Source: Raillietiella orientalis (lineage: Eukaryota). From it: a stretch of DNA of 64,000 bases. The translations under genes were made by a program, and so were the position numbers. Under the pieces are notes generated by a model that was not told the DNA's origin, did no database searches, and worked only from the letters and a program-made list of their open reading frames with translations. The stretch spans positions 2,728,001 through 2,792,000 of the forward strand of contig JAYWIR010000001.1 in NCBI GenBank assembly GCA_036172245.1, written 5' to 3'. Positions 1-64,000 of this stretch are shown here, piece by piece. Position 1 is the first letter of the stretch; the number at the start of each line of letters is the position of its first letter.

Positions 1-3000
1 GAATTCTTGCGTTCCTCCTCCCTTGATGGCCATTTTCCCGTCTTCCGGTCATTCTCTCTCCTCCCCGCAAGTGCATCTGGACCCATGCGTCTTGAGCGCA
101 GCTCTCAGGTCCCAATGCAGAGAAGGTAGCAACTCCCAGACCCCCAAGGGTGCTTTTAACCTTTTTTCCCATTGCAGATCCCTAGAAGAAGGCTGCCATT
201 TCACATGCTGACTTTTCCCCAGGCATTGGAGGGGCACCTGCTCACCAAAATGACCCCATGGCAGGCATGGTCCGTGTTGCGTGTTCCTCTTTCCACTCGC
301 CTGTAGAAGGAGCGGATCCACTTTCTCGGCTGGCGTGGCAGCACGAGTCTCGACCTGCTATCATCACCGTTCGGCTGGTGCCACCGGCCAGAGCTCCTTC
401 CTCCGCTGAAGGGTTTCGTCCAGGGAGACAGCCATGCCCTCAGCTCTTATCGTGGGTCTGCTCAAACTCGTGCCCGCACACGTGCGGGGTCTTCCTCACC
501 TCTTCGGTATCCGGGGGAGCATCCAGGAAAACGGCAAAAGAAACCGCTCCGCTCCCCCTCTAAGGCCCGCGCGCAACTCCCAGTGAGTCGGGGATTTCAG
601 AGAGCTCCGGTGCGACTGAGACGACCTTCGTTTGGCATGCTTCCTAGGGAAGTTGCGCTTGTCCATGAACCGAAGACCTCCAGCATCTGGAGACGTCTCG
701 TTATTCTTTTGGCAGGATGAAACGCTCCACGACGTCGTCGTCATCGTCGTCCACCATGTGCTCCCCAAGATGCGCGCGCGCCTACCCCAGGCCACCCTGG
801 GGCCTGCATTGCAGAACGATCCGTTTCCTAGGGTGCTACCTGGGGACCGTGGAACTCCCTTGGCGCTCGTAGGGAGCCCCAGGGACTCCAGCGCTGAGTG
901 CGGCTCTTCTCACGCCTTCCCGCACCAACAGTTCTCCTGCACCACCTGCCTACCGTCTCCTCGGCTTGCGCGTTTCCACTGACAGTGGGGAAGACCACAG
1001 CAGGGGCAGTTCCGATCTCCTCCACCCGGAGGCTCTAGTTTTCCATGCCTCCCCGTCATGGAGCTCTTCAGACGGGCGACCCTGGCCATTTCCTAGGCGC
1101 AGCGGAGGGAAGTCGTGGTGGATCCGCAAATCCTCTGAACTGAAGGTCCTCCCTTCCTTTGCTAGCCTTTTCCGAACTTGGTCCGGGTGCTGCTCCATAC
1201 ATGATAGCGGCAGCAGCAACCGTCGTCCGCGAACCGGCGGCGAAAGGAGCATCCCTAAACCCGTCGGTCGGGATCCCCGCTCCGGAATCCCTGCTAGGGC
1301 TTCCCCCTCTCTGCTGAGGGCGACGAAAGCGGGCCAGACAGAGGAGGCACTCCAGGTCGAGGGAGCTGCCGCCTTCCTTGGCCCCCTTTTTTTCCAGAAC
1401 AGAAGGGCAGGCGAGGGAGCCTCAGGAGAAACAGGAAAGCCGAAAAAAAAAGGAAGGGGCACTCCCGGATAGACGCGTCTCTGCAGGCAGAGACTCTCCG
1501 GTCTCCTCCGACAGCCGAGTACCTGTCCAAGAATTCTGCAGACATTCCAGGAGGTGAAGGGGAGGGAACGGTGGGCTTCCAGCAACAGCGACTTTCCAGG
1601 GACGCCCCTGACGCCCAGCATCATCGACGGACGGAACACCTCAGAGTACTCATGTAAAAAAAAAAAAAGAAAGAAAAAGTGTTGGGGGATAAGTGCGTGG
1701 TGCATGATCCTCATCAGGGTAGCAGCAGATGAAAGCATCCCGAGATGCACGCTACACGCGTGGCTCGCTTTTCCCTTTTTTTTTTTTTTTTGACCACCCG
1801 GAGAGCTCGGCCCTTGTGGGCTTCTACGCATCCAGGGGACTGGAAGCGCTCGCGATGGCTCCTGGTCTCCCGCACGCCCGAGGTGGGAGCGGCTGGAGGC
1901 AGAGGAGAAAGAGCGCGCCCGCCGCGCGTTGCATGTGACCCGGACGGACCGCGCCGCTGGCACCAAGACCCTGCTCGACACGAGTGGCGACCGCAGCAGC
2001 CACCGTTGACCGCGTTCGCTGGGTTTGTCAAACCCGGAAGGCGTGAACGGGAACGGGTCGCGCGCCTCGAGCGGCGGCGCCCTTTTCTGTTGCGCCCGCC
2101 CCCCCGCGCTCCGCCAGGGACCGCTCGCGAAAGATCGCACCGCCGTCATCTGCACGGGCCGACCTTCCCTCCACGCAGCCGGGAGGGAAGATTGGACTTC
2201 CGGTACGTGCACGGGAACACTGGCACACTCCAGCTACACACGTAGCAGACGAAAGAGCACTTGCGGCTGGTCTGTGGATCCCAGCCTCCATGGAGCAAGC
2301 GATCTTCGGCATCCTCTGTACAAACGTGCGACTTGACAATGCACGAAAATTCGATACTAGTGCGCGCATGTGGGTGAGGAGGACGGAAAGGGGCAATCAG
2401 TGCACCGTAAAATGCCCCCCACACGAGTGGTTACCTCCCTCCGGATGATAAGAACATGGGCACTTGGCAAGAGTACACAAGTACAGTTTCCCGCTTAAGG
2501 ATATGTACAGAGGGTACGTTCGCTGCCTGTGGATATGCCTACGACTTGTACAGTTGTCTGTCGTAGCGCGGGATGGTACGCGCCTGCTTGCACTCGCGCA
2601 TGAGCACGCCGCGTGGATGCGTGAGCACGGGTCAGGCCGACTGCCCAAGGATGTCCCGAAGCGCGATGCCGGCGTCTCCAGATTTGACAGGCTCTCCGGA
2701 TCGGAGAGATTTCTGGAGCGATCCTGGAATTATTCCCGGGAGAAGCGGATGGAATGGGCACCAGTATCTTCCCGCCCTTCTCGAAATCCTGGGACGCGAT
2801 ACCATGCTCTCGGGTAGGCTGGGATGGGGATCCTGTGGGGAGGGGAAGAGGGAGCCGCTCGCGACCTTCAGGGTGGGTCGGTGGGGATTCCACCTTGAGG
2901 ATGACCCCGCGAAGTGACCGAGTTGCCCGGCTCCCGCGGTGATGCCGCGGGACCCCGCCGTCCCCACGACGATGACGACGACGACCTGCACCCTCAAGTG

Positions 3001-6000
3001 GGGAACAGAAAGGAAGAAAACAAGGAGGAATGGAGACATGAAGGCCTCCACCGCCACCCGCCATGTCGCATCTCCGCGGAGGACGGTCTCTGGCGAAGCA
3101 CGAGGCGAGGAAAGGGGGGGGGGAGGGAAGGGGGGGGGAAACCCTGTGTGTCCTGAGGGAGACCAATACAGGAAGCAAGAGTCTCCCTCCTGTTCCTTCC
3201 CGGGAAGCTCTCCCCGCTGTCTGGAATATTACCCTGGGCAGACGCCGGGACGGTAAATGGCCAGCCTTTCGCTCGGTGGGACGCCGAGACGCTAGCGAAG
3301 TCCGGGCTTCCGCCGTTTCCATGACCCAGTTTCCCGGAGCATTCTCATCGCTGTCGTCTCCAAGCCGCGCTCGTGGCTGCTGCTGATGCTGCTGCTGTGT
3401 TTCTCTTCCTCTCTCTCTCACTCGGCTCACCCCCCCTCCCCTTCTCCCCTTCTTTTTCTTCTTCTTCCTGTCCGCGAGCGAAGTCGCGTCGCCCCGTCTC
3501 CAGGACGAAACCCGGGGCTAGAGAGCGGGGAACTGGGGAGCCGAATTTTCGAGAGAAACCGGGAGAGGAAGGAGAGGAATTCGGAAGTCGACAATGACCT
3601 CAGCTGTGGGAGCGAAGCGAGGAGCAACGCCAGGAGAGTCACAACACACACACACACACACAGGAGCCGTCCTTCGCTCCGCGGATATCCCCACTCCCTC
3701 TCCGAGCGTGCAGCGGGGAAAGGAGGAAAAAGAGCTCAAGAGATGGAGAAGGAACGGAGGTCATCAAGATGGAGGGCAACTCAGGCGGCGCCTGCAGCCT
3801 GAGGGGAAAAAAAGGAGAAGTCCCCCGGGACAGGGGGCCTTTAGAAAGCGGAAAGAAGGGGGAAGCTGAGGAGGGGCAGAAACGATGTTGTGCAGTGGGG
3901 TCAAGGGTGGACGCGCGCCGCCCTTCACTCCTCTCGGGGATGCACAGCGCCCAGAGGAGCCGGCCGTCGCGCAGGCGCAGAAGATCCCGCGGCGCTCACA
4001 GCCGAGAGGCGGCTCCTCCATCTGAACGGCTCAATTCGCGGGACCACAGAACCCGGAAGCGGGGGACCAAAACAACTGGGGGGAGGAAAAGATGCTGGGG
4101 ACAGCTCGGGACGTCCGCCTCTTCCCGAACCCATGATCGAGGGATCTCGAACTCCCGGCGGGAAATCCAGGAGCAGGTTCGAGACGCGCGCCCTCGAGCT
4201 CAACCGTCCGGTCCACCGTCCCAGTCTCTGTTACTCCTGCGCACGAGGTTACGCAGGAGCTCCCCAAGGGCGTCCGAGCCGGAGAGACGCGAAGGGCTGC
4301 CTTCCGCAGTCGGGCATGAAAGCGAAAGCGGCCTCCGAGGGTGATGTGTCCCGACGGAACTGAGCAGCAGCCCGAAGCGTGGACGGGGGGGGGGAAGAGG
4401 TGTTTTTATCGCAGATGAAAGCGGTTGCTCCCCAAAACAAGGCGTCTAGCCGGATCGACGGGTTCGAGGAAGCTGCTTTACGAGAGGTCGGCAAGCGAGT
4501 GGATGACCCGCACCCTATTGGTGAAGAACATTATATATATCTCTCTCTCTATCGAGAGAGGACAAGGGAGGGAGAGAGCAACCGCGATGTGGATGGGGAG
4601 ACGGGCAAATGCCCTCGAGGTCGAGTAGAAAAGAGTTGTCAATGGCACCGAGTTTTGGAGAGGGAAGGCAGCTGGAAAGGAGAACAAGGAGACCTCGGCC
4701 GCCCCGTGGATCTTAGAGCAGACTCATGGGCAAACCAGCAGAAGGAGAGCCACATGAGGGTGCCACGGGAGCTCCTCTCGTCCTTCTTCCGCCTCCCGGA
4801 GAGATAAACAAGCGCGCAGTTTAGGCGAGGCCGCCTTCTCTTTGCTGGAGGTGGCAGGAGGGACTGACCTCGCGAAAAGGGAAGAACGGACGACCGGAAG
4901 CAAGTGAGGTAGGGAAAAAGGGAGGGAGGGGGCGGCTCCGAAGAATAGGACGGGGCAGCTAAAGGCACGAGTGGGAGCCGGGAGGGCACCTGCCTGCCCA
5001 GCTCTCCGGGGTCCCCCTATCGCGTCCCACTCAGCCAGTCCCGACACCACAAAGCAAGCAGACCTTGCTCATCCGGGAATGCTCGGAACTTTTCCCTCAC
5101 CCTTCTCCTCCCGCCGCCTGCGGGAACTCCGCGATTGAAGGAGCGCAGGACTCCAGAGAGCACAGGCGTAGCTGCGCCCTGCATCTTCCCGACGCGGCTC
5201 TCTCCTCCTCCCTCTTCCCACCAGGAACGCCGCCCTTGCCACCCGCTCCCTCCCCTTCCTCCTTGCTCCCACCGTGAGAAGCGGAGGGAGCTACCGAGTT
5301 ATCTCAGCAGGTCTTCGGAGGGATCCGGGGCGCCGAAGACCGACCCACTAGAGACCTTTCCCTGACGTCAGCCAAAGACACTCCAGCTTATCTTTAGCCT
5401 CTCTACCGTCCCGCGTGGTTCCCTCCGTGAGATAAGAGTGAGATAAGAACCAGGATCTCTCCTGGCGAAGAGCGCGCTCCGTTGGCAGGAAGTCAACTAT
5501 GGGCTCTCGTTCTGCGAAGGAAGGAAGCGCAAAAGTCCTCCTCCGTCCCCCCCTCTCTCCCCTTTCGTGCTCGTGCGTGCACATGAGCGGTGGCGACGCG
5601 CGCGTTGGCAGCAGCAGCCACTTCGCAGGAACGCGCGCGCGGGTTCCTACGAAGCATTCAGCGCGCGCGCTGAGGAGAGGGCTGAGCAGAGGGAACCCAC
5701 CCCGCGGCGACGTGACGTCGGTGGGAGTCCTTTCGCAGCCGGGACAACGGAACGGCCCGCCGGCGTAATCGCAGGAACGGCGTGCCCCCGACGTCGTCGT
5801 CACAAAGGGACGCACGCTCTCGAGGAGCGGGAAGCCGGGCAGGACAAAAGGATCACTTCTCCGGGAAGCAATACTCTTTCTCAAGGGGCAAGGTGCGGGA
5901 CCGGGGAGGGAGACGCTCCTCCCGCTGCTCTGGGAGCAAAAGGAACGCTCCGGCGAGGTCAAACATCTGGCAAGGCCAGAAGGGGGATTCCCGGAGGCGT

Positions 6001-6613
6001 TTCGCATCCGGATCACGTAGCTCCTTTGGGAGCAACCCTCCCTCCCAGGACAAAGGTAACTCGGTGGAAGAGAAGAAGGGCGGAAGTGCAAGAGGGAAGG
6101 GTCTCGTGGAGGCACACACCAAGCCGGGAGGGCTGCCGCGTCTCCCTACCCGGGGAAGCACGGAGCACGTGAAGGAGTCGAGGTGATGAGCGTTCCCTGA
6201 GGGCCAGCGGGAGGATGACCTCTCTTCCCTCTGAGAGCCACATCGCCTGCCGTCCTCGAGCGCAGCTGCTGGATCTCCTGAGGCGGGAGTCGCGTGGTCC
6301 CTCTCGCTCTCGGCTCGCGGTGAGCCAGGCCGAAGAACCGGCGACGGAGCAGGGAGCGACCTCGCATGTGGTCGCCGACCTCCCTCTCCCTCTCACTCCC
6401 TGATGTCTCACTTCCCCTTTCTCCTAGGGCACTTCGCCGTCGGAAGCTCCCTCAGGAGGTACCCGGACAATGACATGCGGGCGCTCCTTGCTGTCTGTCC
6501 TGAGGAGAAGCACCGGAGTCTCCTTGGCACCACTGTAAGCGACCCAGCTCCTCGGCGGTGGCCGGGAGACGTGCGAGTCTCCAGACGACGCTTCATGTCG
6601 TTCGTCCGAGTAA

Positions 6614-6665
6614 CTCCGAGGTGCAACCTCCGAGGTGCAACCTCCGAGGTGCAACCTCCGAGGTG
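6614..6665 (+). repeat. 14-bp tandem repeat (ctccgaggtgcaac) x about 3.7
   Basis: Exact units read directly from the sequence. Confidence 0.9.
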
Positions 6666-6769
6666 GCACTCGCGGTCCCTCCCCAGTGTGGGATCGCCCT
6701 TAGGCGAAAGCCCATAGGCAGTGCTCTTCCTTCCTTGGGGACCCGACTGCTCCGGGACGATGAAAATCT

Positions 6770-7490
6770 CTCTTCTCCGCTTCCCTCCCAATTTCCATGT
6801 TTTTCTTTGGTCCGCTACGTACTGAAGAACCATCGCGTTGCCTGGAGGCTCGCGAAACTCCTCGACGCTATCCACGCCCACCCGCGAGTACGTATGGACT
6901 CTTCAAGTTAGGGGAGGAGCCACCGTGTGAATCCAGGAAGGGGTCCGGAGGGAGAAGTCCGTCCCCCATTCACGCTCTTGAGATGAATTTCGAAGGGATC
7001 CTCGCCCTAGTTGCCTCCGAAGAGGACCCCATTCTCTTTCCCATTCTTTCCGGAGCGATCCTCGGAAAGGAGCACGCTATTGTTTTTTTTCCGGAGGGAA
7101 CCCGCAAGAAAACCGTTCCTTGCATCCTCCTCCTCTGGAGAGAACCCCGAAGGGGTGCTTCTTAATTTTCTCCGGAGGGTCACTCCCTGAAGGGAGCAGC
7201 GCGCTTCTTTACACTCTGAAGAGGTGTCGATCCACCAGCCTTGTGGTGCGAGATGGACGGCACCATCTTCCCAACCGGAGGGAAGCGTTCCTGGATTCCT
7301 GGAAGGACCCCAGAGGGTCGACTTCTAATCCGGGCAGGTCGGGGGGCTTCCGGCTTTCACCAGTGCCTCACCCGAAGCCACAAGACAACGAGCGTTATCC
7401 TGCGAGAGGAAGCTCATCCTTTCCTTCGTGGGACTCGAACCCGCTACGCCTGGTGCCGCGCACGGGGGTCGCAGCCGCACGGCCGCCGAC
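6770..7490 (-). mobile_element. tRNA-derived SINE-like repeat, copy A
   Basis: Minus-strand head with B-box GGTTCGAGTCCC (+ gggactcgaaccc near 7430). Body blocks actcttcaagtta, agaaccccgaa and ttcctggaaggaccccagagg are shared with the other copies; purine-rich tail. Ends approximate. Confidence 0.7.
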
Positions 7491-9159
7491 TCTGGCGCCT
7501 CCTCTCCGGAGGACATTCTCGAACTGCCCAAAGTAGGCAGGATAGTTAGGTCGTTTCCGTACCAGCTGCAGGGATCTGCGAGTGCCCTCCCTTGGACCGC
7601 GGTGGAGGTTCCCTTCGGAGCTCCCGCACCTTGAGGGCGTCGCCCATGACCGGCCGCGTGGAGTTCTCGGCAGGCGCCGCGACCGCGGCGTTCCACTGTA
7701 TTCACGTGGGCCATCGTGGCCGCTCGCCACGTGCTGGAGCCTCGGGGCGCAGCGGAGGGAGGCGGCTTGCATGGCAGTCACTTTTCCGAGGACCGCAGCG
7801 AGGGTGGCCCCATCCGGACGGAGAAGTCGCCAGGGGGTTCGTCAGCATTCCGCAACGTTCCCGATCGGGAAGAAGCAGCTGCTACCTCTTCTGTCCCTGT
7901 CCCATCCCTCCCTTCCCTTTCTATATTTATTTGTCGCTCCCCCCCCTTCCCTCCTGTTCCTGACTTCTTGTGAGTGACAGACTTGCGAAGCCCGTCATTC
8001 CCCCTGACAACGGGGGGTTCCTGTAGATTCGCTTGTTCTTTTACGGAAAAAACGACCCAGGGTGACCGGACGAAAGCGCGCGCCTGCATCGGTCCAGGAT
8101 CCTCTTGCGGAGTGGGAGGTCCGTCACCCGTGCGCGCGATGGAGGGTTGGCCCGCAGAGGAGCCACATCCGATGACCTCTACCGGGGCCTGGAAGCGCGG
8201 GAAAAAGTTGGGTCTATCCGCAACACTTTGAATCCCAGATCGACACCCTTCCTCCGCCACCGGGGTGCCGCCGCTATCTTGCCAGCGCACCGAAGTCCCC
8301 CTCGCTTACTGGAGATTCTTAACGCGCCCCAGTGGGGATACTCGCAAAAGTTCGCAGGATGCAGCAGAACTAGACCCCTGGCACTCGGGATGCGCTCGCC
8401 TTTCTCGGGAGACGCCGAGAGCAGCCCTCGCCTGCCCGTTGCCTCCCCTCTGGCCGTCTTCTGCCCCGCGCTGGCGACGGCAGCTGTGAAACGGAAAAAC
8501 GCAGCGCAGTGGTCAACCAGAGTAGTCTCCTACAAAGCGGTAGCGTTTCCGCTGCATCAGCCTGGCAACGGCTGCGTGTCGGTGGCTAAGGGGGAAAGGG
8601 ACGAAGCGAGCAGCGCTGAAGGGCACCAAAGCCCAAGCGATCTTCCCCCGGTCTGGCAGCTGTGCGCTCCCGGAAGTCGCAGCGACGGCCTCTCTCATCA
8701 CTGACTGAAGGTCACCGCCCCCCAGCAAGAGGCGTGAGTCCACCGCACCACTTCTTCAGACAGTACGATAAAGCGAAGCGCAGACATTCTGGTGGTAGGT
8801 CGAAGCCGTCATCAAGCTGCAGCAGCAACAGACGCTACTGCTGAGCTGCGGATGCCGTTGGACCAATGAACCTTCTCCTGGAAGGACTCCGAGGAGCAGC
8901 TGCGTCTGGAAAGATTCGCTTCACTCATCTGCAGGAGATTCGTGATGGGTGGATCCACCGCACCTGTTGGTCCGGAAGACGGGCAAATCAGAGATGCTGA
9001 AGATTAGCAGGTGGCGTAAGCAGCCTCACGGTGTGCTTACGCGAGGATCGCGTGAACACATCGCGAGGGTTTAAGCGGAAGGACTCCTTGCAGGAGTGCC
9101 ACTGCATCGCAGCTCTGGAGAAAAAATTTGCAGAATGAGAGCGAAGAAACATTCTCCCC

Positions 9160-9223
9160 ACCGAACTTCACGCTGCTCGCCCGGAGCAGGTCAGGTCCAG
9201 GGTGAGCAGCGTGAGGTTCTGGT
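9160..9223 (+). ncRNA. Pre-miRNA-like hairpin (candidate only)
   Basis: About 26 pairs including two G-U wobbles, two 1-nt bulges and a 10-nt loop. Not recognised as a known miRNA. Confidence 0.25.
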
Positions 9224-9589
9224 AACGGGATGCAGGAGTGCCGATCAGAAGGCGGGCTGCTGATCCATCGTCTTCAGCATTTCATCGAAGACACGGAAGA
9301 CCTCCGTTCCGGGGGAAGGATTCAATCACCATCCTCATATCCAAATCCTCAGATGAGCCAGATGACGGGAAAGCATCGTTGGAAAAAGACTCATGTTCTG
9401 GATACTCAGATAATCCTCGTTTCGACCACCAATGTACCGCAAGAACTTCAGGGACAGCTCGATGATCTGTGATCTATTTGATGATCGATGATCTATTTGA
9501 TGATCTATGCATGGGAGAGTCTGCCTGTTTGTGAATGACAGGAAGTGTGCACTAGGGAGCGGTTGCACTTTGTGGGGCCCTGCCAACCT

Positions 9590-10350
9590 CTCCTCAGCTT
9601 TTCTTTTCTTTTTTTTTTCCGGATTCTCAGCGAGTGCTGAAGAACCGTTTGCCTTTCTAAGGGAGTTCACAGCGCTATTTCACTCTGGTCACGCCATTCG
9701 GGGAGAGGACGTGTTAACTCTTCAGGTTATAAAGGTGACCCGGGAGAGGACCACCCTACGAGTCCGGGAAGGCTCAGGAGGAAGAAATCCAAGTCTCTCA
9801 GGAGGAGAATTCTCTAACTCCTGGCAGGGAAACCCCGAAGGAAATCTTATGCTCTCTGAAGGGACTCCTGGAGGGGACCAATCCTCATTTCTTCCTCAAT
9901 CCTGATTTCTTTCCCTTCTGCTCCTGAAGAGAATAAAAAAGAGAACCACGAAGCGACGCTTCCCGATCTCTCTAAAGGGTCGCTCCACCGGAGGCAGCAG
10001 AGCGCTCTTTGTACTCTAGAGAGGCAACCTCCGAAGGTCCTCCCTCGGAGGTATCAACCAGTTTCATGGGACGGTTCCATTTTCGCAACCGGTGGGGAAT
10101 CCTGAAGGGCTTTATGGTGTCCTGGAGTGACCCAGAAGGGTCGACTTTCAATCTCGGTCAGCCAACGGGTGCATCCTAAGGCTTTTGGTTTCAAACAGTG
10201 TTATCTTGAGGGGATAGGGGGGGATTCGGAACCCACAACGCCACCCCATTTCTCGGCGTAGATCCTTCCCTAGTGGGATTCGAACCCGCAACGCTGAGTG
10301 CCACGCGTGGAGGAAGCGCAGCCACAAGGCCGCCCACGCAGGCATGAGGG
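9590..10350 (-). mobile_element. tRNA-derived SINE-like repeat, copy B
   Basis: B-box GGTTCGAATCCC (+ gggattcgaaccc near 10275); shared blocks actcttcaggtta and gggtcgactttcaatc; T-rich tract near 9600 is an A-rich tail on the minus strand. Confidence 0.7.
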
Positions 10351-12169
10351 CATCTTGTGAACGACCCAGAATTGCCTGAAAGGAAGCCGCTCCAGGGGGT
10401 ACAAACACCTCGACAAGCCGTTTGCAGTTGAGACCGCGATAGACCGTGGGCGCCCTCCTTCCGGCAGAGGCTCCTGGCTGCACTAAAAACCACCATCCGG
10501 GACCAGTACCTCTCCAGTGGTTTGGTGCCCCTACCTTGAAGAGATTGGACCACCATGGGCGGGGAGGTGAGAGCGGTGACCAACTGATACCTCTGAGTGC
10601 CCCTAGTGGGATTGTGAAAGGAAAGCGCCAAGTGTACCTGGCATGAGAAGAACTAGGTGCCTGCAAGTTCACTGCAGGAGGAAGCTGCTGGCGTTATCCG
10701 CTCCGCTTTGTGATCCTGACTGGAAGGAGGAAGATTTCAACGCCACCCACCCCGATGGGAATACTTCCAGGAAAGAACACTGAGAGAATTCTCCAGGTCA
10801 TCCGATAACACGGAGGGGAGCGTCGGGTGGTCGGCCTCCATCCTGATGGAGATTCCCTGATGCTTCACGGACGTAGACATCCCGCCAGAAGCTGAGGTTT
10901 CCTCTCTGAAGAAATCGTGGGGGGTTGAAGATCCGTTCCAGTGTACGCGCGTGACCCCGTGCAAGAAGACACAGGAAACCCTTATTCAGAAGCACCCGGA
11001 CCAAGAGCAATTCCCTCCCGGCCTCCGGAAGGCATCGAGCACCGTGCCATCCCCCATTTTTTGGATACTGATTGCGACTTTCGGATTGCAAATTCGTGCC
11101 CGGAGTCCAGCCCAACTCGGCGGTCATCAGAGGAGCAAGAAAAAGTTAAGGCAAAGGCGGAACTTGCTGCAGATATACGACATGGGATGACCACCTGAAC
11201 TTCATCCAGCAGCTGCGGAAGATGAGCAGGCTTTCTCATCTCGAGGGTGGAATGCGTCGATCACGAGTCTCGAAGGAGAGAGGCTAGATGACAATTCTGA
11301 ACGAGTCCTGCCCTTCGAGGACACACCGCAGAAACCACTCAGACTTGCTCGAGAGGACAAGGAAGGGAAGCACCAGGGCATACCTCCCCGGATATCTTCC
11401 GAAGGAACGGGAAGGGATCGTAGCGCCCGTACACGCCTGATCGTCGTGACGCCACTGGAACCAGCCGAGACTTCCTAACTCGGGAATCGCTCAATTCCAC
11501 TCCAGCCACCCGAGGGAGTCCCACAGAGTCTTTAAGAGTTGGATGCAGCAGAAGCACCTGCCCGACGCATAGCACCGCACGCTTCGAATGACCCGAAGAT
11601 CCGATTACAATTGGGTCCACAAAAAGAGGAGACTCGTCGCGGTGGAGGTTTGCCAGAGGGCAGCTCTGGCGCGCTGTCTGCAGAACCCAGCACGCAGGGC
11701 AAAGGCGCAGCCTCGGAGTCCAAAGGCGGACGCCCGCCGGAATCTCATCCGGCGGGCGGTGGTCGCAGGGAGAGGGGTCATCGTTTGGTCCGCCGCGAAC
11801 GTCGAACTCTCGAGGAATCGGGTTTGAACCTCAGCAGCGACGTCCTGCCCGAGTCCGCTTGATAGGGTCTGCCCCCTTCGTTCCTCCTACTCGGCAGTTG
11901 CGCTGCGGGGATGCGGAAGAAGCACAACAGAGGCTGAAGACCAGATCTCTCCACTGATGGATTCAGGGATCGGGGTACGGACCCACAGTCGACAGGGAGA
12001 GGAATGGGGAAAACATCCTATTCCTACCCCACTCACCACTCCCAACTCTGTAACGACCGTTCCGATTTTAAATGGACGAGCCGAGTACCGAGCCAGGGAA
12101 GCGTTCGTCCTGGCTTTGGAGTGGCTCCCCTTTCTGCTCCAGTCCCTCAGTTCACGCGTTTTGCTCCTT

Positions 12170-12957
12170 TCTTCCTCCCCAGCCCCCCCGGACAGTTCTT
12201 CCCTTCTTTCCTCCATCCATAGCCAAGTGGCTCCAGAACCGTCGCACGCCTGGCGGCTCACGAAGCTTTCCGATGCTGCCCACTCCACCCGAGGGTGAGT
12301 GTCACTCTTCAAGTTATAGGGGCTACTCCGGGCGAGGACCCTGGGAGTTCAGGAGGGCTCTGGGGAAAGGAGCCGGTTCCTCTCATGCTTGGGAGGGAAT
12401 TCCGAAGTGAACCTTCACCCTGTCTGCCTTCGAAGAATACCGAAGGAAACCACCTCTTGGATATTCTCTCCGGAGGGACTCCCAGAAGGGGACTAATCCT
12501 CGTTTCTTCTCCGAAGGAAACCCGTAAAGGATCCAATCCTGGAATTTCTTCTCGATAAGGGAACTGCTCCTTGCGTCCTTGTCCTCTGAAGACAAGAACC
12601 CCGAAAGGACTCCTACAGACTCCTACACAAGACTCCTAAGTCCTTCTGCTGGAGGACACATCTTCACACTCTGGAGAGCTGATGGCCCACCAGCTCCATG
12701 GTACGGGATGGACGGCTCCATCTTCCTAACTGGAAGAGAACTCTGAAGGGTTTCTCGATTCCTGGAAGGACCACGGAGGGTGCGACTTTTAATCCCGACA
12801 GATCATCAGGGGCTCTCGGTTTTCCAGCTCCCGTTTCCTCCTCCTCTTCTTCTCTTCAGAGTTCATGCCGCTTTCCTGTCCTCGTTTCCTCCCTTTTGGG
12901 ATGGAGAGAGAATCCAGCTCGGACGTGGTGCGGGCACAGGAGTGCGTGGAAGGCCGT
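12170..12957 (-). mobile_element. SINE-like repeat, copy C (degenerate head)
   Basis: Shared blocks ggctcacgaagct, actcttcaagtta, agaaccccgaaaggac, gatggacggctccatcttc and ttcctggaaggacc, in the same order as the other copies. Confidence 0.65.
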
Positions 12958-15900
12958 GAGAAGTGGGAGCGGCGTGCGGCGCGGCCCGTGTCAAGGAGAG
13001 TCATCCCCCGTGGGATTTTCTCTTTGACCCAGCGAAACCGGAAAGTCACCTGGGCTTCTCAGGCTCGGGAATGCAGGAGGAAACGCCGCCGTGGCTTCCT
13101 TCTGGTTTCCTTTTACCATTTTCTTGGGACCGAACACGACAGTGCCACCGGTCCTCCCCCCTCCCCCGGGTAGCTGCTTCTCAACCGCGGTTGGTCCGTG
13201 TGGGAGCGCCCACGGAGGAAGGGTGCGCACTGCGACCCTCGTAAAAGAGTTTCCTCCCGAAAGGGGTGCCATCGAGAACGGAAACTCGGGAATAGGAAAC
13301 CGGGAACCGGACTCTCCGCGGTGGCGACCCATCAGCTCGAACAGGGCAGCTACGAGCTCTTCGGACTTTTCTTTGGCAGCCTCCGAGAGAGCGGCTCTGA
13401 AGCTTCAGAAGGTTTTAGGCACGGCCAGGGAAAGCTGGAGGCGTGTCAGGGAGTGGCACTGGCGAGATCCAGCAAGCCACTCTCTGAGGTGAGAAGGACG
13501 GTAGCTCAGAGAGAGGCTGAAGCGCGGGAATCTGCTGCGAGGAGACGATGACCGCCGCGAGACCAATCGATCCTCTCACCGGCGAGACAGCTGCTGCGCA
13601 TCCGGGAGGCTGCTACTCCGAAGTTTCCGGAAGAGCAAAACAAGGAGGAAACCAGCGGGAGGATGAAGGCATACGGCGGCACCCGTCCCCAACCGGCGTG
13701 ATGGGTGCCGAATCCGGAAGGACGTTCGCAGCCCACGGTCCCTCTCTTGGCGACGTGCCATCTTCTTGGGGCGCTTTTGCACAGTCTCACTGGCACCTGC
13801 TCCAGACGAGGAGGAGGAGAAAGAGCAAACGGTGGGGTCGTTTTTGAAGATACTCTGGCGTCCCGCGCTACTTTACGCACGCTTCACCGCGCCTCGACCC
13901 TGCAGCAGCGGCCACGTCAACGCGGGGAAAGAAAATCAGGATCCAGAAAGTCTGCGAGCTCGCATGCGAGGAAAAAAGAGCGGGAGTTCAGGTGCATGAG
14001 GAGGGCTTCAGGATGGGAGTGAGTCATGAGCGGAAGAGAGGAAGGTATGGCTGGCGACGGCGGTGGCCCAGCCGCTCGAGGCTATACCTCCCTCGGCGCC
14101 ACCGCGGCATCTCTCGGATGGATAAGGCAGCCGATGAGGCGGCTCCTGCGGCTCTCTGAAGAATCTTCCCGTCGACCCTCCCTTCCCTCGCGAAGAACGC
14201 GGCCGTCGCCTCTCCGGAAGTGGCTGTGCTCTCCCCTTGGAACGACCCGTCAGTGCCAACGAACCTACAGGGAGCATCGTGTGCGCGAGTTGTGGTTCAT
14301 ATCCATGTAGGCTCCTCACGATCACGGTGGTGCAGAGGAAAGGCAAGAGTCAGACAGAGATGGCAAGGGGAAAGAGTGCTTTCCAGGAAGTCGGCAGCAC
14401 GAATACGTGGGCAGAAATCGCCAGGCACTTCAAAGAGGAACTCTTAGATGTCTCTGCACGGCTGGGTTCATCGGAATCGGACTGCCAGAATGGAACCTTC
14501 AGAGCAGAAGCTCTCTGGACGAGGAGCTTCAGGGATCCAGAATCTAAGGTGGGCTTCCCGTGAGTGGGCGAGAGGATCAGGAGGCAAAAGGAGCAGGATC
14601 GCAGACGAGCAAGGTGGGAAAAATCCGTTCCGGACCAGCGGGAGGCGTTCACACCTTGGCAACGAGGACGCCATATGCTTTTCAAGGACAAACGGGTGTC
14701 CCGCATGAAAGAAATGCGACCTTCCAGACTGGTGGTGTCTTCCCCCCTTCTTCTTCGCTCCGGGAACCCCCCTGTCGGATGAGCTTCCTCCAGGCTCTTC
14801 CGGGCAACATGGCAGTAACGATCGTAGCGCGTAAGGACGCACGCGGGCAGCAGGCACTCGAACATCCAGGCGAACCCGAGAAGTCACGAGGGCACAGGTG
14901 CCTGCGGTTCCGTCCGCTGCGTCAACAGCGCGGTCGTGCGCCGTTTCCCAGGTGACAGCGACGTGCATCTCAAGCACCCCCGCCAAACTTGGGAACTCAG
15001 CAGTGCCTCGGCGGTGGCACTGCTCAAGGGCGTCGAACGCTCGCCCTGTGTTCCAGATCCATCTTACCCTTGTTACAAGAAGACCCTCCGAGGTACCAGC
15101 GAAACCTGTCAGTTCTGTGCGTCATTATCTTCCGACGGATGCTTCACCCCCATTCCAGTTCCCGTTTTCTCTCGGATTCAGGATGCTGCGCGATGCCCGG
15201 GATGCGAACGGAGCCTTGACTGCTGCGCACGTCTTTCCGAAAGGAAGTGGATCAGAAAGAGCCGACTAAACCCTCCGAACGTCGGAGACTGCCGCTGTCG
15301 CGGACTGAAGGAACAGTTCCAGATGGTCGCAGCCGTCAAAACTCCTGGGGGCTCGTTGGGCGCATTTTCCTGTCTTTTCCGTTCCTTCTTCGTTCGACAA
15401 GCCACCTCTGCCCACGATAGCTGCCCTCCCACTCTTGAGGACCAAACAGAGATGATGGCTCTTCTCTCTCTATCCGTCCGCTCACTTCCACATTATTTCT
15501 CAATGGAAGATGGAAGAGAACTTCCCGCCGTGCAGCCTCACGCACGCAGCATCCTTCGATAAAAGATCTCGACACTTGCGCAGTCTGGGCCCCTTCTCAG
15601 TGCTTCTTGGTTCTTGGCAGTGGTCTGTGAGAGAGCACACGACCTCCGCAGATTGTGATCTTGGCTCGAGAAGCAGAGATGTTGAAGAAACGTCACTGGG
15701 CGGAGGTGCTGGCCGCAGCAGCTGGACCCTCCTGCTTGCCATCGCTGGTGCTTGTCGTAAAGGCAACATACCCTCCCATCGTCGAACTCGTTTGCTGCGG
15801 CGACACCCGTGAGAGAAGGAGGGAGAAGAAGGGAAGCAAGTGCCTGGCTGGAGGGGAGCGCTCCGTCTCCAGCGATAGGGGTGTGAGCTGTCTGAGGAGT

Positions 15901-18900
15901 CTTCCTTCCGGTCGGTCGAATGGGGTACGAGGAAGTGGAAGCGACGGGGTGGAAGTTGGGGAGAACGGGAGGCCGGAGACAGGCTCGCATTCCGCCTTCT
16001 CCGGTCGAAGGCTTGCCCGATCACACGAAGTTTCTTCCACGAGTGAGAGAGAAGGCTGGCTAAGTTCGTCAGTTGCCATCGAACTCGCCCCTTGCGTGCG
16101 GGATTAACCCAGAAACGCGAAGGGCTCTGAGAATAGGTGGCATTGCATGCTCCCCTTCAGCCACATGCATCACGGAGGGGCGAGAACCTCGCTCGCATTC
16201 TGCCAGAAGCTTTTCTGCTAAGAGATTCAGTCGTCCGGCCGGCCTTCGACAAACCCAGCTGCCGTGCAGAGGCATCTGTGAACTCGTCTCTGAAGCTCGC
16301 CACGATCCCGGACTACTCAAAGTTCGCACTGACGATACGTTATCTCTCCTTGCAATTGTATCTTTTCCTTCCCATTCCAGTCTAATACCAGGTCATTTGT
16401 CGTCGTCCGAATCTTGCAAAAAGAGACGCAAACACAAGGCTTGTGATATACTTACCGAGGGGGAGGGACCTCATTAAAAAGGGAGAGAGGTCGCAGAGTA
16501 AGAGTAGCGGCTTGGTATGGCACTGGTGTCAAAGGACCGGATGGTGAGGCGAAAACCATTGCCTTTTGCGAGAGCCCTTCATGCGCCTTCACTACCGATA
16601 CAGGAAGAATCACAGCGATACAGCACCCTTGCAAGTCAATATCTGTTTCCGACTGCCAAAGCGTTTTGCGAAAAGGGGTCACCGAGGAAAAGTAAGCTGT
16701 TTTGTCCAGGCGCTATTGTACAGTTCCACCACGAAGATGCCCCGTTATGAAGTGTTATCATGAAGGTGCATTTGCAGGGCAGCATCGTGGGTCGATCATT
16801 GGGCAAAATGGCACTCACTTCGTGAAGCAGCATTTTCGAATTCACTGAAAGATCTCTTCGAGGTGTGGAGCAAAGTCCTTCCCAACTGGGCAACATCTCG
16901 AATCGTTTAGGTTCCGTTGGATCTCTTCTCGGAGTCCTGGGAAATTTTTCCGGAGTCTTCACGCAACCAGATACCTCCATAGTGACCTTTCTGATGGCTG
17001 GAGAGGGAACAAGGGAGCAACTTTGTTCGTCTGAGAAGAGAACAGCTACTTGCAGGAAGGTCTCTGATACTGAATGTGAAGAAGGAACAACAGGATGTCG
17101 GACGGTCTGTTGTTCTTTGAACCTCTCAAGATTATTCCTGGCGAAAAAATCCAAAGTGGAAAAGAACGAAAGGTGTCAGCAGATTAATCGGATTGGCCGT
17201 GACGTTCGCAGACTCCTGCAGGTCTTCTAATCCCGAGATCACAGGCTCTTGATCGATCATAGTTTGTCTCCACTCACCCTATGATCCCCCCTAGGTATTC
17301 TCTATCAGATCTTCTGGCAGAAAGTTCTGTTCATGGTGTTCCAGAGGGTTTCGTAATTTTCCTTCCCGTTTCCCTGCTCTTCATCGTTCACCGAGAGAGA
17401 GGAGGGGACACCGAGGACGTATTTTCTCGCTCTTCGGGATGCATAAACGCACTTGCCCTGGACAGAATCCGGGAGTATCTCTGATCATCTATGTTCCTCC
17501 AGAAATTTCAGGAGCACATTTTAAAGAGAAAACGCTCAGTTCTAGGTAGAGGCAGCTTGGAGGGAAGAAATGACTTAAAACATCCCGTCTTCTGCGGTCG
17601 AGTGTTCCAATTCCTCGGTGTGAGCAGCCTCTTCAACGGCATCTGCGATGTCTCTCTCTACTAGAGCTGGCAACTGCAAACAGACATCCTCTAAGCCTTC
17701 TTCGACAGCTCCCCCACTGCAGAGATCATCAAACGCTTTGCTGTTCGTGCTCGAGTATGTGTCGGAGCCTCTGGAAGACTCTCTTTCCTGTTGAGAAAAC
17801 GGCGAAGTCGTTGCTCCAGGAGGTGCAGTCCAAAGCCTTGAGGCAGTTGCTTGCGGGGCGATGTTGCTGTCATTGTCCACCAGATGAAGGAAAAACGTCT
17901 GAAATTTCGTGGTTTCCCATCTCCCTACTTGGGAACTCGAGAAGCGTTCGGGATCTCGCCATCATGTGGCCACCTTTCGCCTCCAGCTCGTGGCTCATGG
18001 AAAAGAAGACTCTCTAGCCGTGTCTGCTCGTGTATCAAAAGGCTGCTCGACATCCTCAAGAAATGGTTCTCAGGTGCAACAGAAGAATCTCGAACTGTCT
18101 GGTTCGAACAGGCGGCGCGCGCGCCCGTCCACAGAACGCTTCCTTCCTCTGCCGAAACGGGGAAATGCAACGAGCCGTGAACGTGACATCCGTCCGGCGA
18201 AGAGCCCTCTCGTGCAGCAGCCGAGAGTCACGGAGGCTTCCAGAAAATTTAGGTGCCTGGGATGATGAAAAAAAGGAGGGAACTCTTTCAAACCTCCTCC
18301 AGGGACAAAGGAAAAAAAGAAAACCTGGGAACGCCTCGGGAGAAAAAGAGAGAAGGAAGCGCTTGCGAAATGCGGTCGCGTGCGAGCCGATTCATCTGCT
18401 CTCGACTCAAAATCCTCGGATCTCTTATGCAGAACGTCGCGAGGAAGGCTCCACGGAAGTCATCTCTGCCCTACTCCTTCTCCCTGGCACTCCATCGAAA
18501 GGTAAAGTTGCTGATGGTTTCCGTGTTTTGGCTGCCACCCGCTCCACAACCTCGCGAGAAAAAAGGCATGGTGCGTCCCCGCAGATCTACGAACGCGCTG
18601 GACCACTCCAACTGCCGGTACTTACTTCCCTGAGGAGGGAAGCGACGTACTCCTCCTCGAGCTGGTTCCTTCCCGAGAACGGAGCAGGACAAAGTCCCGT
18701 CGATGGACAAGAAAGTCTTCACCACTGCGCTTTGAAATTGTCCGGTTGCCCTGCTGCCCCACTGTTTCCCAGACGACGGCACACGAGGACTCCCACTGGC
18801 TTCATTGAGCTTCCCTCTGCTTGTGCACAGCCAGAGATGTTTTCCAGATGCAGAAAGATGTCGACTCCGGATCCCCGTTTCGGAAGCGCAGCCGCGAAAT

Positions 18901-21900
18901 GGATTTTCTTGGGCACAAGAGCCAGCGGAAGAGAAGGGCGCTGCACCTGAGTGACCGGTCACAGAAGACTTGCTGCAAGGGATGCAAGAATCAACGAGGA
19001 AGCCATTCTTCTCGAAGTACGCAGACGGTGTCCTTGACCGGAAGAAAGTCAAGGCGCGACCGAATTTGTCGAGACGGAGAGGACCGCAAGGCAAACGTCT
19101 CAAAGGGAGGATCAGTGCATTTGGGAATTTCGATAGGCAGAGCCTATTTGGAGGAAGTGCGAGACTCCTAGGATAGCCCTACCCGGTCAACTTTTCTCCT
19201 CGCAGAGGCATTCGAACGATTTCCAGAAGAATCGCGCAATCGGGAGACCCGCAGCATCTCAGAGGAAGCCGCAGGAAGAGAATTCGCTGGGACAGGCAGC
19301 AAGGAATAGGAACGGAGGTTTTTGATAGGTCCTGTACGATCACTCTGCAGTTTCTCAACAAGAGGTGGGAGCCGTCTAGTGGTAGGCAGAAGGTCAGGCA
19401 GACCTGAAAGAGGTCTCTCCTGCCGTGGTAGGGGTGCATCGGAATTGGCAACCGGATTGCAGGGTTCTCGAAGCAGTGGGAAAAAAGTCTTCACGTGCAC
19501 TGGCACCTACGGATCACTGGAGAGCGCAAGGAGCAAGATAGAACTCATCACGGGGCGGGGCGGATTCGAATCAGACTCTCCCCCAAGAGAACGCCGGAAA
19601 GTGGGACAGTCGCTACAGGAAGTGCGGCAAAGTGGACCGCCTACGCGTCTGGAGGAGCGCACACACGTCGTAAGAACGATGAGCACCCATTCACCGTGGG
19701 CTGATCTCTGAACCGGAGAATGGGGTCGGCTGCACTAGGGGCCGGGCTGACGTCATCCCACGACGTGATAGAGAATTTTTTGGCCAGAATGACGCGAACT
19801 GCGAGATGAGAAATGGCGGCTCGTTGGCGTCGTGCAACGCGGCCCACATAAAGCCCCACCACGTGCATTCGCTCGCTGCCATGCCACAGAAGGAGAGCAC
19901 GATAAAACGTACCAGCGGATACCATGTGCGTGCGTGGGCGTGCTGGCACCAATAGATTGCATTACTGCCGACGGATACATATGACGCAATACACAGTGGT
20001 GTGGTCTTTCCCTGAGCAGTGCGTATGCAGGATGATTTCAGAAAAGATGCTGCACTAATGATAAGTGAAGAAACGGATCGACGGGAAACTGAAATAAACA
20101 TAGGACACGTACCAATTAATGAAGCTCCCGGAGACACGCATCACCCACACGACAGTGCACGTGGAATACGAAGGCGTGATCCAAAGTTTCCAGGAGTTTG
20201 TGCTGGAGGATCACCCTGGAAGTTTCGCAGTTACGAGGCAGCCAGCAGGTCCATTTTTATGAAGTTCGAATCGGCACAGGGATGGAGCCAAAAGAACCGT
20301 TGTCAAGAGACGTTGGAGAATGTCTGGTGACTTTACCGTCCTTGTCCGCGGTAGTATGCTCCCTGGCAATCCATCCCTCTGTTCCCAGCATGGAATTTGG
20401 GGAATTTGGAGGAAAAGAGACAGAGCGTCCCTATGAAGCCAAACTACTATCCGACCCATGTGGCTTTCTCTTGAAGGTTTCTCTCGCAATAAATGATGCT
20501 GGAAGGTAAATGCTTTGGTAGCATCCTCTCACTCACAAGATTGCGGATCACATCCGTAAATCACTTCACAGCTGAAGACTTCCAGCATGGCGCTCAGAAG
20601 CAGCAGCAGCAGCGTTTAGGCGCTTCCGCGACTTCAGCCGAAGGCTATCCTGAAGGGGACATGCATTCTTACGTTGTGCGCGCACGTATGTATGCGTAGA
20701 ACGAAGACGAAGTCTTGGAGCATCCTGACCACCTCCAGCAGGCACTACAAGAAAATTACGCTGCATCCACTTTCATGTGTGCACTCCTCTTCACTCGAGG
20801 TCACTTCGTATACCCATGATCCATGCTTCATGCTATACTCCTCCCTAGCATTCTTTGTGGTCAGAGAGACACGAGTGCTCTTGCAGCACAGTGAAAGTGG
20901 ATGATGATCCTTGCTTCCCCAATTTACCGGGTTGAGAGGAAGGGGGGGGGAGATATTGCACGATGGGTAGCGTGGCACGCGATGCCTTGTCCAAAGCCAG
21001 TGCCCAAAGCAGGATCTGAAAACACGGAATTCTCCAGGATGCCTTCGAGATCGCAAGCGTCTCGTTCGGATGTTTCCACTGAGCCTTTAAGCTCACAGGA
21101 GAAACACCGCTCGACCTCTATGGCAACGTACGGAGGCACCAAACATCTTCAAAATATGTTCCCAAGGAATGGGCGCATCACGACATCGTGGAGACCTCGC
21201 ACGAGCTGCTGGAATGCTCAATGATGCAGCACAGCTGGAGACCCGTCGCTAAGGGGCACTTGACTGTCCGAGGTGATGCTCCCCGAGAATTCATACGGAG
21301 GACACTTCCCTCCTCTAGCCTAGCTTCCAGAAAAGGGAGCCCGCTGCTAAGCCAGAAGCACCCAAAGGAACCCTGTGCGAAGCTGGCCGAAAAGGTGGCT
21401 CCAAATGAAGGGCGCTGCAAGAGGGCTCTCCAGGAAAGTAGCGAGGAAAGCCGCAACAGAAACTTTCACGATTTCGTCCTCACTTGTCCCTTCCTGACGC
21501 AGGTCCCCGCTCTTCCCTGTGAGACACATGACTTCAGAGCACGGCCAGCAGGATGTCCCGCCACCTGACGGGCCACCTGGCTCACCCTGCAGGACGGTGT
21601 TACGCGCGCACCACCTGAGCCACCCTCTCAGAGATGATGCGGCATCCGATGGAGTGAACCCACACACTCGCAAAGTCCAGGGTCCGTCGCCGCTGAAGGA
21701 ATGAAAGCAGCCGAGCGGGAATTCACCTGCACCCGATGACAGGAATCAGCCCGGCTGACTGGGGGAGGCCCGAGGGTTTCGAGCTGGGCGTACCTGCTAG
21801 TCCTCTCTCGAAGGAAACTGACAGCCCCTCCGAAGACAACGAGCAGCCTTCGCTCTACACCGGGAGGAATCGTCCCACAGGCGTCGTCATAGCGTCGCCG

Positions 21901-22273
21901 GAACAGAAGTCCTTCCCCCTCCTCCTGCTTTTGCTCCCCCTCCACCCCCGAATCCGTGCGAGGGGTGCGCGCTCTAGTGGAGTTCCACCCCACATCTCTT
22001 ATTCGTCCTTCCAGCCGGACAGCATCCCGACAGAGGAACCCTTGCGCGACATCTTCGTCCCAGACGACTTTCGACGGCCTTGCAGCAGTCACGATCCTGT
22101 GCCGCGTCCGCGTGGCATCAAGGCGGATCGTTTTTCAGACGGCGTCGCGCGCCATCTCCACGCCAGGGGGATGGCAGCAGAGAGTTCGGCTCAACCTGGC
22201 ACCGACAGCAAGGGGAGGAGGGCACCACTCGCACAGCGCAAGGGCGGAAACCCTATGGACTCTCCTCCTGTTA

Positions 22274-22283
22274 TTTATTTATT
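22274..22283 (-). terminator. Candidate distal poly(A) signals, overlapping AATAAATAAA
   Basis: tttatttatt on the + strand in GC-rich surroundings; motif only. Confidence 0.35.
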
Positions 22284-23153
22284 CTTCGTCTCTTCATCCG
22301 TCACTTCGGACGTCCTGACTCCCCCCTCTTTTCCCGCCCAGACCAATTGGGCGTCCATCAGCACAGCTCCTCCACCCTTATTCCGCGAGATTCCAGGATG
22401 AGACTCGGTTCCCCTCCTCGTGTGTTTCATTTCTTGATACGGGACGATCGGAGTGGAACGCACAGACCGTCGGGAGTCGTCATCATCTCCACGAGGGTTA
22501 AACGGACCGGCCCCCCTCGCTCCATCCTTAAACGCGCACCTCCTGCTCTCTCTCTCCCTCAGCCGGCGACTTCCTCCTGAGTGCTGCCTTGGGACCCTTC
22601 CGCCTCTCGCCAGCAACAGGACTTCCCTACTCGCAAAAAGAAACTCGTTTGTTCCTTAAATAAATGGCGCCGCGAAATCCACGGGAGGACAGGACGTGTA
22701 CGTCCGTAGCGTTGGCAACAGCACGCTCTGGCTACCCGCACGCCAGACGGCGAGCACGTCCGAGCGTGTGAGACTGCAGTCCAGCAATCCAGAGCGAACG
22801 CTGGGCAGTGCAGTGCGATGCCGCTGATGAGCGGGAGGAACGGAAGGTTCCACGTGCTCTGCTGCCAGTTGCGGGGGTGGCCCACGCGAACGCTGGCTGC
22901 TCACGTACTCCGAGCGCATAGCAACGGCTCGCTCGCTCGCACTGGGGAGGCGCGACAGCTACTGGCAATGCGTTCCAGCAGCCAACTGACTGGCCGTGAC
23001 CTTGAAAGGAGCCTCCAGGGAGAGAAGGCGGAAAGCGGCGTTCCGGCAGCCCGTCTGGCCGCACACACGAACGGTCCGCATCCCACGCCGATTCTTCGCG
23101 CGGCAGACCCCGGTCGCGCCAACGGAACCGCGGGCCAAAGAGTACCCTCTTTG

Positions 23154-23219
23154 GCCCGTGCCGTGACCTCGCACCTCGTCTCCTTCCTCGCCACCCTCCC
23201 CCTCCCCCTGCTCCTTCCC
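23154..23219. repeat. Inverted-repeat arm B
   Basis: gcccgtgccgtgacctcgcacctcgtctccttcctcgccaccctccccctccccctgctccttccc is the reverse complement of arm A. Confidence 0.95.
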
Positions 23220-25001
23220 TTGTACAGGCAAACGCAGGCTCAGCGTCTCCATCCTGAAGGGCCGAACCTGCTCCAGAACTCTCTCCCCCTCGTTCCCAGT
23301 GCCCCGTAGCGCTAGGAAGCCTTTGGAAGGAGGGAGGCTGCGCCACAGCCGGAGGGGACCAAACTGAAGGAAAACTTCCAATCGTCCTGTCGCCTGGGTT
23401 CGGCAGACCTCTGGTCTTTCCTCCTCATCTGATGGACGTTTCTGAGGCGAGCGCGCCCACAACCGTTGGAGCTCTCTTGACGGATCCCCGAAGGACATCA
23501 AGCGAAAGGAAAGGGAGAGAAGCCTCGTAGCAGTGGAGGTCAACTAAAGAGCGAAGAAGGTCGCCGTCCTTACTCGTAAGCGGACTCTCTGGGAATCCGG
23601 CATCCAGTTATCAAAGGAGGTCAGTTCACCTTGCCTCCCCCTCCATCCATGAGGTCCCGAGGGATCTCTCCCCATCCCTCCTCCTCCTACCTTCCCTGCC
23701 CCAGCAGCCTGCCGAGAGACTCTTCAAGTAGCCTGGATGAGCGTAAGACGCGAGGATGCACCCGAGATGGCAACTGCCCAAGTCAGGAGCGATGCCCTCC
23801 TGCACCAGTCACTCGAGAAGGCCAAGCCGCACCGGAACCACGGCAGACGCGGGCGGTAGACCCCTCGGGCGCTGACCTCAGACCCCTCCCTAGTGCAGCC
23901 GACCGTTCGAAGAAGACCTCACCTTTCCCTCAGGAGAATGAATCCTCCCTCCTTTCCTGTTCCTCCTTCGCCCTTCCAGAAACGGAACCACGCTGGCTAG
24001 AAGCTCCCCTCGAGCAATCCATCCTTTCGCTTTGAGCGAGAGGGATCTCCTCGCAGTCTCTTGCCTTCACCTCCGTCGCCTTGATGGTGGAGTGGTCTCG
24101 CACTCTCCCACCGAGAGGGAGGGAGTTCAGCCCGCCCAACCGTTGGAACGGAGAGGCGGCAGGCGCTCCAGAGCGCCCGATCCTTGAAAAGAGCCGTTCT
24201 TCCCAGCTACTTCGAGATTACAGCGGCGTTCTATCCCCGGAGGAACCTGTTTGTCCCTTGGCAGCATTTTCTGTGGTCTCGGAGGTCTCAGATGAACCTG
24301 TCTGTCTCCTGGCAGCGGCCGCAGCTCCAGCATCGCTGGACTCTGAGGCGCTCCGAGATCCGGAGCGCCACCTTCTCTCGGCAGAGCCCTGGTAACGCTC
24401 CAGATGGCAGGCCGCGCAAGGTCTGGGTCCGCTCCCTTCGCCGAGGAGCCAGGCGCGCGTGCAAGATGAGGACAGGAGAGGCTGAGTTCAGCTCCCGAAG
24501 ACAGGGACGCGCGCGACCCGGGTTCACGGGGCTCCGAACGGAGGAGGGGAACGCCGGTGAAAGGCGAATGCTTCTGCAAGGGGATGGTGGAAGTGACCAA
24601 GGAAGGGCAGAGGAACTGGAAGGAGGCGAGGACAAGGACTGTCGGTTTCGGCAGAAACAGAGATCCTCGTGAGAGACCCGAGTGCGCCTGAGGACGGCCT
24701 CCAGAATCCTTGGAGGCGTCCGGCGGGCCGAGATCGAACAAGTTCCGGTGGCGCGCACCCTCTGCGGCGGCGATGCTGAGGACCGACCACCTGCGGGGCC
24801 CGAGCCTCACAACTAGTTCGCTCACGGGTCCACCGCGGGCTCCATGACAATTCTGTTCTGCAGTGGCTGCTGCTCCGGCTGAGACGGTCGCCGGACCTGG
24901 CAGGACCAGCTGCTCACGGAATCCCAGCACGCGTGTGACCTTTCATCGAACGAGTGACCTCTTTTTCTCCCGAGCTTTCCTTCTTCTTTTTGAGCCACTC
25001 G

Positions 25002-25007
25002 TTTATT
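25002..25007 (-). terminator. Candidate proximal poly(A) signal AATAAA
   Basis: tttatt on the + strand about 1.66 kb after the stop codon; motif only. Confidence 0.35.
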
Positions 25008-26565
25008 CGCTTATTGATTTTGTCTTCCGCAATGCGGGTGAGGAAGACAGGCTCAGCTGAAGGGCGGAATCCACAAGGCTTGCTCCAGGGAGGCAGACCC
25101 TACCCGTGGGCCCACGTCCCTCACAACCCGTCGGCAGCTCGCGCGCGCCTCTTGACTTCCAGCAGCCGAAAGATGCGTGGACGGCCCATCGTTGAAACGA
25201 GATGCTTGCCGCTCTTGGAACGTGCGAAACCGCCCCACTGCCGCCCCAGGAAGCAGCGCGGCAGCACTTTCGCTTTCGCTCCCTCCCCCTCCCGTCGAGG
25301 CTGCACCTGCGCGAGTGGAAGGAGGGGAAAGCGCGAAGGCGCCCCTCCCCCTTCTCCTCCTCTTCCTCCTCCTCCTCCGCCGTCTGGTCACGGGAGGGCC
25401 GCCCCTTCGTTCCTGTTTCCGGGACGGGGAGAAGTAGCGCATCAGCAGCCGGACGGAAGGCGGAGAGGGAGGACGAGAGAAACCGGCGGTGGGAACGGGA
25501 AGCCGAAGGGAGAGGGAAGAGGACGGGAGAATTCGAGGCCTGAACTCGGGAACGTGATGTCGGGGGGCGGGGGGGGACACGGCGGACGCTCCCCGGAGCC
25601 CGTGCCGCCGAGGCTGACGTCACTCCCGCCAGGGGGCGACTGAGGCCTTTCCCCCGCTTAGCCCGAGGCCTCCTATCCAGTGCGAGGGCTGCCCTCTGCT
25701 CCTCCCCAAAGGACGGGGGAGGGACAAGGAGGGAGGGAGGGCAGGAGACGGTTGCGGCGGCGGTGTGAGGTGGGGAATATCCTCCCCCACCATTCCAGAC
25801 CTCGTCCCGGTCGGGCCGACGGCCCGCTCCTCCCGGGCGCGGCGAAAGAAAGAAAAAACCACAAAATTCCTTTTCCTTTTTTTCCTTTTTTTTCCTTTTT
25901 TTTTGTTTCCTCTTTTTCCTCAGACGCGTCCTGGGGAATTCACCGGGATCTCTCCGCTTCTCGTTTCTCCGCTCCTCCCTTCCTTCCCAAAGTCGGGCGA
26001 CCACAGCGTCCCCTCGAGGAGGAAGGAACGGGGAAGAGGGGGGTGTAGAGGGAAGGGGAAAAACGGGAGAGGGGGAGGGGAGGGGAGCGATAGAAAGGGA
26101 GGGAGGGGGGAGGGGAGTAATAATAATAATAAAAAAAAAGTCCCGTTTTTGACTTGGGAGGACCTCTGGAGGGCCGGAAGGAGGAGGGGTCGTGGGGGTG
26201 GGGGGTGGAGGGCAGCGTCGATCTGCCGTTGCATGGCGGACCGCCTTGCCGGCTGCCCTCGAAGATCTCCCTGCCTCCCCTGATTTTTCGTCCTCGCCGT
26301 CCTTTCGTCGAATGTCTTTCGTCCTTTTTTTCCCCTCCCCTCTTTTCACCCCTCCCCCCCTCCCCTTCCCTTTTTTTTTTTTTTTCCTTTTTCCTTTTCC
26401 TTCTCGAAAAACAAACGAACGGACGAGCAAACAAACAAACAAAATGGCAGCGAGAGCGCCCTCTTCTTCCGGGCGGGGTCGGGAGGGGGCGAAGAGGGAG
26501 AGAGAGGCAGTGGGACGACCGGAGTGGATCGAGTTCCCCCCCCCCCCCGACCGTCCGGCCGGCGC

Positions 26566-26641
26566 GGGAAGGAGCAGGGGGAGGGGGAGGGAGGGTGTGG
26601 GTGGCGAGGAAGGAGACGAGGTGCGAGGTCACGGCGCGGGC
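26566..26641. repeat. Inverted-repeat arm A, starting after a 23-nt spacer following the rn stop codon
   Basis: Its reverse complement matches 23154-23219 apart from one substitution and a 10-nt insertion. Confidence 0.95.
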
Positions 26642-26664
26642 TGCGTGTCCGCGACCTCCCTCTC

Positions 26665-27126
26665 TCACTGCACGATCTTGTCCTTGAGTCCGAGCAGGTG
26701 CTCCGTGCTCATCGCGGGCTGGTGCACGTAGTTCCTGATCTGATGCAGCGAGATGAGCTGGTTGGGGAAGCTGGCCGAGGGAGACTTGACCTCGGCGGCC
26801 GCGGTAGCGGGGGGCTTCGAGAACGGCAGCGTGTCGTAGTGGAAGAAGGGGCGGGATGGGGCTTGGATGGGCGTGAAGGCGGAGGTAGTCTTTCCGGGAC
26901 CCACGGGCAGGTGGTCGTAGGCGGCGACGGACGGAAGGTGCCTGTGCAGGTCGTCAGGGAGCGACAGCGGGGGAGGACGGACAAACATGTCGTTCTGCTG
27001 CTGCTGCTGCTGCTGCTGGGGAGACGCCGTCTCCATGGTGTTCGCCGAGGTCGTCGTGGGAAACGCGACGACGGACGAGGAGGACGAGGAGGTCGCAGAA
27101 GGATGCTGCTGTTGTTGTTGTTGTTG

Positions 27127-27168
<42 letters not shown>

Positions 27169-27180
27169 TTGTTGTTGTTG

Positions 27181-27231
<51 letters not shown>

Positions 27232-27795
27232 ATGCTGTTGTTGTTTCTGTTGTTGGTGCTGTTGCTGGTGGTGGTGGTAGTGGTGGACGGTACTTACTGT
27301 CCGTTTGTCTGTGTGCTTCTGCATGTGCTTGGTCAGGTAAGTCTCTTGAGTGTACGATTTGCCACAGTACTGGCAGATGTGCGTCTTGAGGTGCTTGGAC
27401 TCCTTGTGCTTCGGGATGTGCTCCAGCAGTGACGGTTCGTCGGAGAAGCACTTGTAACACGAGTTGCACTTGTAGGGTTTGTCGGTCTGGTGGCACCGGG
27501 AGTGACTTTGGAGGTTGGAGAGCTGGCTGAACGCCTTGCTGCACCCGGGATGCCGGCACTTGTACGGTTTGTCCCCCGTGTGGGTGCGGATGTGCTGCTG
27601 CAGATGCGATAGCTGGGTGAACTTGCGCTGGCAAATCTCACATCTGTAGGGCTTGATACCCAGGTGGATGCGGGTATGCTGGGACAGGTAGGAGCTGTTC
27701 GCGAAGGCCTTGTTGCACTGGGAGCACTTGTAAGGCTTCGCTTCGCGCATGTGCATTTGATTGTGCAGCTGGAGGTCTGCCTTGGCGCCGAACAT
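26665..27795 (-). CDS. rn: Last coding exon: second half of ZF1, ZF2-ZF6, polyQ and C-terminal domain
   Basis: Acceptor tgttgtcgttgcag|ATGTTCGGC after a pyrimidine-rich tract; 1131 nt ending in TGA at 26667-26665. The upstream part of ORF-track entry 26665..28248 is intron read-through. Confidence 0.95.
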
Positions 27796-30700
27796 CTGCA
27801 ACGACAACACTGAGAGGACCAGGGAGGAGGAAAAGGAAGGCGAGGAGAGGAAGGAGAGCACGAGGAAAAGAAGAGAGAGGGGGGGGGGGAAGACTTCACC
27901 GCCGCCACCACCCTTCTTCCTTGAGATTAATTTCTCATGCTCTGCTTTTCTAGAAGCTGCGGAGAAACGGCACACGAAGAAAGAACAAAGGGAAGGGGCA
28001 ATCGCGGTCATGGGAGACGGGACCGAAGTCGAGACGGGGTCGAAATCGTTCCCTCGTTTTCTACCCCTCTCGGAAGAGGGGAAGAGCCACTTCAGGAGAA
28101 CAGGAAAAACACACAGAAGGAGAGCGGGGGAAGGATAGAAGAAAGCAAACCGGTACGCCCTCGCGAGTGCAGATATGGAACCATCCCATCCTGGATCAAG
28201 GGGGTGGTGGAAAGGAGAAATCAGCCACGAGCCTGCATCCATCAGCAAGAAGGTCTCTGATAAGTCCTCCTCCTCGTCCCGGTTTTTTTTTCCCCTTTTC
28301 CCTGGATTTTCCTTTCCTTTTCCATCCAGGCTGACGAAGGCAGAAAACTCATGTTATTGCTCGAGAGATGGCGCAAGCCTCACAGCTAGTGAAATGAAAG
28401 GGAGAGGAATGGACGGATGCATCGAGGGAGAGAGAGCGGGAGAGAGAAAACAAGGATGAGATCGGAACAGCAAATCGGGACCTGCTTACCATCTCCGCTA
28501 CTGAAAACAACACCAAAAAAAAAAGAAGAAGAAGACAGCAAAAAAGACATCAAGGACAAGAAGAGGAAGGACGAGGACGATCGGATTCCTCTTTCGATTC
28601 TCGTCGTCGCGCAGGAAAGCGAGAAGGAGGCGACGGTGGAGACGGCGGCAGGCGAAGGAAAGGGAAGGAAAGAGAGGGAGGAGAGAAGAAAAGAAAAAAA
28701 AAAAAAAAAACAGCAGCAAGCGCACGGAGTCCCCCCCCCCCCCCAAGAGCCGCCGCCGCCGTCTCCGTCACAGCCACCGTCGTGAAGCGCGTCCGGTCCG
28801 CGGAGCCGCGAGGAGTCCGTCCGTCCGCGAGATGGTCGATCACGTGATCGGCCATCTCGCTCCGAAACCGCCGGTGACACGTTTGCCCGGCGATGCAGAA
28901 ACCCTGCCGACGAGGAACCCACCGCCGAGCCTCACCTGGCAGCCACCGCAGCCGTCTCAGACGGTGAGGCCGGTTTCTCCCGGGGAGACGGAAGATTTTT
29001 GCGCCTGTAGCGATCCGCGAAGGTTGTCTGCTTGCATACCAGAGAATGTGGGAAGCGAAACAGGTTATCACTTTCCTCTCTCCCTCTCTCATCTGCTTCT
29101 TTCGTTTCGTCTCTCTCTCTCTCTTTTTCCTTGCTTCGCTTCCCTCCCTCCCCCTCGTCCTTCCTCGGCGGCTCTCTCCTGTCGAGCTCGAGCGCGCACG
29201 CGCGCGCGCGCGTATTGACAACGAACCGCGCCACCGCCGCCGCCGCCGCCACTTTTGGATGAGAGTGACTTGGACAGTTACTTGAATCCGAAGGTACCAC
29301 CGACGCGGTCAGCTGGCCTTTCCTCCCCGCCGTCTTGTTGTCTCTGTTTCAGGAAGGAGAATCGGGAAGGGAAGTCGCCTTTCCCTCCAACTGCCCGTTC
29401 CGTTATCGATCGCAATGTTTTCGCGACAGGGACGAGCAGGAAGAGACGGACGGGGAGGCACGGAAACCGAACGGGGTGGTGGCGGCAGGCGGAAGAAGGA
29501 GCAGGAAGGGGGGAGCGGAAAAAATGAAGAGCAGAGCCGAAGGTAGCACTGACCTGAGGGCACATCTTGCACTGGTACTTCCGGCCAGTCACCATGGTCC
29601 CGACTATAGACGGCGTTCCCGAGCTTTTCGCGACGGCGCTGACAATGGGTTGCGGGACAACAAGGAGGCCGCTGGTGGTCACCGCCGACGTTACAGTGGG
29701 AGGCGACGAGGAGCTGCTCGAGTTGGAGCGAGGCGTTCCGTAGATTGTCGTCGATCTCTGGTGTCCGCTGTCCTCCACGCTGTTGCTTGGAGCTGGAAGG
29801 AGCAGCGGGAATCCCGCTTTGACGAACGGAACGCGGGACCATCCGGGATCCTCACCTTTGTGGAAGGCGCTGTGCTGCTGTGGCGGCTCAGAGATACTGG
29901 ACTTGCTCTGGGAGAAAAGGAATACAGACATCAGATGCTGCTTTGGAGAACAAAGGTCGTCGCCAAGACATCAACCGTCCTCGCCCGCGCTCTGCTCTGT
30001 CCCCCACGAAGTCTTTCCGATTCTTCCTTTCCCACCTATCATGCCTCCTTCCTCTCAGATCCTCCCCCTTTTTTCCCACACATCTACGCCTCCACGAGAC
30101 GATGGTGTCCAGTCCTTCGCGACAGGAATTTCTTCACTTTCGGGATTCACATGACAACGGGCTTCGGATTCGTCAAAGACATCCTTGGAGTCCTTGGAGG
30201 CAAAAGTTCCCCCCTCGGATTCGAGAAGATTTGTTTCCATGGTCGTGATCCAAGAATGAGCAATCAAAGACCTCTTCCCGCGGAGGTATCGTTATCCTGT
30301 TTCCATAGCGGTTTTCCCTTCCCTTTTCCTCGGGAAACTTTCCTCCGGTATCTCCTTGGCACTTGGTCGTCAGCAGCTTCTTTCTGAGGAAGGGTGGGAC
30401 AACCACGGCTGTCCTCTCCCCTCTCCTTCTCCAGCTCCAGACCGGCGAGGAAAGTGGAAGGACCAGTCCTCTTCCTGTCCGAAAGAAGGGAAGGGCTCGA
30501 GGAAGGCGGTCGCCGAAGGTGGTGCGCTCCGCCGACTCCCTGCTGGGTGCGCTCCTCGCCTCGCGACGCGAGCCAAACCAGAGAGCCAATCCCATCACGC
30601 AGGAGAGGGAAAGGGGAGCGAGAAGAGGGGAACCTCAGCCGGGACAATTTCTGCCCGTGCCCTTCTCAAGCTACGGGAGGAATGATCGGCTGATCGGCTG

Positions 30701-33700
30701 GCGCCTGCTCCGCGGCGTCAGTGTGGCCGGAGCTTGGAAGCAGCGACCAGGTTCCGCGACCCTGCCGCGACCCTGTCTTCTCTCCTTTCCACCCTCCCAG
30801 TCTTTTCCTGGCCATGAGGACAAGCCTCGTGCAGCAGTGCCGCCGTCGGCTTCTTCGCGAGCGCAACCGCGCTCTTCGCCCCCAGCTTCCGCGTTAACTT
30901 GCCAACATCCCTGTCGCCGCCGAGCTGTTCGCAGGCCCCACGAAGGGACTTCCGCAACCTCGGACGATCTTCGGTCCCTCACTTTGCCAACCCTTCTTCC
31001 ACTAGCATCGGATGCCTCCTTTCGTCTCGCTCCCTTCTTCCTTTCCCGTCCGGAAGGGCGGGTCGCGGGTGAGCTCCGAGGCAGGAGGTCTGCTCGCATC
31101 GCACATCCCCGCCGTTTCGCCGAGGATGCTCTCTCGGTGGAGAGGCAGGCGAGCTCACTGCCGCTCGACGGTTGCCGGGAATCCCAGGGAAAGAGGTTGC
31201 TGGAACGCAGATTACGACGGGAAGCGCAGTCCGGGAGTGCCAGAACCTCTGGACCACCACACTTCCCATTCGGGGAAGGGTCGCGCCGGTCGTCCCTCCT
31301 CGTTCTCCGAATCCCGAAAAATCCGAACTCGAGGATACCAGGGAACGGAAGCCTCTCGTGCCAGTAGCGCCTCTACTGGCAGCGTCTCTCCCGTATTCGC
31401 GTTCGGCGGGAAAGCGCTGAGCGCGCGCATACGGGAGACTCCTGGAACGAGGAAATGGGGATCGTGGGAAGTCGAGAGGGGATAAAAAGAGACAGACAAC
31501 GGCTGCTGCAGCAGCAGCGGCAGAAGCAGCTCCGGAGGTTCCTCGAAGCCTCCAAGAGTCTGGGAAGCGCGCGGGACGTTTATCTCCTCCCCGCGCGCGC
31601 GCGCATGAGGGAGGGGGAGAAGGTGGAGGGGTGAAAGCCAAGGAGCTAGTTCCGGAGCGCGCTGCGGCGTGCTCAAGGCTCTCTTCTCTCCTTGTCCTTC
31701 CTGCTTTCGACCTGCATCCTTCTTTTTCTTCTTCTTCCGGTTTTCTCCAGAAGGCGGTGGCGCGCATTTCTTTTTCTCGTGAGGGAAAAAGGGATCGCGA
31801 TCGAAGGCAACGTGCAAAACATATCCCCCAGATTCGCCTTGGTTACCCTGCAGGCGGCAGGGAGGGCTCTTGCGGAGAACATTTTCCGGAAGTCGCGGAG
31901 CCCAAGAGTGCCAGCCGGAGACGAAACGGAGCAGCCGAAGAAGAAAGGAAGGCGAGGACCGGTGACTCTGAGGCCGGGAAAGAGACGCAGCCACCTCCTC
32001 CACGGGTGAAAGGAGAAAGAGCTCTCCATCCGGGCGTCGTGACGCCAATCCAGGACGAGATGAGGGCGGGAGAGGCAGGCAGAACCGGCTCCCGAGCAGC
32101 CTGAGGTACCGCGCAAGATCTCCGATCGGCCGCCACCGCCTTCTCCTCCTCCTTCTGCAGGGAGCCGCTGGCGGGTGCCTTGCTTTCTGCGTTTTGCTTT
32201 CGTTTTCGGATTTCCTTTCATGAGCTCCTGGAGGCGCGCAAAAAGGATGAATGCCGACTTCGCCGTCCGGACGCGGCATCTCGCGGCGATCCGGAGAAGT
32301 GCGGGTCGCCTGTTCGAGCTTCGAGCCGTCTGGAAGTGCCTCGCGTCTAGGGCGGAGCGTCCCTATTCCTCAGGGTCCCCGAGCGCGCGACTCCGCGAAG
32401 GAAGAAACGAGAGGGGGGAGAGGAGGAAGCAGGAAGAAGCAGCAACCCAAACGCATTCACCTCGACTCCGTTCCACATGTAGTGGACGTCGTGGGGAGCT
32501 CCTGTGCTGCTCACGTGCTCAGCCATCACGGACATCCAGTGGACCAGGCCTTGGGAACTGGGAACATTCGCCGCAGAGGTGCCGATGTTTGTCTTGATGT
32601 GGTCAGGGTCGGAGACTGACGACCATAACAGCGAGGTTTTCTGAAAGGCAAAGACGGGAATCAGCTCGAGTTGCCGTCGCTGCTGCTGCAACGGCGGCGG
32701 AGGCGATGGCGGCAGAGGCTCCGAGAACGCCTTGTCCTTCGATACGCGCGATCTTCCGGCAAGAGGGACGCAGGAAACTCGCAGCGAAGGATCGGTCCAT
32801 TTGGGCAGGAGGAAAGACTGGAAGGATGGGGGAGGGGGAAACGCAAGACCCCGTCGCGGCGGAGACCTCCTTCCGCGGGCCCGCTCGCCTGTCGAACAAG
32901 CCTTCCGGCGGGGAGACGCCAACGAAAGCAGAGGGGTCGGGAAGGAAAGAAGGCCGCCATGCCGTCGCTGCCGTACGGCACACTCCGCGGAGGTTCCGCC
33001 GTTCGGCCGCTTCGTTGCCAAGCATCCAGGCAGAGCGTGCTCCGGAAACTCGAGGAAGGGAGGGCCCCTGAGCCCCTGACGACCGCGGCGGGGCAAGAGA
33101 TCTTACCCCTAGCGCTCGCAACTCTGTGAAAACTCTGGGATGGCCGCAGGCACCTGCCCCTTCCTCGGCCACGAGGGTGGAGGGGGTCTCCTTCTTCCCA
33201 GGAATCGAAAAGAGGGGCAGAAGAGCCACCGGGAGCGGCCTCCTGCATCCTGGCCCACGGCACCTCCTTCCTCCGGTGGTGCGGAGTCCCGGAGATCGAG
33301 GCGCAGCTTCCTCAGATCCCGAAGGTTTCCGTTTCTGCCCCATGGGGAAGCTCTTTCGAGTGGGCGCCTCGCATTCCTGCCGGCCGGAGGGGTATCCGTC
33401 GTAAGCAAAGCGCCGAACCCCCCCCCCCCCCCGCCCCGATGCGAGCTCTGGAACGCCCTTGCATGTGATCCCGGGAGTCGGGGCAGCTGGTCGGGGCAGC
33501 AGGAACGGAAGAAAGGCTGACGGAGGAACGCGAGGCCAAGCGCGGATGCGCACCGGCAGCATCCGCGCCCGCGCTCAAACCGGGAGGCTGCAGACGAAGG
33601 CGGAGGAGATCTTCATCATGCCTGCGGCGCGAGCCTTCCACGGCCGCCGGCGCCATCCCTCCCCCCGCAAGAATCATGGGCGGAGCCCTCAGGGGAGTTC

Positions 33701-36700
33701 GTCCCGATGGAGAGTGGTGGCCCCTCGGATGTCCGTCCGCCCGTCGAAATTCCGGACGGGGCACCTTGGGCGAGTCGAGGGCGCCCCCTGTGGCTGGAGG
33801 AAGCGCGGATGGATGGGTGGTTTCCGGCGAGGGAGCAGACGACAGGTGCTCGCCGACTGGAGGAGGGGGGAAGGAGGAGGAGGATGCGTGTTGTCTCTTT
33901 TCCGGACATTCCCGCGCCGCCAGCCCCGCAACCCTAGAGCTCCGCAGCTCTTCTTCCTCGGAGAAAAAGTGGGTCTCTGGGGCCAGGAGCGGGGTGGGAG
34001 CAGACAGGAGGGACGCCGTTCCATCGGACCAGAGCAGACGTATGGGGAAGGGATCTCTTTTCGCGGGATGCACAAGGGAAGAAGCGGACGACTTCGCCCC
34101 TTTGAAGGCTCAAAAGGGAACGGCGGCGTTCCCGAGTGTGTGAAAAGCTCCTCTGCTGGAGATGGTCCGCCGTCATAGTTATCATCATCAATCGCGGGGT
34201 TTGTTCTTTTTCCTTTTTTTGTCCCTCCCTTGAAGTTTTCCGGGTACGCACAAAAAAAAAAAAAAAAAACAGAGGCCAGCAAGCGGTCCCTACAGAATCC
34301 CCGACGCCTGAGGCGTCGAATGTCGGCGGTCAGCTCGGAGTGCTGGTCGCCTCCGCCGCCGCCGCCCGGCGTGCGACTGCGAGTGCCGTCGAGCCGGAAG
34401 CGACGGCAGCCACTGAAAAAGTGCAAGGCAGAAAACGCGGCGCAGCGGTCCTCATCTACGTAGCGCCACCAAGCGCCCGTCTATTTTTAGAACCGCATGC
34501 GCTTATCCCTGAAAACAAACAGGGAAAACAAAGAAAAAAGGATGGGAGAAAGAGATGTGCCTAAGAGGATTCCTGATTCGGAACCTGAAATCGGGCTTGC
34601 AAGGAAGGCCCTGGTCGCTGGTGAAGCCCCCCAGTCTGTGCCTGTGCACGGTCCCTCAAGTCTTGGCGACGCTCCTTTCGAAGCCTCTCTCGCGCTTGGA
34701 GGGGCGCGCCCGTAGGCATGGCGACGACCCTCTAAGGACACCCGCACCCATTCGCACCTCTCACGCCCCCTGCAGAGGCGCGGCGTTTCAGCTGTGCGGC
34801 GTCGGCGCTCGTCTCCCGGCTGCAGCCGCTTTCCCTGCCGGGACTTCCGGCGCGAACCCGGCGCGCGAGGCGGAGCCGGCAGACTACAAAGTGGACGTTC
34901 CGCGGACGCATTCCGAGCTCAACTGGGACGAGGGCGGCTCCCCTGCCTTCTGCCGCTGGGGGTCTCCCTGCGGGCGCGGAAGGCGGGCGAGGAGCAGGAA
35001 GGAAACGACAGAGTTGACAGATTCGCGGAAAGGCAAGGCCAGGAGGGAGGAAGGGACGCCATGTTGAGGCGAACAACGGCCTCGTCGTCCCTCCATCTGG
35101 GGGACGCCCGTGCGGCCCGCTGGCAACGCGCGCCGCCCCCACAAACTCTTCCTGGTTCCATTGGGAACGAGGATTTTTGCTTCTCTCTCTCTGTCTCCGC
35201 CTCCCTCTAGGGGCAAGAATCCCCACGCTCCAGATCGGAGGACATCCCCAAGTCTGAAGCTGCTCTGAAAGAACGACGCACTACGCGGGCAAGGTGGGAA
35301 GAACTCCCATCCCAATCCTCCGAAGCGGGCGCAGCCGGGAGGGAGCGGGCTGGACGCCGTCGCACTCGGCATTCTAGGGCTTCCGCATCCTCAGGGGACC
35401 CTCAGCTCCCGTTGCAGCACGCATCGCTTTAGCAGGAGATGGCGAGAGGGCGCGGAACCGCGGTCCGTGCTGCGAGGGAAGGGGGGGCAATGCCCCTTTG
35501 GCAGGCCGGGCAGGCGCCAGAACGGTCAGGCAGAGCGCTGTGCGAATCTCTTCTGCTCCTCCGTATCGTCCCCACCCGCCGTGAGTCGTGTGCGGCCGAC
35601 CGCGCCCCGACAAGAACCAGAGGGGCGACGGAACCTTGCGGGAGCTCCCCTGCCGCTCCGGGAACACAGCGAATCCCCGCGTGCAACATGCGCAGGGAGC
35701 CGCGGCAGTCTGTTCGGCTTCTTCGAAAGACGCTGTTCCGGATGCTCAGAGAAGTGTCCAAAGTACGGAGTCCCGGCGAGTCCTGCCCCTCCCCACCCCC
35801 CGGCTTCGCTGTTGCACTCCGAGCGATTTCCAGGAAGAACTGACCCGGTGGCGTTCGATCCGCTTCCAGGAGAGGGAGGGGGGGAAAGGATTCGGCGCGA
35901 GTGGACGGGCGCCAGTTCTGTCCCTGCCCGACCGCGCCGTCGAGCAGAAGGGCTCCAGTCCAACTTTCGCACGCTCCATCACAGATGACAGAACCCTTCC
36001 CGTTGCTGTGAAGGGCTCCTCCGGGGTGTCAGGAGGGTCTCCACCATCCTTCCGAGGCAGCCTCCCCCGATAGGGGGCGGGGCGCTTGCGTGAAGCCCAG
36101 CTCGCCGCTTCTACCAAGAAGCGATCGAGCTCGAAGGACTTGGTTTCCAGGGGCAGGGTGGTCCATCCCATCCGGTTTCCAAGGAGCGAAAGGGAGAAGG
36201 AATCTTGAGAACTGGGTTTCCATTCCCGCCCACTTTTTGGCTTGTCTTTGCCCCTACCCCTACCCCGCTACCCCAGAGTCCCCGGTCTCCTGCTCCCGCG
36301 ATCCCGAAGGAACCGGCAGTCATCGCCGCTGATCGTCGCGAGGTGCAGGGCCGCGGAGTGACCCTTCCAGCTCGCATCCCGCCTTCGGGAGTTCGTCCGG
36401 GGAAGGATGAAAACGCGTCCCGTTGCTCCTCTCCGCCTCGCGGACCGCCAACTTTGGGACACATCCCTGACGTCCTTGCACTCCTTCTCGTCACGTGGAG
36501 GAGGAGGCGTTGCCCCCGTCCTCTCCCGAATTCCCGGCCGAAATTCCCGGCGGGCCTCTCGCCCCTCGTCTCGTTGCGCCGGTCAGGCAGCCCCGAGGGA
36601 AGGAGGGACTGCGCCCGAAGGGACGGAGGTGTACCGTACAGTAGGGACGGACGCGCGGCGGCGCTGGTCAGGCGCGGTCCTAAGAATAAGCAAAGATGCC

Positions 36701-36944
36701 TTCGAGGATTTCTCCCAAGCTCCCGCGTGCTGGGGCGCGTTCCTCCCCACCGCCCCCCTCTCGTATCTCCGCTCTCTCCCGCCCTCCCTCCGTGCTCCTT
36801 CGCAACCGAGGGGATCCCGTCGACGCACATGCGTCCAAGTTCGAAGCGGCGGCGGCGGCGGCAGCGATCGGTCGGAAGCATCGCTGCGGTCCAGACAGCT
36901 CCGCTTCCATCCGAATACCGGAGGGAGGAGGAGGAAACCCGTGC

Positions 36945-36981
<37 letters not shown>

Positions 36982-38738
36982 AGAGCGAGCGCGGATCAAC
37001 GGGAAGGACGGGAAGAAAACCCCCGTCGTGCCGAAGCGCCCGCCGCCGCACATCGTAGCACGGCGGCGAGACTTGGCGCGCGCGGGTCGTCCGGGTCGCG
37101 CGCGCGTCCAACTTTCCCGTGCCTCATCCACTTCGATTTTCATCCGTAGGCGAGGAGCAGACCGCTTCGGCGCGCGCGCGCGCCTCGCGGGCGAGCGAGC
37201 GAGGGAAGGGGGGGAGGGGGGAAGGAACCTCTGGCGGCGGCGGCGGCGGCGGCGGCGGCAGCGGCCGCTCCCGTCGGCTGCGCCGCCCCGTCCCCGGTCG
37301 GGCCCGCCCTCGCACGCCTTGGCCTCCGCGTCCCCCCCTCCTCCTCCCCCGCTGGAGGGGGGAGACACGCCGCCAGCCGAGCGGGAGCCGAGCGAGAAAG
37401 CGGGCGCAGCCGTCCGGCGGCTCGCCGCCGCGCGAAGCCTCTGGGCATGGGAAAAAAAAAAAGATACGGCTAATCGATTGACGTCAATGAAACCTTCATC
37501 CGTTACACAATTGGGCAGACACACCGGCGGGGGGAATTCCATCCTATCGGGCTTTTTCGCAACTGAAGTTTGGCAACCGGAGGATTCCGGGCTCTCGCGT
37601 TCCCAGACTTGGCAGCTCCCACCTTTACGTCACAAGGTCAGTCGCAGCCAGACAAGATACCATCCCTGCGCACTGCGTCACACGATCGAAAAATCAGAGA
37701 TTACACGGAGCGCACGTTGCATCACAGCTTCTCCCTCCCTCCCGGCAGCCTCCTCCCCCGCTTCCTCCTCCCGCCCTCCCTCCTCCTCCCCTTCCTCCTC
37801 CTTCCGCGTACGTTCATCCGCAAACGGACATTTCCCAGAGCCGCCGGAAAATTTAAAAAAATGGATAAATAAATGAAATGAAATGAAATGGAAAAAATCG
37901 CGTGTTTCGAGGGAAGATCCGATAGCGGCAGTGGTGGCGCTGGCGCCACGCCGCTGCTCTTCCTCGTCTTCCCCCGTACACGCTCTGTGTACGAGCTGCA
38001 CCCGCGCAGACGGCTTTGCAAGTGAGCCTTCGCCCGGGGCGCTCCGAACACGTACGGTGCCTGCGTACACTCGTGGAAGCACAGATGTGCAGCACCTGTG
38101 CACATGCACACGTACGCCACGCGTGCGTACGCGCATGCCATGTGGCGGGACGACTCGAGTGTACGAACACACCTCTACGCCCACCGTGTGGCGTGAGCGA
38201 AGACACGCAACGTACAGCCGTACAGGCGACGGCGACGCCCGCTGTCCACCTCCCCGTGCACCGTGCAGGTGCACGCGAGTGCCGGTCCCTCCCTCCTCTC
38301 ATCGTACGTGCGTGTACACATACGTGCACGCGTACGCTCGTGCCATGTGGCGGGACGAGCCGAGTGTACGAACACACCTCTACGCCCGCTGTGTGGCGTG
38401 CGCGAAGACGCGCAGCGTCCAACCGTACAGGCGACGGCGACGCCCGCTGTCCACCTCCCCGTGTACCGTACAGGTGCACGCGAGCGCATGTCCCTCCCTA
38501 CCTCCTCCTGGCGTACGAGAGCGCGCTCGCGCGTACGCCGAGCAGACGGGAGGAGAGCGAGCGTGCACGTACGCGTACAGCGTGCGCGCGATCGAGCGGG
38601 CAGGGTGGCGCAAGTACAAGCGTACACAGCGTGGTACTGGAAGTCCCCGAGGACACGACTCACCTCTGGGTAGACGTTCAGCATGGCGTTCTTATTCTCG
38701 TCAGCTTCCTGGATGCTCAGATTCGTGATGCAGTGCAT
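26665..38738 (-). CDS. rn: Rotund/Squeeze/LIN-29-family C2H2 zinc-finger transcription factor, spliced model join(38738-38664,32640-32461,29907-29554,27795-26665), about 579 aa
   Basis: All three introns are GT..AG and phase 0, so the exons join into one ORF. Six C2H2 fingers: KYQCKMCPQ/MFGAKADLQLHNQMH, PYKCSQCNKAFANSSYLSQHTRIH, PYRCEICQRKFTQLSHLQQHIRTH, PYKCRHPGCSKAFSQLSNLQSHSRCH, PYKCNSCYKCFSDEPSLLEHIPKH, THICQYCGKSYTQETYLTKHMQKH. These and the C-terminal FPNQLISLHQIRNY motif are recognised as rn/sqz/lin-29 family. rn versus sqz orthology needs a phylogeny. Confidence 0.9.
27106..27231 (-). repeat. Coding polyglutamine tract, 42 consecutive Gln
   Basis: Codons read (CAG)4 CAA (CAG)9 (CAA)8 (CAG)10 (CAA)8 (CAG)2. 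Confidence 0.95.
28490..28500 (-). other. Candidate 11-nt microexon TAGCGGAGATG (8 nt if the tandem CAG-TAG acceptor is used)
   Basis: Long U-rich tract ending ggtgttgttttcag directly upstream and donor ATG|gtaagc directly downstream, inside intron 3. Confidence 0.55.
28936..29092 (-). other. Candidate alternative upstream exon for a short isoform
   Basis: Donor GCCAG|gtgagg at 28936/28935. ATG at 29092 gives 157 nt (phase 1), which the microexon restores to phase 0. Nearby GA-repeat and (CG)n tracts resemble those in the main promoter region. Confidence 0.4.
29554..29907 (-). CDS. rn: Coding exon 3 (SKSSISEPP...GRKYQCKMCPQ), contains the Cys half of ZF1
   Basis: Acceptor ttccttttctcccag|AGCAAG and donor CCTCAG|gtcagt; 354 nt, phase 0/0. 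Its CxxC completes ZF1 with the HxxxH in the next exon. Confidence 0.9.
32461..32640 (-). CDS. rn: Coding exon 2 (KTSLLWSSVSDPDHIK...GLVHWMSVMAEH...HYMWNGVE)
   Basis: Acceptor gtctttgcctttcag|AAAACC and donor GTCGAG|gtgaat; 180 nt, phase 0/0. GLVHWMSVMAEH and YMWNGVE resemble the N-terminal block of arthropod Rotund-like proteins. Confidence 0.85.
36946..37259. repeat. (CGG)12 at 36946-36981 and (GGC)9 at 37233-37259
   Basis: Read directly; CpG-dense surroundings. Confidence 0.9.
37477..37724. promoter_or_regulatory. Intronic enhancer or internal-promoter-like motif cluster
   Basis: ATTGACGTCAAT (37477-37488), GTTACACAAT (37502-37511), GGGGAATTCC (37531-37540), TTACGTCA (37625-37632), CAAGGTCA (37633-37640), TTGCATCA (37717-37724). 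Confidence 0.5.
38136..38499. repeat. Tandem duplication with period 205 bp in intron 1
   Basis: 38136-38294 aligns to 38341-38499 without gaps; 14 mismatches in 159 bp by manual count. Confidence 0.92.
38664..38738 (-). CDS. rn: Probable first coding exon (MHCITNLSIQEADENKNAMLNVYPE)
   Basis: Consensus donor CCAGAG|gtgagt at 38664/38663; ATG at 38738 is in frame; phase 0 matches exon 2. The start could instead be the second in-frame ATG (MLNVYPE). Confidence 0.65.
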
Positions 38739-39639
38739 CCCGGGGCGCTGCGAACGTGAGCCTTCCGTCTCTCGAAGCAAACGATTCCGGCGGGAGGGAG
38801 GGCCCGAGGGCAGGGGCCACGGAGGGTCGGTAGGAGGGGCGACGGGCGAGCGCGGGGAGGGCGAGGAGGAGCCGAGCGACCGAGCGTCGGGTCCCTGGGT
38901 GCTGCGGAACGGTCGGCCCTACTGCACAAACGGGAGGGAAGGGCTGCGTCCCCCATCTCTCGAAGACGACGACTCCCGGGGCAGGGTCGGCGGCACCAGA
39001 ACGGGGTCGGCGGCAGCAGCCATGGGCCTCTCCTCCTTCATTCACTTTTCCGGGCTGCTGGCGTGAAACGGGGAACCGGCGCAATCCATGAGAAAGACAC
39101 ACCTCTGTGAGTACCAATGCGGTGCACAACACGTTCGCCGTAAACACTTGCGCGAGTGAGGGGAGATGCGAGGAAAAGGAGCGGAAGGCAGGGGAAGGGG
39201 GGGGAATGAAGAGAGCGGGAGAGAGAGAGAGAGAGTGTGGTGGGGGGGGAGGGAGGGAGGGAGAGAGAGTGGTGGGGGGGAGGGAGGGAGGGAGAGAGAG
39301 AGGAGGAGGAGGAGGAGAGAGAGACGGAAGATGGAAAAAAAAAAAAAAATACAACAACAACAACAAACAAATAAACAAACAATCAAAGAAAGAAACAATA
39401 GCGACACACACACACACACACACACAAAAAAAAAAAAAAAGATCCCCGAGAAAAAAAAAAAAAAAAATACGGGAGCAGCAGGAACCACCAATGAAGGAGC
39501 GCACGCACACCCCACGTAGACCCTCACCCCTCACAGGCGCGCGCGCGCGCACACACGAGGGAAGGAACAAAAAAAGGGGCCCCCCCCGAAAAAAAAAAAT
39601 CAAACAAAACACGCGACGCAGCTCGAGTCGATCCCACTC

Positions 39640-39782
39640 TCCACTCGATACTATAATGTGATTGCGAGTTCATAAGTAGCCCTGACAACGGCTCTCAACC
39701 CTTTTTTATTTCCTTCTTTTTCGTCTTCTCTTCCCGCTCTCTCTCCCTCCTGCGCTCCCTCCTCCGCCGCCGCTTCTCCCTG

Positions 39783-39814
<32 letters not shown>

Positions 39815-39868
39815 CTGCGCGCGCCTGCGCGCGCGCGTTCCCTTCGCCCTCTCCCGTTGCCGCTCTCT

Positions 39869-39910
<42 letters not shown>
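39640..39910 (-). promoter_or_regulatory. Probable promoter region of the rn-like gene (GAGA repeats, CG runs)
   Basis: Two long (GA)n tracts (~39788-39813 and ~39875-39908), GCGCGC runs and an AT-richer island around 39650-39710, about 1 kb upstream of the first coding exon. TSS not determined. Confidence 0.45.
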
Positions 39911-39911
<1 letters not shown>

Positions 39912-42045
39912 CTCTCCCGCGCCGCGCTGATGTCTGCCTTTTTTGCATGCGTCGAGTGCGTCACCAGGTGACAGCCAACGGACGGAATGAAAGTCTCCGT
40001 CTGCCGGGGATGCGTGCGTGCCTGTCTGCCTCCTCGAATGCAGGCAAGACGACGGGCTGACCTCTGCGATGGGCGAGACGCGATTGCGGCTCCTCCCCCC
40101 CCCCCTCCTCTTCTTCCTCCTCCTCCTCTCCGGCCTGCCGCTCGCCCGCGCTTGCTCGTTGCGGGAGGTGGGGCGGGGGGGGAGGGAGACGCCGACGAAA
40201 GCAAACATGGAAGAAAAAAAAATAATAATAATAATAAATTAATCGACTCAATTAAATGAAATGGAAGCAGAAAAGGAGGAGAGCGGACGAACGAAAGACG
40301 GGAAACGCGAGGTCGAACTTTTGTCCGGGAATGTCCTCCGGGCACGAGGGGAAATGCCCTGGTCCAACGGGCGGGCCCTCTGGGAAGGGAGGCGAACCCA
40401 TGCCGCGCCGCGCGTCTCCGGATGCCGGGGGCACGCTGCACCCCTATTACGCGCGCGCGCGCACCTATTACGCACGTGCGGCGGCCGCGGCGACGGCGTC
40501 TTCCCGCGTGCATTTTGCAGAAGACGCCGCCAGGTCGCTTCCGATTGGTCCACGACCCACGGGTGACATCCTTTTTCTCCTTGCCTTTTTGGGAGGAAGC
40601 GCGCTGCCGGGAGAGGAGAAAACATCCCGGGGCTGGAGAGGTGGTGACCAGGTGAGCCCCGAGGGAATTTTTCTTTTTGCTCCCCGCTCGAGAGACGGGG
40701 GAGGGGCGAACGGATGAGCAAACCGCGGCGGGAAAAGATTCGAATTTGGGAGAGAAGGGGGAGGGGGGAGGAGGAGGAGAGAGAGAGAGAACGCACGAGG
40801 GCGCGCAGGAACCCCCGTCTGCAGCCGATCCGAGCCGTTCCAGACGAAATCTCGATTGGCAGCAGCCTCCGGAGCGGGCGCAACGAGACGACGCTGCGTT
40901 GACGCCGCTGTTGGATCCGGGCTGGGGTCCGATGCCGGAAGAAATCCGAGCGGCGGCCGGGCAGGAAGAAGGACCCGCGGTCGAGCTCCGGGGACGGCCC
41001 CATGCGCCCGACGAACCCGCCGTACGCGACCGCGGGGGGGAGCCGCCACCAGCCGGCGGCGCCGGCGCCGGCCGGAGGCTGGAAGTGACGCTTGAGGGCA
41101 CGGCGCCTGCAAAGGAATCGGGGAGCGAGGCGCGAAGGGAGCTTCTCGCCGCCTTCCGAGCTAATTATAGTCCGGGTCCCGGGCGAACCGAAGACTCTGC
41201 GACTCCCGAAACTTCTCCCAAAAGCGCGAGGGACGGACGGCGTCGCGACGAAAGGGAGGGCGAGGAACGTGGCGCTCCCGATCGGCGGAGGTCACCGGCT
41301 GCCAAGCGGAAACACCGGAGGAGATTTTTGCCCAGGAAGACGCGGCAAGCAAGTGCCGAAGAGACCCCTTCCTCGTTCTGCAAGATCGACGGCAACGCGG
41401 AGCGCGGAGAGGGCGGGAACTCGTGAAGGGGGTAGGGGGGGGGGGCAGGGATTGCGTCCTCCTCCTCCGTGGAGCAGGGCGAGCTCTTCGGTCCTTTCCC
41501 CGCCGGGGAACAAGGAAGGAGGGGGCTGGAGCGGGTGCGGAAGGCTCGCGGTCTGAAGCAGTCCGCTACTCCCCTCCCCTCCCCCCCCAGCAGCGACGAG
41601 GAAAGGAGGAACGTCGCCCGGACGGGCGGGGAAGAGGAGAGCACGCGCGCAGTTGGCGTGCGCCTTCTGCCGGTTGACGACGGCGGGTCCCGTAGGCTGG
41701 ATAAACCTGTTCCTGGAACGAATCGCCTCTCTCCCATTGCGTCTTTTTTTTCTTTCTTCTCCCTCCCTCCCTCCTGACCTCAGCGAAGACTCAAAGCGGC
41801 GTCGCCTGGTGGCGGTCGGGAAAGGTCCGAAGGAGATCTCGGATAGTGCCTCGCCGGCAGTTCGAGTGCGCATCCCCCCCGCCACCGGAATGTCCTCTCA
41901 CTGCCGAGATCCGCTCTCCTGGGGGCAGCTCCCGTCGGTCCAGGAAGCCGGCATCCCGGACAGGGGCCATCTATGGCGAAGGACGACTGCGGGAAGCTGG
42001 CGAAAGTTTCGAGCACTTTCCGGAGGGACGCTGCACTGCCAGACG

Positions 42046-42655
42046 CACGTGCCAGCGAGGCACACGTGCGTCTGACGTGTGCCGGCACGCACTTAGACGA
42101 CCCATTCAACGTGTACACCTTACGGGGGCGCAAACGCACACCACGGCCATGGACGCTTTGCAGCAATAGGCCGCGGCGGCGCACCGCATCCGTTCCTCCT
42201 CGATGGGATGGTGCACACAAACGCACGGAACTGACCACGTGCGTTTTATCTGAGGTTTCGGAGCGCGGTGTGCGCCTGGACGGCACGACTCGCTCCACCT
42301 CATGCGCGTCACGTGCCGTCTACGCACGCGGGAACCACCTCCTCGAGATGAGAGATGCTGCGCCCACCATGCCCACTATCATGCGATGCAGCAGTGTACG
42401 GCAGGCAGAATCTGGAACGCTTGTAGCGACACACTTGAACTGTTCCGGGGAATCGGCGGCCGCCGGCACGCCGAGCGCGAAGGGTGTCGCGCGGCTCCGA
42501 GCTGGGTCTTTGCTCGCAAGTTGCGCGCGAGGATCGCGGAGGGGCGGTCACCCTGGGAACAGAGAGACGGAAGGGTAGGCACAGCAGCGATCTGCATCCT
42601 GTCTATCGAAATGGGCCGCGTGCACGATGCACACATGTCGAACACCGCACACGTG
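42046..42655. promoter_or_regulatory. CACGTG E-box cluster upstream of the gene
   Basis: CACGTG at 42046, 42063, 42236, 42310 and 42650, plus CACGCG variants. Confidence 0.4.
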
Positions 42656-45600
42656 CGCGCGTTAACGCAGGCATTTGTGAAAGACGGGCAGAACACGTCG
42701 CCAATCGAACGCAAGGTGCACGCGTAGCAGCAGGCGAATTAGGTTGGCAAGGATAGGTCCAGCTCGCTTGAAACTGGACCGTTACGCTGTCGGGTCTGGA
42801 CCGATGGAAAGTTTCCCCCAAACGCAGATGCTGTCCAATATGATCGAAGACGCCTTCATGGAAGACCAAACCCACGAAAACAGACGGCCATCTTCCAAAG
42901 GAACACCTTGATAGCGTGAACGTCAGCAGTGAGATCTTGGGGAGGCGTCAGGAAAAAGCAGCTCAGCGGGAAAACTTGCTCAAAAATCCCGGGTTGGGGA
43001 AACGTTCCCTTTTTCCTTCCACGTAGAAGAAGAAGAAGAAGAACGCAGAGGTAAGAAGAAGTAGTGGTAGTGATAAGAAGAACGAAGAGCCTTAGCCGAA
43101 GGCAAGGTATCCTTCCTCGCCCTTGAATGTCTTCGGATAGATACAACGAACTATCCATCCTGAAGTCAGGAAATGCAGGCTTTTAAAAGGAAAGCAAACA
43201 CGTGCGATGTACAGTGACAAAATCTCGTAAAATCTTGTAAATCGGCGAAAACGGAGCGGACGCCCAACACCTACTGATTGTTGCAAGGACATGGTTTTCC
43301 ACCAGAGACTCAACAGGCATCTCTTCCCTACCGCAGGCACCAATGACAGAGGAAAGAAACGCGTTCCAGCTACGTCATGAACTCGGAAGGACTCCTCATA
43401 GCATCCTTCTTGCCTCGGAAACCGCTGGCGCATTTCAGGCCCCACGCTTGCTTCACGGAGGGAGTAGCTCTGGTTCCAGCCTCCCTACGCGGACTGTACG
43501 GCTAAGCCAACTTCCAGTACAATAACAGCGTTCTCTCCAGAGAACACAAGAGAGGGCGTCCGGTGGATCCAACGCAAAGTTCCCGCGCAAGACAACCACG
43601 GAGCTGATGAAAGACAGCGATCGCTCTTTCGCATCTGAAACCGCGGTTCTTCGAATGCGATAGGCTGTCGTATAGGGTCGTCACAGTCGGGAAGCGCTGC
43701 GCACTGGCCACCGAGTAGATGCCGCTGAATTCCGAGCTGAATTTTAGGAAGGCCGGAAAGGGAACCTCAGAAGGCAGAGAGGAAAGAGTGACCACTGAAA
43801 AGCGACTGTGGAAGCCTGCGCGGAAAGCAGACAGGGAAACGATCCCGCTCGATTCTGTCTTGAGGCAAGGCAGTCCGAGGGAAAACCTGTTGCAGCCAAA
43901 GAAACTTATTTAAAAGGCACTAAAGATATTCTTGGATGAGGATGCACTTGTGAAAACAAAGTTCTTTCGCACTGTTGTGTCTACAGCTGCGAGCGTTAAG
44001 CCTGCCGCAACCAAGAATCCGTGCGCTCTTCCAGCAATACCAGAAGCAAGAGTTTCGAAACATCCAAGAACACACAACGAGTCGGCGTAAAAGTGTTTCG
44101 AGACCCAGTAGCTGATCAGTGCCTCCTCCACAGCCTTCGTGTGTGCGTACTGCTTCCGGAAGGAGGAAAGATTTTAGTATTTCGAAGTCAGACGTTCCTG
44201 GTGGCAGCACACTCTTGCAGAGTGCAGTGGGAACCCCAGCACGAGTGGCGTTCTGAAAAGGATCCAGCTCGAGATACCCAAATCTACAATGAATCAGCAA
44301 AGGAACTCTCTTCCGCATCTCAGCTAACGAGATTTTGGTGACGCCGCCCTTCGTCTCATGTGAACAAAGTTTTGGAATAATGAGCTGGTCGTGGAAGTCG
44401 TCGTCGGCAGGAAACGGAAGTGTTGCACACAACTTTGAAATGAAGAGTAAGCGAAGTAGGGACGGGGGTCTAAAAATCATTGAAACCTTGGAGCATGAAT
44501 TCAATTGCGGAAGAACGGTTGTGGTACCTTCCGAAATGGACTGCAGCATCGCAGGAAAAAAAAAAAAAAAAAAAAACGGAAAAAGAAACGACTTTTCGAA
44601 TGAAACTTGTTTAGGCTGGATGTGGACATAACTGGATCCACACGGCCCATCTCTCTTCACAGTAAGCTGGAGAGAATAAGTCAAGACCGCTCGCAGCCGT
44701 GCCCGATCGGCTGTTGGTTCACAGGATGCCATCGTGTCCGCGGCTTCGGTGCTGTCACCAATCCTCAGGAATCTTGATTTTCGACTCCCGGAAGAACCAC
44801 TCTGCGAGTGGTACGCGGAATTCTATAGGCCCCCTCTTTGCCTGCGCGAGAAAGTCCTTCCTCCTTGGTGGAGATTCCGGCGTTGCATGTGCGCACGGGA
44901 TCTCGTCAGCTGATGTGGTCAGATGGCATGGCAACCGGCTAGCAGCCGCTATTGATGATGGCCTTGTGCCCATGCCCAGCCTCGCTCGAGTAATTCCTTG
45001 AACCTGCTGCGCATTGTCAGCAGTGGAAGGATGGCTTTTGTTGGCTCCCGTCATGGAAGCCAGGAGAAGTACGTCCCAAATATCTCCCCCGGGAAAGGGG
45101 CCGGGCTCTGAAACTAACCGGACTTTGGAATCCATCGTAAACGTTTCATGTGGTCGCCACCAGGAATTCCTCCTGCAATCCGGATGGCTGGTGCCCGTTC
45201 TTTCGGGCTTCGCCGGTCGAAACCACGAGCGAGCCATGCTCTAAACTCCAGCGTCCCTTTCCCTCACCCACCCTCTCTTTTCCTTTTTCGTCTCGAAATT
45301 TCCTGCCTCCTAGGATCGTGCATACTGGTTCAACATACATAGGAAGGCGAAGTCAACTGAATTCGCCCCAGCCAGAGCTTTTACCTTGGTTATTTCTTCA
45401 CGGGATTCTCTAACGTTCTAGGCATGAGCGTACCTCCCAGACCGGTGGCTGGAGGCAACCATCACGATTCGCAACCATCGCTGCGACTACCGGGTTGCCG
45501 CGCTCTGTTCTTGTTACTGAAACCAGGAACGTGCTTCTCGTGAGCACAGACTGCTGATTCTTTGAGAATTCCCGATCATTGATGGGTGAAAGCAGTAGCC

Positions 45601-47487
45601 CAACCACTCCGTTGTTCCTTGTGCTCTCGAGATGCTTTTCCTGCCACATTTGCATTTCACGTCGAAGCGTTCTTCCACGGTGCACACTTCACGTGATCTT
45701 GGATCCAGAAAACAGACTCAGGATTTGTTTATCCGAAAGCCGGTGCTCGTCTTCCTTCTCACGAAATCCTGGTTTTAGTTTTCCATTTTCTTTGTTTTGC
45801 TTCCACTTCCTCTGTGAAATCGTAAAGTTTCCTGGTCCAATAACAAATGCAAATCTTCGGAAGCAGCGATATGCAGCTACGAGTACGTGTCCCTTTTAAG
45901 AAGCACGTGGTGGGGCAAATTCTGTCTCCTCTCCCCCCCCCCCCCCCCAAAAAAAAAAAAAAAACGGAGGTTGCACACAGAAAACACTATGGTTTCATGA
46001 AGTTCATCTGGAAATTTTCTCTCTTTCACTGAACAACGATCTTGGAAACATAATGGACTGCATTTGATTTCCTTGAGACTAGCCCTCTTTTCCGGGACTA
46101 GTGATTTGCGGAGGCATCACTTGCCTTCTCGAAGAAAAGATTGCATCATGGATCAGCATCGTTTCCAGCCAAGGTATTCTCTATTTGATTTCCTGTCTCC
46201 GCTGTAAACACACTCGAGTCTTTTTGGTTTATCTTGGAGACATTAATGAAAAATCATTTGTCTTTCTTCTTTTCAGCTGTGTCTTCCTCACCATCGAGTT
46301 GGTTGTTCCTGAATATGGATGTGTTGCATGGAGGTCGTGGTGGCTCGGCAGGCAAGGTGGATCCTCTTTTTTCCTGAAGTTGACCAATCGATCGAAAGAA
46401 CTGGAAGCTTCTTTTTAATCCCCTCTAAAATTCCCTTAAGTGTTCCTTCTTCCATGTTGACTACTCAAGAGATGGACCAATAACAGCCTGCACACTTTTC
46501 CTTCCAACACTTCGAACTTCTGGTCCATTGCTGAGTGCTCTTCACGGGCTTCAGGAGTTGCTCGGGAGAATCCAGGAAAGAGAAAGTCATCTTTCATTCC
46601 AGCAGCATCAGTTAGGCGCTAAGACTATGCTGCGATGAAGATTTAAAATCGCCCTCAGGTACCACTTTCTATAACGGCCGGCGAACACGATGTTAAGATT
46701 GGTAAAACTTGATTTCTGATATTTATTTATTTTTGGTACCACTGAATGGATACCTTTTTTTGCTTTTATTTTTAGCAAGTGGCATGAAAAAGAAATTTAT
46801 GCATGGCAATATGAGACTCGGCGGAAGCTCAGCTCATAGCGATTCGTTTATAAAAGCTAGGATGAGCGAGCTAAATAGGGAAAACCTTGTCTTAAATTTA
46901 ATTTATAAGGTAAGAAACGATCGTAGTGGTACTCAATCAATCTCGAGATGCAGCGATAACTGCTTTTCAGCATATTTATCGGAGAAGGTGGATGCAAGGA
47001 GGTTTCGTTACACGTGATTTTCACTCCGAATTGAGATGCATCCCTCGTTCCTGGATACGTCGGATTCATTCAACATGTCACAGAACAGGAAGGTTTCTTT
47101 CAGGTGCGCAAACTCCAACCACGCAACCATTACGTGTGTCAGGAAATTCCCGCAGTCACGTATGCGAAGATGCAAATAACCACCGGAGGCAGATGCTAAG
47201 AAAGTCAGCAGAAGAAAACTGCGTGCCGAATTGAGCGAGACGAGACGCTTCACTTGGACGATAAGTCGGGAGGCGGAGACGAACGCAAAAACAAGCGCAA
47301 GCAGCGAATTGCAGGTCGCGGATCTCGCCGCAGATAAGAAAGCCACTGCTGCGGACAATCTTTACTTTGCGGACACAAGATAAAGAGTTGTCCGAGCTTG
47401 ACCTCTGGAAGCTGATAAGGAATACGATGCAGCCATGTCAACAAAGCGACCAGAAACAAAGGAGAACGTGGGTCAAACGCAGAGGCG

Positions 47488-47488
<1 letters not shown>

Positions 47489-47521
<33 letters not shown>
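47489..47521. repeat. (GCT)11 microsatellite
   Basis: Read directly. Confidence 0.9.
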
Positions 47522-47522
<1 letters not shown>

Positions 47523-48230
47523 GCACACGTTCGGAGAGGATCAAAGTGAACGAATAAGAGAGTAACATCTCGGCAAGGTAGCTGCTACAAGCCCGATGCT
47601 CTTGTCAAGTCCGTCGAAGTCCTTAGTTCGAGTCAGAGGACCTCATCAGTCCCTCGGCGGCCTACCGGAGGAGAACATGGGTGTTACGGACGCCTCCTCA
47701 TCTTCGAAGCACCGTTTCAGCAGGAGGAACAAGTTGGGAAACGGAACGAGCCAGAAAGATCAAGTGGTCAATAAGGAATTTACTCTGAAGAAACTTTCCG
47801 GAAAGTTCGAAATGACCAAGGGAGAAGAACGGCTTTGTTTATTGCGTGCAAGAATACTTGCTGAAATGCGTCTCCCTCGCCTCCAAGTGGAAAATGGAAA
47901 ATCGTGATGATAGATCAAGGCGTGCAGAAGTCACCGAGGAGAAAAAAGAATTTTTTTTTCCTGCTTCCTGATACTTTCATCTACCATCTTCAGTTCGGAC
48001 TGGTTGCATCCATCCCGCAAATCCGGAAGAATGTTCACATGTAGGCAAAAAAAATTCAGCTCAATGAGTTCGAGTAGCAGGCAACAGGATGCTCAGCGTT
48101 ACGTGTGCGTTCGTATGAGCGTTTCTCTTTTCCGCTAAACAAAAGATGCAGCCAGGATGTTCCAGATTTACTGACACTCGCATCGAAAAGTCAAATCTTC
48201 AGAAGGGATTTTGATCGGATGAAAATTCCT

Positions 48231-48274
48231 TTCTTCTTCTTCTTCTTCTTCTTCTTCTTCTTCTTCTTCTTCTT
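48231..48274. repeat. (TTC)14 microsatellite
   Basis: Read directly. Confidence 0.9.
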
Positions 48275-51200
48275 GTCCCCTTTCATCTTTGCTTTTTGAA
48301 AAAAGCGTCCAATCCTTCATCACACTGAAAGATAAGCTTTCTTTGAGTGCGCTCCTCCTCAAGAACAAAGTGCGGTCCTCCACGGTTCGAGGCACCGATG
48401 CAAGTATTCCTCTGCGTTGGAGCTCCCCCTTCGCAGAGGTGCGCCATTTCTACGTCTGGAGGTCTTCATTCTCATCTCTGGCAGCCCGATCTCTGCAAGA
48501 TCGTCAACGTCCCATCTTCTTCACTGAGGACGCCATCCCTCAGTGCAACCAGTTTCACACCCGGACAACAACACATCGAGGGGACGGGAGGGATTTCCTC
48601 GAATCGTCTTTCCATTGAGGCTTTCGTCGCCGGTCACTGCTTGATGTGTGACCTTTGGCTCACGCATCGCCGCGTACGTCATCGAGAGAGGATCGCAACA
48701 TGCCTGGCTTTTGCGAGTTCAGCAATGTAACCGCCGCTCCGGAATACTGGGCTTCAGAGTTTCCAATGACGGCACCATTAGCATGCAGTTTTCACACTTC
48801 TGCCTCTGCAGATGCTTTCTGATTGCAGCATCCCTTCCATCACTGCTGTAATTTTGTTTTGTTTTTTGGGTACTTTGCTGTCCAAACATTCTCAGCCCGC
48901 CTGGAGGTGGAAGATTTTTCTTTTCTTTTTTTTTCAAGAACCAATTCGAGATGCGCCTTCCGTAGATACTGGATTTCGTTGCAGTAATTCCAGCATCTTG
49001 CGGAGGAATCACGAGCCAGTACCGGAAGCTGAAATCTCTCTCCAGGGAATCTACACACCTTCAGAGAATCACTCGACGTTTCTCCTCGCTTTGAGTGACG
49101 GAAGAAAGATAAGGCGGATGCCTTTGGACTTTCTTGATGCCACCCATGCTGCTAAAAAGGCTTCCCCGGTGATCCCTTGTATCTATCTCTTGAATGCGCG
49201 TCCTCCTCATTCTGGTTTTTCTGAATCGTCCCTTCCTCCTCTGCATCCCTTCCTAAGAGTCTTGCTGTGGTCGCTCGCTTCTTCGAGTTAAGCGGTTTGG
49301 TCGTTCCGCACAGCAGCCTGCTGATATGTCGCGGCATTCTTGAGGCACCCTTCCTTTCCTGCTCAAGTGGCTTTCTTGTCATTGACCGGTTTAAGCCGGT
49401 TTCTTGAGCCTATCTTGCCTTTCGGTACTCTTGTCCTTCCTTTTCATGATTCCCAAAGGAGACACATGCCTCCCTACTGCAACAAAACCGTCGAACACTC
49501 AAGAACCCATACCTAGGATTCCGACCACACCCTGACGGCTTACGGGAGTCGGAGTGCCTGCCGTTCGTATTCTTGCAAGGACCCCGCGACGCTCGCTGAG
49601 GAAGCAAAGTTCGCAAAGAGCTGCAGGGTAAGCAGGCACACTGGGTACACTGGCTCCCTCCTGAATCTTCTCCCGGCAGGTCAATGTTACAGAAGCTTAT
49701 GACAGACGGTCCCACTGCCCAAAGACCCAATTTCACGGGCGAAAGGAAATGATCCTCTTTCGACGAACCGCCGAGGGATAAAGCGAGAAAAATGAGATGA
49801 GATCTGGGCTTGCGTTGCACTCAACTTTGTCGTTTTCCATCATTTAAAAATGCAGGGGGATCCAGGGGAGAATTTATCTACCACTTTCACGCGGAGGACA
49901 GCAGCTGATTACGAGATAGTTATCGACTCAAGATATGCTGTGACCATGGAGACCGATAGCACTTGTTGCAGCCTGACCGAGAACACCGTGCCTGCGAACA
50001 CTTAATTGGAAGTTCACGAGCGGGGAACGATGCCTTCACTTTTTTCCTCCAGAAAAAAGAACTCCACCACCGCTGAAGCACCACCAGAACGCCAAAGCAA
50101 CCTGCCTCTGAACGCAGCAGAAATGGAACAACAGTTTCGTGTGCTCGGCGCGATCGGTAGCTAAACGAATCTGGCAGCAGGTAGCAACAGCTGTTTTTTT
50201 TCTTTCCTTTTCTTTCCTTTTTTTCAGCCTGTGTACACGAAAAGAACTTTTTATTCCCAGATTGTCAACATTTCCTCATTTAATGGCTCCGCTTATTTGA
50301 TCTCGGGTGGCCCATCGAGAAGAATGCAGTCAGCTTTAGAGTCGGGTGGGAGAATCTAGGGTAGCACGAATCGCAGCAGCTCGCGTGATTTTCGCTTGCT
50401 CATTCTCTACTTTTTGGTCCCCTTTTTTTCGGGGCAAGAAAAAATATAAAACACGATGCGTTCACGGAATCCTGTTCTTGTTGCCCACTAGAGGGAACGT
50501 CGATGGTATCTGCCGTCAAAAGATTTCCTTCGTGACACACTCCTTGTGATGCTGTGATGTTCCCTTCACCTTCGCGGCGATGTTGGGAGCAAACAACGGC
50601 TTTAACTTGGAGCAACACGTTCCAGCTACCGCTAGTTTGTCACCACTTTCTCTGTATCCTTCCACTGTTGCAGGACGCGTAGTAGGACGTATGTACACTT
50701 GCAGACTGGGGTACAAGAATTGAAGTACAATCGCTTCCCGGAAAAATGTCTCCAGAAGCGACTTGGCCCAGTTGCCTACTTACACTCATCGGAACTATGA
50801 ATCTGGATCTGCACCCGAGACCTCAGTTTCTAGAACGAAGGTTTCGAGTGCTATACTAAATGGGTATTTTCAGAACCACGAGAAGATGACGAGACGCTGA
50901 AACCAATTAGACAAAAAAAGGACGGAATAAGAAAGATCAAATAGGAATGAAACCTCGTGCAGATTCGATCTTAGAAAGCAACACTGGTTTCTGTACATCG
51001 CCTGTATATTGCCAAGAAACTCCTGGATGCATCCGAATCCACAAAATGTAGATCACTTCATTCCCTAGAAGCAATAGATGAACGTGTAACATTAGCAAGT
51101 GGGAACAAAGCAGCATGAAACCGAACGGGAAGAGAAATGTAGGTGCTTGCTATCATGAATGACATTTTGCATCTTTCTGTCTTTGCGTCGTCAGAAACGG

Positions 51201-54200
51201 ATGCTGCAGATACTCCACCAGTTTTTCACCGAAGTTCGTCCGAATTTTTCCTTCCCTGTTGTCAAACTCACTTTTTGGGATGGTTTCTCCAAGATCGAAA
51301 GCTCGAAGACGAAGAGCCTTCTGGGATTCATGCGCAAAGAACCACTGCACCAGGTGCGACATCTCCAGAATGTTTTCCAACACCTTCTCTAGCAAGTGCC
51401 GCCCAGCCATTTGTGGCCACACTTCCACTCCGCTGAGAAATGTACCACCTGAGCCCTCAGCTTGACAGGACTGACGCTCAAAGGACAGCATCTGAACGGT
51501 TTCCAAAACGGACAGTGCAGCAGAATCCCAGTTCGTGAGGGATGAAATTCGGAAGAGTTCATTTCTCCGCGTCAACATCGTCCCTGCACACCTCGAGTCG
51601 CTGCCGATGCTTTTCTCGTGCACCGGAGATATTCGGTCTGTTTCAGCCTTCTGCTGCTTTTCGTTCTCGTTCCCTCTTCCTTCTATTGGTCGGTCTACGA
51701 TTGGGGTGTTTTTCGCTTATTTTTTTCCCACGCATCCCCATGATCCTTGAGGAAACTTGCAACAATCTTTTCTTGCCGCAAAACAATCATCGTGACGACA
51801 GCATCAGAAGATACTTTGCGAGCTGAAACCGGAATACCAGGATGAGTTCCAAAGCCGAGTCCGAAAATAGGAAGCACATCGTCTTTCTTATTCGAATCTA
51901 TCGTTACTTTTCCCTTTGCCAAAGTTTTTCATTCCCCTTTGTTAACATTGCTCTGATAGGAGACAAGTTCTTTCTTTTAGAAATCTTCTGTCTATTATTA
52001 CTGATTTCAATCAGTGCCAATTGCTGTGGCTTCTGACGTCAGCAAGACGAATCAGGCGGATTTGAAAACTCGCGGATCCTCGCTGCTCCCTTCTCCCTAA
52101 TCGTAAGACGGCAGCAGCACAACAGCCATTTGCCGATCCGTCCAAAGAGCTCCCTGTTGAGGACTCGCTACTCCTGTCCCACTCCTTAAATCAATTGCCA
52201 GTCACGGGAAAAGAAGGAAGAAAAAGAAAAAAGAAAAAAAAAAACACCGATGTTTTCTTCGTCTTGTTCGGATATCTAGATAGGGCTGCCGAGGATGCTG
52301 CGAATAAGGGCTGCAGCGACTCTCGCGGAGACACAGCATCCCGGTGGTTCGCCGAGAGCACAGGGGATGCCAACACGAGAGGTGTAAAGTCAGTCATTTG
52401 TCAGCTGGTGCAGGCGCACACGAGAACGAGCAAGAAGTGCAGAGCTTGGAGAACGCCTTTCGCCCAGCGCCGATTCCTAAATTTCGATGCCTCTTCCTTT
52501 CATGCCCGAAACTTCCGGCATTCTTCTGGCAACACGCGAAGTTTGTCTGCAAGTGAGAACCGAAGCAAAATGGCGACCCTGATCTGCTTAGCCGAAACAA
52601 GGATAAAGGCCCGCAGCTTCTTAGATGGTTTGTTGTTGCGATTCAGAAAGAAGCACAATTTGAATACCTCTTCCGTCCCTCTCTTGTTCCATGACGCCGA
52701 AGCGTATACATAAGTATATGTATACGTGTTTCTACCGGTTCCCTGGCGCCGTCGAAGACAGTTCGGTGCCATAAGATTAAATATAAATAGAATGATGTTA
52801 TTAACCATTTTTAATGATGACATCGAATGAGCGCCAGTCGTACGAACAAAGAGCATATATTTCAAGCTTGAAGTGGGCAAGAAGCAGGAACAAAAAAAAT
52901 AAATAAATGAATAAATAAGGGCGCACATGCGTGCGCGCAAGAACGACCGGATGAAGAAGGAAACCACCACCCGCGAAAACGGTTGCAGAAAAATTTGTAT
53001 GACGTTTTTGATTTCGAGCGTACGCACGGACACTTTGACGGACGTCATCTTCCCGTGTTCTGGAGCCGCGTGCGGGCGCCGAATTTTCGTTCCTGAAGGC
53101 GAATATTTCATTTCTATTAATTTGCACGCAAAGAATCCCGTCCCCTCCTCCTCCTCCTCGCATCATTTTCAGTACACCACCTACAGGGAATGGGGACACG
53201 AAATTCTTTTAAAAGCCCTCCAGATGTTTCGAAGCAAAGAACCGGCGGAAGAGCGCCTGGGATTGGGGCGTTTCCACATTGTCAAATGCCTTCTTCTTCG
53301 CGGTGTTTTCGTACCTTTCGCTTTTGCTTACCCACCTCCCTTCCTTCACGAAGAAATGACTTCCAGAAAACGAGATGTACTGTTGAACTTCCCGAGATAA
53401 CATGGCGCAGTGATGATGAACGCGCGAGCACGCATTGTCCCTGCTCATTTGATGAAACCCGCCGTTCGAGCGATTACCGATGAGAAAGATTCTTTCGAGC
53501 ATGGGAACCACCCAGGCAACGGCACTCTCTCTGCAGACAGGCTTTGGATCTCGGTGCTCGAAGACAAGGACAAACCAAGGGCAATCGATGACTTTCTAAT
53601 TTTGATACTCGCCGATTTTTTTATTGTTTTTTTTTTTTTTTTCATTTTATTTATTCATTTATTTTTTCGGATGCCACCAGTCCTACCATTCGAGTACTTT
53701 TTTCTGATGGACCTCGGAAATTGTTCCAACCGAACTATTTGCGTTTGGACGCGTATCCAGGATGAAGATCGAATTGCACATTCGTCATCTGTGCTACTCT
53801 TCTGCTCCTCGCAGAACGCAAGATGAATTCCCGCTTCCCATGAAATCGGAACTCTGAAGCTGGACCGCTCTCGATTGCACGGAAGCTGGAGCTGCGAATC
53901 GGAAGAGGAGGTCCTGCAGCAAACCGTGCACAGGCTCGCGGCAAGATGTATCAAATTCGGTCCAGAAGGGCAGATTACAGACGACTCAATAAACCGTGCT
54001 GAGCTCGTTAGTGGCGAAAAGATCATTATCCATTCCTTTCTCTTCGCTGTATCCCTTGTCCCGGTATCCCAGCAGCTGGACGAAACCCTTCTCCGAGCAG
54101 GACGCAACGCCTGCGCCAACGCCTAACTCGCAAAGATCCCCTCCACAACCGCGAGAGGAGGCCATCCCGGGGGCTGTGCAGTCATTCCCGATGGAGCCTC

Positions 54201-56132
54201 ACACGATTTGGCAGCCATCCGGCGGCTAAACTCGGGAGCTCTGCTAGGGGAGAGCTGCAGCTGCCGCGAGGGGCTTTCCAGAGTCAACTTTCAGGGGAGC
54301 AGAGCGCTCTGAATCGCAGGTGCGACTTTCCATTCCCGTGGTCAAGTGTGCGTGGACGCTTTAACGAACCTTCTGAAGTCCAAGGTCCTGCTAGAGGACG
54401 TCCGCATGTCCTTCCTTCCGTTCCACCAAGTGCGCGCGCTCGTCGTGTCGAAACTCTTTCGGGTTCAGCAAAACTTAGCTCTAGGGAAGAAGAAGGGATT
54501 CCCGAGCAGGTGGCTGCAGGACAACTTCCTCATCCTCCTGCGCAAGCAGCGATACGTTTTCGCCAAGAGGGAAAACATCGAATCGTCGACCATCACATGG
54601 AAACGTTATCCCAGGGTTTTTTTTTCTTCCCTTCTCCCTCTCCTCCTCCTCTCTCGATCTTTGTTTCCTCGTAGGCTTTTTGTTGAGAACGCCCGAGAAG
54701 GTCACCAGGCAAACGACAAAGTCGGCCAACTTCTTGCGGAAACCCTCTCCACCCTCTTCTGTATCCAGCACGATACGCCACAAGAGTAATCATCGCTTTC
54801 GTTACAGAGTACACAGATGTTTTCGTGTCGGAAGAAATCACACATCCTCCGGAGCACAGAGCGTTTCGATTGAGGGATTTTTTTTTTTTTTTTTTTGCGG
54901 CGCTTTCCGAGTCGGCTAAGATTCCCCGACGATACGGAAGGTGTCCGTTGTGAAAGAAAATCCGCTTTCTCATCTCGCATCCGGTACTGATTCTTCCCAT
55001 AGAAACCTGCTCATGGCACGGCCTCTCCGGCTTGAAGACACGACCAAGCGGTTCCCCGCTCCGAGCTCTCGAAGCTTTTTTCTTTGAAAAAAAAAAAAAA
55101 GAATTCCATACGTAGGAAAAAAAAGTCACAATAAATTAGGGATTCTGGAATTTCGAGGCATTTCCCGACATTTCCTCGAAAGGCTTTCCTTATCCTGGAA
55201 ATTCAAGGGAATCTTCGCGACATACCTTATGAAGAGTGACAACAGTTGTCCTGTTGTCCCCTTTCTCTTTCTCTCCCTTCTCAGCCGAGTCGTGAATTCT
55301 TTATGTACAATAATACCATTCCAATGTAGTGTACATTAAGAGAAAACGAACGGCCGAGAGACGCGTGCTGTGAGAATGCAACTTCGCCTGCCGCAAATGA
55401 GCGAAACGAAAAGGAAAAGGAAACTGACATATATCGGCAGAGGTGGAAGCGGACTTTGTAGCAAGAGCTGACTTCACAAAGGAACCATTAATCTCTGGAC
55501 CTCGACTTGAACAAATAAGCAAATCCCGTCTGCCTCGCCCAAAGAATCGCATTTTCATTAACAACGAGCGCTCTGCCGAAGCACTCCATCACGGTAAACG
55601 GTCGAGTCTCCTCTGTCTCTGAGGAGATTGCATCATTTTTACACACACGTACTGATTTTTCACTTTCCAGATGAGCACGAGCAATCAGCATCCTGCGTGG
55701 AAACACAGGATTTCGATCTTTCCCCGTTGTGAAGCGAAGACCAGCAGAGGATTCGTGTTTCGTATGGCCATCATCGGTCTGACCCGATGTTCCAGCCTTA
55801 TAACAAGGGAATATGGTGAAGGATGTGAAGAAGAAAGCAGAACGTGCCTTCCCGTGCGTACCAAAATTCGCAGCCGAACATCGGTCCGAGGCTGAACCTC
55901 TACGTTGACCCTAAAGAAAGAGTGCAGAGCCAGCTCGATCCAAAGGTTTCACCTAGAGAAGAAGTTGGTTGGCTCGCAGGCAGTGTCTTTAAGGAAACTG
56001 GAGCTTAGCTCAGCAAAGAAACAATAACACACACGCACAAACACACACACACACAAAAAAAAAAAAACAAACAAACAAAAAAAAAAAAACAGCCGAGAAA
56101 TGAACTGAACCACGAGGAATGTAGAATCAATA

Positions 56133-56166
56133 TCTTTCGTGAAGGGTTGAAACCCTTCACGAAAGA
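56133..56166. repeat. Perfect palindrome with 16-bp arms
   Basis: tctttcgtgaagggtt-ga-aacccttcacgaaaga. Confidence 0.92.
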
Positions 56167-59100
56167 GTACTACTAGGGCAGATGTATAAGAATACTACTG
56201 AACTGACGGTGCCATGTCATCAAATGTTTTCCTTGTTTACCAGGAATGAATCTGCGGCAGCTGGAACCTCGCAAAAAAAAAAAAAATGCGCGAGCTTTTC
56301 ATTCATTCGACCAGTAACTCGCAAGCCTATCGTACATACAAACGGGATAAAAAAAAAAAAACATCATCACCCGATGAATACAACATAATCCGAAATGTTT
56401 CAAAAGACCAACGTTGAATCTCAGCCAACGTCTCGACAAAATGAAAAACGCCCGGAAAGCATGGTGTTTTTTCATCAGCTCGGATCCCCACTTTAGCAAC
56501 GCATTATCTGTCCACTTCAACTGATTCCATCAACGGTAGAATTCCGGGAAGAAGAAGCACTCCGAGTATCAGGAAAAGCTACCACGGAATGACAAATGGT
56601 TTACTCTAACAAAGCAAATTGTGTCGGTTTGGTGCATTTCATGCAGCACGTGAACGTCAAGGCATGGATTTATCCTCTTTCGGATCCATAATTGCTTATT
56701 AAGATTACATTCGATGTGTACATGTACACACAGGCCGCGCTGGGCATCCAGTTCTCGCACGCACCTTGCACCATTGCTAACTCTTGCACACAGATTGGTC
56801 TGATGCTGGAGCCACTTCCGAAAAGTTCGCCTAGCATTCGAAGGACACGTGGCTTAGCTGGTTTTTCTGAGACTCTGCAGTCACCACGTGTAGAAGTCAC
56901 GTGGTCCAGAAGAGAACCCGAAGACGTAAACACGGCTACGAGCTGAAAAGTTGCGCATCCCTTGGTGCCATGTGGATGCGGACGGCAAGGTTTTAATGCG
57001 CTTCCACCCACCGTAGGATCGTTACGCGGGAAAACGGCGCGGGGAAACGCGAGAGCCGTGAAACAGTAAACATCTCATCGCATGAACAAATCAAATTTTA
57101 GAATCTTATCGGTCCTGTTTAGATTAACGTGTTCCACGTAGCGCACTATCACATTAGAAACAAACCATTGCTTGTCGATGGGTGCGAGCAGTGGTCAAGA
57201 ACCTACGTTCCTACACCCATCGAGCTTGGAATGACGCTGTCAGCGCATGAAAAGCGTTGCCTCTGTACCCCACACCTTTTCAGCATCCTTCGGTACACGT
57301 CACGGATGCCTCACTCAGCCCGGGTTCGAAATGAACTTTGAGTCTGCTCGTTTAAAGGCGCTCGAGTGAAGCCGAATCGCAAGCAAGATGGAGGAAACAG
57401 GGTGCACAGGAAGGTCCCGATGATCACTGCAACACGGATGCAACGGTGGCAACGAAAAACGCTAACCTTTGTCAAGACGGGGACGATCAAGCGCGACCCC
57501 ATGATGCGGGCTCGTTTGCCTTGTTCATAAATTTCCCACGGCTTCAAAAAAAGAGTAGCGCCTGAGTAGGGGAAGCACCATTTCCACGTACCAGCCGCCT
57601 TTATGCAGACGCTGATGCATCCCAAAATCAAAACATCAGTGCAAGAGCTCCTCCTCATCTCTGCTTCGTTGTCTGGGAAACTGGAAGCCGCGCAGGCAAC
57701 TTTTACGAATTTTTAGCCGCGGCCTCGAGTTTCCGAACGAGAATTTAGGAAGGATGCGCTTTGCAGGAGACGGTCTTTCAGAGGAGCCTCGTGTTCATCT
57801 GCCGGAATGTCCTTCGTCCATGATTCTTCCTTTTTTCGGGTAACTTGTCCAAGAGATCGCTTGTTGAGACGCTGGAAGCCCAGGGATGAATTCGTGTTTT
57901 CGATTGCAGCACATGCGCACAATGTGCTCGGCACACCCGTCAATGTTGCGAAGCAGAAGAGGAAGAAGAGAGGGATAAATAAGGAAAAGCCGAAAATTTC
58001 GAAAACAGTGGCTGCTCGCAAGGAACGGGGAATTTTATAAGTCTTCTGCAGCAAAATGAAAGGCACGTCGCTTCTGGGGAAAGCAGCTCGACGAAGCATT
58101 TGCTAATGAAGTAACGATCACTGCACATCGTGAACACCGCGCTCCGAAATTGAGGCTCCGGTCTGGGCAGGTCTCCATTCACGAAATTAATGAAAACATT
58201 CAGAATTTATAAGCCAAGACACCTCGACGCGTGCCTTCGAGTTCATTAACTCGGGTAGGAAGCTTTAATGAGACCAGAGCTTGGAAGATTGTATCATCGA
58301 TGGGGGAATGCGATTTCCCTGATTTTCTCGTGATCGTAGGAAGGGTACACACACCGCCGCTCACGTGAGAGGTTCCGTACTGCAGTGGGGATGCACTCTC
58401 GTCTCCAGAGCCACGAGCTCAACAGTTAAAAACGCAAAGCAGACGCGGGATGGACACAACGTGAAGTACGAAAGGCGCCGATGGGAATGTACTTCCATAA
58501 TAATAATGTCCTTTTCTTGCCATGAGCCTCGGTCAAACAGTCCTTCGAGAAAGAGATTTCAGTGAACGCGCCTCGGCTCCCTATTCTTGGTCCCTGGGAC
58601 GACCTGCACGCAGAACGTCATTGCATCCCTTGCACACATCCTTGTGTCTTGAGCACCAGTTCTGAAACAAGGGATTACGGGATCGAAAATAGCGAACGGA
58701 ACAGAATACTAAAGAGAGATGACGAACAAAGAGGCGGACCACGAGGAGATGAGAGAAGGCAAAAAGCTTCCAGTACCACAAGCCCTGATGACTGCCTTCT
58801 GCCTCGATTCTGGAGGTTCCAGAACTGCTTGCTTAAAGATGTGCGTACGTTCCCCTTTTTTCCTTAACCGCCCGAAGGAATTTGTTTCCGAGGCTTTCAA
58901 ATCGTGGCATCTGCCAAACAAGAATCCAAGGATTGACGTGAGAGCTCATGGAACTGCTTTCGAAACAAGGAACTCATGGAAGGCAAACGTTCTACTGCTT
59001 GGTGAGCTAGAAGGAAAACCGAAATCCCTCCTTCCTGAGAAAGAACAAGACGTCCCGAGATGATTTCTTCCAGCAAAAGCATCGAAGAAGAAAGTTCTTT

Positions 59101-61279
59101 CATTTCTGTGGGCCTCATCAATCCAAAGACAGGATGTGTAAACCGAACGTGCGTCGTTTCGTGCACGCCAAATTCCGCAAAACGAGTCAATTCTGCTAGC
59201 AACGTATCTGCTCAGCAGCGTCGTATCTGCTGGATCTCCATAAGCAATTAATCCTGACATTGGTGATTGATAATCATCTAAATACAAATTTTCCTCCCCG
59301 CTTGGTACACCAAACAACTACTTTGTCAGTATCGATCACGGCGTGAGGAAAGTAGCGTGCGTCAAATGGTTAGGAAGATGCAAAGCTTGTTATCGAGTTT
59401 AGCAGAATAACTTCTCATCCGAAAGGCAAGCGACCAAATCCTTGGAGAAGGACTTCCAGGATCTCACTTTTTTTTGGAGAAGGGGGGGGCCTTTTTCGAA
59501 GGCAACCGTTGGAAACTCGCTCTGGAGTATCCTTATTGAATTCTTATGAGCTCACAGGTAGAGAGACCAAACGTGCACTTTTGCGGAGTGGATTGCATGC
59601 AGCAAGCAGATGATCAGCATGGTGCATCCCGGGACTATTTCGCTCTTCTGTCATTCCTTGGGAACCTAAGATGCCCAACTAACTGCTTGTATCGAGACTT
59701 GTTTCCAGAGTCTTTGATCTCAAAACAGCTCATACAAATGAGAGCGAGGGATTGTTGTGCAGCACATGTAGTCAATGTAACCACCAGAAGCTCACGTTGC
59801 TAAGAGAACGGAGACTGAAAGTTCGTGTTATGAAGGTACAATTAGAGATGCAGGGGTACTTGCAGACCTCAAGCACATAGGAAAGATCGAAATTTCAAGA
59901 TAATGAAGGGAAGAAGTAAAGGCACTTTTCAAAGATCATCGCGGTCACACAAAAAAGGTTGACTTAGATTTCGTGCTGACAAATTCCACGACACTGAGAT
60001 TGATATCCCGCCTATCTCAACAGAGAGATGGGGAAGGGAGAGGGAGAAGGGGGAAGGGGAGTGAGCTCCGACTTTCGAAAATGGAAAGTATTCCAGACGA
60101 AGATGCGGGACCATAATCATCATTTTCTGCTGCATTCAATTTAGTGAGTCGTTTAGTGATTTGTGTACTCTTCGACCGACACACCGCCCAAGAGATAACA
60201 GTCCAAAGTCCTCAAGCTGCACACCAGTGTTTTCCTCTCTTGTCAATTTTCCGTTCTTTAGATACAGTAAGACTCAGCAATCATTGACGGTACTTGGGAT
60301 TCTCAGATTTGAAGAAAATTCGAGAGAAACCTGTCGTCTTGGCGAAGGTCACGGTAAGACCGCGCAGTTTAAATCCGAATGCAAAGTTCATCCAGACAGA
60401 AGTCTGATCGGTTCGTTTTGGTATCGGCTGGCATGCTAAAAGAACGCATTCACGGTCGACGGGTGCCACCGCTCCCTCCTATCCAAGTGGATTCGCCTTT
60501 GGTTTCCCATTCTAGGTCACCTTCCCTGCCTGCAAGCAAAACCTTCGCGCCCTGTGCGGGAAGCACTTCGAAGCAGCTGCCTGGAAACAGAATCGAATGC
60601 ACTCCCGGGCTCTCGATCTTGCTGTGCTCTATCCCCACACTGAGATAAGTTGGGGTCACTCTGGTGGTAGACAGCTGGAATCCGAGAACCCAACTGCGTG
60701 TGCGTCCGGCAAAACTTGTCTGCGCCTCAAACGGTGAAAGACGTGTTCCGGAGATGGTTCGCCTCCAAGGAAACGACCGAACCCAGCCAGTGAAGCGTTC
60801 CAGGCACTCCCCATGATTTCACCTCTGCTCAATCTCCACACAGCCGCCCTCCTCAAACCGAGACGCCAGCATCAAATCCTCTCCATTCGTCGATCGAGCG
60901 CCCCTTCGGACGCACGCAGTGCTCTTTCGAATTCGGTTTGATGGCGTCATTCGTTCGACTCCTCCCCTCCGTATTTGATAAGTTCGACTTGGCGGAAAGA
61001 AGCAGCGATGCAGCAGCACCTCCAACTTGATCGAATACACCCCAGTATCATGCCCGGAATCTCTTTCCGTTCACTTTAGAACGAATGCCCCCTGGAGGTG
61101 GATGAATCCATCATGATCGCATTCCTGTTCAACGGTCCAACTTCTTCACAATCACGCATAGCGATGCGTGCTCTGCCAGTGCTGCTGGTAGCTCGTAATC
61201 CCGTTCCCTTCCCTTTTGCTATCTGAATTAGTCGAACACTGTTGGTCTCCAACCCTCCTCTTGTCTTTTCTGTCCAGCT

Positions 61280-62097
61280 TCTTCTCCCCCTCCCCTCCCA
61301 GTTTCCTTCTTTCTCAAGGAGCGTTGAAGGATTGTCCGCCCCTTCAGGGAGGCTCACGAAGCTCTTTAATGCTCTTTAACACTGTCCGCGTCACCCGAAA
61401 GTACATGTGGCTCTTCCAGTTAGGAAGTAACCCCGTAGGGACCACCCTAAGAATCCAGGAAGGCCCCGGAGGAAGAACACTCTTACGCTCGGTAGGGGAA
61501 CACCGAAGGAAACCTCTTCCTCATTCTTTCCGGAGGAATCCCTGGAGGCGGACCGCACCTTGTTCCTCCTCTGAATGGAACCCAGAAAGGATCCGCTCCT
61601 GGAACTTTCTCTCTGGAGGGAACTTGCACGAAGGAAGAGGGAAGCAAGGAGGGAGCCTCTCCTTGCTTCCTCTGCTGAAGAGAACCCCGAAAGGACGCTT
61701 CTCAATTTCTCTGGAGGGTCTCTCCCCGAAGGGAGCAGCGGGCTTCTTGATACTTCGGAGACGCAACCTCCGATGGAGACATCAACCAGCTCCATAATAC
61801 AAATCCATTTTCACAAGCGGAGGGGAGCCCGTAGAGAACCGACTCCTTGATTCCTGGAAGGACCCCAGAGGCTCAAGTTCCAATCCCGTCCAGTCCACGG
61901 GGCATCCAGGAGTTTCCAACTCACACCATTGCCTCACCCAGAGTCCGTGGAACAGACAACGTTGCCCTGGGGGGTGGGGGAGTGGACTGGAAACCCATGG
62001 CTCACCCTTCCCTTACCCGGGCGGGATCCGAACCCACAATGCTTGGTGTCACGCGCGTGGAGACCGCAGCCACGCGACCGCCAACGCGGCGGACCCG
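61280..62097 (-). mobile_element. tRNA-derived SINE-like repeat, copy D
   Basis: Minus-strand head with A-box-like TGGCGGTCGCGTGG and B-box GGTTCGGATCCC; body blocks ggaggctcacgaagct, agaaccccgaaaggacg and ttcctggaaggaccccagagg. Confidence 0.7.
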
Positions 62098-64000
62098 CAC
62101 TGTCTTCTCTGTCTATGCACTTCTCTTTTGCCCAGCTTGGGATGTCTGAAACGCTTTCTGTAACCATTTTGGTTGGCAGTGATTAGTGGGTTTCGAGTAA
62201 GCACTCAGATCTGGGTCTTGCCCGTTCTTTGGACACGTCCTCTACGTCTGCACTTTGTCCAGTGGCACTGCCTCTCTCTTGAAAAGCTACTTGGAATAGT
62301 CCTCAGTGTTCCTCATCCTCGACAGAATGTCCAGCTCCGCAAGTTGGTCCCCTTTCTGCATCTTGGTGCCTGATAAGTTCAGCAGTATTGTTTTTGGTTA
62401 CCCCTGTTGAGTTCCTCGGGGATTTTTCCGCCAGCAAGAGGTGAGTCCTGCTTCTTGGAAAAGGAGATGTTGGTTCGAATGCATTAAAACGCATTCACTT
62501 CCAAGGGTACCTTGACATCCGAGATGACAAGAAACCCTTGAAATACAGCAGAACATCAAAAAAAAAAGGAAAGAAAGGAAAGGAAAAACGGGGCAGAAAT
62601 GACAGCAACGGTGCACAGGGAAATGCTGGCTGCCTGCTGGTTCTCGGAGGGGATTACAGCGGAAGTAGCATGAGAGCTTCTTCCTATATTTCAAGGAAGA
62701 AAGACAATCCTGAATGTGACCACAAAAGAGTAAAAAATAATGGATCAAGGAACCTAATCCCGGATGCAGAAATTCTTTCTGGCTTCCAATAGACATCCTC
62801 ACAGCAATGAAGAACAGAAAAACACTTTTGCTCCGAAACTTCCTCACGATTGGATTCCAGAACGAATCTTGCAGTTTTCTAAGAGTCCAAAATTACTATC
62901 CTTCGAAGTATTGAGTCATTTTTGTCCTCTAAGTTGAGGATTTGTCTTTTGAATCACAATTCAAGGTCCAACACCAATGACCATCAACACCAAGGTGTTG
63001 TTGTTACATTGACTGTGCTAATCACGGTCTTTGAAGCTCTTTGCCCCTTTTCATCTTTCACTAGAAAGATTCGAATCTTCCTTTTTCTTTTTAACTGGAA
63101 AATATTTTTAGAAACCTCCAAGACATGGGATGCACTGGGGTTTCTGGGCAAAAACTATCGAGAGTAGTGCTGGTTTCGGGCGCGTCGTGTTCGGTTTTTG
63201 AACGTTAGCCCGCAAAAAGAGATGCACCGTGAAAATCAAACCGACCAATCGAAGGGAGTTCCAAGCACAAGCGGATAAAGCGGGGCTGAATGGCAGATGC
63301 TAAGTAAGATTTTCACGACCGAGCCATGCGTGCTCGGAATGCCAAAACTCAAAGATGCGGAATTCTCATCTGCGTGCAACAATCGGGTGGGCACACCCAA
63401 TCCTCGTTTTGCCGATAAGCTGGATAACGATGCCTTCCTGTGCGACAAGTGGGCTCTCCCCTTCTAACAGAAGGAAGCGTTCAGACGATTGGCTTCTGGC
63501 TATTCCTCGAATGTAATCGATGAATTCTCGGCGGCTGATCATTCCTCTGGGAGACCCGTGCCACTGACTTGCTAAGGTTCCACTCTTTGGAAGCACTCTT
63601 AAGCACTTAGCTTTGCTGAGTGTCGGTCATGTCCACTGGCTATCTGGAAGCCACAAAGTCGATACCATTGAAGAGTTCAAGGAGCGGCAACCACGACTTC
63701 CTCTGCATGCAGAAAGAGAACATCGGAATTCTACTACTTGAGCTCAAAACAGCTGGTTAAGACGGAGAGTCTCGACGTCTACGGATACGAGAAAAAGGGT
63801 CGGAGTCCAGGTTCCTTGGAATCTGTGTGGCCAATTCAGTCACTACAGTGCTTCTAAATTTCAACTATATCTCCAGAGAATCAATTTGCTATTTTCCAGC
63901 TCTCAAAGGACGGTACATGACCTATGACCTACAGACTTCGAAAGCTCATTCAAAAATCCTAGCTTTATCTTTCGAAGGACGATAGAAGACACAGAGATAA

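Follow-up and report, generated by a model that had tools for sequence, protein, structure and literature searches.

The window analysed here is a 64-kb stretch of DNA, and the gene of interest lies on its minus strand. Translation, the Pfam zf-C2H2 model and homologs identify 26665..27795 as the final coding exon, TGA included, of a C2H2 zinc-finger gene of the rotund/squeeze family whose product contains a polyQ tract; the coding part of this exon (27795-26668, minus strand) encodes the C2H2 fingers. The C-terminal 107 residues match 78 proteins, and the named ones are mostly rotund, squeeze or ZNF362-like proteins from arthropods and one onychophoran. These homologs end at the same point as the protein encoded here, indicating that the TGA at 26667-26665 is the normal stop. 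No close paralog was found in the genome. The polyQ region is encoded by a CAG/CAA tract of ∼55 units (27104-27267). The last-exon frame also runs on without a stop for 186 codons into the upstream intron (28353-27796, minus strand), and some homologs (P0018, P0021 and P0035) have extra sequence at the last-exon junction; an alternative acceptor is possible.

Behind the stop lies one half of a long-range inverted pair. Arm A (26566..26641, minus strand; 76 nt) starts after a 23-nt spacer and is the reverse complement of arm B (23154..23219, plus strand; 66 nt), which lacks 10 nt of it. The arms pair over 5 bp, then over 37 exact bp beyond a mismatch at 23159/26636, then over 23 exact bp beyond a 10-nt gap, with a loop of 3346 nt between them (23220-26565). 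A second in-frame TGA (26629..26631, minus strand) closes an 11-codon extension, EREVADTQPAP. An earlier sequence-only reading had described this arrangement; comparison of the arms within the window confirmed their coordinates, pairing and distance, and translation confirmed the spacer, the second TGA and the extension. That reading had noticed no third copy in the window and had proposed a search for copies elsewhere. A search of the 210-Mb genome, which skips simple repeats and very common words, returned two matches, arm A and arm B (second match E 1.7e-18), and thus the arm is not a high-copy repeat and the inverted pair is unique to this locus. The similarity of the arms is far above random expectation (E 6e-14 in a comparison with an 864-kb sample). 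Neither the loop nor the left flank had further genomic copies except four short matches to one low-complexity stretch.

Two features at the arm junctions were absent from the sequence-only reading. The first is a palindrome at 23129..23160, with a perfect 12-bp stem and a 4-nt loop (23131-23158), whose stem would reach 14 bp but for position 23159. It overlaps the outer end of arm B, an overlap that occurred with palindromes of at least 12 bp at 4 of 3000 random sites; the 864 kb sampled from three contigs held 34 hairpins of at least 11 bp. The second is a 9-bp direct repeat, CGGCGCGGG, on the plus strand, with one copy at the inner end of arm A (26560..26568) and the other at its outer end (26632..26640); a direct repeat of this kind was seen around 0.27% of the 4450 positions examined locally and around 0.19% of those in the sample. 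The motif CGCGGG is common to the left arm of the palindrome and both repeat copies, extending to CGCGGGC in the outer copy. In addition, the outer junction of arm B has a 7-nt microhomology with the outer end of arm A. The left arm of the palindrome and both 9-bp repeats have C where arm B has T, indicating that the "A:C mismatch" of the sequence-only reading is derived: judged from these comparisons, and whichever of the models considered applies, arm B underwent C>T at a CpG, position 23159. The palindrome at arm B is a candidate snap-back signature or stall site.

We favor, with moderate confidence, the explanation that arm B is a templated insertion from one microhomology-driven repair event, of the Pol theta/SD-MMEJ or MMBIR type, without evolved RNA function. 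The event would have begun with a break or stalled fork near 23150. The left 3' end would then have snapped back across a 4-nt loop, with 3-nt GAG/CTC as the primer, and copied its own strand, producing the palindrome and the new end GCCCGCG. Through this 7-nt microhomology the new end would have paired with arm A's outer end, at a distance of 3.4 kb, and some 60–70 nt would have been taken from there in inverted orientation; a long fold-back from the right end would be equivalent. The ends would have rejoined at 23219/23220. Finally, 10 nt would have been lost between CCC repeats and C23159 would later have become T at its CpG. The repeat, the palindrome, the common motif, the derived T and the two-copy status are observed; the order of events, the direction from A to B, the enzyme and neutrality are what we infer.

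The geometry of the palindrome (3-nt primer repeat, 4-nt loop and 12–14-bp stem) fits the snap-back model. In SD-MMEJ, as passages of PMC5728401 describe it, a 3' end folds onto a primer repeat of 3–4 nt less than 10 nt away and is extended, so that the inverted repeat grows longer and a new microhomology arises, and templates lie within ∼30 bp. The template distance proposed here, 3.35 kb, exceeds both this figure and the 100 bp of MMBSearch, and only the palindrome falls within that range; we therefore file the pair under template-switch duplications generally and not under classical SD-MMEJ. A Pol theta-like gene, a family A polymerase, is present on contig C11, a finding of presence only; its best solved-structure matches were to Pol theta (E 5e-29, against 2e-15 for Pol nu).

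The 9-bp direct repeat around arm A is left unexplained by insertion of arm B, and it fits two rival histories. One of them is a neutral template-switch event in the reverse direction, with arm A as the inserted copy: a 10-nt microhomology would have let synthesis in the UTR jump to arm B, where about 56 nt would have been copied before a return by way of CCC, nine bases back, left the repeat. Only two switches, with 10 and 3 nt of microhomology, would be enough, and the repeat sits precisely at both ends of arm A. Against this direction, the palindrome would become a coincidence (about 0.5% over four junctions), and a local stem behind the stop, described below, would become a by-product as well. 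The composition of the arm also bears on the direction. Arm A scores as proximal UTR, with 18–40% of 38 held-out UTR windows reaching its score, and it is atypical of intergenic DNA, in which at most 1.2% of 420 windows score as high. Compared with arm B's own neighborhood the distinction is weak (log-likelihood ratio of 0 to 3.7, and negative for the 37-bp core). This UTR-like composition favors arm A as the probable donor, weakly so relative to the neighborhood of arm B, and arm B as the probable templated insertion. We consider insertion of arm A unlikely.

In the other rival history, which we also regard as improbable, the arms mark a 3.4-kb inversion with one breakpoint duplicated, which would have reversed the bulk of the rotund 3'UTR region. 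The palindrome would have stalled replication and the 9-bp repeat would have served as the microhomology for the switch, giving both features a causal role, and an AATAAA at 26128 on the plus strand, with a U-rich tract behind it, is consistent with a flipped loop. However, low-complexity sequence of UTR style continues directly from arm A, as expected without inversion, and flipping the UTR of a developmental regulator would probably be costly. The loop has almost no strand skew by which the inversion model could be polarized. An inverted loop would mean that most of the 3' region was replaced and that the gene tolerated this. Taken jointly, the three neutral repair versions (arm B inserted, arm A inserted and loop inversion) very likely cover the origin of the pair. 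The sequence-only reading had called a recent neutral duplication equally possible; the neutral origin has held up and has gained a specific mechanism, and the equal odds have given way to a neutral origin that is clearly ahead.

We also considered a transposable-element origin, with the arms as terminal inverted repeats or captured fragments of such an element, an idea that is already largely refuted and very improbable. A weaker inverted pair lies nearby (19724-19763 / 23865-23904), and decayed repeats occur elsewhere in the window, as would suit an element. On the other side, no further copies of the arms, the loop or the flank were found in the genome, no target-site duplication surrounds the pair, and none of the 76 frames of 17000-26660 matched a mobile-element domain in Pfam, the only matches being two weak ones below the cut-off in one frame. 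A Helitron 3' end has CTRR 10–12 nt behind a hairpin; this motif was absent on either strand, and the Helitron candidate was rejected. The decayed repeats are pieces of one family with 68–88% identity (7128-7496, 9718-10343, 12435-12824 and 61411-62087), and a separate 205-bp tandem duplication (1.8 copies, 90% identity) occupies 38125-38504. The weaker inverted pair is 40 nt long with 80% identity and contains an exact 17-mer, which genome-wide occurs exactly at these two sites only, plus one site with one mismatch on contig C23; an older switch event may have produced it. We did not accept the idea of a long, decayed inverted repeat across 18–25 kb: no more than one 40-nt pair reached E 4e-4, and its alignment score of 58 sits at the top of the null range (maximum 60).

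Local duplications of this kind are not restricted to the window. A self-BLAST of 864 kb gave 30 local pairs within 20 kb, of which 15 were two-copy in the sample and 5 of these 15 inverted. The dust filter of this self-BLAST masked the arm pair itself, and an exact-word scan of the same 864 kb was therefore added; it gave 34 rows, the arm pair among them. All three scanned pairs that were searched genome-wide were two-copy. Since two-copy local duplications keep turning up, they form a recurring class, with roughly one inverted pair per 170 kb, and by a rough inference some local inverted pairs land behind a stop codon by chance. The junction signature does not generalize here: a junction palindrome of more than 6 bp was found in none of 11 other hand-picked pairs, and palindromes in general were not linked to a nearby copy of at least 20 nt (1 of 34 palindromes versus 16 of 150 random sites, the latter presumably lying mostly inside large repeats). 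The three sampled contigs (C1, C2 and C3; 864 kb) contain 34 perfect short-loop palindromes of 11–26 bp, compared with 3–4 in Markov simulations; this ∼tenfold excess suggests frequent fold-back repair or an unrecognized element end. Larger duplications were also seen: a 7.7-kb inverted duplication on C3 (2087237-2103702) with 99.9% identity, arms 1 kb apart and nested repeats of 0.66–1.06 kb, and a 5.1-kb direct duplication on C2 (2131943-2146295) with 97% identity.

An assembly artefact is extremely unlikely. In one sequencing run, possibly of DNA, compared with 21500-27095, three 151-nt pieces matched exactly, and none of 8 out of 49 pieces crossed an arm junction, which would be compatible with misassembly. 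However, the contig is 12.2 Mb long with no N in the window, the two arms are set apart by one substitution and the 10-nt gap, and the junctions carry a coherent biological signature.

Any function of the pair in RNA requires that both arms be transcribed together. The first AATAAA in the gene sense (25002..25007, minus strand) is a candidate proximal poly(A) signal; it lies about 1.8 kb ahead of arm B, near the end of the UTR-like low-complexity sequence, and no GU-rich element follows it, so its poly(A) role is putative. Two overlapping AATAAA (22274..22283, minus strand) form a candidate distal signal, likewise proposed from the motif, which would put arm B into a long isoform. With a proximal AATAAA lacking a GU-rich element and a distal pair beyond arm B, a long isoform is possible. 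The sequence-only reading had the duplex looping out most of the UTR; the pairing holds, but arm B lies past the first AATAAA.

If the long isoform exists, a 60-bp duplex would form. Whatever the origin of the pair, a transcript ending near 22260 could then use this duplex to affect stability, editing, localization or readthrough, a role that we consider quite improbable. The duplex (37 + 23 bp) does form in the minimum-energy fold of the 3611-nt region, and in isolation it is predicted at -155.7 kcal/mol. The distal AATAAA pair is present, as is a gene with an adenosine-deaminase domain, for which ADAR and ADAT are not told apart. However, the palindrome hairpin occupies the first 5 bp in this single minimum-energy fold, and pairing of the arms begins 29 nt past the stop. 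Known readthrough stems begin 7–12 nt past the stop in the cases covered by the cited part of PMC3159437, and distance is critical for the Drosophila dfr readthrough structure, according to sections of PMC13170385. The pair resembles the alphavirus and Drosophila hdc, kelch and dfr readthrough stems of these two sources in having structure 3' of the stop, and differs from them in its spacer of 23–29 nt and its UGA-G context. The favored context, UGA-C, is described as a tendency in passages of PMC5100048 and is not obligatory where structure is present.

The remaining details also weigh against an RNA role. A23159 is unpaired at a helix junction, and no A:C lies inside the helix of the predicted fold. 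Both differences between the arms, the mismatch and the gap, break pairing and neither compensates. The duplex is GC-rich (73%, 48/66 bases) with a 10-nt bulge. Long-range 3'UTR duplexes bound by Staufen1 are AU-rich, symmetric and bulge-poor as far as the excerpted text of PMC10164587 goes; the candidate duplex would resemble them in spanning most of the 3'UTR, and departs from them in its GC content and its bulge. Rfam gave four weak miRNA matches far below the gathering score, none of them on the arms. The interpretation put forward by the sequence-only reading thus fared unevenly: its neutral alternative is favored, and its functional proposals failed on each testable detail. The supposed ADAR site falls outside the predicted helix and reflects the derived C>T, the supposed readthrough stem is too far from a non-leaky UGA-G, and the supposed Staufen duplex has the wrong composition and a bulge.

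A local stem offers a further reading. This 10-bp stem (26625..26658, minus strand) starts 6 nt past the UGA, borderline relative to the 7–12-nt readthrough range, and it excludes the long duplex, which is what suggests an isoform-dependent off-switch. It is modestly stable: 3 of 500 shuffles matched it in a 45-nt window chosen after seeing the stem, 21 of 500 in 70 nt and 27 of 200 in 221 nt. In such a scheme, a repair-born insertion would have been co-opted as a poly(A)-site-dependent RNA switch of rotund readthrough. In the short isoform the local stem would permit readthrough into the 11-residue extension; in the long isoform the 60-bp duplex made with arm B would unzip the stem and turn readthrough off, and the duplex may recruit ADAR or Staufen. 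We regard co-option of this kind as very unlikely. Its nearest precedent, by analogy, would be the readthrough interaction of ∼3.5 kb known in tombusviruses (abstract of PMC3234231), which has a similar span; unlike the tombusvirus interaction, the distal partner here would unzip, not stabilize, the stop-proximal stem. A literature search by title and the start of the abstract found no rotund readthrough, and "rotund" is absent from the main text of PMC5100048 and PMC13170385, whose supplementary gene lists may bear on it. If the long isoform is real, a single repair event would have made an isoform-specific duplex in a developmental regulator.

We compared the locus with 47 rotund-type loci from a metagenome scan, in 46 of which the stop was located. 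Twelve loci had at least 3.5 kb downstream and 11 of these were usable. No inverted partner of the first 150 nt of the UTR was found in these 11 distant loci (scores of 22–28 versus 113 for the window); several are near-duplicates, so that they amount to fewer than 11 independent tests. Locus L116, with a score of 271, appeared to be a second case, and it was dropped on finding that the whole record (1-4763) is palindromic with indel errors, a read-through chimera; such a read artefact is able to mimic an inverted-pair finding. The stops of the 46 distant loci were 30 TAA, 9 TGA and 7 TAG, and extensions past the stop ranged from 0 to 88 codons; this variation in stop identity and extension length may weigh against an RNA role as well. 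In none of the 26 orthologous loci tested did the extension resemble arm A. Since these loci are distant, the comparison shows no more than that the element is not an ancient trait of rotund. Seven related loci (L094, L095, L096, L098, L100, L101 and L102) keep a 30-codon open frame after UAA-U with a few amino-acid differences, a candidate for conserved UTR or readthrough on sequence grounds.

Taken together, the arm edges resemble a one-off DNA-repair accident, so that the pair is probably ordinary and not an RNA control switch; we conclude that it is probably a neutral template-switch repair scar downstream of the rotund gene. As such, it serves as a legible case of a fixed repair event with several switches, from an arthropod-like genome. 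It also cautions that one repair accident and one transition can suffice to give a long-range 3'UTR duplex with an "A:C mismatch".

The pair shares features with several known repair products. Like the snap-back events of Drosophila SD-MMEJ, as presented in passages of PMC5728401, it has a short primer repeat, a small loop, a longer inverted repeat and a new microhomology; unlike them, it carries a long segment from 3.35 kb away and is a natural fixed allele that arose with no induced break. Multi-template insertions of this type are known as human germline variants, and, in the part of PMC8421209 that describes such MMB-TI, they too contain an inverted copy of a nearby unique template, several switches and microhomology, seen here at the outer junction. 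Those variants were called against an insertion-free reference with templates at most 100 bp away, whereas the event here is known from the filled allele alone. Among the 29 Drosophila inversions in the relevant portion of PMC1885836, 17 are marked by inverted duplications of unique sequence, a pattern that would suit the inversion history, and the pair resembles these breakpoints in that non-repetitive sequence is duplicated in inverted orientation at two sites. It differs from them in its 3.4-kb scale and its 66–76-bp duplication, and here inversion of the loop is only a candidate.
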